Notes: generated from the sequence alone by a model not told the origin. A stretch of 64,000 nucleotides of DNA from Alphaproteobacteria bacterium (GCA_018830285.1 JAHJSB010000012.1:11433-75432); one strand, 5' to 3'; positions 1 to 64,000 are shown, counted from the first letter of the stretch. Numbers and translations: made by a program.

Positions 1-1
1 C

Positions 2-778
2 GGCGTGCCGTCAGCAGACCGTCCCAAGCTGGTCCACTGGATGCATTTCCTGGAAACGTCGCAATACCAGGCCCAGCAAGAAGGCCTCGGCAATGTGAGC
101 ATGGAACAGATGACCAATTTCCTGAACGAGATACAGGCGATGTTCGAGTATGGCCGGCACCTGTTGGCCGAACGCCGGAAGAACCCGCAGCCCGACTTGT
201 TGAGCGCCATCGCCAATGTCGAGATTGACGGCAAGCCGCTGTCGCCGGAATTCCTGGACGGTTCGTGGCTGTTGATCGTGTTCGCGGGCAATGACACGAC
301 GCGGAACTCGCTGACCGGCACGATGAAGCTGCTGACCGAGAACCCGGACCAGAAGAAAAAACTGCAGGCCGATGACAGCCTGTTCCCGAATTTCGTGCAT
401 GAGTCGATCCGCATGGTGAGCCCGGTGACCTATATGCGCCGCACGGCAACGAAGGAGACCGAACTCGGCGGACAGGGCATTGGCGAAGGCGAGAAACTGG
501 TCATGTACTACGCCGCGGCCAATCGCGACCCGGCCAAGTTCGACAATCCGGATACGTATGATATTACCCGCGCCAATGCGAAGGAGCATTTGTCCTTCGG
601 ACACGGCCCTCATGTCTGCCTTGGCCAGCGCGTGGCCAACATGCAGCTGGACGCGGCTTATCGCCAGATCCTGAGTCGCTTCCCGGATATCAAATGGACC
701 GGTGAACAGGAAATCGCGCCGAACAATTTCGTTCATGCGATTTCGAAACTGATGGTCGACATGGGAAAGCCCGCATGA
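2..778 (+). CDS. Cytochrome P450 (5' end lies before the window)
   Basis: I-helix AGNDTT, ExxR (ESIR) and heme-ligand motif FGHGPHVCLG; frame is open from the window start. Confidence 0.95.
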   Translation, partial: GVPSADRPKLVHWMHFLETSQYQAQQEGLGNVSMEQMTNFLNEIQAMFEYGRHLLAERRKNPQPDLLSAIANVEIDGKPLSPEFLDGSWLLIVFAGNDTTRNSLTGTMKLLTENPDQKKKLQADDSLFPNFVHESIRMVSPVTYMRRTATKETELGGQGIGEGEKLVMYYAAANRDPAKFDNPDTYDITRANAKEHLSFGHGPHVCLGQRVANMQLDAAYRQILSRFPDIKWTGEQEIAPNNFVHAISKLMVDMGKPA

Positions 779-1515
779 GTGCGCTGGTCACACGGGAAGA
801 CCGCGACGGGCTGGCCCTGCTGACGCTGAACCGGCCCGACAAGCTGAACTCGCTGACCGTGGGCATGTTCCGGGAACTGCGCGGGCATGTGATAGACCTG
901 AAAAAGGACGAAACGATCGGTTGCGTCGTCCTGCGCGGCGCCGGCCGGTGTTTCTCTGCCGGACATGACCTTGGCGATATCGCCGAAGGCGAAAAGGTGC
1001 CCTCCCCCGGCTGGCATTCCGAGACGCTGCGCATGCTGGAAACACTGCCCCAGCCCGTCATCGCGGCGGTTCACGGCCATTGCTATACGGGCGCGCTGGA
1101 AGTGGCATTGGCGGCCGATTTCATCATTGCTGCGGACAATGCCAAGTTTGGCGACACGCATGCGAAATGGGCGCTGACACCGATCTGGGGCATGAGCCAA
1201 CGCCTTCCGCGGCGTGTTGGCATCGCCACGGCGAAGCGACTGATGTTCACGGCGGAAATGATCGGCGCGGCTGAGGCTTTGCGGATCGGGCTGACCGAAC
1301 AGGTTGTGCCAGCGGCGCAGTTCGATGAGTCGATCGAGGCAATGGCGCGGCAGATTCTCACGAACTCGCCCTTCTCGCACGCAGCCAACAAGCGGCTGCT
1401 CGAAGCAACCGATGCGCGCGACATGGATTCCGGCCTGCAATGGGAAATCCTCAAGAATGAAGGCGTCGGACCTGACATGCAGGCGCGAATCGGCGCCTTC
1501 ATGCGCAAAGAGTAA
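775..1515 (+). CDS. Enoyl-CoA hydratase/isomerase (crotonase) family protein
   Basis: LNRPDKLNSL, FSAGHDL, and an AAVHGHCYTGALE helix; ATGA overlap with the P450 stop. Confidence 0.93.
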   Translation: MSALVTREDRDGLALLTLNRPDKLNSLTVGMFRELRGHVIDLKKDETIGCVVLRGAGRCFSAGHDLGDIAEGEKVPSPGWHSETLRMLETLPQPVIAAVHGHCYTGALEVALAADFIIAADNAKFGDTHAKWALTPIWGMSQRLPRRVGIATAKRLMFTAEMIGAAEALRIGLTEQVVPAAQFDESIEAMARQILTNSPFSHAANKRLLEATDARDMDSGLQWEILKNEGVGPDMQARIGAFMRKE

Positions 1516-1528
1516 GGGGACGCAGACC

Positions 1529-2596
1529 ATGGACTACCTGATCAAGCGCGATGACCTTCGCGACTGCCACTGGGCCGATGCCCCTGTCACCGACCTGGCC
1601 GGCGGCATGGCGCGGCTGCGGGTCGATGCCTTTGCCCTGACGGCGAACAATGTGACCTACGCGACGTTCGGCGAAGCGATGAAGTATTGGGACTTCTTCC
1701 CGGCCAATTCAACCGAGTTCGGCCGCGTGCCCGTATGGGGCTTTGCGACTGTCATCGAGTCCAAGGCAGTCGGCGTCGACACGGGTAGCCGGGTTTATGG
1801 CTACCTGCCGATCTCCGACACGTTTGATGTGCAGCCCGTTCGCGCCAGCAAGGAAAGCTTCATGGACGGCGCCGCTCACCGGCAAGGCCTCGCCCCGATC
1901 TATAATACCTATATCCAGACCGCAGCCGATCCGACGTACGACGCGGCCTTCGAAGCGCAGCAGATGCTGTTCCGGCCCTTGTTCACGACCGGCTGGATGA
2001 TCGATGACTGCCTGATGGAGACCGGCGATCCGGTGCCAGAGACTGTCGTGATCTCGAGCGCATCGTCGAAGACCGCGATGGCGCTGGCGCATTGCCTCCA
2101 GGCGCGCGGCGTTGTCGAGGCGGTTGCGCTGACGTCGCCTCGAAATGTTGCCTATGTCGAAAGCACCGGGCTGTACGCGCGCACGCAGACCTATGACCAG
2201 GTCGACACCATGCACGCGCGCGGGCTGACCGCCTTTGTCGATTTCCTGGGCCGTCCATCGCTGACAGCGGACGTGCACAATGCCCTGAAAGACCGGCTGG
2301 TGCGCAGCCTTGTGATCGGCGTGACGGACTGGGAAGGCAACCGGGCCCCGATCAGCCTGCCTGACCCGCAACCGGAATTCTTCTTCGTTCCCACCTATGC
2401 GGCGGAACGGGCCAAGGTGCTGGGGGCAGATGTCCTCAACAAGCGGCTCGGTGCCTCGCTCACATCCTTCTACCGCGCGTCATCGGCTTTCGTGACGCCG
2501 CAGGAAACGTCCGGCATGGATGCCATCGACACGGCGTGGCACGATACGATCGAAGGCAAGGTGAGCCCGGCGACAGGCCTGGTACTCAGTTTCTGA
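1529..2596 (+). CDS. DUF2855 family protein
   Basis: ATG at 1529 after AAGGGG. FALTANNVTYA...YWDFFP...GRVPVWGFA and SSASSKTA motifs recalled for DUF2855. The 1304 start in the track overlaps the upstream gene. Confidence 0.8.
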   Translation: MDYLIKRDDLRDCHWADAPVTDLAGGMARLRVDAFALTANNVTYATFGEAMKYWDFFPANSTEFGRVPVWGFATVIESKAVGVDTGSRVYGYLPISDTFDVQPVRASKESFMDGAAHRQGLAPIYNTYIQTAADPTYDAAFEAQQMLFRPLFTTGWMIDDCLMETGDPVPETVVISSASSKTAMALAHCLQARGVVEAVALTSPRNVAYVESTGLYARTQTYDQVDTMHARGLTAFVDFLGRPSLTADVHNALKDRLVRSLVIGVTDWEGNRAPISLPDPQPEFFFVPTYAAERAKVLGADVLNKRLGASLTSFYRASSAFVTPQETSGMDAIDTAWHDTIEGKVSPATGLVLSF

Positions 2597-2602
2597 CGTG
2601 CC

Positions 2603-3484
2603 TCAGGGGCGACGGGAAAGCCTGAATTCGGTCCGGGCGTTTCGGCCCCAGGCCTCATAGGTTTCCGCCGTGTCCAGCGGCACGCTCTCACCGTAACCAA
2701 CAGCCGTCAGCTGGTCGATCGATACGCCTTTTTCCAGCAGGTACTGACGAACGGCATCGGCGCGCTTTTGCGACAGGACCTGATTGTATTCGTTCGAACC
2801 GCGGGAATCGGTGTGCGAGCCGATTTCGACGGCATACTCGTCGCAGAGCATGGAAACCCCGGCCACAGCATCCAGAAGGCCCATGCTCACAGGTGAAATG
2901 TCGCCGCGATTGGTGGGGAACTGGATCTTCTGGCCCTCCATGGCCTGGTTCAGCGCCAGCTGGCAGGAATCCTGGGAGATGACGCCCTGAGCGAGGGCCG
3001 CGAGGCTTTCACCCGGACCCCGTTCGCCGCTTTCGACGCCAATGCCATCCACGATCAAGGTGATCTCGGCTGACCCCATGGAGTCTGCCTGCAAGGCGGC
3101 GGTTCCCATTTCGAGGGCACGTCGCTTGGCGTCGGCGTCTGGCGCGAGGCCTGTGAGCGTTGCGACATTCTCACGTACGACAAGCCCCATCCAGGGGAAT
3201 CCCGCCGCAGTGAAGGCGTTCTCGATTTCACCTACCCATCCGGTTGATGCCCGCGTCACCCGTTCGACGACCTGCGGCTGGAGCGCTGCAGCGGCGGTGA
3301 ACTTGCCGTTTTCGAAGATATACATGCCTTCTGCAATGGTGATGCATTCGCCGCCATTGGCGGCCGATGCGTCAGCGGTGATGGCCATGCCAGGCGTCTT
3401 ATCGCCGCCACAGGCCGCGAGGCCGATCAGGGCCGTTGAAGCGAGGACGCGACATAGCGAGGCGTGGAAATTTTGCATGCCCAA
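2603..3484 (-). CDS. OmpA-family lipoprotein with BON-like domain
   Basis: Lipobox LAAC; C-terminal OmpA motifs HTDSRG...NQVLSQKRADAV...GYGE...NARTEF; central VATLTGLAP segment is BON-like. Confidence 0.85.
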   Translation of the reverse strand: MGMQNFHASLCRVLASTALIGLAACGGDKTPGMAITADASAANGGECITIAEGMYIFENGKFTAAAALQPQVVERVTRASTGWVGEIENAFTAAGFPWMGLVVRENVATLTGLAPDADAKRRALEMGTAALQADSMGSAEITLIVDGIGVESGERGPGESLAALAQGVISQDSCQLALNQAMEGQKIQFPTNRGDISPVSMGLLDAVAGVSMLCDEYAVEIGSHTDSRGSNEYNQVLSQKRADAVRQYLLEKGVSIDQLTAVGYGESVPLDTAETYEAWGRNARTEFRLSRRP

Positions 3485-3572
3485 TTTTCAATCCTTTGCC
3501 GCGCAATGTCAAAATGCTTCGCGGATTAGGCGAGGGCGATGCATTTTCCGGGCCAGAATTGTGCCGGCCTGC

Positions 3573-4865
3573 CTAATCCAGGCTTTTGTAGACCCGCCCG
3601 CCTTTCATCACGAAATCCACCGATTCCAGCTCTGAGATCTTTTTGAGCGGATCAGCCGTCACCGCGACGAGATCGGCGTATTTGCCGGCCTCGAGCGTGC
3701 CGATGTCGGCGTCCATTTCGAGATGCTTCGATGCGACCACCGTAGCGGCGCGGATGGCCTCTTCCGGCGTGAACCCCGCCTCGACCATGAGCGCGAACTC
3801 TTTCGCGTTGTCGCCATGGCGCGAGACGCCGGTATCTGTGCCGAAGGCGACATTCACGCCGCCTTCATGGGCCCGGCGCAGCATGTCGAGCATGAGCGGG
3901 CCGACAATGGCGGCTTTCTTGCGCGAGGCTTCCGGCAGCCAGGGCTCGTTGGTCCAGCCGGTGACGGTGACGCCGGCCAGGACGGTCGGGATCAGCGTGG
4001 CGTTGTGTTCCCGGAACAGGGCGATCGTCTCGTCGTCGAGATAGGTGCCGTGTTCGATGGAATCGATGCCGGCGCGCAGGGCGGCGTCAATGCCGGCCTT
4101 GCCGTGGGCGTGGCCGGTGACCTGGCGTCCCATGGCATGCGCGGCCTCGACGATGGAACTGAGCTCGTCATTGCTGAATTGCTGTTCGAGACCGGCGGAT
4201 GTGTTGGACAGGACGCCGCCGGTCGCCGTGATCTTGATGACGTCGGCGCCGTCCTTGACCTGCTGGCGCACGGCCCGGCGGCAATCATCGGCGCCATTGC
4301 AGATATTGGTGCCGGTAAAGAGTTTCATGACCGGCGAGGAATAGCCGTTCACGTCGCCATGGCCGCCGGTGATGGAGATCGCCTGCCCGGCGGCGCGCAT
4401 GCGCGGGCCGGGTACGGCGCCGCGGGCGATGGCGTCGCGCAGGCCGAAGACAGAGTCATTGGAACCGCCGACATCCTGCACGGTGGTGAAACCGGCCTCG
4501 AGCGTCTTGAGCGCGTAGGCGGCCCCGTCAAAGGCCGTGTCGACCGAGGAATCGGTAAACTCCTTGATACGGCCCTCCGGGCCGTTCTCGCTGGTGATGT
4601 GGACGTGGCTGTCGATCAGGCCGGGCACGACATAGGCGGTCTTGAGGTCGATGACCGGCACGCCCTTCTTGCCGGACTTGTAGCCCGGCTGGATGGAGAC
4701 GATGCGCCCGTCTTTCACATTGATCGTCTGTTGCGTGAGATAGCCTTCGCCGGGCACGGCCAGGACATGACCCGCGTGGATCGTCGCGTCCTGCGCGCTG
4801 GCGGCACCCGCCGCGACAATGCAGGCGGCGGAGACGGCGAGGGATTTCAAAAGCGCATTCTTCAT
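3573..4865 (-). CDS. Secreted metal-dependent amidohydrolase (Xaa-Pro dipeptidase/carboxypeptidase-like)
   Basis: Signal peptide MKNALLK...ASAQ; PGLIDSHVH, IKITATGG, HAHG, IEHG and FGTD motifs. Confidence 0.9.
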   Translation of the reverse strand: MKNALLKSLAVSAACIVAAGAASAQDATIHAGHVLAVPGEGYLTQQTINVKDGRIVSIQPGYKSGKKGVPVIDLKTAYVVPGLIDSHVHITSENGPEGRIKEFTDSSVDTAFDGAAYALKTLEAGFTTVQDVGGSNDSVFGLRDAIARGAVPGPRMRAAGQAISITGGHGDVNGYSSPVMKLFTGTNICNGADDCRRAVRQQVKDGADVIKITATGGVLSNTSAGLEQQFSNDELSSIVEAAHAMGRQVTGHAHGKAGIDAALRAGIDSIEHGTYLDDETIALFREHNATLIPTVLAGVTVTGWTNEPWLPEASRKKAAIVGPLMLDMLRRAHEGGVNVAFGTDTGVSRHGDNAKEFALMVEAGFTPEEAIRAATVVASKHLEMDADIGTLEAGKYADLVAVTADPLKKISELESVDFVMKGGRVYKSLD

Positions 4866-4879
4866 CGGTGTGGCCTTTC

Positions 4880-5917
4880 TCAGGGTTTCAGGATCATCTT
4901 CATGGCGCCGTTCTCGCGGGCGTCGAACATCCGGTAGGCTTCGGCCCCTTCGGACAGGGGCATATGGTGCGTGATGGTCCGCTCGGGGCGCAACTTGCCG
5001 GCCAGGACGAGCGGGACCAGTTCGGGCCACTGGGCCGGCACGGAACAGGTGCCGGTCCGGAACGTGAGCCCCTTGATGAATGCCAGCGCCATGGGGAACT
5101 TGAAATCCATCGTCTGGTTGACGCCGATGCACGACACGGTGCCCGCATTGCGCGCGAGCTTCATGGACAGGTGGATGGCGGCGTCCGCACCGACGCATTC
5201 GACGACGCTGTCACACATGCGGCCCGAGGTGAGTTCGGTGATCCGGTCACGCGCCTCGGCGGCGTCAAAGGCGATCGCGCCGATCTCTTCGGCAAGCTGG
5301 CGACGCTCGGGCACCAGATCGACGGCAAATACGCGGGCTGCGCCCATCAGGAACGCGCCTTCGACAGCCATCAGCCCGATCGGGCCGCATCCGACGACCG
5401 CCACGGTGCTGCCAGGCCGGATATCGGCATTCTTCAGACCGAACCAGGCCGTCGGGAGATTGTCGGTCAGGAGGACCGCCTGGTCTTCGGTTACGCCGTC
5501 AGGAATTTTGGCAAGGCCAAAATCGGCGACAGGCACCATCGTGTACTCGGCCTGGACGCCCTGCAATTTGGGGCCGAGCCCGTAGCAACGCGCGCCCGAG
5601 GTCTCGCATTGCGTGACATTGCCCGCCATGCAGGACGGGCAGGCGCCGCAGCCGACGGCCGCCGAGATCATCACACGGTCGCCCGGCTTGAAGCGGGACA
5701 CGGCGCTGCCGGTTTCGATGACTTCGCCGACCGCTTCATGGCCGACGCAATAGCCATTCGTCTCGGAAAATCCGTGACCCTGATAGATGTGGAGGTCAGA
5801 CCCGCAGATACCGCAGGCCGTGATTTTCACGATGGCGCTGCGGGTGTCTTCGGGTTCCGGCACCGGGGCGTCGTCGAAGACGATGTCCCGTGCGCCGCGA
5901 TAGAGGAGACCTTTCAT
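4880..5917 (-). CDS. Zinc-dependent alcohol dehydrogenase (MDR family)
   Basis: CGSDLH, GHE, structural Zn CGACPSC...C, Rossmann GCGPIG; start MKGLLY at 5917. Confidence 0.92.
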   Translation of the reverse strand: MKGLLYRGARDIVFDDAPVPEPEDTRSAIVKITACGICGSDLHIYQGHGFSETNGYCVGHEAVGEVIETGSAVSRFKPGDRVMISAAVGCGACPSCMAGNVTQCETSGARCYGLGPKLQGVQAEYTMVPVADFGLAKIPDGVTEDQAVLLTDNLPTAWFGLKNADIRPGSTVAVVGCGPIGLMAVEGAFLMGAARVFAVDLVPERRQLAEEIGAIAFDAAEARDRITELTSGRMCDSVVECVGADAAIHLSMKLARNAGTVSCIGVNQTMDFKFPMALAFIKGLTFRTGTCSVPAQWPELVPLVLAGKLRPERTITHHMPLSEGAEAYRMFDARENGAMKMILKP

Positions 5918-5948
5918 GAGGCGCTGTCCTTGTCGGTTGTATTGGGTT

Positions 5949-6860
5949 TCAGGCTGGCAGCTTGTCGGCCGGATAGTGCGGGTAGCTGGCCTTGAGAACA
6001 CCGTGGTTTAGCAGCGTTTCCGCGACCTGTTTCGTTCCTGTCGAATCGAAGATGCGCGTGCGAATCCAGTAGTTCTCGGCGCGGCGGCTGGCTGAGAGCG
6101 CAACGACCTCACGGCGCAGGATATAGTCTTCGCCGACAAAGAGCGGGCCGTCGATCATGCGCATTTCGAGGTCGGCGAAGAGGCCGATGGAGGGGTGCTT
6201 GACCGGCCAGTTGGCCATGCCGCCGGTATAGTTGGCGAGCACGCTGACCATTTCGAGCGGGATGACCGGGCGGCCCCAGGGCGACGCCTTGGCATCGCTG
6301 TACCAGTCGCTCGGCTCGGTGATGACAGCCAGCTTCTGTGCCAGGCTGAACGGGTAGAGATTGCCCATGTGCTGATCGGCGCCCATGCGGACGTGCTCGT
6401 CCTTGTCGGTCTTCAAACCGACTTTCATGTCTGCGAGGATAACAAGATCATCGGCGGGGCGGAGCTTCGCCATGCGGGCCTCAAGCAGGGTTTCGCCATG
6501 GTCCGGGCCGAGCGTGGCGCTGGCTTCCAGTACCGGCGTGCCGTCTTCCTTTTCGGCCCAGCATTTGGCGCGGGTTGCGCCGGGCGCCGGACGCTCGACA
6601 AAGGCGCGGACCTTCTCGCCCTCGAACACCATGTTCAGGAAGTGCGTCGAGAGGCAGCCGCGCTCGAACCAGTCCTTGCCCCATATGTCGTGGAGTATTG
6701 GCACGAATTGCTGGAAATGCGTCGGGCCTTCGATCGGGCCGGCCTTGATACCAAGGCGCTCGGCTTCCGCATCGTCATGCAGCGACTTGTGACCGCCATA
6801 GGATTGCTCCTGCAGCATCTGTGCGGGAGCGCAAAGCGGGCCTGTCAGTATATCGCTCAT
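5949..6860 (-). CDS. Hypothetical protein, probable double hot-dog (MaoC-like) fold
   Basis: Long ORF co-oriented with the ADH. Two segments resemble hot-dog repeats (GPIEGPTHF...FLNMVFEGEKV; RPVIPLEM...GPLFVGEDY). Confidence 0.6.
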   Translation of the reverse strand: MSDILTGPLCAPAQMLQEQSYGGHKSLHDDAEAERLGIKAGPIEGPTHFQQFVPILHDIWGKDWFERGCLSTHFLNMVFEGEKVRAFVERPAPGATRAKCWAEKEDGTPVLEASATLGPDHGETLLEARMAKLRPADDLVILADMKVGLKTDKDEHVRMGADQHMGNLYPFSLAQKLAVITEPSDWYSDAKASPWGRPVIPLEMVSVLANYTGGMANWPVKHPSIGLFADLEMRMIDGPLFVGEDYILRREVVALSASRRAENYWIRTRIFDSTGTKQVAETLLNHGVLKASYPHYPADKLPA

Positions 6861-6926
6861 GTGATCTTCCTTTCGGTGAATAGTGTCATCTTCCCCGGCA
6901 TGCGTCACCTTCCAAGCCGCGCACCG

Positions 6927-8147
6927 CTAGTCCGGTGCGCCGCCCGCAGCAACTGTCTCAGCATCGATGGCGCGTTGTACTGTCTTGTAAAATTCCCGGC
7001 GCGCATCGAACTCGCCGTCCTTGTCGCCGAGCGCCGATGTCCAGCTGCTGTTTGACGCGATGACCAGCTTGCGCGCCGAATCGATAAAGATGCCCTGCCC
7101 AAAGATTCCGTCGCCCTGGAACGAGCCGTCGTCCCATGTCCACCACTGGTAGCCATAGCCCTCGCCAGCTGCGCCATAATCGACCTGCTTGCGCGTCGCG
7201 TCGTCCAGCCAGCCGTCCGGCAGGACCGGCTCGCCGCCCGCGATGCCGCCATCGAGGATGAACAGTCCGAAGCGGGCAAAATCGCGCACCGACGCCTGAA
7301 TGCAGCAGCCGCTGATCTCATGCCCATCCGTGCCGAGCAGCCAGGATGCGTCCTGCTGCATGCCATAGGGCCGCCAGACCTTTTCCGAAAGGTAATCAGC
7401 GAGTTGCCTGCCGGTCGCACGACTGACGAGCACACCGATCAGATTGGTCTCGCCCGTGGAATAGTGCCAGACTTCGCCCGGCGGATGCGCGCGCGCCAGC
7501 GTCGCCATATAGCTCGCGACCGCGCTTTTCCCGGATTCGACCACCTGCGCGTCGAAACGCGCAACGTCGGATTCCGGATCATCATAATCCTCGTTCCACG
7601 CAATTCCGGATGTCATGGTCAGCAATTGCGCAACCGTGACGCCATCATAGGCTGACCCGCGAAGCTCCTCGATATATTCCGTCAACGGATCTTCAATGCT
7701 CTTGATTGCGCCATCCGCGACGGCGGCGCCCACAAGGGTCGAGGTCAGTGACTTTGCAACGGAGAAGCTTGTCCACCGCCCGTCTGGCCGAAAGTGAAGC
7801 CCGTAACGCTCCAGCCGCACAGCACCATCCTGAACCACAACCAGCCCTGCCGTCCGGTTCGCAACCAGATATGCATCCATGTCCATGTCGAGCACCAACG
7901 GAGCGCCTTCCGGCAGCGGATGCACGTCATCCCCTGCGGCGACCGGGCGCGACTTGATGATGAATGGCACGCGATCCAGCATGCGCAAGCCTGCATCGCG
8001 CTGATCCAGATTCCAGAACAGGATATCCCGGCCATAGGGCTGATGCCCCAGGAAGGCACGCCAGTCCGGCCCGATCAGGCCCCAGCCGATCGCTCCAGCC
8101 ACGCCGAGCGCCGCAATGCCGATGCCCACGCGTCGCATGATTCCCAC
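6927..8147 (-). CDS. Serine hydrolase, beta-lactamase class C / 6-aminohexanoate-dimer hydrolase family
   Basis: SxxK (FSVAKS), LLTMTSG, WHYSTGET, YGYQWW; N-terminal hydrophobic anchor. Confidence 0.9.
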   Translation of the reverse strand: MGIMRRVGIGIAALGVAGAIGWGLIGPDWRAFLGHQPYGRDILFWNLDQRDAGLRMLDRVPFIIKSRPVAAGDDVHPLPEGAPLVLDMDMDAYLVANRTAGLVVVQDGAVRLERYGLHFRPDGRWTSFSVAKSLTSTLVGAAVADGAIKSIEDPLTEYIEELRGSAYDGVTVAQLLTMTSGIAWNEDYDDPESDVARFDAQVVESGKSAVASYMATLARAHPPGEVWHYSTGETNLIGVLVSRATGRQLADYLSEKVWRPYGMQQDASWLLGTDGHEISGCCIQASVRDFARFGLFILDGGIAGGEPVLPDGWLDDATRKQVDYGAAGEGYGYQWWTWDDGSFQGDGIFGQGIFIDSARKLVIASNSSWTSALGDKDGEFDARREFYKTVQRAIDAETVAAGGAPD

Positions 8148-8182
8148 CGTCTATGCCCCCATCTTCTTTGTACGAATTGGAC

Positions 8183-9271
8183 CTATCCCGGCATGCCTGC
8201 CTTGCGCGCGTATTGAGCCGCAAACTGCGCCAGCGGGACGACCCGTGCCGCATTCGATTCGGCGTTGGCGCTGTTGGCCGTGCCGTCGCGTACGCGTCCG
8301 ACAATACCCTGAAGGATGCCGGCGAGACGGAAGGCGTTGTAGGCGAAGTAATAGTCGAGCTCCGGCAGGCCATCGCGACCTGTGTGCGCGCAATACATCG
8401 CGACATACTCCTCCATGGTCGGAATGCCCCAGGCCTTGAGGTCGGGAATCGCGGAGAGCGATCCGCGGCTGGCGTCGCCCTGTGGCATGACCCAGTTCAT
8501 CAGGTGGTAGGAGAAATCGGCCAGCGGATCACCGAGGGTCGAGAGTTCCCAGTCGAGCACGGCGATCACTTTCGGTTCGGTCGGATGGAGCACCATATTG
8601 TCGAGACGGTAATCGCCATGGACGATGGTCGTCTTGTCACCCGGCGGGATGTTCTTGGGCAGCCATTCGATCAGCTGTTCCATCTCCGGAATGTGCATCG
8701 TTTCCGATGCCCGGTACTGCTTGGTCCAGCGGTGGACCTGACGGGCGACATAATCGCCTTCCTTGCCAAAGCCTTCGAGACCCGCCTTCTTCCAGTCGAC
8801 ATTGTGCAGGTCGGCAAGGGTCTTGATCTTTGCTTCGTAGATCTTGTGACGCATGGCGGGTTCATAGTCAGGCAGGGTGCCGTCCCAGAGAATGCGGCCT
8901 TCGACCATGTCCATGACATAGAAGATCGTGCCGACAACGCTCTCGTCCATGCACAGGCCATAGGGTCGTGCGACCGGGTAACCGAGAGGGTAGAGCGCGT
9001 CGATGACACGGAATTCGCGGTCGACTGCATGCGCGCTGGGCAGAAGATTGCCCGGCGGCTTGCGGCGCATGACGTATTTCTTCTTCGGCGTGACCAGCTG
9101 ATAGGTCGGATTCGACTGGCCGCCCTTAAACTGGCGGACCTCCAGAGGGCCTTCATAACCTTCGACATTGGCTTCCATCCAGGCAGCCAGGTTCGCCTCG
9201 TCGAACTTGTGGGAATCCACTACGGATTTGGTGCCTGTGAACAGGTCCTGTGCAGTTTCTGTCTCTGCCAT
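8183..9271 (-). CDS. Phosphotransferase family protein (APH/ACAD10-like)
   Basis: FKGGQSNPTY, SAHAVDRE, HGDYRLDN, LDWELSTLGDP. Confidence 0.92.
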   Translation of the reverse strand: MAETETAQDLFTGTKSVVDSHKFDEANLAAWMEANVEGYEGPLEVRQFKGGQSNPTYQLVTPKKKYVMRRKPPGNLLPSAHAVDREFRVIDALYPLGYPVARPYGLCMDESVVGTIFYVMDMVEGRILWDGTLPDYEPAMRHKIYEAKIKTLADLHNVDWKKAGLEGFGKEGDYVARQVHRWTKQYRASETMHIPEMEQLIEWLPKNIPPGDKTTIVHGDYRLDNMVLHPTEPKVIAVLDWELSTLGDPLADFSYHLMNWVMPQGDASRGSLSAIPDLKAWGIPTMEEYVAMYCAHTGRDGLPELDYYFAYNAFRLAGILQGIVGRVRDGTANSANAESNAARVVPLAQFAAQYARKAGMPG

Positions 9272-9378
9272 GGGGTCGCTCTCGCTTTTGATGTTTCCTC
9301 CCTGACACCATAACCGGCCACTGCCGCGTGCCAAGACCTGCCGTAACGTCGCCACATTTTCCGGACACATTGCTTGGG

Positions 9379-9966
9379 ATGAAGCGATTGACAGCGATTT
9401 GCGCCCTATTCCTGCTTGCGGCTGCTCCAGCGCATGCCAAGAACATCAATGCGTCCGGCGCTGTGCGGACAGACCTGCTCAGCCGGGCGCTTGACGCGCA
9501 GAAAATGCATGCAAATGAGACCAAGGATACCGGCCGCCTTGTGATTGTCGATTATTCGCGGCATTCGAAGGATGAACGCCTGTTTGTCGTGAACCTTGAG
9601 AGCGGTGACGTGACAGCCTATCGCGCGGCGCATGGACGTGGCTCCGACATGGATCATGACGGCTATCTTGACCGGTTTTCCGACGAGCCTGGCTCAAGCG
9701 CGAGCCCGGAAGGGGCGTTGGTCATTGCGGAACAATACAGAGGCAAGCACGGCCTGAGCCTGCGCCTGGACGGGCTGGATGAGACGGGCAAGTCGTCGCG
9801 CGACCGGGCCATCGTGATTCATGCCGCCGACTACGCCGAACCGGATTTCCTGTCCCGCTTCGGCAAGCTTGGCCGCTCCAATGGCTGTATCGTGTTCTCG
9901 AAAGCCGACCTGAAACGCTTCCTCGCGGATGTGCCCAAGGGCACGCTCATGTTCGTGAGCCGCTAG
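9379..9966 (+). CDS. Murein L,D-transpeptidase catalytic domain protein (YkuD_2-like)
   Basis: Signal peptide; IVDYS, AHGRGS, RAIVIHAADY and catalytic GRSNGC motifs. Confidence 0.88.
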   Translation: MKRLTAICALFLLAAAPAHAKNINASGAVRTDLLSRALDAQKMHANETKDTGRLVIVDYSRHSKDERLFVVNLESGDVTAYRAAHGRGSDMDHDGYLDRFSDEPGSSASPEGALVIAEQYRGKHGLSLRLDGLDETGKSSRDRAIVIHAADYAEPDFLSRFGKLGRSNGCIVFSKADLKRFLADVPKGTLMFVSR

Positions 9967-11258
9967 TCCGGTTTCAGCGCCCGCCAGCCGATGTCTCGGC
10001 GGCAGAAGCCTTCCGGCCAGTCGATACGATCCACGCCCGCATAGGCACGGGTGATGGCTTCTTCGAGCGTTGATCCTGAGGCCGTGACGTTGAGGACGCG
10101 TCCGCCCATGGCGACTAACGCGCCTTCGGAATCGCGGTCGGTGCCTGCCTGGAAAACGGTGACGCCCGGCAGGTTGTTGGCGTCGGCCAGGCCATTGATG
10201 ACCGAACCTTTGGTGTAGCTGCCCGGATAGCCCGTATTGGCGAGCACGATTGTGGCGGTCGGATCGAAACGCTCAAGTTCCAGCAGGGATTCGAATGCGT
10301 CCTCATTTCCCATCAGGCCGCCGGTCGCCGATGCGAGAATGGCGGGGACAATGTCGCCGGCCAGCCCTTTCATCAGGGCCTGGCATTCCGGGTCACCGAA
10401 GCGGGCATTGAACTCTACGACCTTTGGTCCCTCATCCGTGACCATGACGCCGACATAGAGCACACCCTGATAGGGCATGCCATCGGCGGCCATGCCTGCC
10501 AGCATCGGCTCCACGATCTCGGCCTTGATGCGGTCCATCACGGCTTGGGTTACGACCGGTGCGGGAGCATAGGCACCCATGCCGCCAGTATTGGGGCCGG
10601 TGTCACCCTCGCCGACGCGCTTGTGATCCTGGGCGGCAGGCAGGTAGACCGCGCCCTGGCCATCGGTGATGACGAAAATGCTGGCTTCCTCGCCCTGCAT
10701 GAATTCCTCGATGATCAGCGTCGCCGACGCGCCGCCGAACTTGCCCGACAGCATATCGTCCACTTCGGCGTCAGCCTGTTCGAGGTTCTCGGCGATGACC
10801 ACGCCCTTGCCTGCAGCCAGTCCGTCGGCCTTCAGCACGTAAGGCGCTTCCATCGTGCGCAGGAAGGCCTTGGCGAGGCCCGGCGTCGTGAACTCGCCAT
10901 AGGCGGCGGTCGGAATGCCATAAGCTTTCATCCGGCCTTTGGAGAAGGCCTTGGAGGATTCCAGCTGGGCGGCGAGACGGCTCGGGCCGAACACGTCGAA
11001 CCCCCGGGCGCGCAGGATATCGGCGAGTCCGAGCGCGAGCGGCGCTTCGGGGCCAATCACCACGAGATCCGGCTCCACCTGCAGCGTCAGCTTGATGAGA
11101 TTGTCGATATCATCAACGGCGACATCGAAGCACGGGCCGATAACGTCCATGCCGGGATTGCCGGGCGTCGACTGGACCACGTCGACCAGGGGCGACTGGT
11201 CCATCTTCCAGGCCAAGGCGTGTTCGCGCCCGCCGGAACCAATGAGGAGGATGTTCAT
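9963..11258 (-). CDS. purD: Phosphoribosylamine-glycine ligase
   Basis: MNILLIGSGGREHAL, KADGLAAGKGV, QDHKR, GPNTGGMG, EFNARFGDPE. Confidence 0.98.
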   Translation of the reverse strand: MNILLIGSGGREHALAWKMDQSPLVDVVQSTPGNPGMDVIGPCFDVAVDDIDNLIKLTLQVEPDLVVIGPEAPLALGLADILRARGFDVFGPSRLAAQLESSKAFSKGRMKAYGIPTAAYGEFTTPGLAKAFLRTMEAPYVLKADGLAAGKGVVIAENLEQADAEVDDMLSGKFGGASATLIIEEFMQGEEASIFVITDGQGAVYLPAAQDHKRVGEGDTGPNTGGMGAYAPAPVVTQAVMDRIKAEIVEPMLAGMAADGMPYQGVLYVGVMVTDEGPKVVEFNARFGDPECQALMKGLAGDIVPAILASATGGLMGNEDAFESLLELERFDPTATIVLANTGYPGSYTKGSVINGLADANNLPGVTVFQAGTDRDSEGALVAMGGRVLNVTASGSTLEEAITRAYAGVDRIDWPEGFCRRDIGWRALKPD

Positions 11259-11305
11259 GGGATTTGGCCCCTCGCCTGCTGCTTTCCAGTCGCTATAAAG
11301 GCTGG

Positions 11306-12709
11306 ATGTCCGACTCGCCAGTCTCCAATGACCACGCCGTCACCGTCTCGGAGCTCGCCGCGAGCCTGAAGCGGACGATTGAATCGAATTTCGACCATGT
11401 TGTCGTGCGCGGCGAACTGGGCCGTGTGACCATTGCCCGGTCCGGGCATATGTATGCCGACATCAAGGACGAGAAGGCGGTTCTCAATACGATCATGTGG
11501 AAGGGGCAGGTCGACAAGCTGCCCTTCCGGCCGGAAGAAGGCCTCGAAGTGATCGCGACCGGGCGCCTGTCGATCTATGAGGGACGCTCGAACTACCAGC
11601 TGATTGCCAGTTCCATGCGGCCTGCCGGCGCGGGCGCGCTGATGCAGCTGCTGGAAGAGCGCAAGAAGAAGCTGGCCGCCGAGGGCCTGTTCGATGCAGG
11701 CCACAAAAAGAAGCTGCCCTACCTGCCCCGCACGATCGGTGTGATCACAAGCCCGACCGGGGCGGTGATCCGGGATATCCTCCACCGCATCCAGGACCGT
11801 TTCCCTGTGCGCGTGATCGTATGGCCTGCGCTTGTTCAGGGCGATGCAGCGGCAGCGCAGGTGACCGCAGGCATCAAGGGCTTCAACGCAATGACCGGCG
11901 ACGACCGGCCCGACGTACTGATCGTGGCGCGCGGCGGCGGATCGATCGAAGACCTCTGGCCGTTCAACGAGGAAATTGTTGTTCGCGCGGCGTTCGAGAG
12001 TGAGATTCCGCTGATTTCCGCTGTCGGGCACGAAACAGACACGACGCTGATCGACTATGTGTCGGATGCGCGCGCGCCGACGCCGACCGGAGCGGCCGAG
12101 ATTGCCGTGCCGGTGCGCAGCGAACTGTTGCTGAACATCGAAGAGAATGGCGGACGCCTGAAGCGCGCCCTGGCGCGGCGGACGGCACGATCGCGAGATG
12201 CGCTGCGCGCCACACGCCTGCCGCGGCCCGAAACGCTGCTGCAATCGAAACGCCAGCGTCTGGACTATGCCGCGGCCAGCCTGCCACGCGCGGCGCGGGC
12301 GCTGATCGAGCGGAGCCGGTCGCGACTGGCTGCTGCGCAAGTCAGCCCGGCGGGCCTGAAGGCGGACATCAGACGATCGCGGCAGAGCCTGAGGGAAACA
12401 GCGGTGCGGGCGCGCCCTGCCCTGATGCGGCTGATCGAGCGGCGCAAAGTGTCGCTGGAGTCGCAAGGCAAGCTGCTCGAGACCCTGTCTTATCACGCAA
12501 CGCTGAGCCGGGGCTTTGCCATGGTGCGCAGCGAGGACGGCAAGCTGATCCGGTCGGCGGACGTGGCGGCGAGCGCCGCGGCATTCACGGTGAGTTTCTC
12601 GGATGGCGATGTGATGGCTGCGCCGCTGGACGGGCCGCCCCCGCCTGTGAGTTCCGCGCCCAAAACGAAGAAAGCCCCGACCAAGGCTGGTCAGGGCTCT
12701 CTGTTCTAG
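11306..12709 (+). CDS. xseA: Exodeoxyribonuclease VII large subunit
   Basis: N-terminal OB fold (SGHMYADIKD), ITSPTGAVIRDI, ARGGGSIEDL, SAVGHETD; divergent from purD. Confidence 0.97.
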   Translation: MSDSPVSNDHAVTVSELAASLKRTIESNFDHVVVRGELGRVTIARSGHMYADIKDEKAVLNTIMWKGQVDKLPFRPEEGLEVIATGRLSIYEGRSNYQLIASSMRPAGAGALMQLLEERKKKLAAEGLFDAGHKKKLPYLPRTIGVITSPTGAVIRDILHRIQDRFPVRVIVWPALVQGDAAAAQVTAGIKGFNAMTGDDRPDVLIVARGGGSIEDLWPFNEEIVVRAAFESEIPLISAVGHETDTTLIDYVSDARAPTPTGAAEIAVPVRSELLLNIEENGGRLKRALARRTARSRDALRATRLPRPETLLQSKRQRLDYAAASLPRAARALIERSRSRLAAAQVSPAGLKADIRRSRQSLRETAVRARPALMRLIERRKVSLESQGKLLETLSYHATLSRGFAMVRSEDGKLIRSADVAASAAAFTVSFSDGDVMAAPLDGPPPPVSSAPKTKKAPTKAGQGSLF

Positions 12710-12724
12710 TTCGCTCAGGCCAGC

Positions 12725-12937
12725 CTAGACGCCCGCGATGTCTTCCTGCAGGACCGTCATCTGGAACTGGTAGGATGTCTCGCCTTCGTCGACATCCTTG
12801 TAGACCAGCGCGATGAACTCAGCGCCGAGATAGACCTCAACGGAATCAGAGGTCTTGTCGCGCGCCAGCAGGCGCAGGCCCGGATGCAGTTTCTCTTTCA
12901 GGTACGCCTCAAGACGCAGTGTTTCTTCACGTTCCAT
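12725..12937 (-). CDS. DUF3126 family protein
   Basis: 70 aa with SVEVYLGAEFIALVYKDVDEGETSYQF; sits downstream of cysE, the usual alphaproteobacterial arrangement. Confidence 0.85.
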   Translation of the reverse strand: MEREETLRLEAYLKEKLHPGLRLLARDKTSDSVEVYLGAEFIALVYKDVDEGETSYQFQMTVLQEDIAGV

Positions 12938-13036
12938 GACGCATGCTCCTTCGTAATTCAGCGGCGCAACCTAGTCTTTTTCTTTTGCAGCGCAACAGCG
13001 ACACCTGCAATCGGCTGCGCGCCCGTTGCAGCGCGC

Positions 13037-13861
13037 CTATTTGGCCATGTCGTCAGGGATGTTCTGATCCATCGTCTTGGCCGGCTGACAACAGAGCGGC
13101 TGACCGACGATCCTGGCCGGTACGCCTGCGACCGTGCAATGAGCAGGGACGTCCTTGAGCACCACGCTGCCGGCGGCCACTTTGGCTTCGTCACCGATGG
13201 TGATGTTGCCCAGGACCTTCGCACCGACAGAGACGAGCACGCCGCGCCCGATTTTCGGGTGGCGGTCGCCGACTTCCTTGCCTGTCCCGCCCAGCGTTAC
13301 GCCCTGCATGATCGAGCAGCCATCACCGACGACTGTGGTTTCCCCGATCGTGATCGCGGTCGCATGGTCGAGCATGACGCCGGTACCGATGCGCGCGGCG
13401 GGGTGAATGTCGACACCGAACAGTTCCGAGGCGATGCCCTGGAAGTGGAAGGCAAGCGACTCCCTGCCCTGCCTCCACAGGACATGGGCGACGCGGTGCG
13501 TCTGGAGCGCGAGGAAACCCTTGAAGAACAGGAACGGCTGCAACATGCCGCGGCAAGCAGGGTCGCGTTCAAGCACGGCCTGCATGTCCGCCTCGGCGGC
13601 CACCAGAAGCGACGGGTCGGAATCATAGGCTGTCGACAGGATGTGGCGGACCTGAAGCGTGCCCATGACGGGGCCACCCAGTTTTTCAGCGAGGTGGTAA
13701 GACAGCGCCTGGCACAGCGTGGAGTGGGCCAGGATGGCTGCATTGATATAGCTGGCCAGCGTCGGTTCTTCCGCCGCAGCCGCAGCGGCCTCGAAGCGCA
13801 GCCGGCTCCAGGCAGGTGGCGGGGCACCGATATCAGGGTTTACTACCATTCCAGCCTCCAT
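13037..13861 (-). CDS. cysE: Serine O-acetyltransferase
   Basis: VLERDPAC, KGFLALQTHR, VDIHPAARIG, LDHAT, GGTGKEVGDRHPKIG; exact start uncertain. Confidence 0.97.
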   Translation of the reverse strand: MEAGMVVNPDIGAPPPAWSRLRFEAAAAAAEEPTLASYINAAILAHSTLCQALSYHLAEKLGGPVMGTLQVRHILSTAYDSDPSLLVAAEADMQAVLERDPACRGMLQPFLFFKGFLALQTHRVAHVLWRQGRESLAFHFQGIASELFGVDIHPAARIGTGVMLDHATAITIGETTVVGDGCSIMQGVTLGGTGKEVGDRHPKIGRGVLVSVGAKVLGNITIGDEAKVAAGSVVLKDVPAHCTVAGVPARIVGQPLCCQPAKTMDQNIPDDMAK

Positions 13862-13932
13862 CAGAATTTGGCTTCCTAGCCACATGGGCGGCAGATTGCC
13901 GCGTATCAAGTTCCAACACGCTCACAATTGCC

Positions 13933-16900
13933 TCATTCCGCAGGGACTCGCCGCCGACCGAACAGGTGAATCAGTGTTTTTCGTATGGGTTTCAGAGTCA
14001 TGATCCGGAACACGGCTGGCGTGAAGTAGAGCGCCAAGAGGGCCGATCCGGCGACACCGCCTGAAATTCCGGCTGCCAGCGGCATCCAGAAAGAGTCCCC
14101 TGACAGGAGGATGGGAATGAATCCGCCCATGGTCGTGAGCGTGGTGGCGACGATGTGGCGGGTGGCGTCCACAACGATCTCGCGCTGCGCGATCACGTCA
14201 TCGGCCATGGCAGCCGGACTGGCCTTTAGCAGCGACAAGACAACGATGGAACTGTTGATGGCGATGCCCAGCAAGCCCAGGCCACCGATGATCGCGTTGA
14301 AGCCGAATGGCAGGTTGAACAGCCAGACGCCGAAGAATGCGAGCCCCAGCGACAGGAATCCGGTCGTCAGGATCAGCAGCATCATGCGGAACGAGTTGAA
14401 GACGAGCATGATCGCACCGGCCATGACCAGAATAAGGGGAATACCGACCCCGGCCAGGTTGCCGATTGCCTCGCCTGAGTTTTCCGCCTCGCCGCCAATA
14501 CGGATGGCATAGCCTGGCGGCAGTGTGAAATCACTGGCCTCGAGCCGGGCCTGGAAGTCAGCGAAGACCGGCGCCGGCAGCGTGTAGGGATCGAGATAGG
14601 CGAGGATCTGGTTCACCCGCTGACCGTCGCGGCGCGAGACCACAGCGGTCTTGGGATCAAGCGACATGGTGCCCAGCGCAGACAGGGGCGTGCCGTTACC
14701 GACAGTCATCGCCCGAAGGTCAGTCAGTGTGCCGCGGCGGTTGTCCGGACCAATGACAATAACGGGCAGTTCTTCGGTACCTTCCACGATGGAGCCCGCG
14801 CGGACCCCTTCCAGTTCGGCATTCATGGCTGACGCCAATTGGGTGAGACGCTGACCGGCAAGCGCCGAAGCGGATTCATCTGCTTTCAGGCTGACCGTCG
14901 GTGCGCCGAGTTCCAGCGACGCAACGGTGTAAGTCACGCCAGGCGTCTGCGCGAGGATCGTGCGGGCTTCATCGCCCAGACGGCCGAGGATATCAAAATC
15001 GTCGCCCATGATGGTAAAATCGATCGGGGCATCCGCAGGCGGGCCTTGCTCGAATGGCAAGGCGAGGAAGCGTGCGCCCGGGAATTCCGCGCGCATTTCG
15101 CTCTGGACCCTGGCAACAATCTCGTGCGTGCGCTGGTTGCCGTCCAACTGGACCCAGCCTGCGGCAAATCCTTCCACGCCTTCGGTATTATTGATCATGT
15201 TATAGTAGACGCGCGGCGATGGTTCACCCAGGACCCAGGTGACGGATTTCACGCCCTCCATCGCCTGGATAAGTTCGCTGGCATGCTTGGTCGACGCAAT
15301 CGTATCGGAGAGATTGGCTTCCGGTGGCAACTGCATCGTGATCTGGAACTGGTCACGTTCTGTCTGCGGAAAGAACTGCGATGGCAGCTGACCGACCAGG
15401 TAGAAACCCAGGATCGCCGGGGCGACAGCCAGACCGATACCGAGCGGCGGGAACCGCAAGACGGCCTCGATGGTTGCCCGATAGCCGTCGGAGATAAAAT
15501 CGACGGATACGCCATCGCGCCACCAGCGGCGCGGTCGTTTGTGGGCCCCCTTTTCCCAGCCTCGCGTGCGATCGAACCACCCCGCCATGGCCGGGATAAG
15601 CGTTACGGAAATCACAAAGGACGCGGTAATCGAATACACGACCGACAGACCGATCATGCCAATAAACTCGCCGGCGCCACCAGGCAGCAAGGCAATCGGG
15701 GCGAACGCCAATGCGGTGGTCAGAGTCGAGGCGGCCAGCGGTGCGAACAGATGGTTGAGACTTTTGTCGATGGCCTGCAGGCGCGTCGCCCCGCGCCCCC
15801 GCATCTGGTCAAAATCGTCCACGACCACGATCGCATTGTCGATCAACAGACCGAGTGAAATCACGAGGCCGGTGACCGACATCTGGTGCAGCGGATTGCC
15901 GAATACCTTGAACAGGATCAGGACGAGCGCAACGGTGAGCGGTATGGCCGAACCGACCACGAGTGCCGAGCGCCAGCCCATCGTGAAGAACAGAACGACG
16001 AACACGATACAGGCTGACATCAGAAGGTTCTTGGCGAGGCCGTTCAGTCGCGCATTGGTATATGTGCTCTGGTCGAACACCGTATCGATGCGCAGACCGG
16101 GCGGTGTGTCTACGGCGAAGTCCCGCACGACCTGGTGCGCGGTCTCGGCCCACTTGTCGACGCGTTGCCCCTCTGAAATGAACGCCGCCACGAAAATCGT
16201 GCGTTTGCCATTTTCGAGCGCCATCCGGACGGGTGGGTCTTCGAACCCTTTCTGGACTGTGGCGACGTCACTCACCCGCACCGCCGTCCCGTCAGGCCGT
16301 TGCAGCAGCGGCACGCTGCGAATGCGGGAAATATTGTCAAACTCGCCACCGACTTCGAGACCGATATTGCCGCCATCGGTGCGCAGGCGCCCGGCTGGTG
16401 TCTTGCTGTCTGCCGACGCGATAAGCGATGCGGCCTGACGAACGGTCAGGCCGGCTGCCGACAGCGCCTCCGGATCGACAACGATGCGGACTTCTTCGGC
16501 AGGCACGCCATACAGATCGGTCAATTCAGTGCCCGGGAGGCGCTGGAACCGGTCCTGAAGGTTGAGCGCCATGCGGCCCATAATGGCGAGAGGCGGATCG
16601 CCTTCACCCTCCCAGACAAGCCCGACCACCAGAGTGGCCGCACCGACATATTGTCGGTGGATATCGGGCGCATTGGTTCCCGGCGGGAATTTGGTCCTGG
16701 CGAATTCGACCTTCTGGCGGATCAGGGTCCAAGCATCATCGACCTCTGCTTCCGTAAGGTCGTCGCGGATATCCAGACTGACCTGCGATACACCCGGTCG
16801 CGAAACGGATTCCACTTCATCGACCTCGGGAAGTTCCATCAAAGCCGCTTCCAGTGGTTCGGTGACGAGCGCCTCCATACGCTCGGCGTCAGCGCCCGGA

Positions 16901-17046
16901 AGCGTGGTGAGCACGAATCCGTATCGCTCGACCAACGACGGATCTTCCTGACGGCCAAGCGAAAACATGGCGCCGAGGCCACCGATCAGGATGACCATCA
17001 TGATCAGGATGGTAAGGCGCGGAAGGCGGAAGAAAATCGTGAACAT
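13933..17046 (-). CDS. RND efflux transporter permease subunit (AcrB/AcrD/AcrF family)
   Basis: About 1038 aa with the two-repeat RND topology; PGADAERME, GLLIDNAIVVVD, TTLTTMGGFIP. Confidence 0.95.
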   Translation of the reverse strand: MFTIFFRLPRLTILIMMVILIGGLGAMFSLGRQEDPSLVERYGFVLTTLPGADAERMEALVTEPLEAALMELPEVDEVESVSRPGVSQVSLDIRDDLTEAEVDDAWTLIRQKVEFARTKFPPGTNAPDIHRQYVGAATLVVGLVWEGEGDPPLAIMGRMALNLQDRFQRLPGTELTDLYGVPAEEVRIVVDPEALSAAGLTVRQAASLIASADSKTPAGRLRTDGGNIGLEVGGEFDNISRIRSVPLLQRPDGTAVRVSDVATVQKGFEDPPVRMALENGKRTIFVAAFISEGQRVDKWAETAHQVVRDFAVDTPPGLRIDTVFDQSTYTNARLNGLAKNLLMSACIVFVVLFFTMGWRSALVVGSAIPLTVALVLILFKVFGNPLHQMSVTGLVISLGLLIDNAIVVVDDFDQMRGRGATRLQAIDKSLNHLFAPLAASTLTTALAFAPIALLPGGAGEFIGMIGLSVVYSITASFVISVTLIPAMAGWFDRTRGWEKGAHKRPRRWWRDGVSVDFISDGYRATIEAVLRFPPLGIGLAVAPAILGFYLVGQLPSQFFPQTERDQFQITMQLPPEANLSDTIASTKHASELIQAMEGVKSVTWVLGEPSPRVYYNMINNTEGVEGFAAGWVQLDGNQRTHEIVARVQSEMRAEFPGARFLALPFEQGPPADAPIDFTIMGDDFDILGRLGDEARTILAQTPGVTYTVASLELGAPTVSLKADESASALAGQRLTQLASAMNAELEGVRAGSIVEGTEELPVIVIGPDNRRGTLTDLRAMTVGNGTPLSALGTMSLDPKTAVVSRRDGQRVNQILAYLDPYTLPAPVFADFQARLEASDFTLPPGYAIRIGGEAENSGEAIGNLAGVGIPLILVMAGAIMLVFNSFRMMLLILTTGFLSLGLAFFGVWLFNLPFGFNAIIGGLGLLGIAINSSIVVLSLLKASPAAMADDVIAQREIVVDATRHIVATTLTTMGGFIPILLSGDSFWMPLAAGISGGVAGSALLALYFTPAVFRIMTLKPIRKTLIHLFGRRRVPAE

Positions 17047-17059
17047 GACGGCTGGGCCC

Positions 17060-18244
17060 TCAGCCTTCGTTGGGTGTAACTGCGCTGGTCGCATCGCGCG
17101 GCTCGACCGGCATGCCCGGCGCGATGCGCTGGAGCCCATCGACAATCACGCGTTCGCCTTCCTGCACAGGCCCGCGAACGAATCCGCGCCCGCCTTCAGA
17201 ATGCACCATCTCGACGGGTCGCGGTTCAGCGCGCCAGCCATGTTCCGACGGCGCGGCAACGAATACCGTCCATAGGCCCCGGGAGGCTGTCGACATGGCC
17301 TTCACAGGCACCCAGAAACCCGGCTCGTTGATCTCACGTTCCATCGAAAGCCGGACGACCGCGCCGACTGCGAGGTCGCCTGAATTCTCGATGTCGAACA
17401 TGGCCGCGACCGTGCGCCTGTCGGCATCAATCACGCCGGTGACGGAACGCAGTTTTGCCTCAACCGTGCCTGTATCGGCGACCAGCATGTATATTTCGCC
17501 CGGGATCAGTCGCGACGCGCTGATGGCCGGCAGGCCTATTCTTGCTTCGAGATGGCCTGCCTCTACCAATTCCAGTATCGGCGTTCCGGGAGCCGCGATC
17601 GCGCCCTCATCGACCATTCTTGCGGTGACAACTCCGTCAAATGGCGCCGTGATGCGCGCCAGATCGATCTGCACGCGCAAAGTGTCGGCCTGCGCCCTGG
17701 CGGCTTCGATGCGGGCCATGGACGTGTTCGCCTGGGCTTCGGCCTCATCGACCCTCTGTTGCGACACATGGCCCTGCAATTTGAGCGTTCGCTGGCGTTC
17801 GACCGTATTCAAGGCGAGAGAATGAGCCGCACGCGCCTCTTCAACCATCGCATCGGCCGACGCGAGCTGGGCACCTAGGCTGCGCGTGTCGAGGCGAGCC
17901 AGCGTCGCGCCCTGTTTGACCCGGTCGCCCACATCGGCACTCATGGACTGAATCCGGCCGCCGCTGGAAAAGCCGAGTTCGCTTTTGCGGCGCGCTTGCG
18001 CGAGCCCGCTGAAGGATTCGTCGATCCTGAATTCCTTGGCCAAGCGAACCGGCATCACGGACACGGTCAGCGGGTCGGGCTCGACGGTCGCGACTTTTGG
18101 TCCTTCGGGGCTGCGCAACTGGATTGCCGCGAACATCAGTCCTGCACCGAACAGGAACAGGATCACCAGAAAGGCAAGACCCTTCAGAAGGGTCGGGCGC
18201 TTCTCGCGGGCCTCGTCGCCCTGATAGTCATCGGAAGGCGTCAT
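17060..18244 (-). CDS. RND periplasmic adaptor (membrane fusion) subunit
   Basis: N-terminal TM; lipoyl-like VGDRVKQGATLARLD, alpha hairpin, ITAPFDGVV, GERVIVDG. Confidence 0.93.
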   Translation of the reverse strand: MTPSDDYQGDEAREKRPTLLKGLAFLVILFLFGAGLMFAAIQLRSPEGPKVATVEPDPLTVSVMPVRLAKEFRIDESFSGLAQARRKSELGFSSGGRIQSMSADVGDRVKQGATLARLDTRSLGAQLASADAMVEEARAAHSLALNTVERQRTLKLQGHVSQQRVDEAEAQANTSMARIEAARAQADTLRVQIDLARITAPFDGVVTARMVDEGAIAAPGTPILELVEAGHLEARIGLPAISASRLIPGEIYMLVADTGTVEAKLRSVTGVIDADRRTVAAMFDIENSGDLAVGAVVRLSMEREINEPGFWVPVKAMSTASRGLWTVFVAAPSEHGWRAEPRPVEMVHSEGGRGFVRGPVQEGERVIVDGLQRIAPGMPVEPRDATSAVTPNEG

Positions 18245-18249
18245 GGTTG

Positions 18250-18948
18250 TTAGTCCTCAGGGGTGGAATCAAAGTGCCGCGCCTCGCCGGACCATTGCAG
18301 TCCCCGGAAAACGAGGTCGGCGTGGAAGGCGATGAAGGCGCTCGCTGAAACGGGCTGGTCGGTGGGCAGAAGTGCCGGGAAGTGCGGCAGGTGCGTCATC
18401 AATTGCGCCAGGCCGTGGGACGCCGCCCATACGGATTTCGCGGACAGATAAGGGTCGAGTTCCGGGTCGAATACGCCGAGTGACTGGCCTTCGCGCACCA
18501 TGTCGACAAGGACGCCGAAGGCGCGCCCCTTGTAGGATTTCGAGAACGCTTCCCAATCCTTTGTTTGTACCGGTACGGGCGCACCCTGAACGTTCGAAAA
18601 CGCGGCAGCATAGTGGTGCGGACGCTCCATCGCAGTGACGATATAGGTTGTGACGCATGCCCGCCCGCGTTCGGAGAAAGGCGCATCGGCGCAGGATATC
18701 TTGCCGACACGAGACAGGAGGCGTTCGAAGAAAACCTCCTTGAGTTCGTCGATCAATTCCTCCTTGGAACCGAAATACTTGTAGATGGCGGACGGCGAGT
18801 AATCGATCTCTTCTGCCAGACGCCGGATCGAGAGCCCCGCCTCGCCTTCTTTCGCAAAGACGCGCTCAGCGGCTTCGATGATCGCGCCGCGCACTTTAAG
18901 TCGGCGGCGTTCTGCGGGTGAGGGCTCAAGGGACAGATCAGTTGGCAT
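18250..18948 (-). CDS. TetR/AcrR family transcriptional regulator (WHG-type C-terminus)
   Basis: HTH LSIRRLAEEIDYSPSAIYKYFGSKEEL; C-terminal WAASHGL; first gene of the RND operon. Confidence 0.95.
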   Translation of the reverse strand: MPTDLSLEPSPAERRRLKVRGAIIEAAERVFAKEGEAGLSIRRLAEEIDYSPSAIYKYFGSKEELIDELKEVFFERLLSRVGKISCADAPFSERGRACVTTYIVTAMERPHHYAAAFSNVQGAPVPVQTKDWEAFSKSYKGRAFGVLVDMVREGQSLGVFDPELDPYLSAKSVWAASHGLAQLMTHLPHFPALLPTDQPVSASAFIAFHADLVFRGLQWSGEARHFDSTPED

Positions 18949-18964
18949 GAGGCGTCAGATACCG

Positions 18965-18997
18965 CTGAAACACGTTCAGAAAGTGAACACTGTTCAC
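18965..18997. promoter_or_regulatory. Tandem palindromic operator candidates for the TetR regulator
   Basis: CTGAA-ACACG-TTCAG (18965-18979) and GTGAACA-C-TGTTCAC (18983-18997), 17-49 bp upstream of the tetR start. Confidence 0.65.
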
Positions 18998-19084
18998 CAA
19001 ATTAGTCCTGTCCCACTGTCCGGGCAAGCAGAAACATCGCGAGACGCCTCTTTCGGCGGCGCGGCGGGCTGGCTATGTACTGGC

Positions 19085-19720
19085 ATGGCAAATCGTTTCC
19101 CCCCCGCCCCGCCCGTTGGCACGACCATGCTGCCTGCTCGTCCGAGCGCCGAAGCCCGCGCCCTGCTCGCGTTGCGCCGCTCCGCCAGCAAGCACCACCT
19201 GACTGAGCCTGGCCCTTCGCCGGAGTCTCTCGATGAATTGTTGCGTGTGGCCGCCCGCGTGCCGGACCACCGGAAGCTTTCACCGTGGCGGTTCATCGTT
19301 TTCGAAGGCGATGCGCGCATGTCGTTCGGCAAGGAACTGGCCCGGATTCACGATGCGAACACGCCGGATGCTGAATCCAAGGATGTGCTGGAAGCCGCTG
19401 GCCTGCCACTTCGCGCACCCGTCATGGTGGCCGTGATTTCATCACCCGATCCTGCGCACAAGACGCCGGTCTGGGAGCAGGAACTCTCGGCAGGCGCGGT
19501 CTGCCACAACCTGCTGCTCGCGGCGAACGCGGCCGGTTGGGCCGGGGTCTGGCTATCCGAGTGGATGGCGTTCGACGCGGACGTCGCCAAGACGCTCGGC
19601 CTGACCGATGGCGAACGTGTGGCCGGCTTTATCTATCTCGGCACGGCGACGATGGGATGTCCGGAGCGCCCACGGGCGAACATGCGCGAAAAGATCACTC
19701 GCTGGACCGCTCCGGCCTGA
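19085..19720 (+). CDS. Nitroreductase family protein (YdjA-like)
   Basis: RRS, RVPDHRKLSPWRF, LRAPVMVAV, WEQELSAGAVCHNLLLAANAAG. Confidence 0.92.
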   Translation: MANRFPPAPPVGTTMLPARPSAEARALLALRRSASKHHLTEPGPSPESLDELLRVAARVPDHRKLSPWRFIVFEGDARMSFGKELARIHDANTPDAESKDVLEAAGLPLRAPVMVAVISSPDPAHKTPVWEQELSAGAVCHNLLLAANAAGWAGVWLSEWMAFDADVAKTLGLTDGERVAGFIYLGTATMGCPERPRANMREKITRWTAPA

Positions 19721-19722
19721 GT

Positions 19723-20190
19723 TCAGCCCCGGCCGCGATAGCTCGCGACGCCTGTGTCGGGCACATGGAGCCCGGCAGGCACCTCACCGGATTGCCAGAA
19801 GACGTCGATCGGGATGCCGCCGCGCGGATACCAATAGGCTGAAATCCTCAGCCATTTCGCCTCGGTGAACGCATGTACCCGCTTGCCGATGGCAACCGAG
19901 CAATCCTCGTGGAACGCACCATGATTGCGGAAACTGGTGAGATAGAGCTTCAGGCTCTTGCTCTCCACCAGCCAGTCACCCGGCGCATAGTCGATAACGA
20001 TATGCGCAAAGTCCGGCTGTCCCGTGACGGGGCAGAGCGAGGTGAATTCGGGGGCGACGAACCGCGTGAGATAAAGCGTGCCGACATGAGGGTTGGGCAC
20101 ACGTTCGAGCTGCGCCTCTTCCGGCGTTTTCGGGGCGCTGGTCTGCTGGCCGAGTTGGCCGAGCCCCTGGTAGATGGGATTATCAGGCAT
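19723..20190 (-). CDS. queF: NADPH-dependent 7-cyano-7-deazaguanine (preQ0) reductase
   Basis: [37 protein letters not shown]. Confidence 0.97.
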
Positions 20191-21202
20191 GGGGGAGGAT
20201 TCCTGGAACGGGGACAAGGTCGAACAAGAGGCCGAAATAGAGCGCATAGGCAAGCAGGAGAACTGCGCCTTCCCAGCGCGCGATGCGTTTTCCGGTCATC
20301 GCAAACAGCATGAGCAGGAAGACCGACAGGATCAGCGCGCCGATATCTTCCGACGATATGAGGCTCGCGTAATGCCCTTGCGACATCGCTTCGGCCGAGA
20401 CATCGCCCCGCACGCTGAACGGATGGACCACCGCCGTGACACCGAGGATGCCCAATATATTGAAAATATTGGAGCCGATAATATTGCCCAGCGCAACATC
20501 AGACCTCCCGCGAAAGGCCGCCACGGCCGAGGTCACGAGTTCGGGCAGGCTGGTGCCGACGGCGACGATGGTGAGGCCGATAATGGTTTCGCTGATCCCG
20601 AACTCGCGCGCGATGACGACGCCGCCATCGACCAGCAGCCGGGCGCCGAACACGACGCTTACGAGCCCGGCCGCAGTAATGACCAGCCCCAGCAACAGGC
20701 CATAGTGAGCCTCGATGATCTCACCCTCGGCCGCGTGCATTGCGGCAACATCATTGTCGCGGCGCTGGTCGGCGATGAACGAATAGGCGAGATAGGCCAG
20801 CAGCACGCCGAGGAGCGCAAATCCGACCGGACGGCTGAACAGGTCGAACCAAATCAGCGCGCAGAGCAGCGCCGTCACGGCCAGCATGATAAGCCCGTCC
20901 CTGGCCAGCGCACGCGGATTGGTCAGGATCGGACGGATCATCGCGGCGACGCCGAGCACGAGCAGTATATTGGCAATGTTCGACCCGACGACATTGCCGA
21001 CGGCGATGCCTACTGCATCCTGGTCTATGGCTCTCAGACTGGTCACGAGTTCGGGAACGGACGTGCCGAAACCGACCAGGGTGAGGCCAATCACCAATTC
21101 GGAAATATTGAGCTTGCGCGCGACGCTGACCGATCCGCGGACCAGCGCCTCCCCACCAATGAAAAGCAGGACCAAGCCGCCAAGCACCATCAAATATGTC
21201 AT
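20183..21202 (-). CDS. Calcium/sodium antiporter (YrbG/CaCA family)
   Basis: Two alpha repeats, GFGTSVPE...[10 protein letters not shown] and AVGTSLPE...[10 protein letters not shown]. Confidence 0.95.
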
Positions 21203-21462
21203 TCATTGCCCCGAAAACTGCCAATCAGACGAGCATACGGTGTGTGCAGGCTGGCTGGCAAACGGAGACTACGGTGCCTGCTGCAACCGGGAAAATGCCC
21301 CGAGACCCCATGTATTTGCAAGAAAACTTGACGTAAACGTGTAGTGTTCGGGGCGAAAACTGCAATCGGCGGGCTTATCTAGACGCCAGACAGGCCTGTT
21401 CAGCCTTCATTTAGGAAAACTGGCGCAATCCTCGCATTGAAATCTGGATGGTAAATACTTCG

Positions 21463-23289
21463 ATGTCACAACGGCTTGCCCGCTTCACCACAGCAGCCGG
21501 GGCCGCACTCACGCACCCGGCCACGGGCGTATGCCTGCTGGGGGCCGTGACGGCTTGTGCCGGCTTTCCCGGAAGTGGCAATGACGCGATATCCACAGGG
21601 CGTCAGGTGCCCGTCGAATTGTCAGGCGTCCCTGCGGATCTGGACGCCAAGGCAAAGGCTGTCCTCGAGAGCGATGATACGCCTGCCCGCAGTGTGCTGG
21701 AGGCGCGGCGCAAGGCCAGTTCGTCCGCAGATACGCTGGAAGAATTCCTGGCGTCGGAGGGCTATCTCGCGGCCGACGTGTCACCTGAACTGATCGAATC
21801 GGTCGAGAAGAAACCGCGCCTGGATGTCTACCCCGGCGAAATGTTCAAGGTGGCCTCCGTCGCCCTGGCGCTGGACACAGACGTAAGCGACAAGCTGCAG
21901 GCGGCGCTCGAGGAAGACCGCAAGTCCCTTGCCATAGGCGCACCGGCGCGGACACCCGACATCGAATCGCTGGAAGTAAAATTTCTCGGAACACTTCGCC
22001 AGGGTGGCCATGCGTTCGCCGAAAGCCGCGGGATCGACGTGCTGGCCTCGCGCAAGGACAGGAATGTTGAACTGACTTACGCGCTGGCACCCGGGCCGTT
22101 CGTTCGACTTGGCGACATGGTCGTGCTGGAATCGGGCGCGCGCAAGGTCGAAACAATCTGCGCCCTTCGGACATGGACACCAGGAGACGCCTACACTCCT
22201 GACAAGATCGACCAGTTGCGATTGCGCTTGCGCAGCAGCGGCCTGTTCGACGGCATAGGCGTAGAAGTCTCAAGCACGCCAGACGAAAATGGATATTATC
22301 CGGTCCAACTCGCGCTTTCAGACGCCAAACGTCGATCCGTCGGCGCTGGCGTTACCGCCTCGACTACTGATGGGGTCGGCGCAGACGCATACTGGGAACG
22401 CAGAAATGTCACAGGCCACGGTGACACGTTCCGTGTGCAGGGCGAAGTGGCGACCGTCGCGCGCGACCTGACCGCAAAATATACGAGGCCGAACATCGGC
22501 CGCTACGGTCGCACGCTCACGGCCGAAGCCGGCATTCGCGCCGAAGAGACCGACGCCTACGACTTGCAGGGCATCAAGGTGGGCGCAGCGCTCTCGCAAC
22601 CGTTCAACAAGAACTTCACCCTGTCTGCCGGCGCGTCGGTCGATGCCACGCGAACGAAGGAGCGACGGCTCAGAGCCTTGTTGGACCCGCGCGAACTCTA
22701 CACGCTTTCATTTCCGCTTGCCGCAACCTATTCGACGGTCAAGCAACCGCTCGACCCGCAATCGGGCCAGCGCGCCTTTCTCGGTGTCGAACCCGGCATG
22801 TCGGTGGGCGACTCGACGGCGGGCTACACGCGCATGCTTTTGACCGGCTCCACTTACCACAAGATTGCGGATGGGCCGTTCGTCGCCGCCGTGCGTGGTG
22901 AATTCGGCGCCTTTCTTGGTTCCAACGCCGTTCCGATAGACCGCCTGTTCTTCGCGGGCGGTGGTGGGTCGGTGCGCGGCTTCGAATACCAGAGCCTGTC
23001 GCCGCGCGACGCCACAGGCGCCCTGATTGGCGGTCGAAGTCTTTTCGACGTTTCGGCTGAACTACGCTGGCGGCGCAGTGACAAGCTTGGCTATGTGCTG
23101 TTCGTTGACAGCGGCGCGGCGGCCGACAGCGCCGACGAAGTCTTCAACGACATGCGCACTGCCATTGGCTTTGGTTTCCGGTATTATCCGGGTTTCGGTC
23201 CGATCCGCATTGATATTGCGACTCCGGTCGACAGGCGCGACGGGGAAGACCCGGTCCAGTTTTACGTGTCGATCGGGCAGTCATTCTGA
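21463..23289 (+). CDS. tamA: Autotransporter assembly outer-membrane protein (Omp85 family)
   Basis: POTRA-like N-terminal half, GGGGSVRGFEYQSL, C-terminal beta signal FYVSIGQSF; TGATG-coupled to tamB. Start is 21448 or 21463. Confidence 0.88.
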   Translation: MSQRLARFTTAAGAALTHPATGVCLLGAVTACAGFPGSGNDAISTGRQVPVELSGVPADLDAKAKAVLESDDTPARSVLEARRKASSSADTLEEFLASEGYLAADVSPELIESVEKKPRLDVYPGEMFKVASVALALDTDVSDKLQAALEEDRKSLAIGAPARTPDIESLEVKFLGTLRQGGHAFAESRGIDVLASRKDRNVELTYALAPGPFVRLGDMVVLESGARKVETICALRTWTPGDAYTPDKIDQLRLRLRSSGLFDGIGVEVSSTPDENGYYPVQLALSDAKRRSVGAGVTASTTDGVGADAYWERRNVTGHGDTFRVQGEVATVARDLTAKYTRPNIGRYGRTLTAEAGIRAEETDAYDLQGIKVGAALSQPFNKNFTLSAGASVDATRTKERRLRALLDPRELYTLSFPLAATYSTVKQPLDPQSGQRAFLGVEPGMSVGDSTAGYTRMLLTGSTYHKIADGPFVAAVRGEFGAFLGSNAVPIDRLFFAGGGGSVRGFEYQSLSPRDATGALIGGRSLFDVSAELRWRRSDKLGYVLFVDSGAAADSADEVFNDMRTAIGFGFRYYPGFGPIRIDIATPVDRRDGEDPVQFYVSIGQSF

Positions 23290-26200
23290 TGGCCTTCTTC
23301 CAACCATCCGTCAATTTCATCCGCCGTCGGCCTTTTTCGTCGGCAGGTGCGGGGATTATCGTCTTCCTGCTCATGGCCGTCATGGGCGTGCGCCTCTGGA
23401 TCAACAGTGATGGCGGCCGCGCCTTTGTCCTGTCGCAAATCAACGGTCGGACAGTCGGCAGCCTGGGAACAATAACGGCATCCGGCCTGACGGGCGACCC
23501 GCTAAAGCGCATGCATATCGACAGGCTATCGATCGCCGATACCGAGGGCACATGGCTTGACAGCAGCGACCTCCGCCTGAAATGGACACCGCGCGCGCTC
23601 CTGTCGCGCAAAGTGGAACTCAATCTTGCCAGTGCTGGCGAAATAGCAATCCTGCGTCGCCCTGAGACAACGCCAAGCGAAGCGTCCGGCGGAAGCAACT
23701 GGAGTGTCGCGCTCGACGACCTGAACATTGGCAAGCTCTCGCTCGCTGAAGGTGTCGCTGGGCCAGCTGCCGCATTCAGCGTGACGGGCGCGTTTTCCAG
23801 CGGGCGCGACGCAATCGTCAAAGCCAAGCTGGACATTGCACCGCTGGAAGGCCTTGGCGACCGATTCAGGATCAATGCCCAGCGGGACGCGGCCGGCCAG
23901 TTCAACCTGGATGCCGAGGGCGAGGCCCCCGCCGGCGGCACGTTCGCGACACTGTTGAAACTCGCAGAAGGGCAGAGCGCCAACCTGAATGCCTCGGTCG
24001 ACGGCACGCTGGACGAAGGCGATGGCTATTTCCTGCTAAAGGTCTCAGGCGAGGATGCGGCGTCGATGACTGCAAAGATCGTCGCTGGACGGCTGACCGC
24101 GAACGCTGATCTCGATGCCACCGCCCTGCCCTTCCCAGGCACGTTGCAGCAATTGCTCGGCGCAAACGCGCGTTTTGTCCTGGGTGCCGACATCGAAAAG
24201 CACCTGGCGGCGTTCGATCTGTCCGCGAGCATGGCGTCGGGTACGCTGGCGGCCAAAGGTGAGGCGAACATTGACACGAAGTCACTGGATGGTCCCGCCG
24301 CAATCAAGCTGGATTTCACGGGTCTCTCCGACCTGACCGGGATGGCAGCCGACCTCTCGCTCGACGGAATAATCGAGATAAACGACGATGTGCCAACCTA
24401 CGCAGGCGCCGCGACCCTCACCGCGCATGACGGGGCCGACCTCTCCTTCACCAGGCTATCGGGGCCCGTTACGGTCTCGCTGAAGCCTCAGCAGATACCG
24501 TTCAAAGCCGATCTCATCGGTGAAGGCGTCCTGTCGGACAATCAAAGCCTTTCCGGCTGGATCGGACGTCAACCGCATCTGGTGGCGAGTGGTGTGTACG
24601 CGCGCGATACTGGAATCGTTACCCTTGCTCCCTCCGTGCTTGATCTGCCCGAGGGCAAAGTTTCGGCCTCCGGCACATTGAGCCCGAAGGCGCGCACGCT
24701 GGATTTGCGTGGCACGATAGACCAAGCCCTTCACAGCTTGCCGGGCGGGTTCGGCGGACGGACGTCTGGAACATTTCGCGCGCACGGTACGCTTAACAAG
24801 CTGCAGATTGAGACGATCCTGGCAGGTGCCGGGTTTTCGGGACTGCCGGACACGATACAGCCCCTGATCGGTGTAGCGCCGACAGTAAATGCGTCCCTCG
24901 CTATTGATGGTAAAACGATCAGCATCACGAAAATGAAACTGGTGGGCGCCGGCGTTCAGTTCGAAGGCGGAGGCCTGTACCGCATTGGCGATGCCAGCAC
25001 GTTGCGCTTCGACTTTATGCAAACCGAACCGCTCGACATCAGCGGGAACAGGTTTGACCTCCACGCTGGTACGGTCAGTCTTTCGGGGGCCGCCAGCGCG
25101 CTCGAGATAGGTGTCGCGTCAACAGGTGGCGTTTTTGAAATCGCCTCTCGACGCGTCGAACAAGTCGCCGCGACGACCACGCTCGGCATTAGCGGCGGCC
25201 GTGTATCAGGACCGCTGGCCGTGATCGGTAAAGTGGCGGGCGAAACGCTGGACCTGTCAGCTGATCTCGTGCGCGCCGATGAAGGCACCCTGATCGAAAA
25301 CCTGAAGGGCACATATGGCCCGCTTGGAATTACAGGCCGAGCCGAACTCAGTCCGGCCGGCGATCTTGTCGTTCTGGTGAATGCCGAAGGCGACGGCCTG
25401 AAGACCGAAGCCATACAAATCGCCAGCCTTCGCGCCACTGTCAGCATCGTGAAAGAAGGCCAGGACCCAATGTCGATCGTGGCCCATGCTGATGGTAGCG
25501 GCGCGAAACTGCCATCGGCCTTCCAACTCGATAGCTTCACGGCAGACATCAAGAACAACAAGGACGGCTACGATTTCAAGGCCAACCTGAAGAGCGTCCA
25601 TCCCTCCCGCCCGTTCGATTTTGCGGTTTCGGGACAAGCCGACCTGTCGGGCGCATCGCCCAATGGCACGTTCAACGTGTCGGGGTCCGCTCTTGGCAAG
25701 CCGCTCAGCACACGGGAGCCTGCTTACTGGAGTCTCGGCGAGACGCCCGAACTGAACGGTCGGCTTTCGATTCTCGGTGGCGAGGTGAAGGCCGAGCTTT
25801 CCGGCACGGGTGAAGCGGCGCTGCTGGTTGTCGATATCCAAGCCGTCGACTTCGGCGCCCTGTTCGCCATTGCCAATCTCGGTGAGGTCGATGCGCGCCT
25901 CAACGGCCACGGCGAGTTTCGGCCTGTCGGCCTTTCACCGTCCGGGTCCTTTGCCTTCTCGGCCACCAGCCCGATTCCCGATCTCGACACGTCGCTTTCG
26001 CTTGACCTGACCGGCCGTCTTGATGCCAGCACACTGAAGGTCAATGCGAGGAGCAATTACGGCAAGGACCTGGTCCTCGTTGCAGACCTCGCGTTGCCCA
26101 TCAAGCCGTCTGCCGAATCCCTCGCCCGTCTGGACCGAACGCAATCGATGACCGGACGCGCCACTCTGAACGGCGACTTGGGTGCTTTACATACGGCTGC

Positions 26201-27395
26201 ACTAGCCTATGGCCACGACATTGGCGGTCGGATCGATGCGCGGGCGACTGTGTCAGGATCGCTTTCCGAGCCCGTCTATGAAGCGAATGCGGATGTCATC
26301 GGTGGGATTTACGAATTCGGTACGACGGGACTCAAACTGACCGACGTCGCCCTGAAGGCCGGCCTTGCCGACAAGAAAATATCCCTCACCGGATCCGGCC
26401 AGAGCGCTGGAAGCGGATCAGTGGCACTGGACGGCACGCTCGGACAGGATGCCGGGCAGCTAAATGCCAAGCTGACGCGCCTGCTTGTCTACGAACGCGA
26501 CGGGGATATGGCGCGCCTTAGCGGCAATGTGACATTCTCCGAAGATCACAGCGGACGCCTCGTCTCAGGTACGTTGACTGTCGACGAAGCGCGCGTATCG
26601 CTCGACAATCTTCCGTCATCGGGCCCGAAGGCCATTGATGTCCGCTGGAGTGACGGCGATGAACCGACCAACATGCCGAGCAAGCTGCGTCAATCCCTGA
26701 ACCTCGATATCGACATCGACGCGGCGCGGCGCGTGTTCGTCACCGGACGGGGACTCGACAGCGAGTGGGCCCTTGATCTCACGGCGACGGGGACCGTATC
26801 GGACGCAAACCTGTCGGGCCAGGCAACCATGGTGCGCGGCGACCTCGATCTTGCCGGACGTCCCTTCGTCTTCGATACTGGAAAGATAACCTTTGACGGC
26901 CCGATCGACACCGCTCGGATCGCCGTTGACGCCGCCCGGTCGGTCAACGGGTTCGTGGTACGCGTCCAGGTTTCAGGCAAACCGACCAATCCTGTGTTCG
27001 AATTGTCGAGCACGCCCGACCTGCCTCAGGATGAGATCCTGTCCCGACTGCTGTTCGGTCGCTCGTCGATCGACCTGTCCCCCGTCGAAGCCGCGCAACT
27101 CGCCTCTTCAATAGCCCGCCTCAGCGGTCGCAGAGTCGGATTCGACCCGGCAGCCGAACTGCAGGCGGTTCTGGGTGTCGACCGCCTGTCGATCAGATCG
27201 AACGACGCCGGAAATGCGGAGCTTGGTGTGGGGCAGTACCTGGCTGATGATGTCTACCTACAACTGAATGCTGCCGGAGCAGACGGCAGTTCTGTCAAGG
27301 TCGAATGGGAACCCGCAGACCAAATCTCCGTGACGTCGGAAACCACGTCGACCGGCGAGAACAAGCTCTCCATAAGGTGGAAAAAAGACTACTAG
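23289..27395 (+). CDS. tamB: Translocation/assembly module TamB domain protein
   Basis: 1368 aa; N-terminal anchor, Gly-rich beta repeats, C-terminal VTGRGLDSEW...LPQDEILSRLLFG...GQYL...SIRWKKDY. Confidence 0.9.
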   Translation: MAFFQPSVNFIRRRPFSSAGAGIIVFLLMAVMGVRLWINSDGGRAFVLSQINGRTVGSLGTITASGLTGDPLKRMHIDRLSIADTEGTWLDSSDLRLKWTPRALLSRKVELNLASAGEIAILRRPETTPSEASGGSNWSVALDDLNIGKLSLAEGVAGPAAAFSVTGAFSSGRDAIVKAKLDIAPLEGLGDRFRINAQRDAAGQFNLDAEGEAPAGGTFATLLKLAEGQSANLNASVDGTLDEGDGYFLLKVSGEDAASMTAKIVAGRLTANADLDATALPFPGTLQQLLGANARFVLGADIEKHLAAFDLSASMASGTLAAKGEANIDTKSLDGPAAIKLDFTGLSDLTGMAADLSLDGIIEINDDVPTYAGAATLTAHDGADLSFTRLSGPVTVSLKPQQIPFKADLIGEGVLSDNQSLSGWIGRQPHLVASGVYARDTGIVTLAPSVLDLPEGKVSASGTLSPKARTLDLRGTIDQALHSLPGGFGGRTSGTFRAHGTLNKLQIETILAGAGFSGLPDTIQPLIGVAPTVNASLAIDGKTISITKMKLVGAGVQFEGGGLYRIGDASTLRFDFMQTEPLDISGNRFDLHAGTVSLSGAASALEIGVASTGGVFEIASRRVEQVAATTTLGISGGRVSGPLAVIGKVAGETLDLSADLVRADEGTLIENLKGTYGPLGITGRAELSPAGDLVVLVNAEGDGLKTEAIQIASLRATVSIVKEGQDPMSIVAHADGSGAKLPSAFQLDSFTADIKNNKDGYDFKANLKSVHPSRPFDFAVSGQADLSGASPNGTFNVSGSALGKPLSTREPAYWSLGETPELNGRLSILGGEVKAELSGTGEAALLVVDIQAVDFGALFAIANLGEVDARLNGHGEFRPVGLSPSGSFAFSATSPIPDLDTSLSLDLTGRLDASTLKVNARSNYGKDLVLVADLALPIKPSAESLARLDRTQSMTGRATLNGDLGALHTAALAYGHDIGGRIDARATVSGSLSEPVYEANADVIGGIYEFGTTGLKLTDVALKAGLADKKISLTGSGQSAGSGSVALDGTLGQDAGQLNAKLTRLLVYERDGDMARLSGNVTFSEDHSGRLVSGTLTVDEARVSLDNLPSSGPKAIDVRWSDGDEPTNMPSKLRQSLNLDIDIDAARRVFVTGRGLDSEWALDLTATGTVSDANLSGQATMVRGDLDLAGRPFVFDTGKITFDGPIDTARIAVDAARSVNGFVVRVQVSGKPTNPVFELSSTPDLPQDEILSRLLFGRSSIDLSPVEAAQLASSIARLSGRRVGFDPAAELQAVLGVDRLSIRSNDAGNAELGVGQYLADDVYLQLNAAGADGSSVKVEWEPADQISVTSETTSTGENKLSIRWKKDY

Positions 27396-27587
27396 CCCGG
27401 GGATTGCGATATTATTCGGATTTGAAACCAAAGGTGTATAAATAGCCTTCATTTTCATTCCAAGGTGGCAACCTGTCCATTGTATGCGCTACGGATGCCC
27501 TTCGTGTTTCATATTTTTGCTAGCCGTCATACTTGCCTAAACACCCAGTGCGCGAAAATTATGAGGCACTATAGAAGGGTATTTGAC

Positions 27588-27968
27588 GTGCAGCACAAAC
27601 CAAGACAATCCAGTTCCCGAGCTCCTACACGCGTTGACCAACTGGTTGGCGGCAAGATTCGCGCCCTCCGAATAGCGCAGAATCGCACGCTCGCAGAACT
27701 CGGCAGCGAACTCGGAATCAGTCACCAGCAGTTGCAAAAATACGAGACGGGGACAAACCGCCTCAGCGCTGGCATGCTGTCCATTGTCGCCGAAGCCCTG
27801 CGCGTGCCAATTGCCGATCTATTCGAGGATGACAGCGACGCGGACAGCGTTTCACAGGATCCGTCGATGAAGGTCCGCACCGAATGCCACGACTGGATTG
27901 ACCGCACCAAGTCCACCGAAAAGCTCGAGACCATGGCCCGCGTTCTGAAGGCCCTATCCAGCGGCTGA
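27588..27968 (+). CDS. XRE-family helix-turn-helix transcriptional regulator
   Basis: VDQLVGGKIRALR...LGISHQQLQKYETGTNRLSAG; GTG start after AAGGG (alternative ATG at 27561). Confidence 0.9.
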   Translation: MQHKPRQSSSRAPTRVDQLVGGKIRALRIAQNRTLAELGSELGISHQQLQKYETGTNRLSAGMLSIVAEALRVPIADLFEDDSDADSVSQDPSMKVRTECHDWIDRTKSTEKLETMARVLKALSSG

Positions 27969-28940
27969 CGGCCCTGGCCGCGTGAACGGCTTTAGCGCCT
28001 CTATGCGATTGCTGGCCCTGTTGGGGTGTACGAATTCATCTGCGAACCAGAAGGCATCGCTGGCCTCGAAAATGCTTCTCAACCAGTCGAGAACGATCCT
28101 GCCCTGCGGCAGGCGCCATACGCGTTCCGTGTAAGTGAGCCAGAACTCGATCGGCGCGACTTCCGGCAGCTCAAGCGGGACGAGTGTCGGCGCCACCGTG
28201 CCGATATAGGATGGCAAGAGGGCGATTCCCCCACCGTTCCTGCAGACTTCAATCATCGAACTCGCCGAATTGGTGACGAACGCGAAATTGATCATCTTCT
28301 TGAGCTCCGACATTTTCGGCGCCCATCGTTCAATCTGCATCACATAGGCCTGATGCAGGATGCACTGGTGCCGAAAATATTCGAACATGCTGTTCGGTGC
28401 GCCATGTTCCTCAATGTATTCGGCGGAGGCGAAACTGATATAATGCAGCGTTCCTAATCGACGTGAAATGAGATCGTGGTTCTTCGGTTCGGTGAATTGT
28501 ATGCCGATGTCGGCCTCTCCGGCCCCAATGTCCGGCGTGTGCTCAAGCACGCTCATCTTGATCTGAATACGCGGATTGGCTTGCTGGAAGTCCGGAAGAC
28601 GGGGCGCGATCCAGTAGGGGCCAAGCCCGTCGCCTGTCGCGAGCGTGATCACGCCTTCAGCGGGCTGGCTCCTGTCGGAGGCTTGCTGATCAATGAGATT
28701 TGCTGCGTCGGCCATGACGTGGGCATGCCGCAACACCACCTTGCCGACCTCCGTCAGTTCGACACCGCGCGTCGAACGCACGAACAATTGCGTATTGAGG
28801 GCTTTTTCCAGGTCATCAATCTTCCGGCCAATTGTTGGTGGCGACTCGCCAAGGCGTGCCGAAGCGGCACTCATGCTGCCGAGTTCGGCGACAATCCTGA
28901 AGACCCGCAGATTGTCCCAATCAATGCGCTCTGACGACAT
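27954..28940 (-). CDS. LysR-family transcriptional regulator
   Basis: DWDNLRVFRIVAELGSMSAAS...RKIDDLEKALNTQLFVRSTRGVELT; its 3' end overlaps the XRE gene by 15 bp. Confidence 0.95.
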   Translation of the reverse strand: MSSERIDWDNLRVFRIVAELGSMSAASARLGESPPTIGRKIDDLEKALNTQLFVRSTRGVELTEVGKVVLRHAHVMADAANLIDQQASDRSQPAEGVITLATGDGLGPYWIAPRLPDFQQANPRIQIKMSVLEHTPDIGAGEADIGIQFTEPKNHDLISRRLGTLHYISFASAEYIEEHGAPNSMFEYFRHQCILHQAYVMQIERWAPKMSELKKMINFAFVTNSASSMIEVCRNGGGIALLPSYIGTVAPTLVPLELPEVAPIEFWLTYTERVWRLPQGRIVLDWLRSIFEASDAFWFADEFVHPNRASNRIEALKPFTRPGPSAAG

Positions 28941-29067
28941 CGCTACTTCCCTGAACTTCAGCAGAAGACCAGAACTTCTACTCGGGGACATATATAGTGA
29001 CTGCACAATAGCGTCATCACACCAATTAGGCGAGTATTCGTGAGTTTGCCCGCCTCGATTTATTGCT

Positions 29068-29511
29068 TCATGCGGCGCGGCGTAGCGTGATAAATCCTGG
29101 CTCGACTATGACGGATTCGCACGTAATCTTGAGGACCCAGTCCCGAATACTTCCGGGCCCACCTAGACAAAGCCTGTGCTCGCGCCTGACAATCGGCAAC
29201 GGTCGTGCCGATACAGCCCCGAGGCGGCAAAATCCTCGCATGCACTGCGTTTCGCACCAGTTCCAGCGATCTTCCACCGTGGCGCATTTGAAGCCGTCAT
29301 GATCGAGCGGCTTACGCAGGATGAAGAGATCCCTGCCATCGACGATCAGGTGGGACACGGCAGTATCGAAATAGGTCGGCGCGCGACCGCCAAATGTCTC
29401 GGGGTCCGTCAACAGGCGAACGGCATCGACCTGTGCGCCCGCAATCACGCCCTTTGGCAACGGATTACGAGACATCGTCGCCAAGCGCGTGGGAATTTCC
29501 GGATAGAACAT
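29068..29511 (-). CDS. Hypothetical protein resembling the N-lobe of APH-like/AAA bifunctional kinases
   Basis: GGAG RBS. LLTDPETFGG...DTAVSHLIV...LRKPL...TVEDRWNWCE matches the recalled DP-TYGG...DTHISHVFL...KLKRAV...TLEKR---CE pattern. Confidence 0.5.
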   Translation of the reverse strand: MFYPEIPTRLATMSRNPLPKGVIAGAQVDAVRLLTDPETFGGRAPTYFDTAVSHLIVDGRDLFILRKPLDHDGFKCATVEDRWNWCETQCMRGFCRLGAVSARPLPIVRREHRLCLGGPGSIRDWVLKITCESVIVEPGFITLRRAA

Positions 29512-29736
29512 CGGTCGGCTCCAATCACAACCCGATCAGGTGCCCCCACCATCCCAATGCGTGAGAATAAGCCTGCGCTTGCGGCCTCGCCAGTTACGAA
29601 TCGGCCATTTGACTTTTGTTTACGATGGGCGGCGCGGCGTCGATGCCCGGCATTGCGGATCGCACCCAGTGCAGGTCGATCCGGCCGGGAGACTCAAACG
29701 CCCTGCCCTTTGATGACAGAATCTGGGGTCAATGCC

Positions 29737-30957
29737 TCAGACTGACTGAGCATCCGCGTCCGGCTGATCCGGGACGGGCGACGTCCACTGGCCATGATTT
29801 TCCTGCAGCCACGCCATCACATCCTTGCCGGCAAGCGGTCTCGCAATCATGTAGCCCTGGGCGAAGGTCGCACCCGCCTTTCTGAAATAGTCCAGCTGCT
29901 CTTGCGTCTCCACACCTTCGGCCACCACCGACATATTCAGCAGTCGGGCAAGCTTCAGGCTCGTGGCAACCGCCAGGCGCGCGAAGCTGTCGGTCAGCAC
30001 ATCCTGAACAAAAATCAGATCGAGTTTCAGCTCGGAAAACGGGTAGAGTCGCAACTGTTCGAAACTCGTGGCGCCGGTGCCAAAATCGTCAACGCTCAGA
30101 CGGAACCCCTTGATTCTCAGACGGGAGAGCACCTCCAGGACGTCGGCCGAGTATTTGACGAACTGGTTTTCCGTCACTTCCAGCGTGACCATGTGCGGCG
30201 AAAGGCCAGTCTCGTCGAGCACCGACATGATGCGCTCCGGAAAGTTCTTGTCCAGGAGCAGGCTTGGACTGATATTGAACGCAAATCCGAGATCGAACCC
30301 GTCAGCGCGCCATGAGCGGGCCTGAAGTGCTACCTGTTCGATCTGGCGCAATGTCAGCTCAAGCATCATGCCGAACGATTCACTCGCCAGCAAATACCCA
30401 TATGCGCTTTGCAGGCCCGCGCCCGGCTGGGCGTACCTTGCGAGCACTTCAAAGTTGTTTATCTCACCTTTGACGAGATCAAGCTTCGGCTGGTAAACCG
30501 GCACGATCGCGTTTGCGTCCAGCGCCGCCCTCACCTCCTCCCGGGAGACTTCGATCATTTGCGCGGACGGCTGACTTGCCCCGAGCAAGATCAATTTCTG
30601 CAGCTTGGTTGCGTTGAGAGGCTTCTTCAGCGCCCCCAACATTCGGACACCCGCCAACCGGGCCATCGCGTCGACAGTCTCGATAACGGCCCGATTCTCG
30701 CTGCTGACGACGATCAGGGCTCCGGAGTAATGGCGGCTGCCAAGTTCGCGCAGCACCAGGACCCCGTCGATATTCGGCATGTTCAGGTCGCACAGGATAA
30801 GGTCGAACGCCTCGGGCCGGTCTGCGACCATCTGCAGACCTTCGGCGCCGTCCCGCGCGAGCACCACCTCGCCAGCGCCCAGTGCAAGCAACGTCTCTTC
30901 GGCGACCACGCGGAAAAGTGGATCATCGTCAATTACGAGAACGTTGCGAAGGACCAT
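29737..30957 (-). CDS. Response regulator with EAL domain (REC-EAL c-di-GMP phosphodiesterase)
   Basis: REC: IDDD, CDLNMP, KKP. EAL: YQPK, EVLAR, NIS, EVTE, DDFGTG, ELKLD, AEGVET, QGY. Confidence 0.95.
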   Translation of the reverse strand: MVLRNVLVIDDDPLFRVVAEETLLALGAGEVVLARDGAEGLQMVADRPEAFDLILCDLNMPNIDGVLVLRELGSRHYSGALIVVSSENRAVIETVDAMARLAGVRMLGALKKPLNATKLQKLILLGASQPSAQMIEVSREEVRAALDANAIVPVYQPKLDLVKGEINNFEVLARYAQPGAGLQSAYGYLLASESFGMMLELTLRQIEQVALQARSWRADGFDLGFAFNISPSLLLDKNFPERIMSVLDETGLSPHMVTLEVTENQFVKYSADVLEVLSRLRIKGFRLSVDDFGTGATSFEQLRLYPFSELKLDLIFVQDVLTDSFARLAVATSLKLARLLNMSVVAEGVETQEQLDYFRKAGATFAQGYMIARPLAGKDVMAWLQENHGQWTSPVPDQPDADAQSV

Positions 30958-31040
30958 AAACGCGAATGCCTGACTGTAAAAGCAGCACTAATTCGCATCA
31001 GGTCTTTACAACCCTATAATATGCTGCGGTTCAATTGCAG

Positions 31041-32375
31041 CTACTGCAGAAGGCGGACCGACGTATCCTGCTTGGGTCCGACACCGTCCGGAACCGGAAT
31101 GTCCGACGCATCATAATTGGTCTGGATGACGAGGTTGGGGCCGTTGTCCAACTCGAAAGTCTTGGCAATAATCACGGTATATTCGGACCTGTCAGCGACG
31201 GGTGAGTTTCCGTCGACGACCAATTTGTCATCAGGCAGGTAGATCGTGCCAACCAAGCGACGAGCGTTGTCGCTTTCGATCACGTGGCCCTTCTTGAGTT
31301 TTTTGCCCATCTTTGATGGCCTTTCCGGCGGGTTGGCAGGGTTCGCATAGAACAGCATGCCCGTCATGGCGCCGGACTTTGGCGCCGTCAGGTCGACGGT
31401 CGACTTGGCTTCAAAGTTGAGTTTGGTCTCGTCACCCGTCAGAAAGAATCCGACGTTTTCACCCGCCATCGAGCCACCATTGGACACCTCAAGCAGGCCA
31501 TCCTTGATAATATAGATGCCAGGCCGAAGTTCGACTTTCCCGCCATCGATGACGAGACCGCCACAATACGTGCCGGGGTCCAGTGTCTTCGTGACCACCG
31601 CCGGGGCGTTTTTCTTCCGGGATTTCCGCGCCTTGGTGTACTTCGCGCCCGCACCAGTCACGACGAAATCGTTCTCGTCGCACATCCCCACGCGGGGCAT
31701 CGGACGACCGGCAAGCGGGTCGCCGATTTGAGGCGCGTCCGTGACGGGTTGCTTCATCGTGTCTGTCGGGGCGCCTTTGAAACCGCCTGCAGAATAAAGA
31801 AAATCTGCCGTGACCTGGGCGGATTCCTTCACAACGATGGAATTCGTACTTTTCGAGTTGGAGTAAATTGCGCATTTGGCAGCTGTAATGCGTGCCCTCG
31901 AGGCCATATAGATCGTATTGCTGGCATCGCCCGACAGGCCGATCATGCAGATGTTGCCCGCTTCACCAGCCAATCGGGCTGTGGCGGATGCAGACAGCGA
32001 TTCTACTTTTGCCGCAGGTCCGGGAAAGAAGGTTTTTGCCGGCGCACGGACCGTGACGTCAACCGTTAGCGTGTCCAAATGCGCCTGCGCAATCGCGCTG
32101 ACATTCGGATTTTCGGCTGTCGCCGTGACGAATGCCTTTGCGGCTTCCTCGATGCGCTGGCCGTTATTGGCCGAGATTGCGAACTCGCGTGCCGCGGAGA
32201 GGGCCGCGTTGTCGGCGAGCACTTGCAGGGACTTCTTCTGTCCTTCGAGTGCCGACATATCGATGACCCCGCCAACAATGGCCGACAGCGCGCAAAAGGC
32301 CACAGCAGCGGGGACAACCACGTTGCCACCGGTGTCTAGGACGAATGAAATGACGCGCTGGAAAGGGGTATTCAT
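31041..32375 (-). CDS. TadG-like Flp pilus assembly/adhesin protein
   Basis: N-terminal Tad motif GGNV...GGVID...LQVLADNAALSAARE; Cys-containing beta-rich C-terminus (PGTYCGGL, PGIYII, VGTIYLP). Confidence 0.8.
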   Translation of the reverse strand: MNTPFQRVISFVLDTGGNVVVPAAVAFCALSAIVGGVIDMSALEGQKKSLQVLADNAALSAAREFAISANNGQRIEEAAKAFVTATAENPNVSAIAQAHLDTLTVDVTVRAPAKTFFPGPAAKVESLSASATARLAGEAGNICMIGLSGDASNTIYMASRARITAAKCAIYSNSKSTNSIVVKESAQVTADFLYSAGGFKGAPTDTMKQPVTDAPQIGDPLAGRPMPRVGMCDENDFVVTGAGAKYTKARKSRKKNAPAVVTKTLDPGTYCGGLVIDGGKVELRPGIYIIKDGLLEVSNGGSMAGENVGFFLTGDETKLNFEAKSTVDLTAPKSGAMTGMLFYANPANPPERPSKMGKKLKKGHVIESDNARRLVGTIYLPDDKLVVDGNSPVADRSEYTVIIAKTFELDNGPNLVIQTNYDASDIPVPDGVGPKQDTSVRLLQ

Positions 32376-32535
32376 ACTTGGGTACTCGACATTTTATGAT
32401 TTAGCTATCGTACTAACGTTACAGAAGCCCGCGCCAGATCGCTCAATTTTCATTGAATTTTTCACCCGGATTTGAGCCTTTCTTGGTTAATTTCTGCGAC
32501 GTTGCAGGCTGTTCCATTGAGAAGTAGCCGCCACC

Positions 32536-35223
32536 TTGAACACTTCGCCCCCAACTGTGCCGATCCACCGCTCCATCCGGCTCCGTCTGACGCTGCTTGT
32601 GGTGGTCCTGATCATCACGACCGTGATGACGATTTCGGGCTTCATGGCCCGGAAGGGCTTCGAGCGCGAAGTCGCCAGCCAGCAGAGCCTGCTCGCAGGT
32701 GCTGCATCCGCCTATGCCGCGGCCATCGCGGACCCCGTCGCGGGCAATGACAAGGCCGCAGCAGTCGCGATGCTGCGCGGCGTGCGTGACCTGCCGGGCA
32801 TCGTCCAGACAGACATCACCTTGGCCAACGGCCGCGTGTTCGCGCAGCTGGGCAGCGGTGCAATCCTGCTCGGCCGGGACGATGCCAGTGCGCTGACCGC
32901 ACGCGACCTGTTTTCCTCACGCCAGATGCATGTCGAAATTCCGATCCTTAATGGCGGCGAACAGGTCGGCAAGCTCGGCATGCTGGCCGACATTTCCACG
33001 CTTCGCAAAGCTGTGTTCGACAGCCTCCGGGCCACCGCCATCATGTCGCTGGTGGCCATCATTGCCGGGATCGCCCTGGCACAATGGCCCATTACCCACC
33101 TGACGCGCCCCTTGCGCCAGCTGACAGCAATGATGGCTGCGTTTCGCGACGATGAAGCGGCGTCGATCGAACGGATCCAGGGTGGACGCGACGAGACCGG
33201 CGTCCTCGCCGAAACCTTCAACACAATGATCGGCAGCATTGTCGAACGCGACGCCAGGCTCGCACGCCATCTCGCGTCGCTCGAGCAAACCGTCGAGGAG
33301 CGCACGCACAGCCTGCGGCTCGCGCGCGATGAGGCCGAAGCCGCCAACGCAGCGAAGTCCAACTTCCTCGCAACAATGAGCCATGAAATCCGCACCCCCA
33401 TGAACGGCATGATGGTGATGGCCGAGATGCTGACCTCCGCCGACCTCTCGCCGCGTCATCGTCGGTATGCCGACATTATTTCCAGGTCAGGCAAGAGCCT
33501 GCTGACGATCATCAACGATATTCTCGACCTGTCCAAGATCGAGTCCGGCAAGATGGACCTTGAGATACTGCCCGTCTCGCTTGATTCCCTCGTAGCCGAT
33601 GTCGCCAGCCTGTTCTGGGAGCGCGCCCGTGAAAAGGGCCTGCAGCTGGCGACCTATGTCTCACCAGATGTACCCGTCTCGATCATGGCAGACCCCACCC
33701 GCCTGAACCAGATCGTCACGAACCTCGTCAATAATGCGTTGAAGTTTACGGAATCAGGCGGAGTCACAATCCGTGTCGGTGCGCGCCCCTGCCCTGGCAC
33801 GAAATCGGTGACGATCAGCATCGACGTAGAAGATTCCGGCATCGGCATCCCCGAGGACAAGATCGGCGCCGTGTTCGAAGCGTTTTCCCAGGCCGATCAG
33901 TCTACGACCCGGAAATATGGCGGCACCGGCCTCGGCCTTTCGATCTGCAGCCGACTGGCTGACGCGATGGGCGGAACGATAACGGTGGAGAGCGAGCCCG
34001 GACGCGGCAGCGTGTTCCGGCTTGAAGTCGTCCTGCCGGTTGATCAGGCCGCGCCAGCCCTTGCGTGGGTCGGTTTGTCGGCCATGGTCAGTGTCGGAGC
34101 GGGGCAAGTCCAGGACACGCTTGAGCGCAGCCTGCGCGACTTTGGCTGTACGATTGTGTCGGGTGACGCCGACTTCATGATCGCGACATCGACCACGCTG
34201 CAGGCCAATGCGGCCCCAGCCGGCGTGCCATGCATCGTTCTTTCCGATATCGGCGATACGATGGCCGACGCGCTCCTGCGCGACGGTGCAGCCGTCGATG
34301 CGCTCGCGAATCCGGTCTCGCGCGCCGAGCTGGCGGACCTCCTCGCCCGCGTCGCATCAGGAGACTATCTCGGCACTGCCGTGCGCGATTCCAGGACAAC
34401 ACACGCCGAAACGCCGTCATTCGAAGGCAAGTCGATCCTTGCTGTCGATGATAATCCGGTCAACCGCGAAGTGCTTCGCGAGACGCTTGGCACGCTCAGG
34501 ATTGCGGTGACGTTCGCGGTGAATGGCCAGGAAGCGGTTGAAAAGGCAGCAGCGGGGTCCTTTGACATCATTCTCATGGACGGTTCGATGCCGGTCATGG
34601 GTGGTATCGAAGCGACACAGCTGATCCGGGCGCACGAGGCCAGGACCGGGTCGCCGCGCACCCGCCTCCTCGCGCTGACGGCGCAGGTCAGCGGCGATGA
34701 TGCCAGCACCTGGCGCAGCGCTGGCGCAGATGGATACCTGCCGAAGCCGTTCACGATGGAGCGCCTGATAGCCGCCCTGTCCGATGCGGACTCGCCGGAA
34801 GCGGCGATTCAGGCGGGCCAGCCTGGTCCGGCGGACGCCACCGGCGAGCTCCTCGCCATGGACACGCTTGCCAGCATGGATGCGCTCGGGTCGCAATCGG
34901 GCCGGAATGTCCGCCAGCGCATCTGGACCATGTTCCACGCAGAGGCGCCGCGCGCCTGCACCGGACTGGCCGCGCTGATCAACTCGGGTGCAGCCAACCC
35001 GGAAATCGTTCGTCAAGCGCACGCACTCAAATCGATGGCGCTGAGCGCTGGCGCCAAGGAGGTCGCGCAGATCTGCCAATCGCTTGAGCGGGACGCAGGC
35101 AACGGCCTGCGCCAAGACGGCTTGGCCGAGACGGTGGTCTCTCTGGCATCTGCTCTGGAGGCAACCTACAACGCGATGGGATTCCACGCAGACGACGAGG
35201 AACCTGCCCGGTCGGCCTCCTGA
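32536..35223 (+). CDS. Hybrid sensor histidine kinase (periplasmic sensor-HAMP-HisKA-HATPase-REC-Hpt)
   Basis: Two TMs, HAMP ([12 protein letters not shown]), [36 protein letters not shown] (VDDN...MDGSMP...KP), Hpt AHALKS; TTG start. Confidence 0.95.
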
Positions 35224-35233
35224 CTGATTGACC

Positions 35234-37510
35234 TCATCGTAGCGAGGATAACACGTCGAATGGACTGGACGGTGTCACGTCACTCGATTTGGGCCTGTCC
35301 TGCGCCACGCGGCCCGGCGCCTGCTTGAGACTGAGGCCGATCCGTTTGCGTGCAATATCCACGTCGAGAACGAGAACCCTAACCACCTGCCCGGTGCTGA
35401 CCACCGTATGAGGATCCTTGACGAACGTGTCCGAGAGTTCCGAAATATGGACGAGGCCGTCCTGATGCACGCCGATATCCACAAATGCGCCGAAGGCGGT
35501 GACGTTCGTGATAACACCTTCGAGACGCATTCCCGGCTCAAGGTCGGACACTTTTTCGATACCGTCCTTGAACGTAGCCGTCTTGAATTCCGGGCGCGGA
35601 TCGCGCCCAGGCTTTTCAAGTTCAACCAGGATGTCTTTTACCGTCGGAACGCCGAAGATCGCATCGGCAAACTCTTCCGGCTTCAGCTTGGCCAGGAAGG
35701 CCCTGTCGCCGATCAAATCGCTCAGCTTCCGACCTGTTTTCTTGGCGATGCGCTCAACCACGGAATAGGCCTCCGGGTGCACCGAGGAGCCATCGAGCGG
35801 GTTCTTGCCCTTTGCTATACGTAGGAATCCGGCAGCCTGCTCGAAGGCCTTGGGGCCCAGCCGGGGCACCTTTTTAAGGTCACTCCGCGACTTGAACGGA
35901 CCGTTCTTGTCGCGATAGGCTACGATATTCGCAGCAATGGTCGCATTCAGCCCCGCGACGCGGGTGAGAAGCGACGCAGAGGCCGTGTTGACGTCCACCC
36001 CGACGGTGTTGACGCATGCTTCGATAACACCATCCAGCGAGCGGGCCAGAGCAGACTGGTCGACATCGTGCTGATACTGGCCCACGCCGATTGCCTTGGG
36101 TTCGATTTTTACCAGTTCCGCCAGCGGGTCCTGCAGGCGGCGCGCAATGGAAACCGCACCGCGAATACTCACATCGAGGTCCGGGAATTCCTTAGCCGCC
36201 AGTTCGGAGGCGGAATAGACCGAGGCACCGGCTTCCGAGACCATGAGGCGCGTCAGGTTGAGGTCGGGCAGTTTCGCAGACAGGTCCGCCACCAGTTTCT
36301 CCGTCTCGCGTCCTGCCGTGCCATTGCCGACGCTGACAAGTTCCACCCTGTGCTTCTTGCAAAGGGCTGCGAGCGTCGCGAGCGAGCCTGCCCAATCCTT
36401 GCGCGGCTCGTGCGGGTAAATCGTCGCCGTATCGAGCAACTTGCCCGTCGCATCGACGACCGCGATCTTGCAGCCCGTGCGAATGCCCGGGTCGATGCCC
36501 ATGACCACTTTCGGGCCCGCCGGCGCCGCCATGAGGAGATCGCGCATGTTCATTGAAAAGATCCGGATGGCTTCGCCGTCCGCAGACTCTTTCAACCGGG
36601 TGATCGATTCCCGCGAGCTGGCGGGCTCGAGCTTGCTCTTCCACGCGGCTTGGGCGGTTTCCGCCAGCCAGTCGTCGCCGGGGCGCCCCTTCCTGGCGAT
36701 GCCGAATTCGGTGCAGATCTCCCGCACTGCCGGATGGTCACGCGGATCAGCGTGCGGCACGGCGAGCTTGACGCGCAGGATGCCTTCCTTCTGCCCACGC
36801 AGCAGTGCGAGCGCCCGGTGCGATGGCATCACGTTGATGGGTTCATCGAATTCAAAATAGTCAGCGAACTTGGCGCCTTCAGTCTCCTTGCCCTTTACGA
36901 CGGAGGAGCCGAGCTTGCCGCTTGACCAGACGGTCTCACGGATCTTGCGCACCAGACGCGGCGTTTCCGCCATCTTCTCGACGATGATCTCGCGCGCGCC
37001 GTCCAGCGCGCTGTCCTGATCAGAGACGCCTTTCTTGGCCGACACGAAGCCTTTCGCTTCCGATGCGGGCAACAGCGCCGGATTGGACAGCAGCCGCTCG
37101 GCGAGCGGCTCCAGGCCTGCCTCCTTCGCGATCGTCGCCTTTGTGCGCCGCTTCACCTTGTACGGCGTGTAGATGTCTTCCAGCTCGACCTTGGTCCCCG
37201 CGGCCATGATTTCCCGCTCCAGCGCAGGTGTCAGCTTGTCTTGCTCCCGAATGGCGTTCAGCACGACCACGCGTCGGCTGGCGAGATCCGTCAGGTATTC
37301 AAGGCGTTGGGTGAGCGCCCTGAGTTGCGTGTCATCCAGCCCCCCGGTGCGCTCCTTGCGATAGCGCGCGATAAAGGGAACTGTCGCGCCCTCGTCCAGC
37401 AGATCCATGACGGCTGACACCTGACGCTCCACGACGCCAAGTTCCTCAGCAATCTGTCGTGCAATGGCGTTCCCGGCAGGGGAAACAGTGGAGCGTGATG
37501 TGGCGGTCAT
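35234..37510 (-). CDS. tex: Tex family RNA-binding transcriptional accessory protein
   Basis: GATVPFIARYRKERTGGLD, GIDPGIRTGCK, SEAGASVYSAS, GVGQYQHDV, C-terminal S1 domain. Confidence 0.97.
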   Translation of the reverse strand: MTATSRSTVSPAGNAIARQIAEELGVVERQVSAVMDLLDEGATVPFIARYRKERTGGLDDTQLRALTQRLEYLTDLASRRVVVLNAIREQDKLTPALEREIMAAGTKVELEDIYTPYKVKRRTKATIAKEAGLEPLAERLLSNPALLPASEAKGFVSAKKGVSDQDSALDGAREIIVEKMAETPRLVRKIRETVWSSGKLGSSVVKGKETEGAKFADYFEFDEPINVMPSHRALALLRGQKEGILRVKLAVPHADPRDHPAVREICTEFGIARKGRPGDDWLAETAQAAWKSKLEPASSRESITRLKESADGEAIRIFSMNMRDLLMAAPAGPKVVMGIDPGIRTGCKIAVVDATGKLLDTATIYPHEPRKDWAGSLATLAALCKKHRVELVSVGNGTAGRETEKLVADLSAKLPDLNLTRLMVSEAGASVYSASELAAKEFPDLDVSIRGAVSIARRLQDPLAELVKIEPKAIGVGQYQHDVDQSALARSLDGVIEACVNTVGVDVNTASASLLTRVAGLNATIAANIVAYRDKNGPFKSRSDLKKVPRLGPKAFEQAAGFLRIAKGKNPLDGSSVHPEAYSVVERIAKKTGRKLSDLIGDRAFLAKLKPEEFADAIFGVPTVKDILVELEKPGRDPRPEFKTATFKDGIEKVSDLEPGMRLEGVITNVTAFGAFVDIGVHQDGLVHISELSDTFVKDPHTVVSTGQVVRVLVLDVDIARKRIGLSLKQAPGRVAQDRPKSSDVTPSSPFDVLSSLR

Positions 37511-37704
37511 GGATTAAGGCCTTTGAAATGCAGTGGATCGGTGCGCCCGGGCGCGGGCGAACCGGCAAATTCACCGCAAATCGTTCACACCTCGTTTACG
37601 CTTGGAAAAAAGGATGCAGCGACAGCTTTCCCAGCGCCATGCGATGCCGGAGGTGCTCATTGCCACGTCCGGACCGGACTCATCAGCTCGGGCCCTTTTT
37701 CCAG

Positions 37705-37743
37705 TGGTGCCGGTTGAGAGACTCGAACTCCTGCCCTTCTGAT
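37705..37743 (-). pseudogene. 3' half of a tRNA-Thr-like gene (att-type integration scar)
   Basis: Minus strand reads ATCAG-AAGGGC-AGGAG-TTCGAGT-CTCTC-AACCGGC-ACCA: anticodon-stem 3' arm, variable loop, T arm, acceptor 3' strand and CCA. No D arm or 5' acceptor strand upstream. Confidence 0.8.
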
Positions 37744-37774
37744 CAAAAAAGACGACCACCCAGAAACCGGCGCC

Positions 37775-38119
37775 CTATTCTCCACGAAGTGTGCCCGTCA
37801 AAGCGTCAATTATTGCTTCGCGCACTTCGCTGGGCTGGGCATCAACCGCCTTGCCCAGACTGAATAACTGGTTCCGGAGGGTGTGAACCTGGTCGAGTAG
37901 CGTACAGACGACCCCAAGCGCTTCATTGGTCAGGTCAAAGTCATCAACGAGATCGCACAGCAATTCCAGACGAGCGACGTCAGTTGCGTCAAACCGTTTC
38001 TCGCCATTGTCAGCGGCTCTTATCAGGCCTTCGTCAACCCAGCAGGTCAGGCGGTCAACCGACAATCGGCTTACGCGGACGATCAGCTCGGCTTGCGTAA
38101 AGAATTCGGCGTCTCTCAA
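37775..38119 (-). CDS. cbpM: Chaperone modulator CbpM / MerR-like
   Basis: WVDEGLI...FDATDVARLELLCDLVDDFDLTNEALGVVCTLLDQV; TTG start after AGGAG overlaps the cbpA TGA (TTGA). Confidence 0.8.
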   Translation of the reverse strand: MRDAEFFTQAELIVRVSRLSVDRLTCWVDEGLIRAADNGEKRFDATDVARLELLCDLVDDFDLTNEALGVVCTLLDQVHTLRNQLFSLGKAVDAQPSEVREAIIDALTGTLRGE

Positions 38120-39063
38120 CGTTCTACTCCTTTGGCCCATGTTGCACGCGCATCATACGGATGGCGCTTCGACCAGGACGCGAGAGCCGCCTTGATTTCG
38201 TCATCGATAGTGCTGGCATCGGGTAACGTGACTGACAACTCCACATACTGGTGTCCTGACGGGCGCCCCTTCGCCTTGATCCCCTGATGCTTGAGTCTGA
38301 GCTTCTGACCTGAGCTGGAGCCGGGTGGTATCGTCAGCTTGAGCTTGCCGTGTAAAGTGGGAACCTCGATCTGCCCCCCCAATGCTGCTTCTGTCAGGCT
38401 GATGGGCACAGTGATCAAGATATTATCGCCATCGCGATGAAACAATGGGTGGCTTTCCACCTTTATCTCGATCAGGGCATCACCGGCCGGTCCCCCATTC
38501 AAACCGCCATCGCCCTGGCCCTTCAGCCGCAAGCTCTGACCATCCTTCAACCCCGCAGGAATGGTGACCTTGAGATCTGATCCGTCCGGCATGGCCAGCA
38601 TGCGCTCACCGCCTCTTGCCGCTTCCAAAAACGACACAGACAAGAAATAGCGTCGGTCTCGTCCAGGCATCGGCCTCTTGGCCTGAGCGCGCTCACCCGC
38701 GCGGGCCCGTCTTAGAAGCTCAGCAAACAGTTCAGACTGGTCCCCGAAATCCGCAAAGCTTTCCTGGTCTTCGTAGCGGTTACCGGCGGAGGTTCCGGCA
38801 TGATCGCGATAGTACGAACGCTGGCGTTGCGGCGCCTCTTGCCCGGATGCGTCAATTTCTCCAAGATCATATCGCTTGCGGAGCGCTTCGTCACCGAGGA
38901 TTGCGTAGGCAGAGGAAATCGCCTTGAAACGGTCAGCGGCCGCCGTGTTGCCCGGATTGAGGTCTGGGTGATATGCCTTTGCTGCCTTTCGGTAGGTTGA
39001 CTTGATCTCAGCCGCGCTGGCGTCGCGAGGTACGCCCATAATGTCATAGAGACTCTCAGCCAT
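38116..39063 (-). CDS. cbpA: DnaJ-class curved-DNA-binding co-chaperone
   Basis: J domain with HPD; no Zn finger; DnaJ_C repeats (IPAGLKDGQSLRLKGQG, IPPGSSSGQKLRLK). Confidence 0.88.
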   Translation of the reverse strand: MAESLYDIMGVPRDASAAEIKSTYRKAAKAYHPDLNPGNTAAADRFKAISSAYAILGDEALRKRYDLGEIDASGQEAPQRQRSYYRDHAGTSAGNRYEDQESFADFGDQSELFAELLRRARAGERAQAKRPMPGRDRRYFLSVSFLEAARGGERMLAMPDGSDLKVTIPAGLKDGQSLRLKGQGDGGLNGGPAGDALIEIKVESHPLFHRDGDNILITVPISLTEAALGGQIEVPTLHGKLKLTIPPGSSSGQKLRLKHQGIKAKGRPSGHQYVELSVTLPDASTIDDEIKAALASWSKRHPYDARATWAKGVER

Positions 39064-39688
39064 CGCGAATTATACCCTCAAAGGTCTCAACTATCTCAGC
39101 TCACAGGGTCCCTTTTAATTCGATTGGAAACGGAATTCTATGTGACAAATACCTAGCCTGAGAGTACTTGTCACCGATCTGTCCCACAGTCGCTGACGGG
39201 GAACACGCGCGCTAGATCAGGACACCGTCCACCAGCCCGTGACAAAGCGGGTTACAGACACGCGCAAGATTGAGGACTGGCGGGGGTTTGGGGCCCAGGC
39301 AGGTCATCGCTGGAAAACAACACTCGGCATCCTTCAGCGCCAGAGGCGCCAAAGGCGCTCACTAGCGAGATGCTCACCGTGCGCGCGGCATGCCAATCCT
39401 GAGCGCCATCATAATGAAGCGACGTGCCCACCGATCGATTGCCGCCGGGTGCTGTCATGTGTCCGGCCTGTTGGCGCGGCATCAGGGCTATGCGCTAGCA
39501 CCAACGCCCATCACAGCGCGTTGGGCTGGTTTCGCCGGACCAGACTTATCTAGCTGGACGCCATCCGCCCGGATTTCTACGCGAGCGGGCAGACACTCCG
39601 GGTTTTACCATTGAGCTGAACACGGTGGGCAAGTGCAATTTCCAAGCACTATGATCGCATGCTCTGACCGCCCTGGTCGGCTAATCTG

Positions 39689-41356
39689 TCATGACAGAAT
39701 GCCGGGTAAGTTGAGTTTGTGCGCCGCAGCGCATTCCAGAGCGGACTCGTATCCAGCATCTGCATGACGCATGACACCTGTCGCCGGATCGTTCCAGAGA
39801 ACGCGTTCAATCCGCCTGTCCGCTTCCGCCGTCCCGTCGCAGCAAATCACCATGCCGGAGTGCTGGGAGAACCCCATTCCGACACCGCCGCCATGATGAA
39901 GCGACACCCAGGTCGCGCCCGATGCCGTATTTAGCAACGCATTGAGGAGAGGCCAGTCAGACACGGCATCGGAACCGTCCTTCATCGCTTCTGTCTCGCG
40001 ATTTGGCGAGGCCACGGACCCTGAATCCAGATGATCACGCCCGATCACGATTGGTGCTGACAGTTCTCCGGTTCGCACCATCTCGTTGAATGCCAACCCC
40101 AATTTGTCGCGCACTCCGAGGCCAACCCAGCATATGCGAGCTGGTAATCCCTGGAACGGAATCCTCTCTCGTGCCATATCAAGCCAATTGTGCAGGTGGG
40201 GATCGTCAATCAATTCACGAACTTTCGCATCTGTCTTGTAGATGTCCTCCGGATCGCCCGACAGGGCACACCAGCGAAACGGCCCGATCCCACGACAAAA
40301 AAGAGGCCTGATATAGGCCGGAACGAAGCCTGGAAACGCGAAGGCATCCTCCAGCCCTTCGTCCTTTGCCACCTGGCGAATGTTGTTCCCGTAATCCAGC
40401 GTCGGTACGCCGGCATTCCAGAAGTCCACCATCGCCTTGACCTGGACTTTCATACTGGCCCGCGCAGCTTGCTCGACCCGCTTTGGCTCGGTCACCTGCG
40501 CTTCGCGCCACTCACTAACAGTCCAATCCTGTGGCAAGTAACCGTGCAACGGATCATGCGCGCTTGTCTGGTCAGTCACGATGTCCGGTCGCACGCCCCG
40601 CGCGTAGATTTCGGGGAAAATATCCGCCGCATTGCCGATCAGCGCCACAGATTTCGCTTCGCCCGCCGCTGTCCAGCTGGCAATCATCTCCAGCGCTTCA
40701 TCCAAGCTCGATGTCTTCGCATCGACATATCGCGTCCGCAGCCGGAAATCCGCCCGCGTCTCATCGCACTCGACAGCAAGGCAGCAGGCTCCAGCCATCA
40801 CGGCTGCGAGCGGCTGAGCCCCGCCCATGCCGCCCAATCCGCCCGTCAAGATCCACCGACCCTTGAGATCTCCGCCATAATGCAGGCGCCCGGCCTCGAC
40901 GAAAGTTTCATACGTGCCCTGAACAATTCCCTGAGACCCTATATATATCCACGATCCGGCGGTCATCTGCCCATACATGGCGAGACCCTTTTTATCGAGC
41001 TCGTTGAAATGATCCCAATTGGCCCAGTGAGGGACAAGATTGGAGTTGGCGATCAGCACGCGCGGCGCATCGACATGCGTACGGAACACGCCAACCGGTT
41101 TACCCGACTGGACGAGAAGTGTCTCGTCGGCCTCAAGCGCTTTGAGGCTGGCAACAATCTTGTCGAAATCTGCCCATGTCCGCGCTGCCCGTCCGATGCC
41201 GCCATAGACAACCAGATCATGCGGGTTTTCGGCGACGTCCGGATGCAAGTTGTTCATCAGCATGCGCATAGGAGCTTCGGTCAGCCAGCTCTTCGCGGTA
41301 ATCTCGCTTCCTGTCGCGGGATAGATGTCTCTCATGTTGTGGCGGGGGTCGATCAT
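39689..41356 (-). CDS. hutU: Urocanate hydratase
   Basis: [48 protein letters not shown]; ATGA-coupled to hutG. Confidence 0.98.
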
Positions 41357-42153
41357 GATCTGCCTCTCAGTTGACATGCTGCGCGCTCGATTGTCTCGAG
41401 AACCACGGCAAGATGTATGCGGACGCGCCCTGCCTTTACCTCGTCATACTCAAAGGGAAGGGCTTCTGTCCTGAGGTAGGTCGACTGCGCCAACTCCATC
41501 TGGATGGCATGCACGCCTGTCGATGGTCGACCATACTCACGTGTCGTCCAGCCGCCACGGAAGCGACCATTGACGATCATGGAATAATCACGCGCCTGTT
41601 GGCACGCTTCGGATACAGCACGCTCAAGAGCAGGATCGCAGGTCGCTCCATTATTCGTGCCGATATTGAAATCCGGAAGGGTCCCTTCGAAAAGGTATGG
41701 CGCCTGTGAACGGATCGAATGACAATCGTACAGGACGGCAACGCCATGCTTTGCCTTCACCCGCGCAAGTTCTGCGCGCAGGGCCGCATGGTAAGTCGCG
41801 TGCCAGCTTATACGCCGTGATTCTATCTCTTCTTCGTCAGGCGGATCGCACCACAGCGCATGTCCATCGAAGTCTGTCATCGGCACGAGCCCGGTCGTGT
41901 TTTGATCCGGGTAAAGGCTCGCGCCAGAGGGGTCGCGGTTCGCGTCAACGACATAGCGATGGAAATTTGCCTTCACCATCGTGCCCCCCGGCAGAAGCCC
42001 GTCATAAAGACGATCAACATGCCAATCCGCATCTGCGAGGCTTTGGCCCAGCGGAGTCAGGCGGTCGAAAACATCGGCGGGAACATAGGTACCGCTGTGC
42101 GGAACACCGAGCACGACCGGCCCGTCACCGCGCTGGACGTTTACGGGATTCAT
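41353..42153 (-). CDS. hutG: N-formylglutamate deformylase
   Basis: [50 protein letters not shown]. Confidence 0.96.
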
Positions 42154-43688
42154 GCAGCGATCTCGTCAATGGATTCAGGCAAACCCGCCGCAGCCGAAAA
42201 GTCTCCGTTCGCAACCATGATAGCGACCTGTTCCAGATCGGGCGCCATGTATCGGTCTGTCGTGAGGCGGCTCACCTTCGCGCGCATCGCCGCAAGTACA
42301 AGTTTGAGCACCGGGCTCGTCTCAAGCGGCGCGCGAAACTCGACACCCTGCGCGGCGCAGAGAAATTCCACGGCGATGATCATGCCGAGATTCCGGTTCA
42401 TGCGTTGAAGCCGCCGCGCACCATGCGCAGCCATCGAAACATGATCTTCCTGATTGGCGGACGTAGGTGTGGAATCTGTCGAGCAGGGATTAGCCAGATG
42501 CTTGTTCTCGCTCATCAAAGCAGCTGATGTCACTTCCGCAATCATCATCCCGGAATTCAGGCCCGGCTCTGGAGTCAGGAAGGGCGGCAGATCAAAGGAA
42601 AGAGTCGGGTCAACCATCAGAGCGACGCGGCGCTGCGAGATGGCACCAATTTCGGCGATTGCAAGCGCGATCTGGTCGGCGGCGAAGGCGACGGGCTCGG
42701 CATGAAAGTTCCCACCCGAAACGATCTGCCCCGTTTCGACAAGGACGAGCGGATTGTCCGATACTGCATTGGCTTCAATTTCGAGTGTCTGTCCGGCGAA
42801 ATCGAGCAGATCGAGCGCCGCGCCGGTAACTTGTGGCTGGCATCGGATACAATATGGATCCTGAACTCTCGCATCGTCGCTTCGATGGCTTTCACGGATT
42901 TGCGAGCCATCCAATAGCTGACGCATGCCGCGCGCGATGCGAATTTGTCCCTTGTGTCCGCGCAAGGCGTGTATCTCGGCCAGCAAGGGCGCTGTCGATG
43001 CCATGACCGCATCCGTCGAAAGCGCCGCTGAAACCACACATTGCAACGCGGTGCGCTTGGCAGCGAACAAACCCGCCAAGGCACAAGCAGTCGAAAACTG
43101 GGTTCCGTTGATGAGTCCGAGGCCTTCTTTCGGACCAAGCGTGACGGGGCTGAGGCCCACGTTTGAAAGAGCCTGCGCCGATGGCAGGCGCTGATCGTCC
43201 AGCCAGGCTTCGCCTTCGCCGATCATCGCCGCAGCCATGTGCGCCAACGGCGCCAGATCACCCGACGCGCCAACAGACCCTTGGTCAGGAATGACCGGGA
43301 TCACTCCCTTTTCGAGCATCGCCTCTATCATGGCGATGGTATGCCAGGACACACCAGACGCGCCGCGCCCCAACGACAGAAGCTTCAGCGACATCATCAA
43401 TCGGGTGGTCGGAACATCGAGCGCCTGGCCTACGCCGCAGCAATGCGACAGCACAAGATTGCGCTGCAACACCTCGGTATCTTCCGGCCTGATCTTGATA
43501 CTGGCCAGCTTTCCGAATCCGGTATTCACCCCGTACACGGCCCTCGCACCCGAGGCGGCTTCAGCCACGATGGCGGCCGCCCTGTCAATTGCAGGACGTG
43601 CCGTCTCCGACAGCCTCACGGAAGCACTCGTGCGCCATACAGATTCAAGTTGGGACAGCGTCGCAGAGCCGGGCATGAGAACGATCAT
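42150..43688 (-). CDS. hutH: Histidine ammonia-lyase
   Basis: [11 protein letters not shown]-forming [33 protein letters not shown]. Confidence 0.98.
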
Positions 43689-44881
43689 CACACCGCTCCT
43701 GCGAACACACGCTTGTGCAGGGGGTTGAACCCGAGCCTGTAGGCGAGCTCTGCCGGATGCTCGACGTCCCAAATTGCAAGGTCGGCGCGTGCACCGGCGT
43801 ATAGCTTGCCGCAATCGCTCAGCCCCAGCGCCTGCGCACCATGCAATGTCATACCGGCCAGCGCCTCCTCGGGCGTCATTCTGAACAGGGTGCACGCCAT
43901 GTTCATGACCAGCAGGGGTGATGTCATGGGCGACGACCCCGGATTGCAGTCAGTTGCCAACGCCATTCCCACGCCGTGCTTCCGGAACGTATCGATCGGC
44001 GGAAGCTTCGTCTCCCGCAGGAAATAGAACGCACCCGGAAGCAGGACCGCCACCATTCCGGCGCGCGCCATGGCGATAACGTCCACTTCCGTGGCATATT
44101 CCAAATGGTCACTGGACAAGGCGCCAAATTCGGCTGCCAGCCGCGTGCCTCCGAGGTTTGATAATTGTTCGGCGTGCAGCTTCACTGGCAATCCGAGCGT
44201 TTTTGCAGCTTCGAAAACCTTCCGGATCTGCTCTTTGCTGAATGCAATTCCTTCGCAGAACCCGTCGACGGCGTCCACAAGCCCGGCGTCTGCCGCAACA
44301 GCCAGCGCGGGCAGGCAGACTTCATCGACATAGGCGTCCGGTCGCCCCGCATATTCGCCGGGGATTGCATGCGCGCCCAGAAAGCTTGTCACCACCCGGA
44401 CGGACCTGTCGCGCGCGATACGCCGGGCAACACGCAGCATCTTGATTTCCGAGTCGATATTGAGTCCGTATCCTGACTTTATTTCAATCGTTGTCACGCC
44501 TTCGGCGATTAGGGCGTCGACGCGCGACAGCGCGCTGCCAAGCAGGTCTTCTTCACTCGCCTCTCGCGTCGCCGAGACGGTTGAATTGATGCCGCCCCCG
44601 GATCGCGCCACCTCTTCGTAGGTGGCTCCGCCAAGCCGGAGCTCAAACTCCCTGGCACGGTTACCGGCGTGAACGATGTGCGTATGGCAATCGACCAGGC
44701 CGGGAGTGATCAGACGACCGCAGAGATCCATGCTTTCCCCGTCGCGTGCTTGCCGGGGAACGTCTTCCATCCGCCCGATCCACTGGATGCACGCTCCGAC
44801 CATCCAGATTGCACCATCCGGCACCAGACCATAGGGCGCATTTGCACCAAAGGTAGCCAGATTTGCGTGAGTCAGAAGCAT
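43688..44881 (-). CDS. hutI: Imidazolonepropionase
   Basis: [42 protein letters not shown]. Confidence 0.97.
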
Positions 44882-44915
44882 GATTCTCTCATTGCCAATT
44901 CCGGACTAATTTTTT

Positions 44916-44931
44916 ATATGTCTGCACATAT
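44916..44931. promoter_or_regulatory. HutC-type operator palindrome
   Basis: ATATGT-CTGC-ACATAT in the AT-rich divergent hutI/hutF gap; TGT-N4-ACA core resembles known HutC sites. Confidence 0.7.
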
Positions 44932-44954
44932 TAATGAGTCAAGGAAGTTCGCCA

Positions 44955-46319
44955 ATGACTGTCATTTCGGCGCGCACAGCCCTTCTTGAGGACGGCTGGG
45001 CCAAAGATGTCCGCTTTGAAATCGACGCTTCCGGCAAGATCGCATCTGTGCTCAGCGGACAGAAGCCCGAAGGCCAAACGGCAGGGATCCTGCTCCCTGC
45101 ACCTGCCAACGCTCACTCCCATGCGTTTCAGCGGGCCATGGCAGGCCTGACGGAACGCAGAGGCCACGACCCCAGCGATTCCTTCTGGACGTGGCGTCAG
45201 TTGATGTTCCGTTTCCTGGACAGGCTGACCCCGGATCATGTCCAGGGTATCGCCGCCTTCGTGCAAATGGAGATGCTGGAAGCAGGGTATGCTGCAAACG
45301 TGGAGTTTCATTATCTTCATCACCAGCCGGGCGGAGCCGTCTATGACAAACTGTCCGAAATGTCTGACAGGATAGTGGCCGCTGCTGCACAGACCGGCAT
45401 AGGATTGACGCTTCTTCCGGTTCACTATGAATATGGAGGCTGCGACGGGCGCCCGCTCGGACCAGGACAAATCCGTTTCGGAAATGACTTCCAGCGTTTC
45501 GCAAAGCTGTATGACCAGGCGCAGCAGACGATGCAATACTTGCCCAGCGATAGCCGTCTTGGCGTTGCCCCTCACAGCCTTCGCGCCGTCGCGGCCCGGG
45601 ACCTCAGGTCGGCAAGTGACCTTGCAGGCGACGGCCCCCTTCACATGCACTTGTCCGAACAGCAGGCCGAAGTGGACGAAGTCCTGGCGTTTTATGGCGC
45701 ACGGCCTGTCAGCGTTTTCCTCGATCACTGCGATGCAGGCCCGCATTGGTGCCTGATCCACTGCATCCAGATGAATGAGGTTGAATCAGACCGGCTTGCG
45801 CGCTCCGGATCCGTTGCGGGTGTTTGTCCCGTGACGGAAGCGAGTCTTGGAGATGGCATTTTTGGCGCAACGGCTTGGCTTGGCTCAGGTGGTGCCCTCG
45901 CAATCGGTTCGGATTCCAATATCCGCATCTCGCTAACCGAAGAGTTGCGGGCGCTGGAATATTCACAACGGCTGCGTGACCATTCGCGCGCCTCGCTTGC
46001 CACGCACGACCGTTCGACGGGCAGGCGTTTGTTCGAAGCAGTCAACAAGGGCGGCGCGCTGGCCTCGGGACGCAATAGTGCATGCATTTCAGAGGGATGC
46101 CTGGCTGACTTTGTCGCGATTGACGACAGCCATATTGATCTCGCAGGACGGACCGGTGACACTCTTCTCGACACCTATATCTTTGCAGGTGATGATAGTC
46201 TCGTCACCGACGTATGGTCCGCAGGCCGTCACATGGTACGCGAGGGAAAGCACATTGCTCGTGATGCCATTGCGGGTCGTTACCGAGCCATCATGCATGA
46301 ACTCGGAGACGCATTGTGA
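44955..46319 (+). CDS. hutF: Formimidoylglutamate deiminase
   Basis: NAHSHAFQRAMAGLTE, VEFHYLHH, APHSLRA, HMHLSEQ, IGSDSN. Confidence 0.97.
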   Translation: MTVISARTALLEDGWAKDVRFEIDASGKIASVLSGQKPEGQTAGILLPAPANAHSHAFQRAMAGLTERRGHDPSDSFWTWRQLMFRFLDRLTPDHVQGIAAFVQMEMLEAGYAANVEFHYLHHQPGGAVYDKLSEMSDRIVAAAAQTGIGLTLLPVHYEYGGCDGRPLGPGQIRFGNDFQRFAKLYDQAQQTMQYLPSDSRLGVAPHSLRAVAARDLRSASDLAGDGPLHMHLSEQQAEVDEVLAFYGARPVSVFLDHCDAGPHWCLIHCIQMNEVESDRLARSGSVAGVCPVTEASLGDGIFGATAWLGSGGALAIGSDSNIRISLTEELRALEYSQRLRDHSRASLATHDRSTGRRLFEAVNKGGALASGRNSACISEGCLADFVAIDDSHIDLAGRTGDTLLDTYIFAGDDSLVTDVWSAGRHMVREGKHIARDAIAGRYRAIMHELGDAL

Positions 46320-47029
46320 CCGTGCCGGCGCTCAACAACTGGCAGTCAGTACAGGACGAAGTCGTCCGCCGGATTCATGGAGGAGTCTGGAACCAGGGCG
46401 ACCTGATCCCGAATGAAGCCGATCTCGCAAGGGAATTCGGCTGCGCACGCGCAACCGTGAATCGTGCGCTCCAGAGCCTGGCCGACTCCGGACTGCTGGA
46501 CAGGCGCCGAAAAGCCGGCACACGCGTGGCCATGCTCCCGGTCAGGAAGGCAACGCTGGAAATCCCATTGATCCGCAAGGAAATCTGCGACAAAGGCCAT
46601 ACTTACGGCTACGCTCAGGTTACCCGGAGACGCGTTCCTTCCCCCGCTCGCCTTGCATCGAAAATGAATCTGCCGCGAGGCACGAAATTGCTTCACCTCC
46701 TTTGCGTTCACTCTGCAGACGCCAAACCCTATGTCATCGAGGAGCGGTGGATCAATCCAGATGCGGTCCCAGCTGTCGAGGGCGTCGACTTCTCGCAGAT
46801 CAGCCCGAATGAATGGCTTTTGAAGCATGTTCCCTTCAGCGCGGGGGATATCGCCTTTTTCGCCATGAGCGCCGACCAGCCTGTCGCAGACTTGCTTGAA
46901 TGCGAGGTCGGTGAGGGACTTTTCGTGATCGACAGGAGCACACGCCGAGACACTCAGGCCATTACGTCCGTCCGACTGATTTTTGCACCCGGATACCGGA
47001 TGCACACGGTTCTGTCCCTCCCGACCTAA
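46316..47029 (+). CDS. hutC: Histidine utilization repressor (GntR HTH + UTRA)
   Basis: IPNEADLAREFGCARATVNRAL...RRRKAGTRV plus UTRA domain; GTGA overlap with hutF. Confidence 0.93.
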   Translation: MTVPALNNWQSVQDEVVRRIHGGVWNQGDLIPNEADLAREFGCARATVNRALQSLADSGLLDRRRKAGTRVAMLPVRKATLEIPLIRKEICDKGHTYGYAQVTRRRVPSPARLASKMNLPRGTKLLHLLCVHSADAKPYVIEERWINPDAVPAVEGVDFSQISPNEWLLKHVPFSAGDIAFFAMSADQPVADLLECEVGEGLFVIDRSTRRDTQAITSVRLIFAPGYRMHTVLSLPT

Positions 47030-47236
47030 AGCCAAGTCGGATATCTATGGGCGATGATTGCTAATGGAATAATGGGTGGGGGCAGAAAGGCAGAGCATGG
47101 CATGGCGTGAACAAACCGGCACTAGGAAACAAACCTGAATGGCCTGCCCCTGCCGGAATGGTCAAAACGAATTGCCAGCGCAATTGGACCTGAGGCGAGA
47201 CATCCTGATATTCGGCCCAAAAACCTCGCGCGGAGC

Positions 47237-47400
47237 CCGTTGCGCTTCATCGAAGCCTAACCCGAGATCATCCAGCTTGGCATGCGGATACCGAATCGGT
47301 TTCGGCTCTCGCTCAGAAACGCCCAAGACCTTCTTGCCGAGCACGGCTTGGATGCCTGCCACGAAAGTGCTCGGCTTCGCGGCGATCGGTCCGGTCCTGA
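47237..47400 (+). mobile_element. IS6-family transposase N-terminal remnant
   Basis: One frame reads PLRFIEA*PEIIQLGMRIPNRFRLSLRNAQDLLAEHGLDACHESARLRGDRSGP. This matches the recalled IS6 PFRYFKTSPEIIRLAV...RFPLSLRNVEDLL-ERGID-SHETVR-WW-RFGP. In-frame TAA at 47258; DDE domain absent. Confidence 0.8.
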
Positions 47401-47525
47401 CCGGCCACATCGCCCTAAAGAAACGCATCAACCGTATCAAGCCCAACCGCCCACGGACCACACCATGAAAACTGTAATCTGCCGGCCCGGTCTGAACCGT
47501 TACCCATGTTCCCGGTTGCACACGA

Positions 47526-47783
47526 TCAGGACGGGTCGGTCGCCTCTTCGGCGGCATCGTGGATGGCGTCGACAGGGTCGTCATTTTCCTGGCCCGTCAT
47601 GTCGTCGATGACTTCGCCGGCATTTTCCATCGCGCCGTCACCGCGATCAATCTCCTGGCCGGTGGCCTCTTCAATGGCGGAATCCATCTTCTCGCCTTGC
47701 TTTTCCGCGCTCGTCCCCTGGCCACACGCCGTCAGCGCGAGCATGCCGGCAAGGACGAGGCCTGTTGATGTCAGTTTTCGCAT
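47526..47783 (-). CDS. Small acidic lipoprotein (probable stress-response protein)
   Basis: MRKLTS...LALTAC lipobox; acidic repetitive mature part (GEKMDSAIEE, GAMENAGEVIDD); follows phyR. Confidence 0.75.
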   Translation of the reverse strand: MRKLTSTGLVLAGMLALTACGQGTSAEKQGEKMDSAIEEATGQEIDRGDGAMENAGEVIDDMTGQENDDPVDAIHDAAEEATDPS

Positions 47784-47848
47784 TTTGAAGTTCCTTTTAC
47801 AGTGATCAGGAAATGGGCAGGATAGCGTGTTGCCGGCAGAGCCAGCCA

Positions 47849-48643
47849 TCAGGCCGAGACGTTGGGTGTCCGGGCCGGATTGAAGAACAGGGCCTGGCCG
47901 ATGGCGGCCTTGACCGTGTTTTCCTGGAACGGCTTTGGAATCAGGAAGGTCGGTTCGGGGCGCTCGCCGGTGAGCAGACGCTCGGGGAAGGCCGTGATGA
48001 AGATGATCGGGACATCCATCAGCCCGAGAATGTCATGAGCGGCATCGATACCGGACGAGCCGTCGGCCAGCTGGATATCGCACAGGATGAGGCCGGGCGG
48101 ATTGGCCTTGGCCATGTCCACGGCTTCGGACCGCGTGGTGGCATTGCCGGTCACTTCGTGGCCGAGATCGCCAACAAGGCTCTCGAGATCCGCTGCGATG
48201 ATCGGCTCGTCCTCGATGATCAGCACCCTGGTCTTGAGATCCTGCTCGATATCGCGGTGGGCGGCATTCACGAGCTCGCCATGCTCGTCCATGGACACAC
48301 CGAGAATGAAGGCCGCGTCCTTGACGGAGAAGCCTTCCAGGGCAGTGAGGAGAAAGGCCTGGCGCTGGATCGGCGCCAGCGCCTGCAGCCGGCGATCGGC
48401 TGCAGCGCCCGATACGTCGGTGCCGCCGTCCAGCTGCGCGCCGGTGCCACCCCAAATGACATGGAAAAAGCGATAGAGGGCCGTGCGCGGGTCGATTTCG
48501 CTGTCGATCTGGTCTGGATCTTCGACAAGGGCCGCCAGAGAGGCTCGGATATAGGCGTCTCCGCTGTTCTGGCTGCCCGTCAGCGCGCGCGCGTAGCGGC
48601 GCAGCAATGGCAGGTGGGGGGCGAATTTCTGTACCAAGTCCAT
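47849..48643 (-). CDS. phyR: Anti-anti-sigma response regulator PhyR
   Basis: Sigma-like N-terminus HLPLLRRYARALTGSQ...GD plus C-terminal REC (IIEDE, LCDIQLADGSSG, ITAFPERLLTGERPEP). Confidence 0.97.
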   Translation of the reverse strand: MDLVQKFAPHLPLLRRYARALTGSQNSGDAYIRASLAALVEDPDQIDSEIDPRTALYRFFHVIWGGTGAQLDGGTDVSGAAADRRLQALAPIQRQAFLLTALEGFSVKDAAFILGVSMDEHGELVNAAHRDIEQDLKTRVLIIEDEPIIAADLESLVGDLGHEVTGNATTRSEAVDMAKANPPGLILCDIQLADGSSGIDAAHDILGLMDVPIIFITAFPERLLTGERPEPTFLIPKPFQENTVKAAIGQALFFNPARTPNVSA

Positions 48644-48674
48644 AGTAACCCTCTTGATCTGAATCTCAGTTTAC

Positions 48675-48699
48675 AACTCGCCACACCCGAAAAGGTTGC
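48675..48699 (-). promoter_or_regulatory. EcfG/SigT-type promoter for phyR
   Basis: Minus strand GCAAC-N16-AGTT, a variant of GGAAC-N16-CGTT. Confidence 0.55.
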
Positions 48700-48728
48700 G
48701 TGCGCTGCAAAATTAATTGTTTTCTGGT

Positions 48729-48753
48729 GGAACCAATACTGTTGCCCGCTGTT
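48729..48753 (+). promoter_or_regulatory. EcfG/SigT-type promoter for nepR-ecfG
   Basis: GGAAC-N16-TGTT, 58 bp upstream of the nepR ATG. Confidence 0.75.
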
Positions 48754-48810
48754 GCACCAAGTGAGTTGAACAGCAGGTACCATCCCTTGATCGAATCCAG
48801 AGTCCAGCCA

Positions 48811-49002
48811 ATGAACAAAAAAAAACAACTAGGCCAGCAGAAATCAGATGCTGACCTGAAGCGTCGCGGTGCCAAAATTGGGGACCAGCTTCGTCGAATT
48901 TACGAAGAAGTCGCCAAGGAAGAGGTTCCGGACGAGTTCCTGAAACTGCTGGAAGAGGCGGACAAGAAGAAATCCTCGATGCCCTCCGCGTCAGATGAGT
49001 GA
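48811..49002 (+). CDS. nepR: Anti-sigma factor NepR
   Basis: IGDQLRRIYEEVAKEEVPDEFLKLLEE; lies between phyR and the ECF sigma gene. Confidence 0.93.
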   Translation: MNKKKQLGQQKSDADLKRRGAKIGDQLRRIYEEVAKEEVPDEFLKLLEEADKKKSSMPSASDE

Positions 49003-49615
49003 GGCGCCGACCATGACCGATGATCGCAACAAGCTCGACGACGCCACGTTCAAGAAGGAGCTGACCACGCTCATTCCGCACCTGCGTGCCTTTGCCCGCA
49101 GCCTGTGCCGCGACGCGTCGCTGGCCGATGACCTGGCGCAGGATGCCATGCTGAAGGCATGGAATGCCCGCGACAGCTTCCTGGCCGGTACGAACATGAA
49201 AGCCTGGGCGTTCACCATCCTGCGCAATGCGTTCTATTCGGAAAAGCGCCGCAGCTGGCGCCGCCAGCCGCTGGACCCTGAAGTGGCCGAGGCGACCCTG
49301 GTGTCCAACAGCAATCCGTCGGACGCACTTGAACTGCTCGCCTTGCGCAATGCGCTGGCCCTGCTGCCCGTCGACCAGAAAGAGGCGCTGATCCTCGTCG
49401 GTGCCGGCGGGATGGCCTATGAGGAAGCGGCTGAAATCTGCGGCTGTGCCGTCGGTACGATCAAGAGCCGGGTTTCGCGCGCCCGCAAGGCGGTGATCGA
49501 GATACTGGAGTCAAATTCCACCGGCTATAATAGTGACTCGGGCATGTCGGCCGACAAAGCCTTTGACGACATCATGAAGCAAGCGGACGAGATCGCCCGT
49601 GCGCCGACAAGCTGA
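48995..49615 (+). CDS. ecfG: ECF15 general stress response sigma factor (EcfG/SigT)
   Basis: IPHLRAFARSLC...ADDLAQD...NMKAWAFTILRN...YEEAAEICGCAVGTIKSRVSRAR. Confidence 0.95.
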   Translation: MSEAPTMTDDRNKLDDATFKKELTTLIPHLRAFARSLCRDASLADDLAQDAMLKAWNARDSFLAGTNMKAWAFTILRNAFYSEKRRSWRRQPLDPEVAEATLVSNSNPSDALELLALRNALALLPVDQKEALILVGAGGMAYEEAAEICGCAVGTIKSRVSRARKAVIEILESNSTGYNSDSGMSADKAFDDIMKQADEIARAPTS

Positions 49616-51302
49616 GCCCGGCCAACCCCCACAGAATGCGACGTCAGGATCCCTACGCAAGCGTCTCGTGATGACGCTGGTAGCGGCCCTGACTCCGATC
49701 CTGGCGCTGTCTGGCATGTCGGCCTACCTGGACGCCACCAAGGGGATGGACGATCGCCGCGCCAACCTCCTGCTGGTCGCCGACGCGTCCCTTGACGGCG
49801 TCGAGCAGTCGATCAACGAAGCGACGCTGATGCTGACACTCTCCCGCGATGACCTGGAGCGCAGGCGATGCAAGAAAGTGTTCAACATCCTCAAGGATCC
49901 TATCGTGCCCCTCGCGAATGTGGCCCGTTTTGATACCGAGGGGGTCGCAACCTGTTCAGCCGAATCCGATCCCGGATGGTCCCTTCCCGATCCCGAGATT
50001 AACGCGCGGCTGAAACGTGGCGAGAAGACGGTTCGTAGCGACACTTATTTCAGCGAGCGGAGCGGTGAGTGGCTGTTTGCCATCCTCATGCGGCTCGAGG
50101 ACGACGAGGGCAAGTTTGCGGGGTCTGCAGGACTTGAGCTGCGGACGGAGCAGCTGGCATCGCTGTCGCGCGGCGATTCCCTGCCCGAGGGCATGGAAGT
50201 GGCATTGCTGGACGACCGCGGCGAATCCTTTGGCAGCGAGCGGTTTTCGAAGATCGATCCGGACTGGGTCGCACAGGTTGCGAAAGCGGGATCGGCGAAA
50301 CTTTTCGTCCTGACAGGCGAAGATGGCGAGTCGCTTGACGTGGTGATCCAGCCCGTCGGACCAGGCAATGTCTTTGCCGCCATCTCGCGCAAGTCGCCCG
50401 GCCTGTGGAGTGATTTCACGCTGCGCCCGGTCAGGTCGATCGGCCTGCCACTGGTCGCCTTCTCGGTGGCCCTGCTGGCGGTCTGGATCGCGATCGATTC
50501 CCTTGTCCTGCGCTGGCTGTCGCGGCTGACCCGGACGGTCCGGGTGTATGGCGCCGGTCGTTACCAGTTCAAGGCCGGGGAGACGTTTGACAGGGCACCT
50601 GACGAAATCGCCAAGCTCGCCCGCGCGATGGACGTGATGGCCAAGGACATCGGCGAACGCGACAGGGACCTGAAACTGGCCATTGCAAGCCGCGACGAGG
50701 CCGTTCGCGAGATTCACCACCGCGTGAAAAACAATCTCCAGATCGTGACAAGCTTCCTCAACCTGCAGGGCCGCCAGCTGCGTGACCCCGAGGCCAAGGC
50801 CGCGATCGCCGCCGCGCGCCACCGGATCGACGCCCTCGCGATCGTCCACCAGACTCTCTACCAGAACGAGCGCCTCGAGCAGGTCCGGCTGAAACCGTTC
50901 CTGGGCGGCCTTGTCACGCACTTGTCAGAAGCCCTCGGCATGGAGGATTCCGGTGTCGAGGTCTTCCAGTCCTATGCTGACGTGGAGCGCCCGGCCGACG
51001 ATGCCATCCCGATGGCCCTGTTCATCGTCGAGGCCGTCACGAACGCGGTGAAGTACGCATTCGGCCCCGCCGGCGGCCAGATCCGTATCACGCTCAGCGT
51101 CGACGCGGACGGAACCAGGCTGGGCATATCCGACAATGGCCGTGGCTTTGATCCATCGACATCATCCGAGACACATGATGGCGGCGGGCTGGGGTCGAAG
51201 CTGATGACCGCCTTTTCGCGCCAATTGTCTGCCGAGCTGACTGTCGATGCGAGCGTGGATGGCGGCTGCCGCCTGACCCTGTTCATGCCCCGGAACGCAT
51301 AA
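49599..51302 (+). CDS. HisKA_2-type sensor histidine kinase (PhyK-like)
   Basis: Two TMs around a periplasmic domain, HAMP, REIHHRVKNNLQIV, EAVTNAVKY, DNGRG, GLGSKL; start uncertain. Confidence 0.9.
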   Translation: MRRQAEPGQPPQNATSGSLRKRLVMTLVAALTPILALSGMSAYLDATKGMDDRRANLLLVADASLDGVEQSINEATLMLTLSRDDLERRRCKKVFNILKDPIVPLANVARFDTEGVATCSAESDPGWSLPDPEINARLKRGEKTVRSDTYFSERSGEWLFAILMRLEDDEGKFAGSAGLELRTEQLASLSRGDSLPEGMEVALLDDRGESFGSERFSKIDPDWVAQVAKAGSAKLFVLTGEDGESLDVVIQPVGPGNVFAAISRKSPGLWSDFTLRPVRSIGLPLVAFSVALLAVWIAIDSLVLRWLSRLTRTVRVYGAGRYQFKAGETFDRAPDEIAKLARAMDVMAKDIGERDRDLKLAIASRDEAVREIHHRVKNNLQIVTSFLNLQGRQLRDPEAKAAIAAARHRIDALAIVHQTLYQNERLEQVRLKPFLGGLVTHLSEALGMEDSGVEVFQSYADVERPADDAIPMALFIVEAVTNAVKYAFGPAGGQIRITLSVDADGTRLGISDNGRGFDPSTSSETHDGGGLGSKLMTAFSRQLSAELTVDASVDGGCRLTLFMPRNA

Positions 51303-51334
51303 AGGCAGCGCCCTGCCCGCCTCACATCGCCTGC

Positions 51335-51679
51335 CTAAAGGCTGGCCTCGATGGCAATGGCGAGGGCGAATTCCTCGCCGGGTCGCAACAGTTTGAGCCC
51401 GGCCGCTTCGGGGTCGGGCGCTTCGAAGGCGGCGGTGCAGTGGGAGACCGGCTCGAAACAGAAACAGCGTGCGTCCGTGGGCGTATAGATCACGCAATAG
51501 TTTGCCCCCCCCCGGATCGCCCGGATCCCTATCTGAAGGCCGGTCTCCGGCTGGATGATCGTGGCGGACCCCTGCCAGCCCGCATAGCAGTGATCGATAT
51601 CGGTTCCCGACACCGGGCGCGGGCTCGCAAAGCGGATCGCAGCATCAAGCGGCTGCGAGACCAGAGGCCCCTGCCCCCA
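51335..51679 (-). pseudogene. Aldose 1-epimerase family C-terminal remnant
   Basis: FASPRPV...IDHCYAGWQG...CVIYTP...FCFEPVSH...GLKLLRPGE. Only about 114 codons are open, bounded by an in-frame TGA at 51680; the N-terminal part is missing. Confidence 0.72.
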
Positions 51680-51751
51680 TCAGCGGCGCGGCGCTGTCGG
51701 CGTCTAACCGAAGCGTGGTTTGATTGGTACACCAAAAATAGGGGTGAACCC

Positions 51752-51907
51752 GTGGTCGACGACGAGAGCTGGCTGCAGACTTTCCTTCCGCGCCCCGACG
51801 ATGTCCTGAAGCGCCCGACATTGTACGACGCAGACTACAAGGCCAAGGCCATGCGCAAATCGCTCAGCGACGCATTCAGGGGGGCCGTTTACCGGCAGGC
51901 GCTGTAA
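51752..51907 (+). pseudogene. GH10 endo-1,4-beta-xylanase C-terminal remnant
   Basis: VVDDESWLQTFLPRPDDVLKRPTLYDADYKAKAMRKSLSDAF matches the recalled GH10 tail (W)GMVDK-SWL---PR-DG--KR---YD--YKAKP-R-A---AF. Confidence 0.62.
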
Positions 51908-51998
51908 TGTCGGGCGATTGCCCGCCTCGGATCGGTTCAGGGCCTCATACTGGTGCACCTGCCGCGAGAAGATCCTTGCCAACCTTGTGTTTGGATAG

Positions 51999-52018
51999 TT
52001 AGAGGCTGGAGCCTCTAA
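51999..52018. promoter_or_regulatory. Perfect inverted repeat upstream of the LacI gene
   Basis: TTAGAGGCT-GG-AGCCTCTAA (9-bp arms), about 15 bp before the GTG start. Confidence 0.5.
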
Positions 52019-52032
52019 TACATTAGCATTGA

Positions 52033-53079
52033 GTGGACAGAATATCAGTGAGCAAGCGCCAACCGATTACAATCAAGGAAGTCGCCGAAGAAGCCGGCGT
52101 ATCCCAGATGACCGTTTCACGGGTGCTGAACAAGCAGAAACTCGTCAAGGAGTCGACGCGCTTGCGGGTTGAAGCGGCGATTGCCGCGCTCAATTACCGG
52201 CCCAACCTGATGGCGCGCGGCCTGGCAGGCGGCAAGTCCAAACTGATCGGGCTGGCCTATTACAACCCGAGTCCGAGCTATCTCAGCGCCCTCCTGGTCA
52301 GCGCACTGAAAGAGTGCCGCGATCTGGGGCATCACCTGGTCATTGAAGACCTGTCGGACATCGAGGGCGATCTCGACAATTCGGTCATCGTCAAACGTCT
52401 CAGCTCGATCCGCCTTGACGGCCTGATCCTTGCGCCGCCGCTGAGCAGCAACCAGGCCCTGCTCACACTGATGCAGGATATGGGGATCCCGGTTGTCGCC
52501 CTAAGTTATCGCGACCCCCAGTCCAATCATTCGAGCGTCGCCTTCGACGATGTTGCCGCTTCCTTCGCGATGACCGAGCTGCTGATCGAAAAGGGTCACA
52601 AGCGCATCGGCTTCATTCGGGGACCGCGCGAGCATCCATCATCTCCCCAACGCCAGGTCGGTTACGAAGAGGCGCTCAAGGCGCACGGCATCCCGATCGA
52701 CAAGGGTCTGATCTTCGAAGGCGACTTCACCTTCAAGTCCGGTATGCAGCTTGCCAATGAGGTGCTCGACGCCAAGGCGCCACCCACGGCTGTCTTCGCC
52801 AGCAATGACGACATGGCTGCCGGCCTCATTGCGGGCACCCAGCGGCGCGGCGTGAAGATCCCGTCAGAACTGTCGATTGTCGGATTTGATGATACCGCCA
52901 TCGCGGCCGCCATCTGGCCGCGACTGACCACCGTGAAACAGCCAATCGCCGAAATGGCCCAGACCGCAGTCGACATGATTTCCGACATTACCAGTGCCAA
53001 CTGGAACGGAGAGCCTGCGCACGTGACGATTGATACGATCCAGATCGTCGAACGCGAAAGCCTCACAACACCGCACTGA
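52033..53079 (+). CDS. LacI-family transcriptional regulator
   Basis: TIKEVAEEAGVSQMTVSRVLN...YRPNLMARGL; sugar-binding domain (FASNDDMAAG, VGFDD, LTTVKQP). Start is 52033 or 52048. Confidence 0.96.
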   Translation: MDRISVSKRQPITIKEVAEEAGVSQMTVSRVLNKQKLVKESTRLRVEAAIAALNYRPNLMARGLAGGKSKLIGLAYYNPSPSYLSALLVSALKECRDLGHHLVIEDLSDIEGDLDNSVIVKRLSSIRLDGLILAPPLSSNQALLTLMQDMGIPVVALSYRDPQSNHSSVAFDDVAASFAMTELLIEKGHKRIGFIRGPREHPSSPQRQVGYEEALKAHGIPIDKGLIFEGDFTFKSGMQLANEVLDAKAPPTAVFASNDDMAAGLIAGTQRRGVKIPSELSIVGFDDTAIAAAIWPRLTTVKQPIAEMAQTAVDMISDITSANWNGEPAHVTIDTIQIVERESLTTPH

Positions 53080-53452
53080 CGTTCGCAATTGTGTCAGGCG
53101 CGTGCCGCCAAGACCTGGATTGACGGATTGAGCAAATAAAACGGCCGGCCCGGACGACGACGAAGATCGAGATGAACCCGGCAGAGGCGCGTGACTGTTG
53201 GGGCGATGCACCAATCTGAAGCCTGTTCTCCAATGACGACGTGCCGGTCAGTCCGTTCAACATGAGAGCGCAATAGGGAGCCGCCGACAGCGGGTGCCCC
53301 GTCTTGCGGCGACGCAGCGCGCGTGATAGCGCCCCCACCGATAAAGACCCAGGTCGAGAGGTTGACGAACCGGCGCCGGACCTGTCCACTCGCGCCGATG
53401 CGCACAACTGTCCGTACCGCACTCCGATTCCTCCAAGGCAGCCGTCCCCGAC

Positions 53453-54499
53453 ATGACACCATCGTCCGCACTCTCCGCACTCTCTTGCCAACCGTCCGAT
53501 ACGCCCTGGCCGACGGCGGACTGGCCCGAGGCGAACGTCCCGGACCATGTCGATTCAGCTTCCCTGGATCGCCTTCTGGACATCGCCTTCAGCGACCCAG
53601 CGCCTGATAGAATGGGCGAAACCCATGCCTTCCTCGCGGTGCATCGCGGGCGCATCGTCAGTGAGCGCTATTGGCGCGAATATACGGTCAGCGACACCTA
53701 TCCGTCCTGGTCGCAGGCAAAGAGCATCACGCATGCGCTGGTCGGTATTCTCGCGCAACAAGGCCTGATCGACGTCCATGCGCCTGCCGATGTCCCGGAA
53801 TGGCATGAGGCCGATGACCCCCGCCGCCACATCACACTCGACCAGCTGCTGCGCATGTCGAGCGGACTGAAATTCGCGGAGGACTATGTCGATGCAGGCG
53901 TGTCCGACGTGATCGAAATGCTATTCGGCGGCGGCAAGGATGACGTGGCCGGTTTCGCCGCGAATTTCCCGCTCGTGCAAGAACCCGGCAGCACGTGGAG
54001 CTATGCCAGCGGCACGACCAATATCGTCGCCCGCTGTGCCGCCCGCGCGCTTGGCAAGTCTGGAGACGACTTCCGGTCGTGGATGTTCCGTGAACTGTTC
54101 GAACCAATCGGGATCCAGTCGGCGCAACCGAAGTTTGACGCACAGGGCACCTTTATCGGCTCGTCCTTCTGCTATGCGACCGCGCGAGACTTCGCCCGAT
54201 TCGGCCTGCTCTACATGCGCGACGGGGTCTGGAACGGGCAGCGCATCCTGCCCGAAAGCTGGGTCGACTATGCCCGTACGCCAACAAAGACACCGCCAAC
54301 TGAATCCCTCGGCTACGGCGCCCACTGGTGGCTGGGCATGTGCGGGCCCGGCAGTTTCTCGGCCAATGGCTATCAGGGCCAATATACCGTCCTTGTGCCC
54401 GATCTCGACCTGATCCTTGTCCGCCACGGCAATTCGATGGATGAGAAAGGCGACGAAGTCAGGCGCTGGCTGGCACAGGTTGCCGACTGCTTCCGCTAG
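53453..54499 (+). CDS. Serine hydrolase, beta-lactamase family
   Basis: SxxK (SWSQAKS), LLRMSSGL, WSYASGTT, YGAHWW, GYQGQ. Confidence 0.9.
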   Translation: MTPSSALSALSCQPSDTPWPTADWPEANVPDHVDSASLDRLLDIAFSDPAPDRMGETHAFLAVHRGRIVSERYWREYTVSDTYPSWSQAKSITHALVGILAQQGLIDVHAPADVPEWHEADDPRRHITLDQLLRMSSGLKFAEDYVDAGVSDVIEMLFGGGKDDVAGFAANFPLVQEPGSTWSYASGTTNIVARCAARALGKSGDDFRSWMFRELFEPIGIQSAQPKFDAQGTFIGSSFCYATARDFARFGLLYMRDGVWNGQRILPESWVDYARTPTKTPPTESLGYGAHWWLGMCGPGSFSANGYQGQYTVLVPDLDLILVRHGNSMDEKGDEVRRWLAQVADCFR

Positions 54500-54506
54500 G
54501 CGCGTT

Positions 54507-56132
54507 TCACGACCGGCCTGACGCCATGTCCCGCGATACCTTGTCGGCAATCATGATTGTCGGCGTGTTCGTGTTTCCCGATACGATCGTTGGCATCACC
54601 GAAGCATCGATCACCCGAAGCCCGGCCACGCCATGCACTTTCAGGTCCTTGTCCACCACGGCCAGCGGGTCGTCGGCCCGCCCCATGCGCGCGGTGCCGA
54701 CCGGATGGAAGATGGTCGTGCCGATGTCGCCCGCCGCTTTGGCAAGGGACACATCATCATCGCCCACATCCGGCCCCGGCAACATCTCGTCCGGATGGAA
54801 TGGCGCCAGCGCAGCCTGCGCCATAAGGCGCCGTGTCATCCTGATGGCATCTGCCGCTACAGCCCGGTCAGTCTCGGTCGCAAGATAGTTCGGGTTGATA
54901 TGGGGTTTGGCGTCCAGCGCCGCCGACTCGGTCCTTACTTCGCCGCGCGACGTAGGCCGCAGATTGCAGGCACTCGCTGTGATTGCCGGAAACCGGTGGA
55001 GCGGCTCACCGAACTTGTCGAGCGACAGCGGCTGGATGTGGAACTCGAGATTGGCCCTATCCTGCCCCGCATCCGAGCGCGCAAAGATGCCCAGCTGCGA
55101 GGGTGCCATTGTCAGCGCCCCGCGCCGCCGCACGGCATAGTCCAGCCCCATGCCCATCCGGCCAGGCAGGGAATGGTAGGTTTCGTTCAGAGTCCGCGTG
55201 CCCGATACGCGAAAGATCGCGCGCTGCTGCAAATGGTCCTGGAGGTTCCGGCCGACGCCCTGCCGGTCAATCACGGGGGAAATGCCCGCCGCCGTCAACC
55301 AGCCAGCGGGACCGACACCTGAGCGATGCAGGACTTGCACCGACCCGACCGCCCCGGCGCACAGGATCACTTCGCCCTTGGCCGTCGCCGTTCGTTGGCG
55401 TCCGTCCTGAATGTACGCAACGCCCGCAGCACGCCCGTTCTCGATGACAAGCCGATCGACAAGGCAACCGGTTTCGGTCCGCAGGTTGTTGCGCCGAGAC
55501 ACCGGCTTCAGGAAGCCCCGCGCCGCCGACCAGCGCAGGCCCCGTTTCTGGTTGACGTGGAAATAGCCGACGCCCTCATTGTCTCCGGTATTGAAATCCT
55601 CCGTTGCCGGAACACCCATCTCGCAGGCGGCATCGCGGACGGCATCAAGAATGCCCCAACGCACGCGCGGGTATTCGACGCGCCACTCGCCACCCACTCC
55701 ATGGTGTTCGGTCTCGCCCAGGAAATGGTCCTCGATCCGCCTGAACACCGGCAGGACATCCGACCAGCCCCATCCCGATAATCCGAGATCGCGCCAATGG
55801 TCATAGTCCGCCGCCTGTCCGCGCATCGAAATCATCGCATTGATTGCCGACGAGCCGCCGAGCACCCTGCCCCTCGGGTAGGACAGCTTGCGTCCGTTCA
55901 GTCCGTCCTGTGCAACTGTCTCGAACATCCAGTCCGAGCGCGGATTCCCGATGGCGAAGAGGTAGCCGACCGGAATATGGAACCACAGCCAGTTGTCGCG
56001 CCCGCCCGCCTCCAGCAACAGGACACGCTTTTGCGAGTCCGCCGACAGCCGGTTGGCGACAACGCAGCCTGCCGAGCCGGCACCGACAACAATGTAGTCG
56101 TATTCGCCATCAATCGGGTCTGCAGCGGGCAA
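54507..56132 (-). CDS. GMC family oxidoreductase (choline dehydrogenase-like)
   Basis: [45 protein letters not shown]; probable TTG start after AAGGA. Confidence 0.93.
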
Positions 56133-56202
56133 TGGGACGGTCCTTTTGGCTTCGCACCTGACTACAGGACGCGTCTCCACTACGCCAGTCGCAAGCCTTG
56201 CC

Positions 56203-56889
56203 CTAGCTCGCGATCCGTCCGGCGAATCGCGCATCGGCCCGCATGCGGTTCAGCACGACGCCGATTACGCACCCACCCCGGCTTTCGATGGCGAGCTGGG
56301 CTTCTCCAACCTCCTCCGCATTGGTCGATTCAGCCTGCACGACCAGCACGACACCATCAGCTTCGTTGGCCACGCCCAGTGCGGCGTCCGACCGATCCAG
56401 TGCCGGCGCGTCCACGATGATCCAGTCAGTCGACCGGCGCAGCGCCTGCCACCAGGCCGGCTGGGAGCGCAGGCGCACGGTGTGGCCGCGCGCCAATCGC
56501 TCGGTCCGGAACCGCGTCACCAGCAGCCGCGTCCCGTTCACAGGGTGAGCGGTCAACAGTTTCGATGTGCCGCCTTGGGCCGCCGGTATCAATTCATACA
56601 TTGGCGCGCACCCGAGCGCAGCATCATAGGCCCGGCCGGGCTGCGCCAAGCCGGTCGCGAACCCCCGATCAAACGCGTCATAAGCCGCATTCCGGGTGAG
56701 TTCGAGATCGACCAGCCAGGCCGTCCGTTCGGCATGCTCGGCCGCCATCAAGGCGAACGAGGCCGCCATGCTGCTCGTGCCTTCACCGCTGCGCGCCGCG
56801 ACGAACATCACAGTGCGTGCGCCCTGCTGCGGCCTCAGGCGCGATGCAACGCGCCACAGCGTCGCCAGATCCGGCCGCAGGTCCCGCAT
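56203..56889 (-). CDS. hfsB: HfsB-like polysaccharide autokinase-related protein
   Basis: BY-kinase fold ([35 protein letters not shown]) directly after an hfsA-like gene. Confidence 0.72.
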
Positions 56890-56895
56890 CCCCGC

Positions 56896-58350
56896 TCAGA
56901 CCTCCCCGACAGTCGCGAGCACGGGCAGGTCCAGCGTGCGTTCGACCGAGCGCCGTGTGGCAAAGCCTGTGCGGGACAGGGCCTTCAGCAGCCCGGCAAC
57001 TATCGCAGCGAGGCAGGCCAGCGCAAAGGCCAGCACCGCCACGACGGATCGCGTCGCGGTCGGCCGCACCGGCACGTTCGCGGGTTCAAGCACGCGGATG
57101 CCGTCGAAACGGCTCACATTGGTATCCACTTCCTGTCTCACCTCTGTCATTAGGTCGCGCTCCAGAAAGTCCCGCTTGCGCATCAATTCCTTGTAGCGCG
57201 GCGTGAGGCTGGTGAGGCGAGCCTGACGCGCCTCAAATCCGGCGATCTGCCGCGCCAGGGCAGCCTGCTGGTCTGTCAGTGACGCCGCTTCTGCCTGCAG
57301 GTCGCCGATAACCGACAGCATCTGCTCATAACGCGGGTTCGGCCCCGTCCGCACCATGCCAACCGGTCCGTCCAGCGTGTCGATGAAGGTTTCGGCCCGG
57401 GCAATGCGCCGGTCCATCTCCTGTATCACTGCAGACCCCGGCAAATTATTGACCAGAAGCGCCTCGCGTTCGAGCTTCATGTCGATCAGAGTCTGCTCGG
57501 TGGAGTCCTCAACGAAGAGGCGTTGTTGCGGGCGGATTGCCCTGATCTGCCCGCGATAAGCGCCAAGCTGGCTCTCCACCTGCTGCAGACGGGAATCCGC
57601 TTCCAGCAGGTCTTCACTGGCCGCCTGGTAGAGCGCCTGCACGGTATCGCGCTCCGCTTCGAAATTGCTGATGCCCTGCGCTTCAAGGAAACCGCCGACT
57701 GCGGCTTCAGATTCCAGCAGCCGGGCTTCCAGTGCGGCCCGATCAACCGGTAGCCTGATGGCCTGCGGCTGCGCCAGCACTTGCGTGCGATAGGCAAGAT
57801 AGGCTCCGACGAGCGCATTGAGCACTTCTGCGGATGTTTCTGCATCGCCGTTCCGGTAAGTGGCCGTGATGACGGGCGCCCTCGACGCCGCCCATACGTG
57901 GAAGTCCCGCTCCATCGCCTCGACACTCATCTGGCGACACTCTGCGGCGAGACGGCGAAGCCCCTCGGCATCGCCCCGCACGGCGCGGCTCCGGGCCTCG
58001 CAGCTGTGGTTGAGCGCAGGATACAGGCGCGACATCGGAAACCGGTCGAGCACACGGGCAACGACCAACGGACTGCGCAGGAATTCCAGCTCTGGCTGGA
58101 CAAGGTCATCATGACTGGCGCTGCTGGTCGACGACACGATCAGGCGCGAGCGCGATTCAAACTGGTCTGGTCGTGACAGGGCCGCTGCAAGGCCGAGTGC
58201 AAATACCGGCACGAAGACCAGCAGCATCAGCCACTTTGCCCGCCAGAACTGCACAATCAGGTCAGCGGCCCCAAGCCGTGGCCGCGACGCGAATGTCCGC
58301 GCCATGCCATTGTCCGCCGGATCTCGGTTGGGGGCCTCGGTCGAAGGCAT
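56896..58350 (-). CDS. hfsA: HfsA-like polysaccharide co-polymerase (Wzz/GumC family)
   Basis: Two TMs flanking a coiled-coil periplasmic region; C-terminal VERTLDLPVLAT. Confidence 0.72.
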   Translation of the reverse strand: MPSTEAPNRDPADNGMARTFASRPRLGAADLIVQFWRAKWLMLLVFVPVFALGLAAALSRPDQFESRSRLIVSSTSSASHDDLVQPELEFLRSPLVVARVLDRFPMSRLYPALNHSCEARSRAVRGDAEGLRRLAAECRQMSVEAMERDFHVWAASRAPVITATYRNGDAETSAEVLNALVGAYLAYRTQVLAQPQAIRLPVDRAALEARLLESEAAVGGFLEAQGISNFEAERDTVQALYQAASEDLLEADSRLQQVESQLGAYRGQIRAIRPQQRLFVEDSTEQTLIDMKLEREALLVNNLPGSAVIQEMDRRIARAETFIDTLDGPVGMVRTGPNPRYEQMLSVIGDLQAEAASLTDQQAALARQIAGFEARQARLTSLTPRYKELMRKRDFLERDLMTEVRQEVDTNVSRFDGIRVLEPANVPVRPTATRSVVAVLAFALACLAAIVAGLLKALSRTGFATRRSVERTLDLPVLATVGEV

Positions 58351-58471
58351 GTCGGTTGCGGCTCCTCACAGCGCGTGAGGAATCAAACTCGCACGCTGCC
58401 GCTTGATATTTCATTAAGCTTAACAACGGCGCCCGGACAGGAGCATCAGCGTCCGGGCGAGCCGCGACAGC

Positions 58472-58741
58472 CTAGTTCATCAGTTTGAGCCACTCACGGG
58501 CCGACTGGAGCGCCTGCTTGACCTCGTCGGAGGACATCATATCGGCCAGTTCGGCGCGCTGAATCTTGGCATCTTCCATCCCGCGCAGGGCGGCAAGGTT
58601 GAACCATTTATGCGCGGCAATCATGTCGACTTCCACGTTAAGGCCGGTCGAATAGACCAGGCCGGCCTGGTAAAGTTCCTCGGGAGCCGAATCCGGTCCG
58701 AGCATTGATGCGAGGTCTAAAGCGTAATCTGCAAAGGGCAT
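58472..58741 (-). CDS. Small Sel1-like repeat protein
   Basis: LYQAGLVYSTGLNVEVDMIAAHKWFNLAALRG...ARE WL, a single Sel1 repeat in 89 aa. Confidence 0.85.
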   Translation of the reverse strand: MPFADYALDLASMLGPDSAPEELYQAGLVYSTGLNVEVDMIAAHKWFNLAALRGMEDAKIQRAELADMMSSDEVKQALQSAREWLKLMN

Positions 58742-59001
58742 TGTCTTGTTCCTGTTTCACCTTGCCACCGCATCGCCGGGATCAGTCCCGTGTCCTGCCT
58801 TGGCAACCACCACCCGCCTTGTCCGGCGATGTGTGGAGAGTGCCGTGAGAGATTTGCGTTATAGTTAACGCCAGAGCGCCCAAAGGGGCAGAGTGTTACC
58901 GTCCGGGGGCGCCTGATTAACCCTGAACGCTCGAAGGCCGCTCACAGCCCGATAAGCCATTTTAGCTTTCCGCTCTCGCGACAATCTGGCAAACTTGAAC
59001 C

Positions 59002-59943
59002 ATGACCGAATATTTCAAACCGATCCCGTACGCGCTGTGGCGCGAAGACAATACGGCTTTTGCCGAAGCGCTGGGAAACTCGTTCCGTGAGACTGGCTTT
59101 GCCGTCATCGCCGGCCATCCGGTCGACCAAAGCGTCATTGACGAGAACCTGCGCGCCACGAAGGCCTTCTTCGCCATGCCGGATATCGCCAAGCTCGCCT
59201 ATGACGGCAAGTCCGGCGGCGGCCAGCGCGGCTACACCGCTTTTGCCACCGAGAATGCAAAGGGCGCCGCCAAGGCAGACCTCAAGGAATTCTGGCACAC
59301 CGGTCGCCACTTGCCGGCCAACTCACCCTATCGCAAGACCATGGCCGACACGCCCAGCGTCGGCGAGATACCGGATTTTGACCGCGCCACCCGCGCCCTC
59401 TTCGATGCGCTGGACGAAATGTGCCGTGATCTCCTGCGCGCCATCGCGCTCCACCTCGGCCTTGATGAGCTGTGGTTCGAAGACCGCGTCGAGATGGGCA
59501 ATTCCATCCTCCGCCTCCTCCACTATCCGCCACAGGAAAACCCGCCACCGGAAGGCACCGTCCGCGCGGGCGCGCATGAAGACATCAATGTCATCACGCT
59601 CCTTCTCGGGGCCGAAGAGGCTGGCCTCGAAGTGAAGCACCGCTCCGGCGAATGGCTCGCGGTCAACCCGCCGCCCGGCGCCCTCGTCATCAATTGCGGC
59701 GACATGCTCCAGCGCCTCACGGCCGGCGTCCTGCCTTCGACCACGCACCGAGTCGTCAACCCGGCGCCCGAGCGCGCGAAATTTCCGCGCTACTCGACGC
59801 CCTTCTTCCTCCACTTCAACCAGGATGTCATCATCGAGGCCCTGCCCCAATGCGTCGCCGAAGGCGGCAAGCCCCAGCCCCCGATCACCGCGCAGGACTA
59901 CCTGATGGAACGCCTCCGCGAGATCGGCCTCGTAAAGGTATAG
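59002..59943 (+). CDS. Isopenicillin N synthase-family 2OG-Fe(II) oxygenase
   Basis: GQRGY, DLKEFW, LRLLHYPP, HxD (AHEDI), NCGDMLQ, THRV, RYS. Confidence 0.93.
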   Translation: MTEYFKPIPYALWREDNTAFAEALGNSFRETGFAVIAGHPVDQSVIDENLRATKAFFAMPDIAKLAYDGKSGGGQRGYTAFATENAKGAAKADLKEFWHTGRHLPANSPYRKTMADTPSVGEIPDFDRATRALFDALDEMCRDLLRAIALHLGLDELWFEDRVEMGNSILRLLHYPPQENPPPEGTVRAGAHEDINVITLLLGAEEAGLEVKHRSGEWLAVNPPPGALVINCGDMLQRLTAGVLPSTTHRVVNPAPERAKFPRYSTPFFLHFNQDVIIEALPQCVAEGGKPQPPITAQDYLMERLREIGLVKV

Positions 59944-59947
59944 TACT

Positions 59948-60178
59948 GTGTCAGACGCGCGGATGTACGAGTTCTTCGTGCATAAGACGGAACCCAGCTT
60001 CCGGCTAACGGTGCAGCAAGGCGCCCCGTTCCCTATTCAAAGCCAGATCGAAAGCTGGGTCCATACGCGAACACGCACGGACGATGACACAAGTCCGGAC
60101 GTCGTCGGCGCGATTGATGAAATGGGATATTGCCTGTTTCGCATCGGCTTCCGGTTTGAAGATGTCCACCTGACCTAA
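59948..60178 (+). CDS. Small hypothetical protein
   Basis: 76 aa ORF (GTG start) fills the gap 4 bp after the oxygenase gene; no family recognised. Confidence 0.5.
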   Translation: MSDARMYEFFVHKTEPSFRLTVQQGAPFPIQSQIESWVHTRTRTDDDTSPDVVGAIDEMGYCLFRIGFRFEDVHLT

Positions 60179-60266
60179 CCTTGCGCCACCCCTTGCCTCG
60201 CCGTCGCAATGCGCCTGAATAGGCACACAGCTCGCCAGAAGCTGACGGCAGGCCAGGAGGAAGCGC

Positions 60267-61259
60267 ATGTTCAACAATACAGAATGGCTCGCACAGGTCC
60301 GTGAAGACGTGATCGATCCGGATCGCGAGATCGTGGACCCTCACCATCACCTCTGGCCGAAACCCCACCTCAGCTACGACCTGGAAGAACTCTGGTCCGA
60401 CACCGAAGACGGCCACAACGTCACCCAGACCGTGTTCATGGAATGCGGCTCATCCTATCGCAAGGACGGCCCCGACCACCTGAAGCCCATCGGCGAGACC
60501 GAGTTCGTCGCGGCTGCCGCCGCCCGTTCCGCCGCCGACCCCGACAAGGCCACCATCGCCGGCATTATCGGCCATGCAGACCTGCGCCGCTCCGACCTCG
60601 ACGAGATCCTCGACGCCCATCTTGCCGCCGCCAACGGCCTCTTTCGCGGCATCCGACACGCCGGCGCCCACGATCCGGACAGCGCCGCCTTCTCGATCCC
60701 CGGCCGTGCGCCCGCAGGCCTCTATAGGGACGAAGACTTTCGGCGCGGCGTTGCCCGTCTCGGCGAACGTGGATTCACCTATGACACGTGGAACTACCAT
60801 CACCAGATCCGCGACTTCGCAGACCTCGCCAGCGCCGTACCCGGCACGACCATGATCCTCGACCATTTCGGCACGCCGCTCGGCGTCGGCCCCTATGAGG
60901 GCAAACGCGACGCCAATTTCGCGCAATGGAAAGACGACATCGCCGCCGTTGCCAAGCGCCCGAACGTCTTTGCGAAGATTGGCGGCCTCGCCATGCCGGA
61001 CAATGGCTTCGGCTGGAACACGCACGCCACGCCGCCCACATCGGATGAGTTCGTCGAGGCGCAGGCGCCCTATTATCACCATGCGATCAAGTGCTTCGGT
61101 CCGCAGCGGTGCATGTTCGAAAGCAATTTTCCGGTCGACCGCCTGTCGATCGGCTATCGCACGCTCTGGAACGGCCTGAAGAAGATTGCCGCCGACTATT
61201 CAGAGGCTGACCAGACCGCCATGTTCAGCGGTACCGCCCGCAAGGTCTACCGGCTCTAG
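60267..61259 (+). CDS. Amidohydrolase_2 family (TIM-barrel lactonase-like)
   Basis: IVDPHHHLW, FRGIRH, ILDHFG, FAKIGGL, MFESNFPVD. Confidence 0.9.
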   Translation: MFNNTEWLAQVREDVIDPDREIVDPHHHLWPKPHLSYDLEELWSDTEDGHNVTQTVFMECGSSYRKDGPDHLKPIGETEFVAAAAARSAADPDKATIAGIIGHADLRRSDLDEILDAHLAAANGLFRGIRHAGAHDPDSAAFSIPGRAPAGLYRDEDFRRGVARLGERGFTYDTWNYHHQIRDFADLASAVPGTTMILDHFGTPLGVGPYEGKRDANFAQWKDDIAAVAKRPNVFAKIGGLAMPDNGFGWNTHATPPTSDEFVEAQAPYYHHAIKCFGPQRCMFESNFPVDRLSIGYRTLWNGLKKIAADYSEADQTAMFSGTARKVYRL

Positions 61260-62470
61260 GTGCGCGCTATCCAGGTCGCCGCGCCTTCGCCTGCTGCCTT
61301 GCCTGTCGCAAGACAGGCCGTGATCAGATAGCCTCCCGTCGGTGCGTCCCAGTCGATCATCTCGCCGGCGCAGAACACGCCCGGCATGTCGTGCAGCATG
61401 AGATAGTCGTCGAGCGCGCGCCACACCACGCCGCCTGTCGTCGAGATCGCCTCGTCCAGCGGCGCCGTCCCGGTGATCCTGATCGGCACAGCCTTGATCA
61501 GTTGCGCCAGCGCCTCCGGTTCCGCCGGCAGCGGCCCGCCCGTCGCCTCATGCAACAGTGCCAGTTTCACACCGGACACGTGCACGCTCTTGCGCAAATG
61601 ATTGGCCATGGACTGCTTGCCGCGCGGCCGTGCGAGTTTCGCAGCAATCGCGCCTTCGTCCATATCCGGCAACAGGTCCACGAACAGGGTCGCGCTGCCG
61701 TCCCGCGCCAGCGCGCCCACCAGCGCCGCCGACAACGTATAGATGCCGCCGCTCTCAACCCCGCGTTCGGTAATCACGAATTCAGATCGCGTCTCCTGGC
61801 GCCCGTGCACACCATCCGTCCACAAACGCACGGACTTCAGCGGGTCGCCCGGGAACTTTTCCTTCAGGTGATCCGTCCAGTCCGCAAGGAATCCGCAATT
61901 CGACGGCCCGAACGGCGCGGTCGCCACACCCTTGCCGGCCAGCAAGGACGCCCACGCACCATCAGACCCAAGACGTTTCCAGCTCGCCCCGCCCAGCGCC
62001 AGAACTGTCGCATCGGGTGTCGCCGTCACGGCGCCATCCGGCGTATCGAACATGAGTGCGCCTGTATCATCCCATCCCTGCCAGCGATGGCGCGGATGCA
62101 GCACAGTGCCCATCTCCTGCAACCGGACAAGCCAGGCCCGCAGCAAGGGGGACGCTTTCATCATCTCGGGAAACATGCGCCCCGTCGGCCCGGTATGCGC
62201 AGGTATGCCAAGCTCCTGCATCCATTCCATGATTTCACTCGGCCCGAACGCCTTGACCATTTCTGCCAACCGGGCATCCCCGCGATAGCGCGAGAGGAAC
62301 ACGTCCCTGTCTTCGGCATGGCTGATATTCAGCCCGCTCTTGCCCGCCATCAGGAATTTTCGCCCGACACTCGGCATCGCATCGTAGATGTCGACAGTGA
62401 TGCCGCGTGCGGCCAGCGCCTCGGCCGCCATCAGGCCTGCCGGTCCCGCGCCAATGATTGCGGCGCGCAC
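61256..62470 (-). CDS. HI0933/BaiN-like NAD(P)/FAD-dependent flavoprotein
   Basis: IIGAGPAGLMAA, GRKFLMAGKSGLNISH, AISTTGGV, DWDAPTGGYL. Confidence 0.92.
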   Translation of the reverse strand: MRAAIIGAGPAGLMAAEALAARGITVDIYDAMPSVGRKFLMAGKSGLNISHAEDRDVFLSRYRGDARLAEMVKAFGPSEIMEWMQELGIPAHTGPTGRMFPEMMKASPLLRAWLVRLQEMGTVLHPRHRWQGWDDTGALMFDTPDGAVTATPDATVLALGGASWKRLGSDGAWASLLAGKGVATAPFGPSNCGFLADWTDHLKEKFPGDPLKSVRLWTDGVHGRQETRSEFVITERGVESGGIYTLSAALVGALARDGSATLFVDLLPDMDEGAIAAKLARPRGKQSMANHLRKSVHVSGVKLALLHEATGGPLPAEPEALAQLIKAVPIRITGTAPLDEAISTTGGVVWRALDDYLMLHDMPGVFCAGEMIDWDAPTGGYLITACLATGKAAGEGAATWIART

Positions 62471-63244
62471 CTAGATCAAACCGGCGAGGGGTGAACTCGG
62501 GTCAGCATACATCTTCTTCGGCATCCGTCCGGCGAGATAGGCCTCGCGCCCGGCGATCACCGCATGTTTCATCGCGCTCGCCATCAGGATCGGATCTTTC
62601 GCCGCTGCAATCGCCGTGTTCATGAGAACGCCGTCACAGCCAAGCTCCATCGCGATCGCCGCGTCCGACGCCGTGCCGACACCCGCGTCGACGATCACCG
62701 GCACGCGGGTCTGTTCCACGATCAGGCGGATGTTCACCGGGTTCATGATGCCGAGGCCTGAGCCGATCAGGCTGCCCAGCGGCATGATTGCACAACACCC
62801 GGCCTCTTCCAGCATCCTGGCGTAGACCGGGTCATCGGAGCAGTAGACCATGACCTCGAACCCGTCCGCGATCAGCGCCTTGGCGGCCTCCAGCGTCTCC
62901 GGCATGTTCGGATAGAGCGTCTTCTGGTCGGCCAGCACTTCCAGCTTCACGAGATTCCAGCCGCCGGCCTCGCGCGCCAGGCGCAGCGTCCGCACGGCCT
63001 CGTCAGCCGTGTAGCAGCCCGCCGTATTGGGCAGGTATGTGAACTCGTCAGGCTTCACGAAGTCGGTCAGTATTTCCTGGCTCGGATCGGACAGGTTTAC
63101 CCGGCGAAGCGCAACGGTGACGATCTCGGCGCCAGCCGCGCGCGCCGCATCGGCGTTCTGCTGGTAATTGGCATATTTTCCGGTTCCGACAATCAGGCGA
63201 GACGCGTAGGATTTTCCGGCAATGATCAGGGGTGTATCAGTCAT
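62471..63244 (-). CDS. thiG: Thiazole synthase
   Basis: [45 protein letters not shown]. Confidence 0.98.
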
Positions 63245-63292
63245 GTCTGCTGATCTGGCCGCGTTGATCCCGCCCGTCAACTCCTCGCCCGG

Positions 63293-63505
63293 TCAACCGC
63301 CCCCGACGAACTGCACAAGTTCCAGCCGGTCGCCCTCTTCCAGCACGGTAAAGGCATGTTCAGACTTCGGCACGATCTCGAGGTTGCGCTCCACGGCTAT
63401 GCCGCGCGGGTCGCGCCCGGTGGCCGCCGACAGCTCTTCCAGCAGCATCGACAGGGTCGTGCCTTGGTTAACCTGCCGTGTCTCACCATTCAGGGTGATC
63501 TGCAT
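63293..63505 (-). CDS. thiS: Sulfur carrier protein
   Basis: MQITLNGE...[12 protein letters not shown]...[10 protein letters not shown] with the C-terminal Gly-Gly. Confidence 0.96.
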
Positions 63506-63568
63506 GTCTGCCGCCTCCGGTTCAAAGCCCCCTTGCCTTGCCGGGCGTTCCAGAGCAAGACGGGGCCC

Positions 63569-64000
63569 ATGTCAAAACCGATATATGTTCTCGGTGGGCC
63601 AAACCTCAACCTGCTCGGTACGCGCGAGCCGGAGATTTATGGCTACGAAACACTCGAAGATATCCATACCCGCCTGCGCAGCCTGGCTGGCGGCGTGCCC
63701 CTTGAGGCGCGCCAGACCAATCATGAGGGCGAACTGGTGGATTGGGTCCAGGAAGCCTCTCGCGATGGCTCTGTCCTGATCCTCAACGCAGCTGCCTTCA
63801 CACATACATCTGTGGCCTTGCATGACGCCCTCAGGGCCTGCAAGGTGCCGGTTATTGAAGTGCACCTGTCCAACCCGGCGGCGCGCGAAGCCTTCCGCCA
63901 AGTGAATTACGTTGCGCCTGTCGCAAAAGCTACGATTGCGGGCCTCGGCGCCTACGGTTATGAGCTTGCGCTTCTGGCAGCCAAGTCCCTGACGGGCCAA
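63569..64000 (+). CDS. aroQ: Type II 3-dehydroquinate dehydratase (runs off the window end; absent from the ORF track)
   Basis: My translation: [25 protein letters not shown]...[11 protein letters not shown]...[16 protein letters not shown]...[14 protein letters not shown]. Confidence 0.95.

Follow-up and report, generated by a model that had tools for sequence, protein, structure and literature searches.

The systems closest to the locus analysed here are RocS1-RocR and PvrS-PvrR of Pseudomonas aeruginosa, in which a kinase of the order HisKA-HATPase-REC-Hpt works with a REC-EAL partner and is genetically linked to the genes of a surface fibre, the Cup fimbriae. There, RocS1 uses solute-binding and PAS domains, a DNA-binding regulator (RocA1/RcsB) belongs to the module, and the fibre is made by a chaperone-usher operon. 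Kinases reading pilin or minor pilins are also known from P. aeruginosa, namely in the PilA-PilS pair and in the route from minor pilins/PilY1 to FimS-AlgR. PvrR is a phosphodiesterase (PDE) of dispersal (PMC3842833). In the YfiBNR (TpbB) system, a CHASE8-HAMP membrane sensor is placed over c-di-GMP turnover, and the CHASE8 domain of YfiN, to which the cyclase is directly fused, is controlled by the adjacently encoded, small and soluble periplasmic protein YfiR (PMC8085984), with YfiB as a lipoprotein. On the pilus side, CpaL of Caulobacter crescentus and TadG of Aggregatibacter, of about 600 aa, consist of an N-terminal hydrophobic helix, a pilin-like module, a large extracytoplasmic insert with a vWA/MIDAS domain and a C-terminal beta-strand; the extreme C-terminal strand is required for CpaL function (PMC13533445). 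The cpaL gene is an orphan outside the pilus cluster and regulates surface sensing (PMC12607857; PMC13533445). Two further sources summarise how a membrane pool of pilin or minor pilin is read by a histidine kinase, in Caulobacter (PilA-PleC/PleD) with a c-di-GMP output (PMC8846402; bioRxiv 10.1101/2025.01.14.633045); according to the second, membrane prepilin is proposed to signal to the PleC-PleD pathway. The output in Caulobacter raises c-di-GMP via a cyclase.

The locus covers positions 29737-35223 of the window, i.e., the whole 64-kb stretch of DNA that was analysed, and comprises a REC-EAL gene, a TadG-like gene and a divergent hybrid kinase gene, all three ORFs lying where they had been annotated (Table 1). 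The TadG-like gene is located 83 bp upstream of the REC-EAL gene on the same strand, and the two probably form an operon. The divergent intergenic region is about 91% identical to that of L001, a locus from a genome of the same genus, and its kinase-proximal 100 bp are nearly invariant; no motif was found in common with distant loci.

Table 1. Positions, strand and main attributes of the features predicted in the locus (window coordinates).
Feature	Position	Strand	Remarks
REC-EAL response regulator, predicted RocR-type c-di-GMP phosphodiesterase	29737..30957	-	406 aa; Pfam REC + EAL
Receiver domain of REC-EAL, aa 6-123	30589..30942	-	phospho-acceptor D57; D11/D12, S85, K112
EAL domain of REC-EAL, aa 140-374	29836..30540	-	catalytic residues; loop 6 = DDFGTGATS
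TadG-class pilin-like protein (by homology)	31041..32375	-	444 aa; hhalign to TadG-related proteins
TadG-like N-terminal module, aa 1-145	31941..32375	-	Tad/PF13400 TM helix, long helix, small beta-sheet (pilin-like 'lollipop')
TadG-like extracytoplasmic beta-solenoid head, aa 146-444	31044..31940	-	AF2 pLDDT 80.7; invariant columns
AT-rich divergent intergenic (putative promoter) region between TadG-like and kinase genes	32376..32535	.	sequence
Unorthodox hybrid histidine kinase	32536..35223	+	895 aa; TM1, CHASE8-like sensor, TM2, HAMP, HisKA-HATPase, REC, Hpt
Kinase periplasmic CHASE8-like (Cache-clan) sensor, aa 40-165	32653..33030	+	between TM 20-38 and TM 164-182
Kinase HAMP domain, aa 188-236	33097..33243	+	Pfam
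Kinase HisKA + HATPase_c core, aa 273-498	33352..34029	+	H283
Kinase internal receiver domain, aa 634-748	34435..34779	+	D682
Kinase Hpt domain, aa 796-870	34921..35145	+	H829

The kinase was recognized by Pfam as carrying HAMP, HisKA (7e-22), HATPase_c (3e-31), Response_reg (1e-23) and Hpt (2e-09) domains, and a TM scan gave the topology TM-sensor-TM-HAMP. The H-box histidine (H283), N399/N400, the G1 (DxGxG, 433-437) and G2 (GxGLG, 463) boxes, D682, T715 and K737 of the internal receiver and H829 of the C-terminal Hpt domain were all located, and the phospho-sites and catalytic residues of both the kinase and the REC-EAL protein are invariant among 45-46 homologs; for the H-box and the N, G1 and G2 boxes the figure is 45-46 of 46. 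Unlike RocS1 and PvrS, this alphaproteobacterial kinase has a CHASE8-like sensor plus HAMP. The sensor matches CHASE8 (PF17152) with an E value of 2.4e-4 and 21.7 bits, which is under the Pfam cut-off of 27 and sets it apart from YfiN; among 58 homologous sensors, 22 match CHASE8 at E ≤ 0.01 (best 5.9e-08), and the 95% identical protein P0121 has a precomputed PF17152 assignment. The Cache-like clan, to which CHASE8 belongs, consists of domains that bind ligands (PMC8846402), and the signal received by a sensor of this kind could be no more than a small molecule. As a named ortholog (BarA, TorS, ArcB, RcsC or LuxQ) the kinase was rejected, the equivalog cut-offs of NCBIfam not being reached (best matches TorS, 382.7 bits against 676.5, and BarA, 382.2 against 890).

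The REC-EAL protein, with Pfam matches to Response_reg (3.9e-17) and EAL (1.3e-56), is collinear with RocR, which among proteins of solved structure is the one most similar to it along its entire length (3SY8, E 4e-50, aa 5-379). All ten catalytic and metal-binding positions of the EAL domain (E170, R174, N228, E260, E263, D290, D291, K311, E347 and Q367) are present, invariant in 45 of 45 homologs, and equal to the RocR set with an offset of 5 in the alignment to 3SY8. The receiver residues listed in Table 1 are likewise invariant in the 45 homologs, and D57 aligns with the Asp in 'CDLQM' of RocR. The loop-6 motif of the RocR type is DFG(T/A)GYSS; at its Tyr position this protein has Ala, as do 34 of the 45 homologs, and Tyr occurs in nine. 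The top match in NCBIfam is PvrR (NF052596; residues 4-388 against 4-393 of a 398-position model), with 237.1 bits, and since this is under the cut-off of 580 bits the protein is not a PvrR ortholog. Thus, what the initial annotation had claimed for the signalling proteins, i.e., an intact H-box, REC Asp and Hpt His, a complete set of EAL catalytic positions, and an analogy to RocS1/RocR and PvrS/PvrR, is borne out by the residues located, by RocR as the best relative of solved structure and by PvrR as the top NCBIfam match. In contrast to YfiBNR, the predicted output is a phosphorelay to a PDE instead of a directly fused cyclase.

The TadG-like protein has a single Pfam match, to the Tad N-terminal domain PF13400 (aa 17-63, 2.6e-08, 34.5 bits against a cut-off of 22.3), with a TM helix at aa ~19-38 in the TM scan. 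In the AF2 model, helices (17-64 and 72-86) are followed by strands (93-136) and then by a beta-solenoid; the model has an extreme C-terminal strand (439-442, VRLL), and throughout the superfamily the sequences share a terminal motif, x-R/Q-L-hydrophobic-x. The N-terminal hydrophobic helix, the pilin-like module and a large extracytoplasmic insert are in common with CpaL/TadG, and the terminal strand may correspond to theirs. Unlike CpaL/TadG, the head is modelled as a beta-solenoid with four invariant Cys (143, 168, 232 and 271) and no vWA/MIDAS domain, none being found by Pfam, and the protein has about 440 aa. No significant fold or sequence match to the head was found in PDB/BFVD, and the top fold match of the model, the ComZ pilin, is weak. 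Distant full-length homologs are found within true tad/cpa pilus loci, where they hold the TadG position: hhalign against such proteins of S. meliloti and Paracoccus gave 99.5% (E 7e-23, aa 6-413), the S. meliloti pB homolog being beside prepilin peptidase, CpaB, Flp and CpaF and the Paracoccus homolog having the secretin on one side and two TadE genes on the other, and a Bradyrhizobium homolog belongs to a tadG-tadE-tadF trio. On these homologies the protein belongs to the TadG class; the wider TadG-related family, clustered at 50% identity, has 12,354 representatives.

The other window ORFs of at least 140 aa include no tad/cpa gene, and a six-frame scan of the 64 kb detected no Flp/TadE-type prepilin motif, in agreement with the initial annotation; nor is there any tad/cpa gene in the conserved neighbourhoods of the TadG-like subfamily loci. 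An association of the protein with pili is therefore predicted solely from homology, and the annotated link to Tad pili stands on the homologs in tad/cpa loci and on the precedent of the orphan cpaL (PMC12607857). The prepilin-peptidase site G/A-X4-F/E, reported for CpaL (PMC12607857), is absent; the protein has G18-NVVV-P23 and the family consensus is G-N-x-A-V-P. It may stay membrane-anchored. The missing site would agree with a protein that is bitopic in the inner membrane, or periplasmic, that controls the CHASE8-like domain as YfiR does YfiN and that never enters a Tad pilus. For such a role also speak the constant orphan position of the close subfamily relative to tad genes, the case of YfiN, whose CHASE8 domain has YfiR as its protein ligand (PMC8085984), and the invariant Cys, which suit a periplasmic location. 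Yet in genuine tad/cpa loci the full-length homologs stand where TadG is expected, with TadE/TadF genes as neighbours, and a terminal strand resembling that of CpaL is conserved. Moreover, compared with L001, the N-terminal module is 89% identical (dS 0.28), whereas the head is merely 60% identical with saturated dS, which indicates a recombinant allele, and the kinase sensor domain is 100% identical (dN 0). A head swapped by recombination beside an unchanged sensor argues against binding between the two, and a pilus-independent accessory role is in our view rather improbable. The pattern fits a conserved interface and a variable exposed head.

The synteny set consisted of 80 genome loci from different species with a TadG-like homolog, of which 70 were informative. 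In 61 of these 70, from Hyphomonadaceae and several families of Hyphomicrobiales, the periplasmic sensor domain of the kinase adjoins the TadG-like gene, usually as a full kinase plus REC-EAL; 53 of the 61 also have an EAL domain, in 43 as a separate REC-EAL. The remaining nine informative loci have TadG-like paralogs without the sensor. The gene order is HK<- ->TadG->REC-EAL in Hyphomonadaceae and HK<- ->REC-EAL->TadG in Rhizobiaceae. In a few loci, REC-HK or plain REC proteins take the place of REC-EAL, and the Henriciella group has an extra GGDEF gene. Furthermore, raw mirror-tree correlations between the distance matrices of all domains were 0.86-0.96, which points to inheritance as a unit. 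With such a distribution, the fusion variants described below and these correlations, chance adjacency of three unrelated genes has a negligible probability; the arrangement is far beyond chance, and the three genes are a conserved module in dozens of alphaproteobacterial genomes.

The genes co-occur widely, so that the first of the conditions under which the initial annotation would have been refuted does not hold. No paper describing a kinase/TadG-like/REC-EAL module was identified in our search: the signalling logic is already known, but that a TadG-like gene is regularly paired with it seems not to have been described. Unlike in PilA-PleC/PleD, PilA-PilS and PilY1-FimS-AlgR, the kinase gene is a dedicated neighbour of a TadG-class gene, and unlike for CpaL, this gene is hard-wired to a kinase and a PDE, no such neighbours of cpaL being mentioned in the available text (PMC12607857). 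The larger 7.8-kb attachment-control cassette that had been proposed, including the XRE, LysR and small-protein (orf147) genes, is not supported. These genes are adjacent to the module in the window and are syntenic in L001 and L002, two genomes of the same genus, in which synteny extends over the entire region, Tex and TamB included, as close relatives would show; beyond the genus they are missing and the flanks are unrelated housekeeping genes, which makes the cassette very improbable. Three families alone (kinase/sensor, TadG-like and REC-EAL) are conserved across the loci.

The output end of the module varies. In 7-8 loci the sensor-HAMP part is fused straight to GGDEF-EAL (e.g., L042, 5721-7775), an architecture even closer to YfiN, and in L049 and L065 EAL is joined to the complete kinase; all these variants remain divergent from the TadG-like gene. 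What stays constant is thus the pairing of sensor and TadG-like gene, and the usual output is turnover of c-di-GMP. In addition, and unlike in RocS1-RocR and PvrS-PvrR, no DNA-binding regulator is present in the conserved core, which makes it improbable that the relay controls transcription of the TadG-like gene, and in place of a chaperone-usher operon one TadG-class gene represents the linked fibre. These facts bear on a rival idea, in which the Cache-like domain of the kinase responds to some unrelated cue, a small molecule or one from the envelope, the relay lowers c-di-GMP, and the TadG-like protein is an adhesin or a pilus subunit without input role, its gene simply being transcribed together with that of the PDE from the divergent promoter they share. 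The ligand-binding clan of CHASE8, the short same-strand spacing to REC-EAL, the TadG of B. diazoefficiens, reported as an adhesin, and the variable head, suited to an exposed adhesin, are all consistent with it, and so is the mirror-tree result, in which the partial correlations of the TadG-like protein with the sensor were weak and not specific (r 0.17-0.24). But the fusion variants have no REC-EAL operon partner and still keep the TadG-like gene divergent beside the sensor gene, the sensor-TadG pair stays constant where the output module changes, and the core has no transcription factor to couple expression to the signal. Co-expression without an input role is therefore possible but, in our judgement, unlikely.

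We tentatively prefer, with a confidence somewhat short of even, a His-Asp-His-Asp relay of the RocS1/RocR kind that ends in a phosphodiesterase and has at its input a TadG-class protein read by the sensor. Precedents are the part played by orphan cpaL in surface sensing (PMC12607857), the proposed signalling of membrane prepilin to PleC-PleD (bioRxiv 10.1101/2025.01.14.633045) and the control of YfiN by YfiR (PMC8085984). Against this reading count the lack of tad/cpa genes nearby, of the prepilin-peptidase site and of a vWA/MIDAS domain, the weak partial correlations, the nine loci without the sensor, the loci in which REC-EAL is replaced, the Ala in loop 6 of the EAL domain and the possible small-molecule ligand of the sensor. 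As the initial annotation supposed, the relay may be self-contained, its net effect may be a lower c-di-GMP level and the TadG-like protein may sit at a pilus tip. The two-TM kinase with its CHASE8-like periplasmic domain would receive the input, autophosphorylate at H283 and pass the phosphoryl group through D682 and H829 of the Hpt domain to D57 of the neighbouring RocR-type REC-EAL protein, whose EAL domain, activated by phosphorylation, would hydrolyse c-di-GMP, whereas the output of PilA-PleC/PleD raises it. The TadG/CpaL-class protein would be minor-pilin-like, with an N-in membrane helix, a pilin-like module and a terminal beta-strand, its head a disulfide-bonded beta-solenoid in place of the vWA domain; in contrast to YfiBNR, the partner would be membrane-anchored and no YfiB lipoprotein is involved. 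Placed on the input side of the relay, its conserved N-terminal module may be read by the sensor/TM region of the kinase, in the inner-membrane pool or as it passes in and out of a Tad pilus whose genes lie outside the locus, and the variable head may touch the outside world, so that pilus or surface status would be coupled to a drop in c-di-GMP. A bolder form, doubtful though conceivable, is that the state of a TadG-class pilus-tip or minor-pilin protein (membrane pool versus assembled or loaded) is what the CHASE8-like kinase is specifically made to detect, so that it would be a hard-wired transducer from Tad pilus to c-di-GMP, in which the recombining beta-solenoid head sets the surface or ligand sensed.

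Tad pili and CpaL feed into surface sensing in Caulobacter, and the mechanosensory elements are stated by the same authors to remain unknown (PMC12607857). The presence in dozens of genomes of a TadG-class gene beside a full sensor-relay-phosphodiesterase pathway, or beside the sensor fused to GGDEF-EAL, may show how alphaproteobacteria couple a Tad-pilus protein to the decision to attach or swim. If the TadG-like protein were co-expressed cargo, the module would amount to a two-component PDE system of the familiar RocR type, beside which an adhesin gene is conserved. For the TadG-related family, with its roughly 12,000 clusters at 50% identity, the locus draws attention to a 380-residue head domain with neither a Pfam model nor a solved structure. 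If the TadG-like protein is the input of the kinase, the module would link a pilus protein to c-di-GMP through few genes and in a way open to direct test, and if the receptor reading is true, it would be the type of transducer still sought for CpaL-dependent surface sensing.

The REC-EAL gene, the TadG-like gene and the divergent hybrid kinase gene lie together at 29737-35223 of the window, where the TadG-like gene is located 83 bp upstream of the REC-EAL gene on the same strand and is separated from the kinase gene by an AT-rich spacer of 160 bp. The initial annotation had described this trio as carrying intact kinase, receiver and Hpt sites together with an EAL domain, which is confirmed by Pfam and by a residue check. 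In the kinase, transmembrane segments at aa 20-38 and 164-182 flank a periplasmic domain (the sensor) of about 125 aa, and the functional residues are all present (H283, N399/400, G1, G2, D682, K737 and Hpt H829), as are those of the REC-EAL receiver (D11/D12/D57/S85/K112) and the ten of the EAL domain (E170, R174, N228, E260, E263, D290, D291, K311, E347 and Q367). None of these residues varies in 45-46 homologs, so that the claim of an EAL domain keeping all its catalytic positions stands; the sole deviation is the loop-6 Tyr, which is Ala in the window and in 34 of the 45 homologs. The proposed likeness to the RocS1/RocR and PvrS/PvrR pairs is also borne out, since the REC-EAL protein is collinear with RocR (3SY8) over its full length (E 4e-50), its catalytic positions being the RocR numbering minus 5, and PvrR is its best NCBIfam model (237 bits vs a cut-off of 580 bits). 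By NCBIfam, the REC-EAL protein and the kinase are new members of known families and not orthologs of named proteins.

Among the other substantial ORFs in the 64 kb, all scanned with Pfam, no tad/cpa gene turned up, and a six-frame motif scan of the window revealed no Flp/TadE-type prepilin, in agreement with the earlier statement that it holds no other tad/cpa gene. Those ORFs encode housekeeping proteins and other regulators, among them a P450, the GAR synthetase PurD, an AcrB-type efflux protein, TamA/TamB, Tex, a CbpA-like DnaJ, the hut operon and the PhyR/EcfG stress locus. The last is a general-stress-response locus of the alphaproteobacterial kind, in which a small ORF possibly encodes NepR. 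The histidine-utilisation cluster is complete, with urocanase, formylglutamate amidohydrolase, histidine ammonia-lyase, an imidazolonepropionase-like gene, HutF and a GntR regulator, and the TamA/TamB translocation-assembly pair is directly upstream of the XRE gene. All public runs with the region are of metagenomic DNA (groundwater, runoff and lake).

Coordinates of the features in the window and in compared loci (L numbers, genome loci with a TadG-like homolog)
Feature	Location	Strand	Remarks
REC-EAL gene	window 29737-30957	-	406 aa; Response_reg + EAL (Pfam)
TadG-like gene	window 31041-32375	-	444 aa; only Tad N-terminal domain PF13400, aa 17-63 (Pfam)
TadG-like codons 146-444	window 31044-31940		head
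Lys-rich insertion	window 31593-31655		21 aa, aa 241-261
Divergent intergenic region	window 32376-32535		
Palindrome	window 32443-32456		TCAATtttcATTGA
Hybrid kinase gene	window 32536-35223	+	895 aa; HAMP, HisKA, HATPase_c, Response_reg, Hpt, sub-threshold CHASE8 (Pfam)
Kinase sensor domain	window 32653-33030		
orf147	window 29068-29511	-	
hut cluster and TamA/TamB pair (listed together)	window 39689-47029 and 21448-27395		
General-stress-response locus	window 47849-51302		
PhyR	window 47849-48643	-	
Small ORF	window 48700-49002		possible NepR
EcfG-type sigma factor	window 48995-49615	+	
HisKA_2/HWE kinase	window 49599-51302	+	
REC-EAL of L002	about 9493-10566		one MAG
Response-regulator and EAL CDSs of L081	5807-6980		Rhizobium sp. 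CC-CFT758, isolate plasmid
Sensor-HAMP-GGDEF-EAL gene of L042	5721-7775	-	divergent from TadG-like gene
Extra GGDEF gene of L012	10547-11425	+	
Distant TadG-like homolog, L082	8938-10305		
Distant TadG-like homolog, L083	3167-4666		
Distant TadG-like homolog, L085	6932-8218		
Distant TadG-like homolog, L086	7007-8230		

Homologs of the TadG-like protein number in the hundreds and are of uniform length; a scan with one genome per species gave 80 loci, which were compared by tblastn with the window proteins and by all-against-all clustering of the locus ORFs. Three widely conserved families were found near the TadG-like gene, namely the TadG-like family itself (79 loci), REC-EAL (50) and the kinase (50), the remaining clustered ORFs being shadow ORFs or lineage-specific. 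The kinase N-terminus as a query gave one close homolog only, and the sensor was then sought with HMMs built from the loci; with such HMMs of the individual kinase domains, it was found to adjoin the TadG-like gene in 61 of the 70 loci with enough upstream sequence, and of these 61 an EAL domain is present as well in 53, a separate REC-EAL in 43. Thus the trio co-occurs elsewhere, and adjacency by chance is scarcely credible. The order is HK<- ->TadG->REC-EAL in Hyphomonadaceae and HK<- ->REC-EAL->TadG in Rhizobiaceae. Carriers of the module include complete genomes such as CP121341.1, OZ245793.1 and OZ257144.1 as well as the isolates Rhizobium populisoli XQZ8, Pararhizobium arenae MIM27, Neorhizobium turbinariae NTR19, Rhizobium deserti SPY-1 and Salinarimonas soli BN140002. 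All domains co-vary in a mirror-tree test of 38 loci (r 0.86-0.96), indicating joint inheritance of the whole module; the partial correlations between TadG and sensor (partial Mantel) are small and unspecific. No tad/cpa gene occurs among the lineage-conserved neighbours of the 80 loci, nor around sensor-less paralogs. The 7.8-kb cassette proposed to include the XRE, LysR and orf147 genes found no support: synteny of these genes, and of Tex and TamB, is limited to two genomes of the same genus (L001 and L002, labelled Hyphomonas sp. and uncultured alphaproteobacterium), and a larger cassette of this kind is very improbable. The product of orf147 is 93-95% identical in L001/L002 with a dN/dS of about 0.08-0.09 and has no match in Pfam or NCBIfam; it is a real gene outside the conserved module. 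The REC-EAL gene of L002 is N-terminally truncated or frameshifted and that of L081 is annotated as two CDSs, which could reflect decay or assembly error.

The output side of the module varies among lineages. In Aestuariivirga-type loci a 684-aa protein joins the sensor-HAMP part directly to GGDEF-EAL, and besides L042 such fusions exist in L044, L046, L047, L055, L066 and L076. In L049 and L065 the EAL domain is fused after the entire kinase-REC-Hpt protein adjoining the TadG-like gene, and in a few loci REC-HK or plain REC proteins replace REC-EAL. In addition, Henriciella-type loci (L012 and seven others) have a gene for a 292-aa GGDEF protein immediately downstream of REC-EAL, which gives this lineage a cyclase and phosphodiesterase pair inside the module. 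Since the fusion variants keep both the sensor and the TadG-like gene while the transmission module changes, these two are the constant pair, the transmission module is interchangeable, and the usual output is c-di-GMP turnover. As there is no DNA-binding protein in the core, the relay is unlikely to control transcription of the TadG-like gene, and a connection to the input side, physical or functional, becomes more plausible. The alternative that the TadG-like protein is a co-expressed adhesin cargo, the Cache-like domain of the kinase binding an unrelated ligand, is less probable than an input role but a serious rival to it.

The TadG-like protein can be assigned to the TadG class because of its homology and of the tad/cpa context of its relatives. 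Distant full-length homologs (hhalign 99.5%, E 7e-23, aa 6-413) occur inside true tad/cpa loci: on S. meliloti LMB1 plasmid pB the homolog adjoins genes for prepilin peptidase, CpaB, a TadE-family protein, Flp, CpaF and TadB/C, on a Paracoccus plasmid it is flanked by a secretin and two TadE genes, and on a Bradyrhizobium plasmid it is part of a tadG-tadE-tadF trio. In Aminobacter a GGDEF gene is directly upstream of the homolog, with an RTX-adhesin/T1SS cluster beside. The family comprises 12,354 representative clusters at E<=1e-3 and 1,829 at E<=1e-30. Residues 64-444 (a head of about 380 residues) are covered by no Pfam model, and the protein has no match in NCBIfam or in a profile search of PDB sequences. 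In the AF2 model (pLDDT 80.7), a predicted pilin-like lollipop is built of a long N-terminal helix (aa 17-64) and, up to about aa 136, another helix plus a small sheet; a beta-solenoid comes next, and a short strand (aa 439-442) ends the fold. Foldseek against PDB and BFVD gave no match at E<0.09, and the head has no solved or significantly similar structure. The ComZ pilin was the weak top match; it and the next ones (ice-binding beta-helices, tapirin and tailspikes) tell no more than the fold class. Four invariant Cys (C143, C168, C232 and C271) fit an extracytoplasmic location. An enzymatic head, such as a lyase or glycanase-like beta-helix, is not favoured, as the residues conserved in the superfamily (Gly, Cys, Pro, DP-L/Y-A and one His) look structural, and D395/S397/Y399 are not conserved in the tad-locus homologs. 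A direct precedent is CpaL, which PMC12607857 describes as the ortholog of TadG, joining a vWA domain to a minor-pilin-like part, and as a negative regulator of surface sensing; the extreme C-terminal beta-strand of TadG/CpaL is required for pilus assembly (PMC13533445). The window protein, like the superfamily as a whole, ends in a short hydrophobic strand (...VRLLQ*, ...ALIE*, ...QITE*, ...RLVR*) that may be the counterpart of this one, whereas it has neither vWA/MIDAS nor the G/A-X4-F/E peptidase motif (G18-NVVV-P23).

Compared with L001/L002, the genes neighbouring the module have a dS of 0.21-0.52, and codons 1-145 of the TadG-like gene (the N-module) are similar in this respect (dS 0.27-0.28, 89% amino acid identity), whereas codons 146-444 show a dS of 1.3-3.4 and 60-80% identity. 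This jump places a recombination breakpoint near codon 145, and the window head beyond it is a different, old allele; its Lys-rich insertion recurs only in the database protein P0001. The sensor is 100% identical (dN 0, dS 0.23), and no other part of the kinase is as constrained vs L001, despite the different head allele nearby. Conservation of the N-module and of the sensor, together with an exchanged head, fits a putative conserved assembly or signalling interface with a variable exposed head, and the swapped head beside an unchanged sensor argues against the head as the ligand of the sensor. In the divergent intergenic region the identity to L001 is about 91%, with the kinase-proximal 100 bp almost invariant, and the TCAAT-N4-ATTGA palindrome of this region is genus-specific and not kept in more distant loci. 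When the stretches between kinase and TadG-like genes of 35 loci were searched for motifs, none had a CtrA box, and no 8-mer of note is shared across them.

With the CHASE8 model the window sensor reaches 21.7 bits (cut-off 27). CHASE8 matches at E<=0.01 in 22 of 58 homologous sensors (best 5.9e-08) and sCache_3_2 in three, and PF17152 is precomputed for a 95%-identical database protein. CHASE8 belongs to the Cache-like clan (PMC8846402). A protein partner for such a domain has precedent, because CHASE8 forms the periplasmic domain of YfiN, which the periplasmic protein YfiR controls (PMC8085984). That the TadG-like protein is itself a pilus-independent, YfiR-like membrane partner is rather improbable. 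We consider it probable, with good confidence, that the module is a real, conserved phosphorelay-to-phosphodiesterase unit tied to a TadG-class protein; that this protein acts at the kinase input is a tentative proposal with slightly less than an even chance. In the proposed scheme, the kinase would read the N-module, whose sensed state may be its membrane pool or its cycling through a Tad pilus encoded elsewhere, would autophosphorylate and pass the phosphoryl group from H283 to D682, H829 and D57 of REC-EAL, and the phosphorylated REC-EAL would be switched on for c-di-GMP hydrolysis, as in RocS1/RocR and PvrS/PvrR. PvrR is a dispersal phosphodiesterase (PMC3842833). The input role would be analogous to the regulatory role of CpaL and to the signalling from pilin to PleC/PleD proposed for Caulobacter (as summarised in bioRxiv 10.1101/2025.01.14.633045).

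The signalling logic of the module is already known. Its conserved connection between a TadG-class gene of the non-vWA kind and a CHASE8-type sensor with c-di-GMP output, fusion variants included, appears to be undescribed, a full-text literature search having found no paper describing the module. We infer each functional step, and the module offers a compact, testable candidate for communication from a Tad pilus protein to c-di-GMP.
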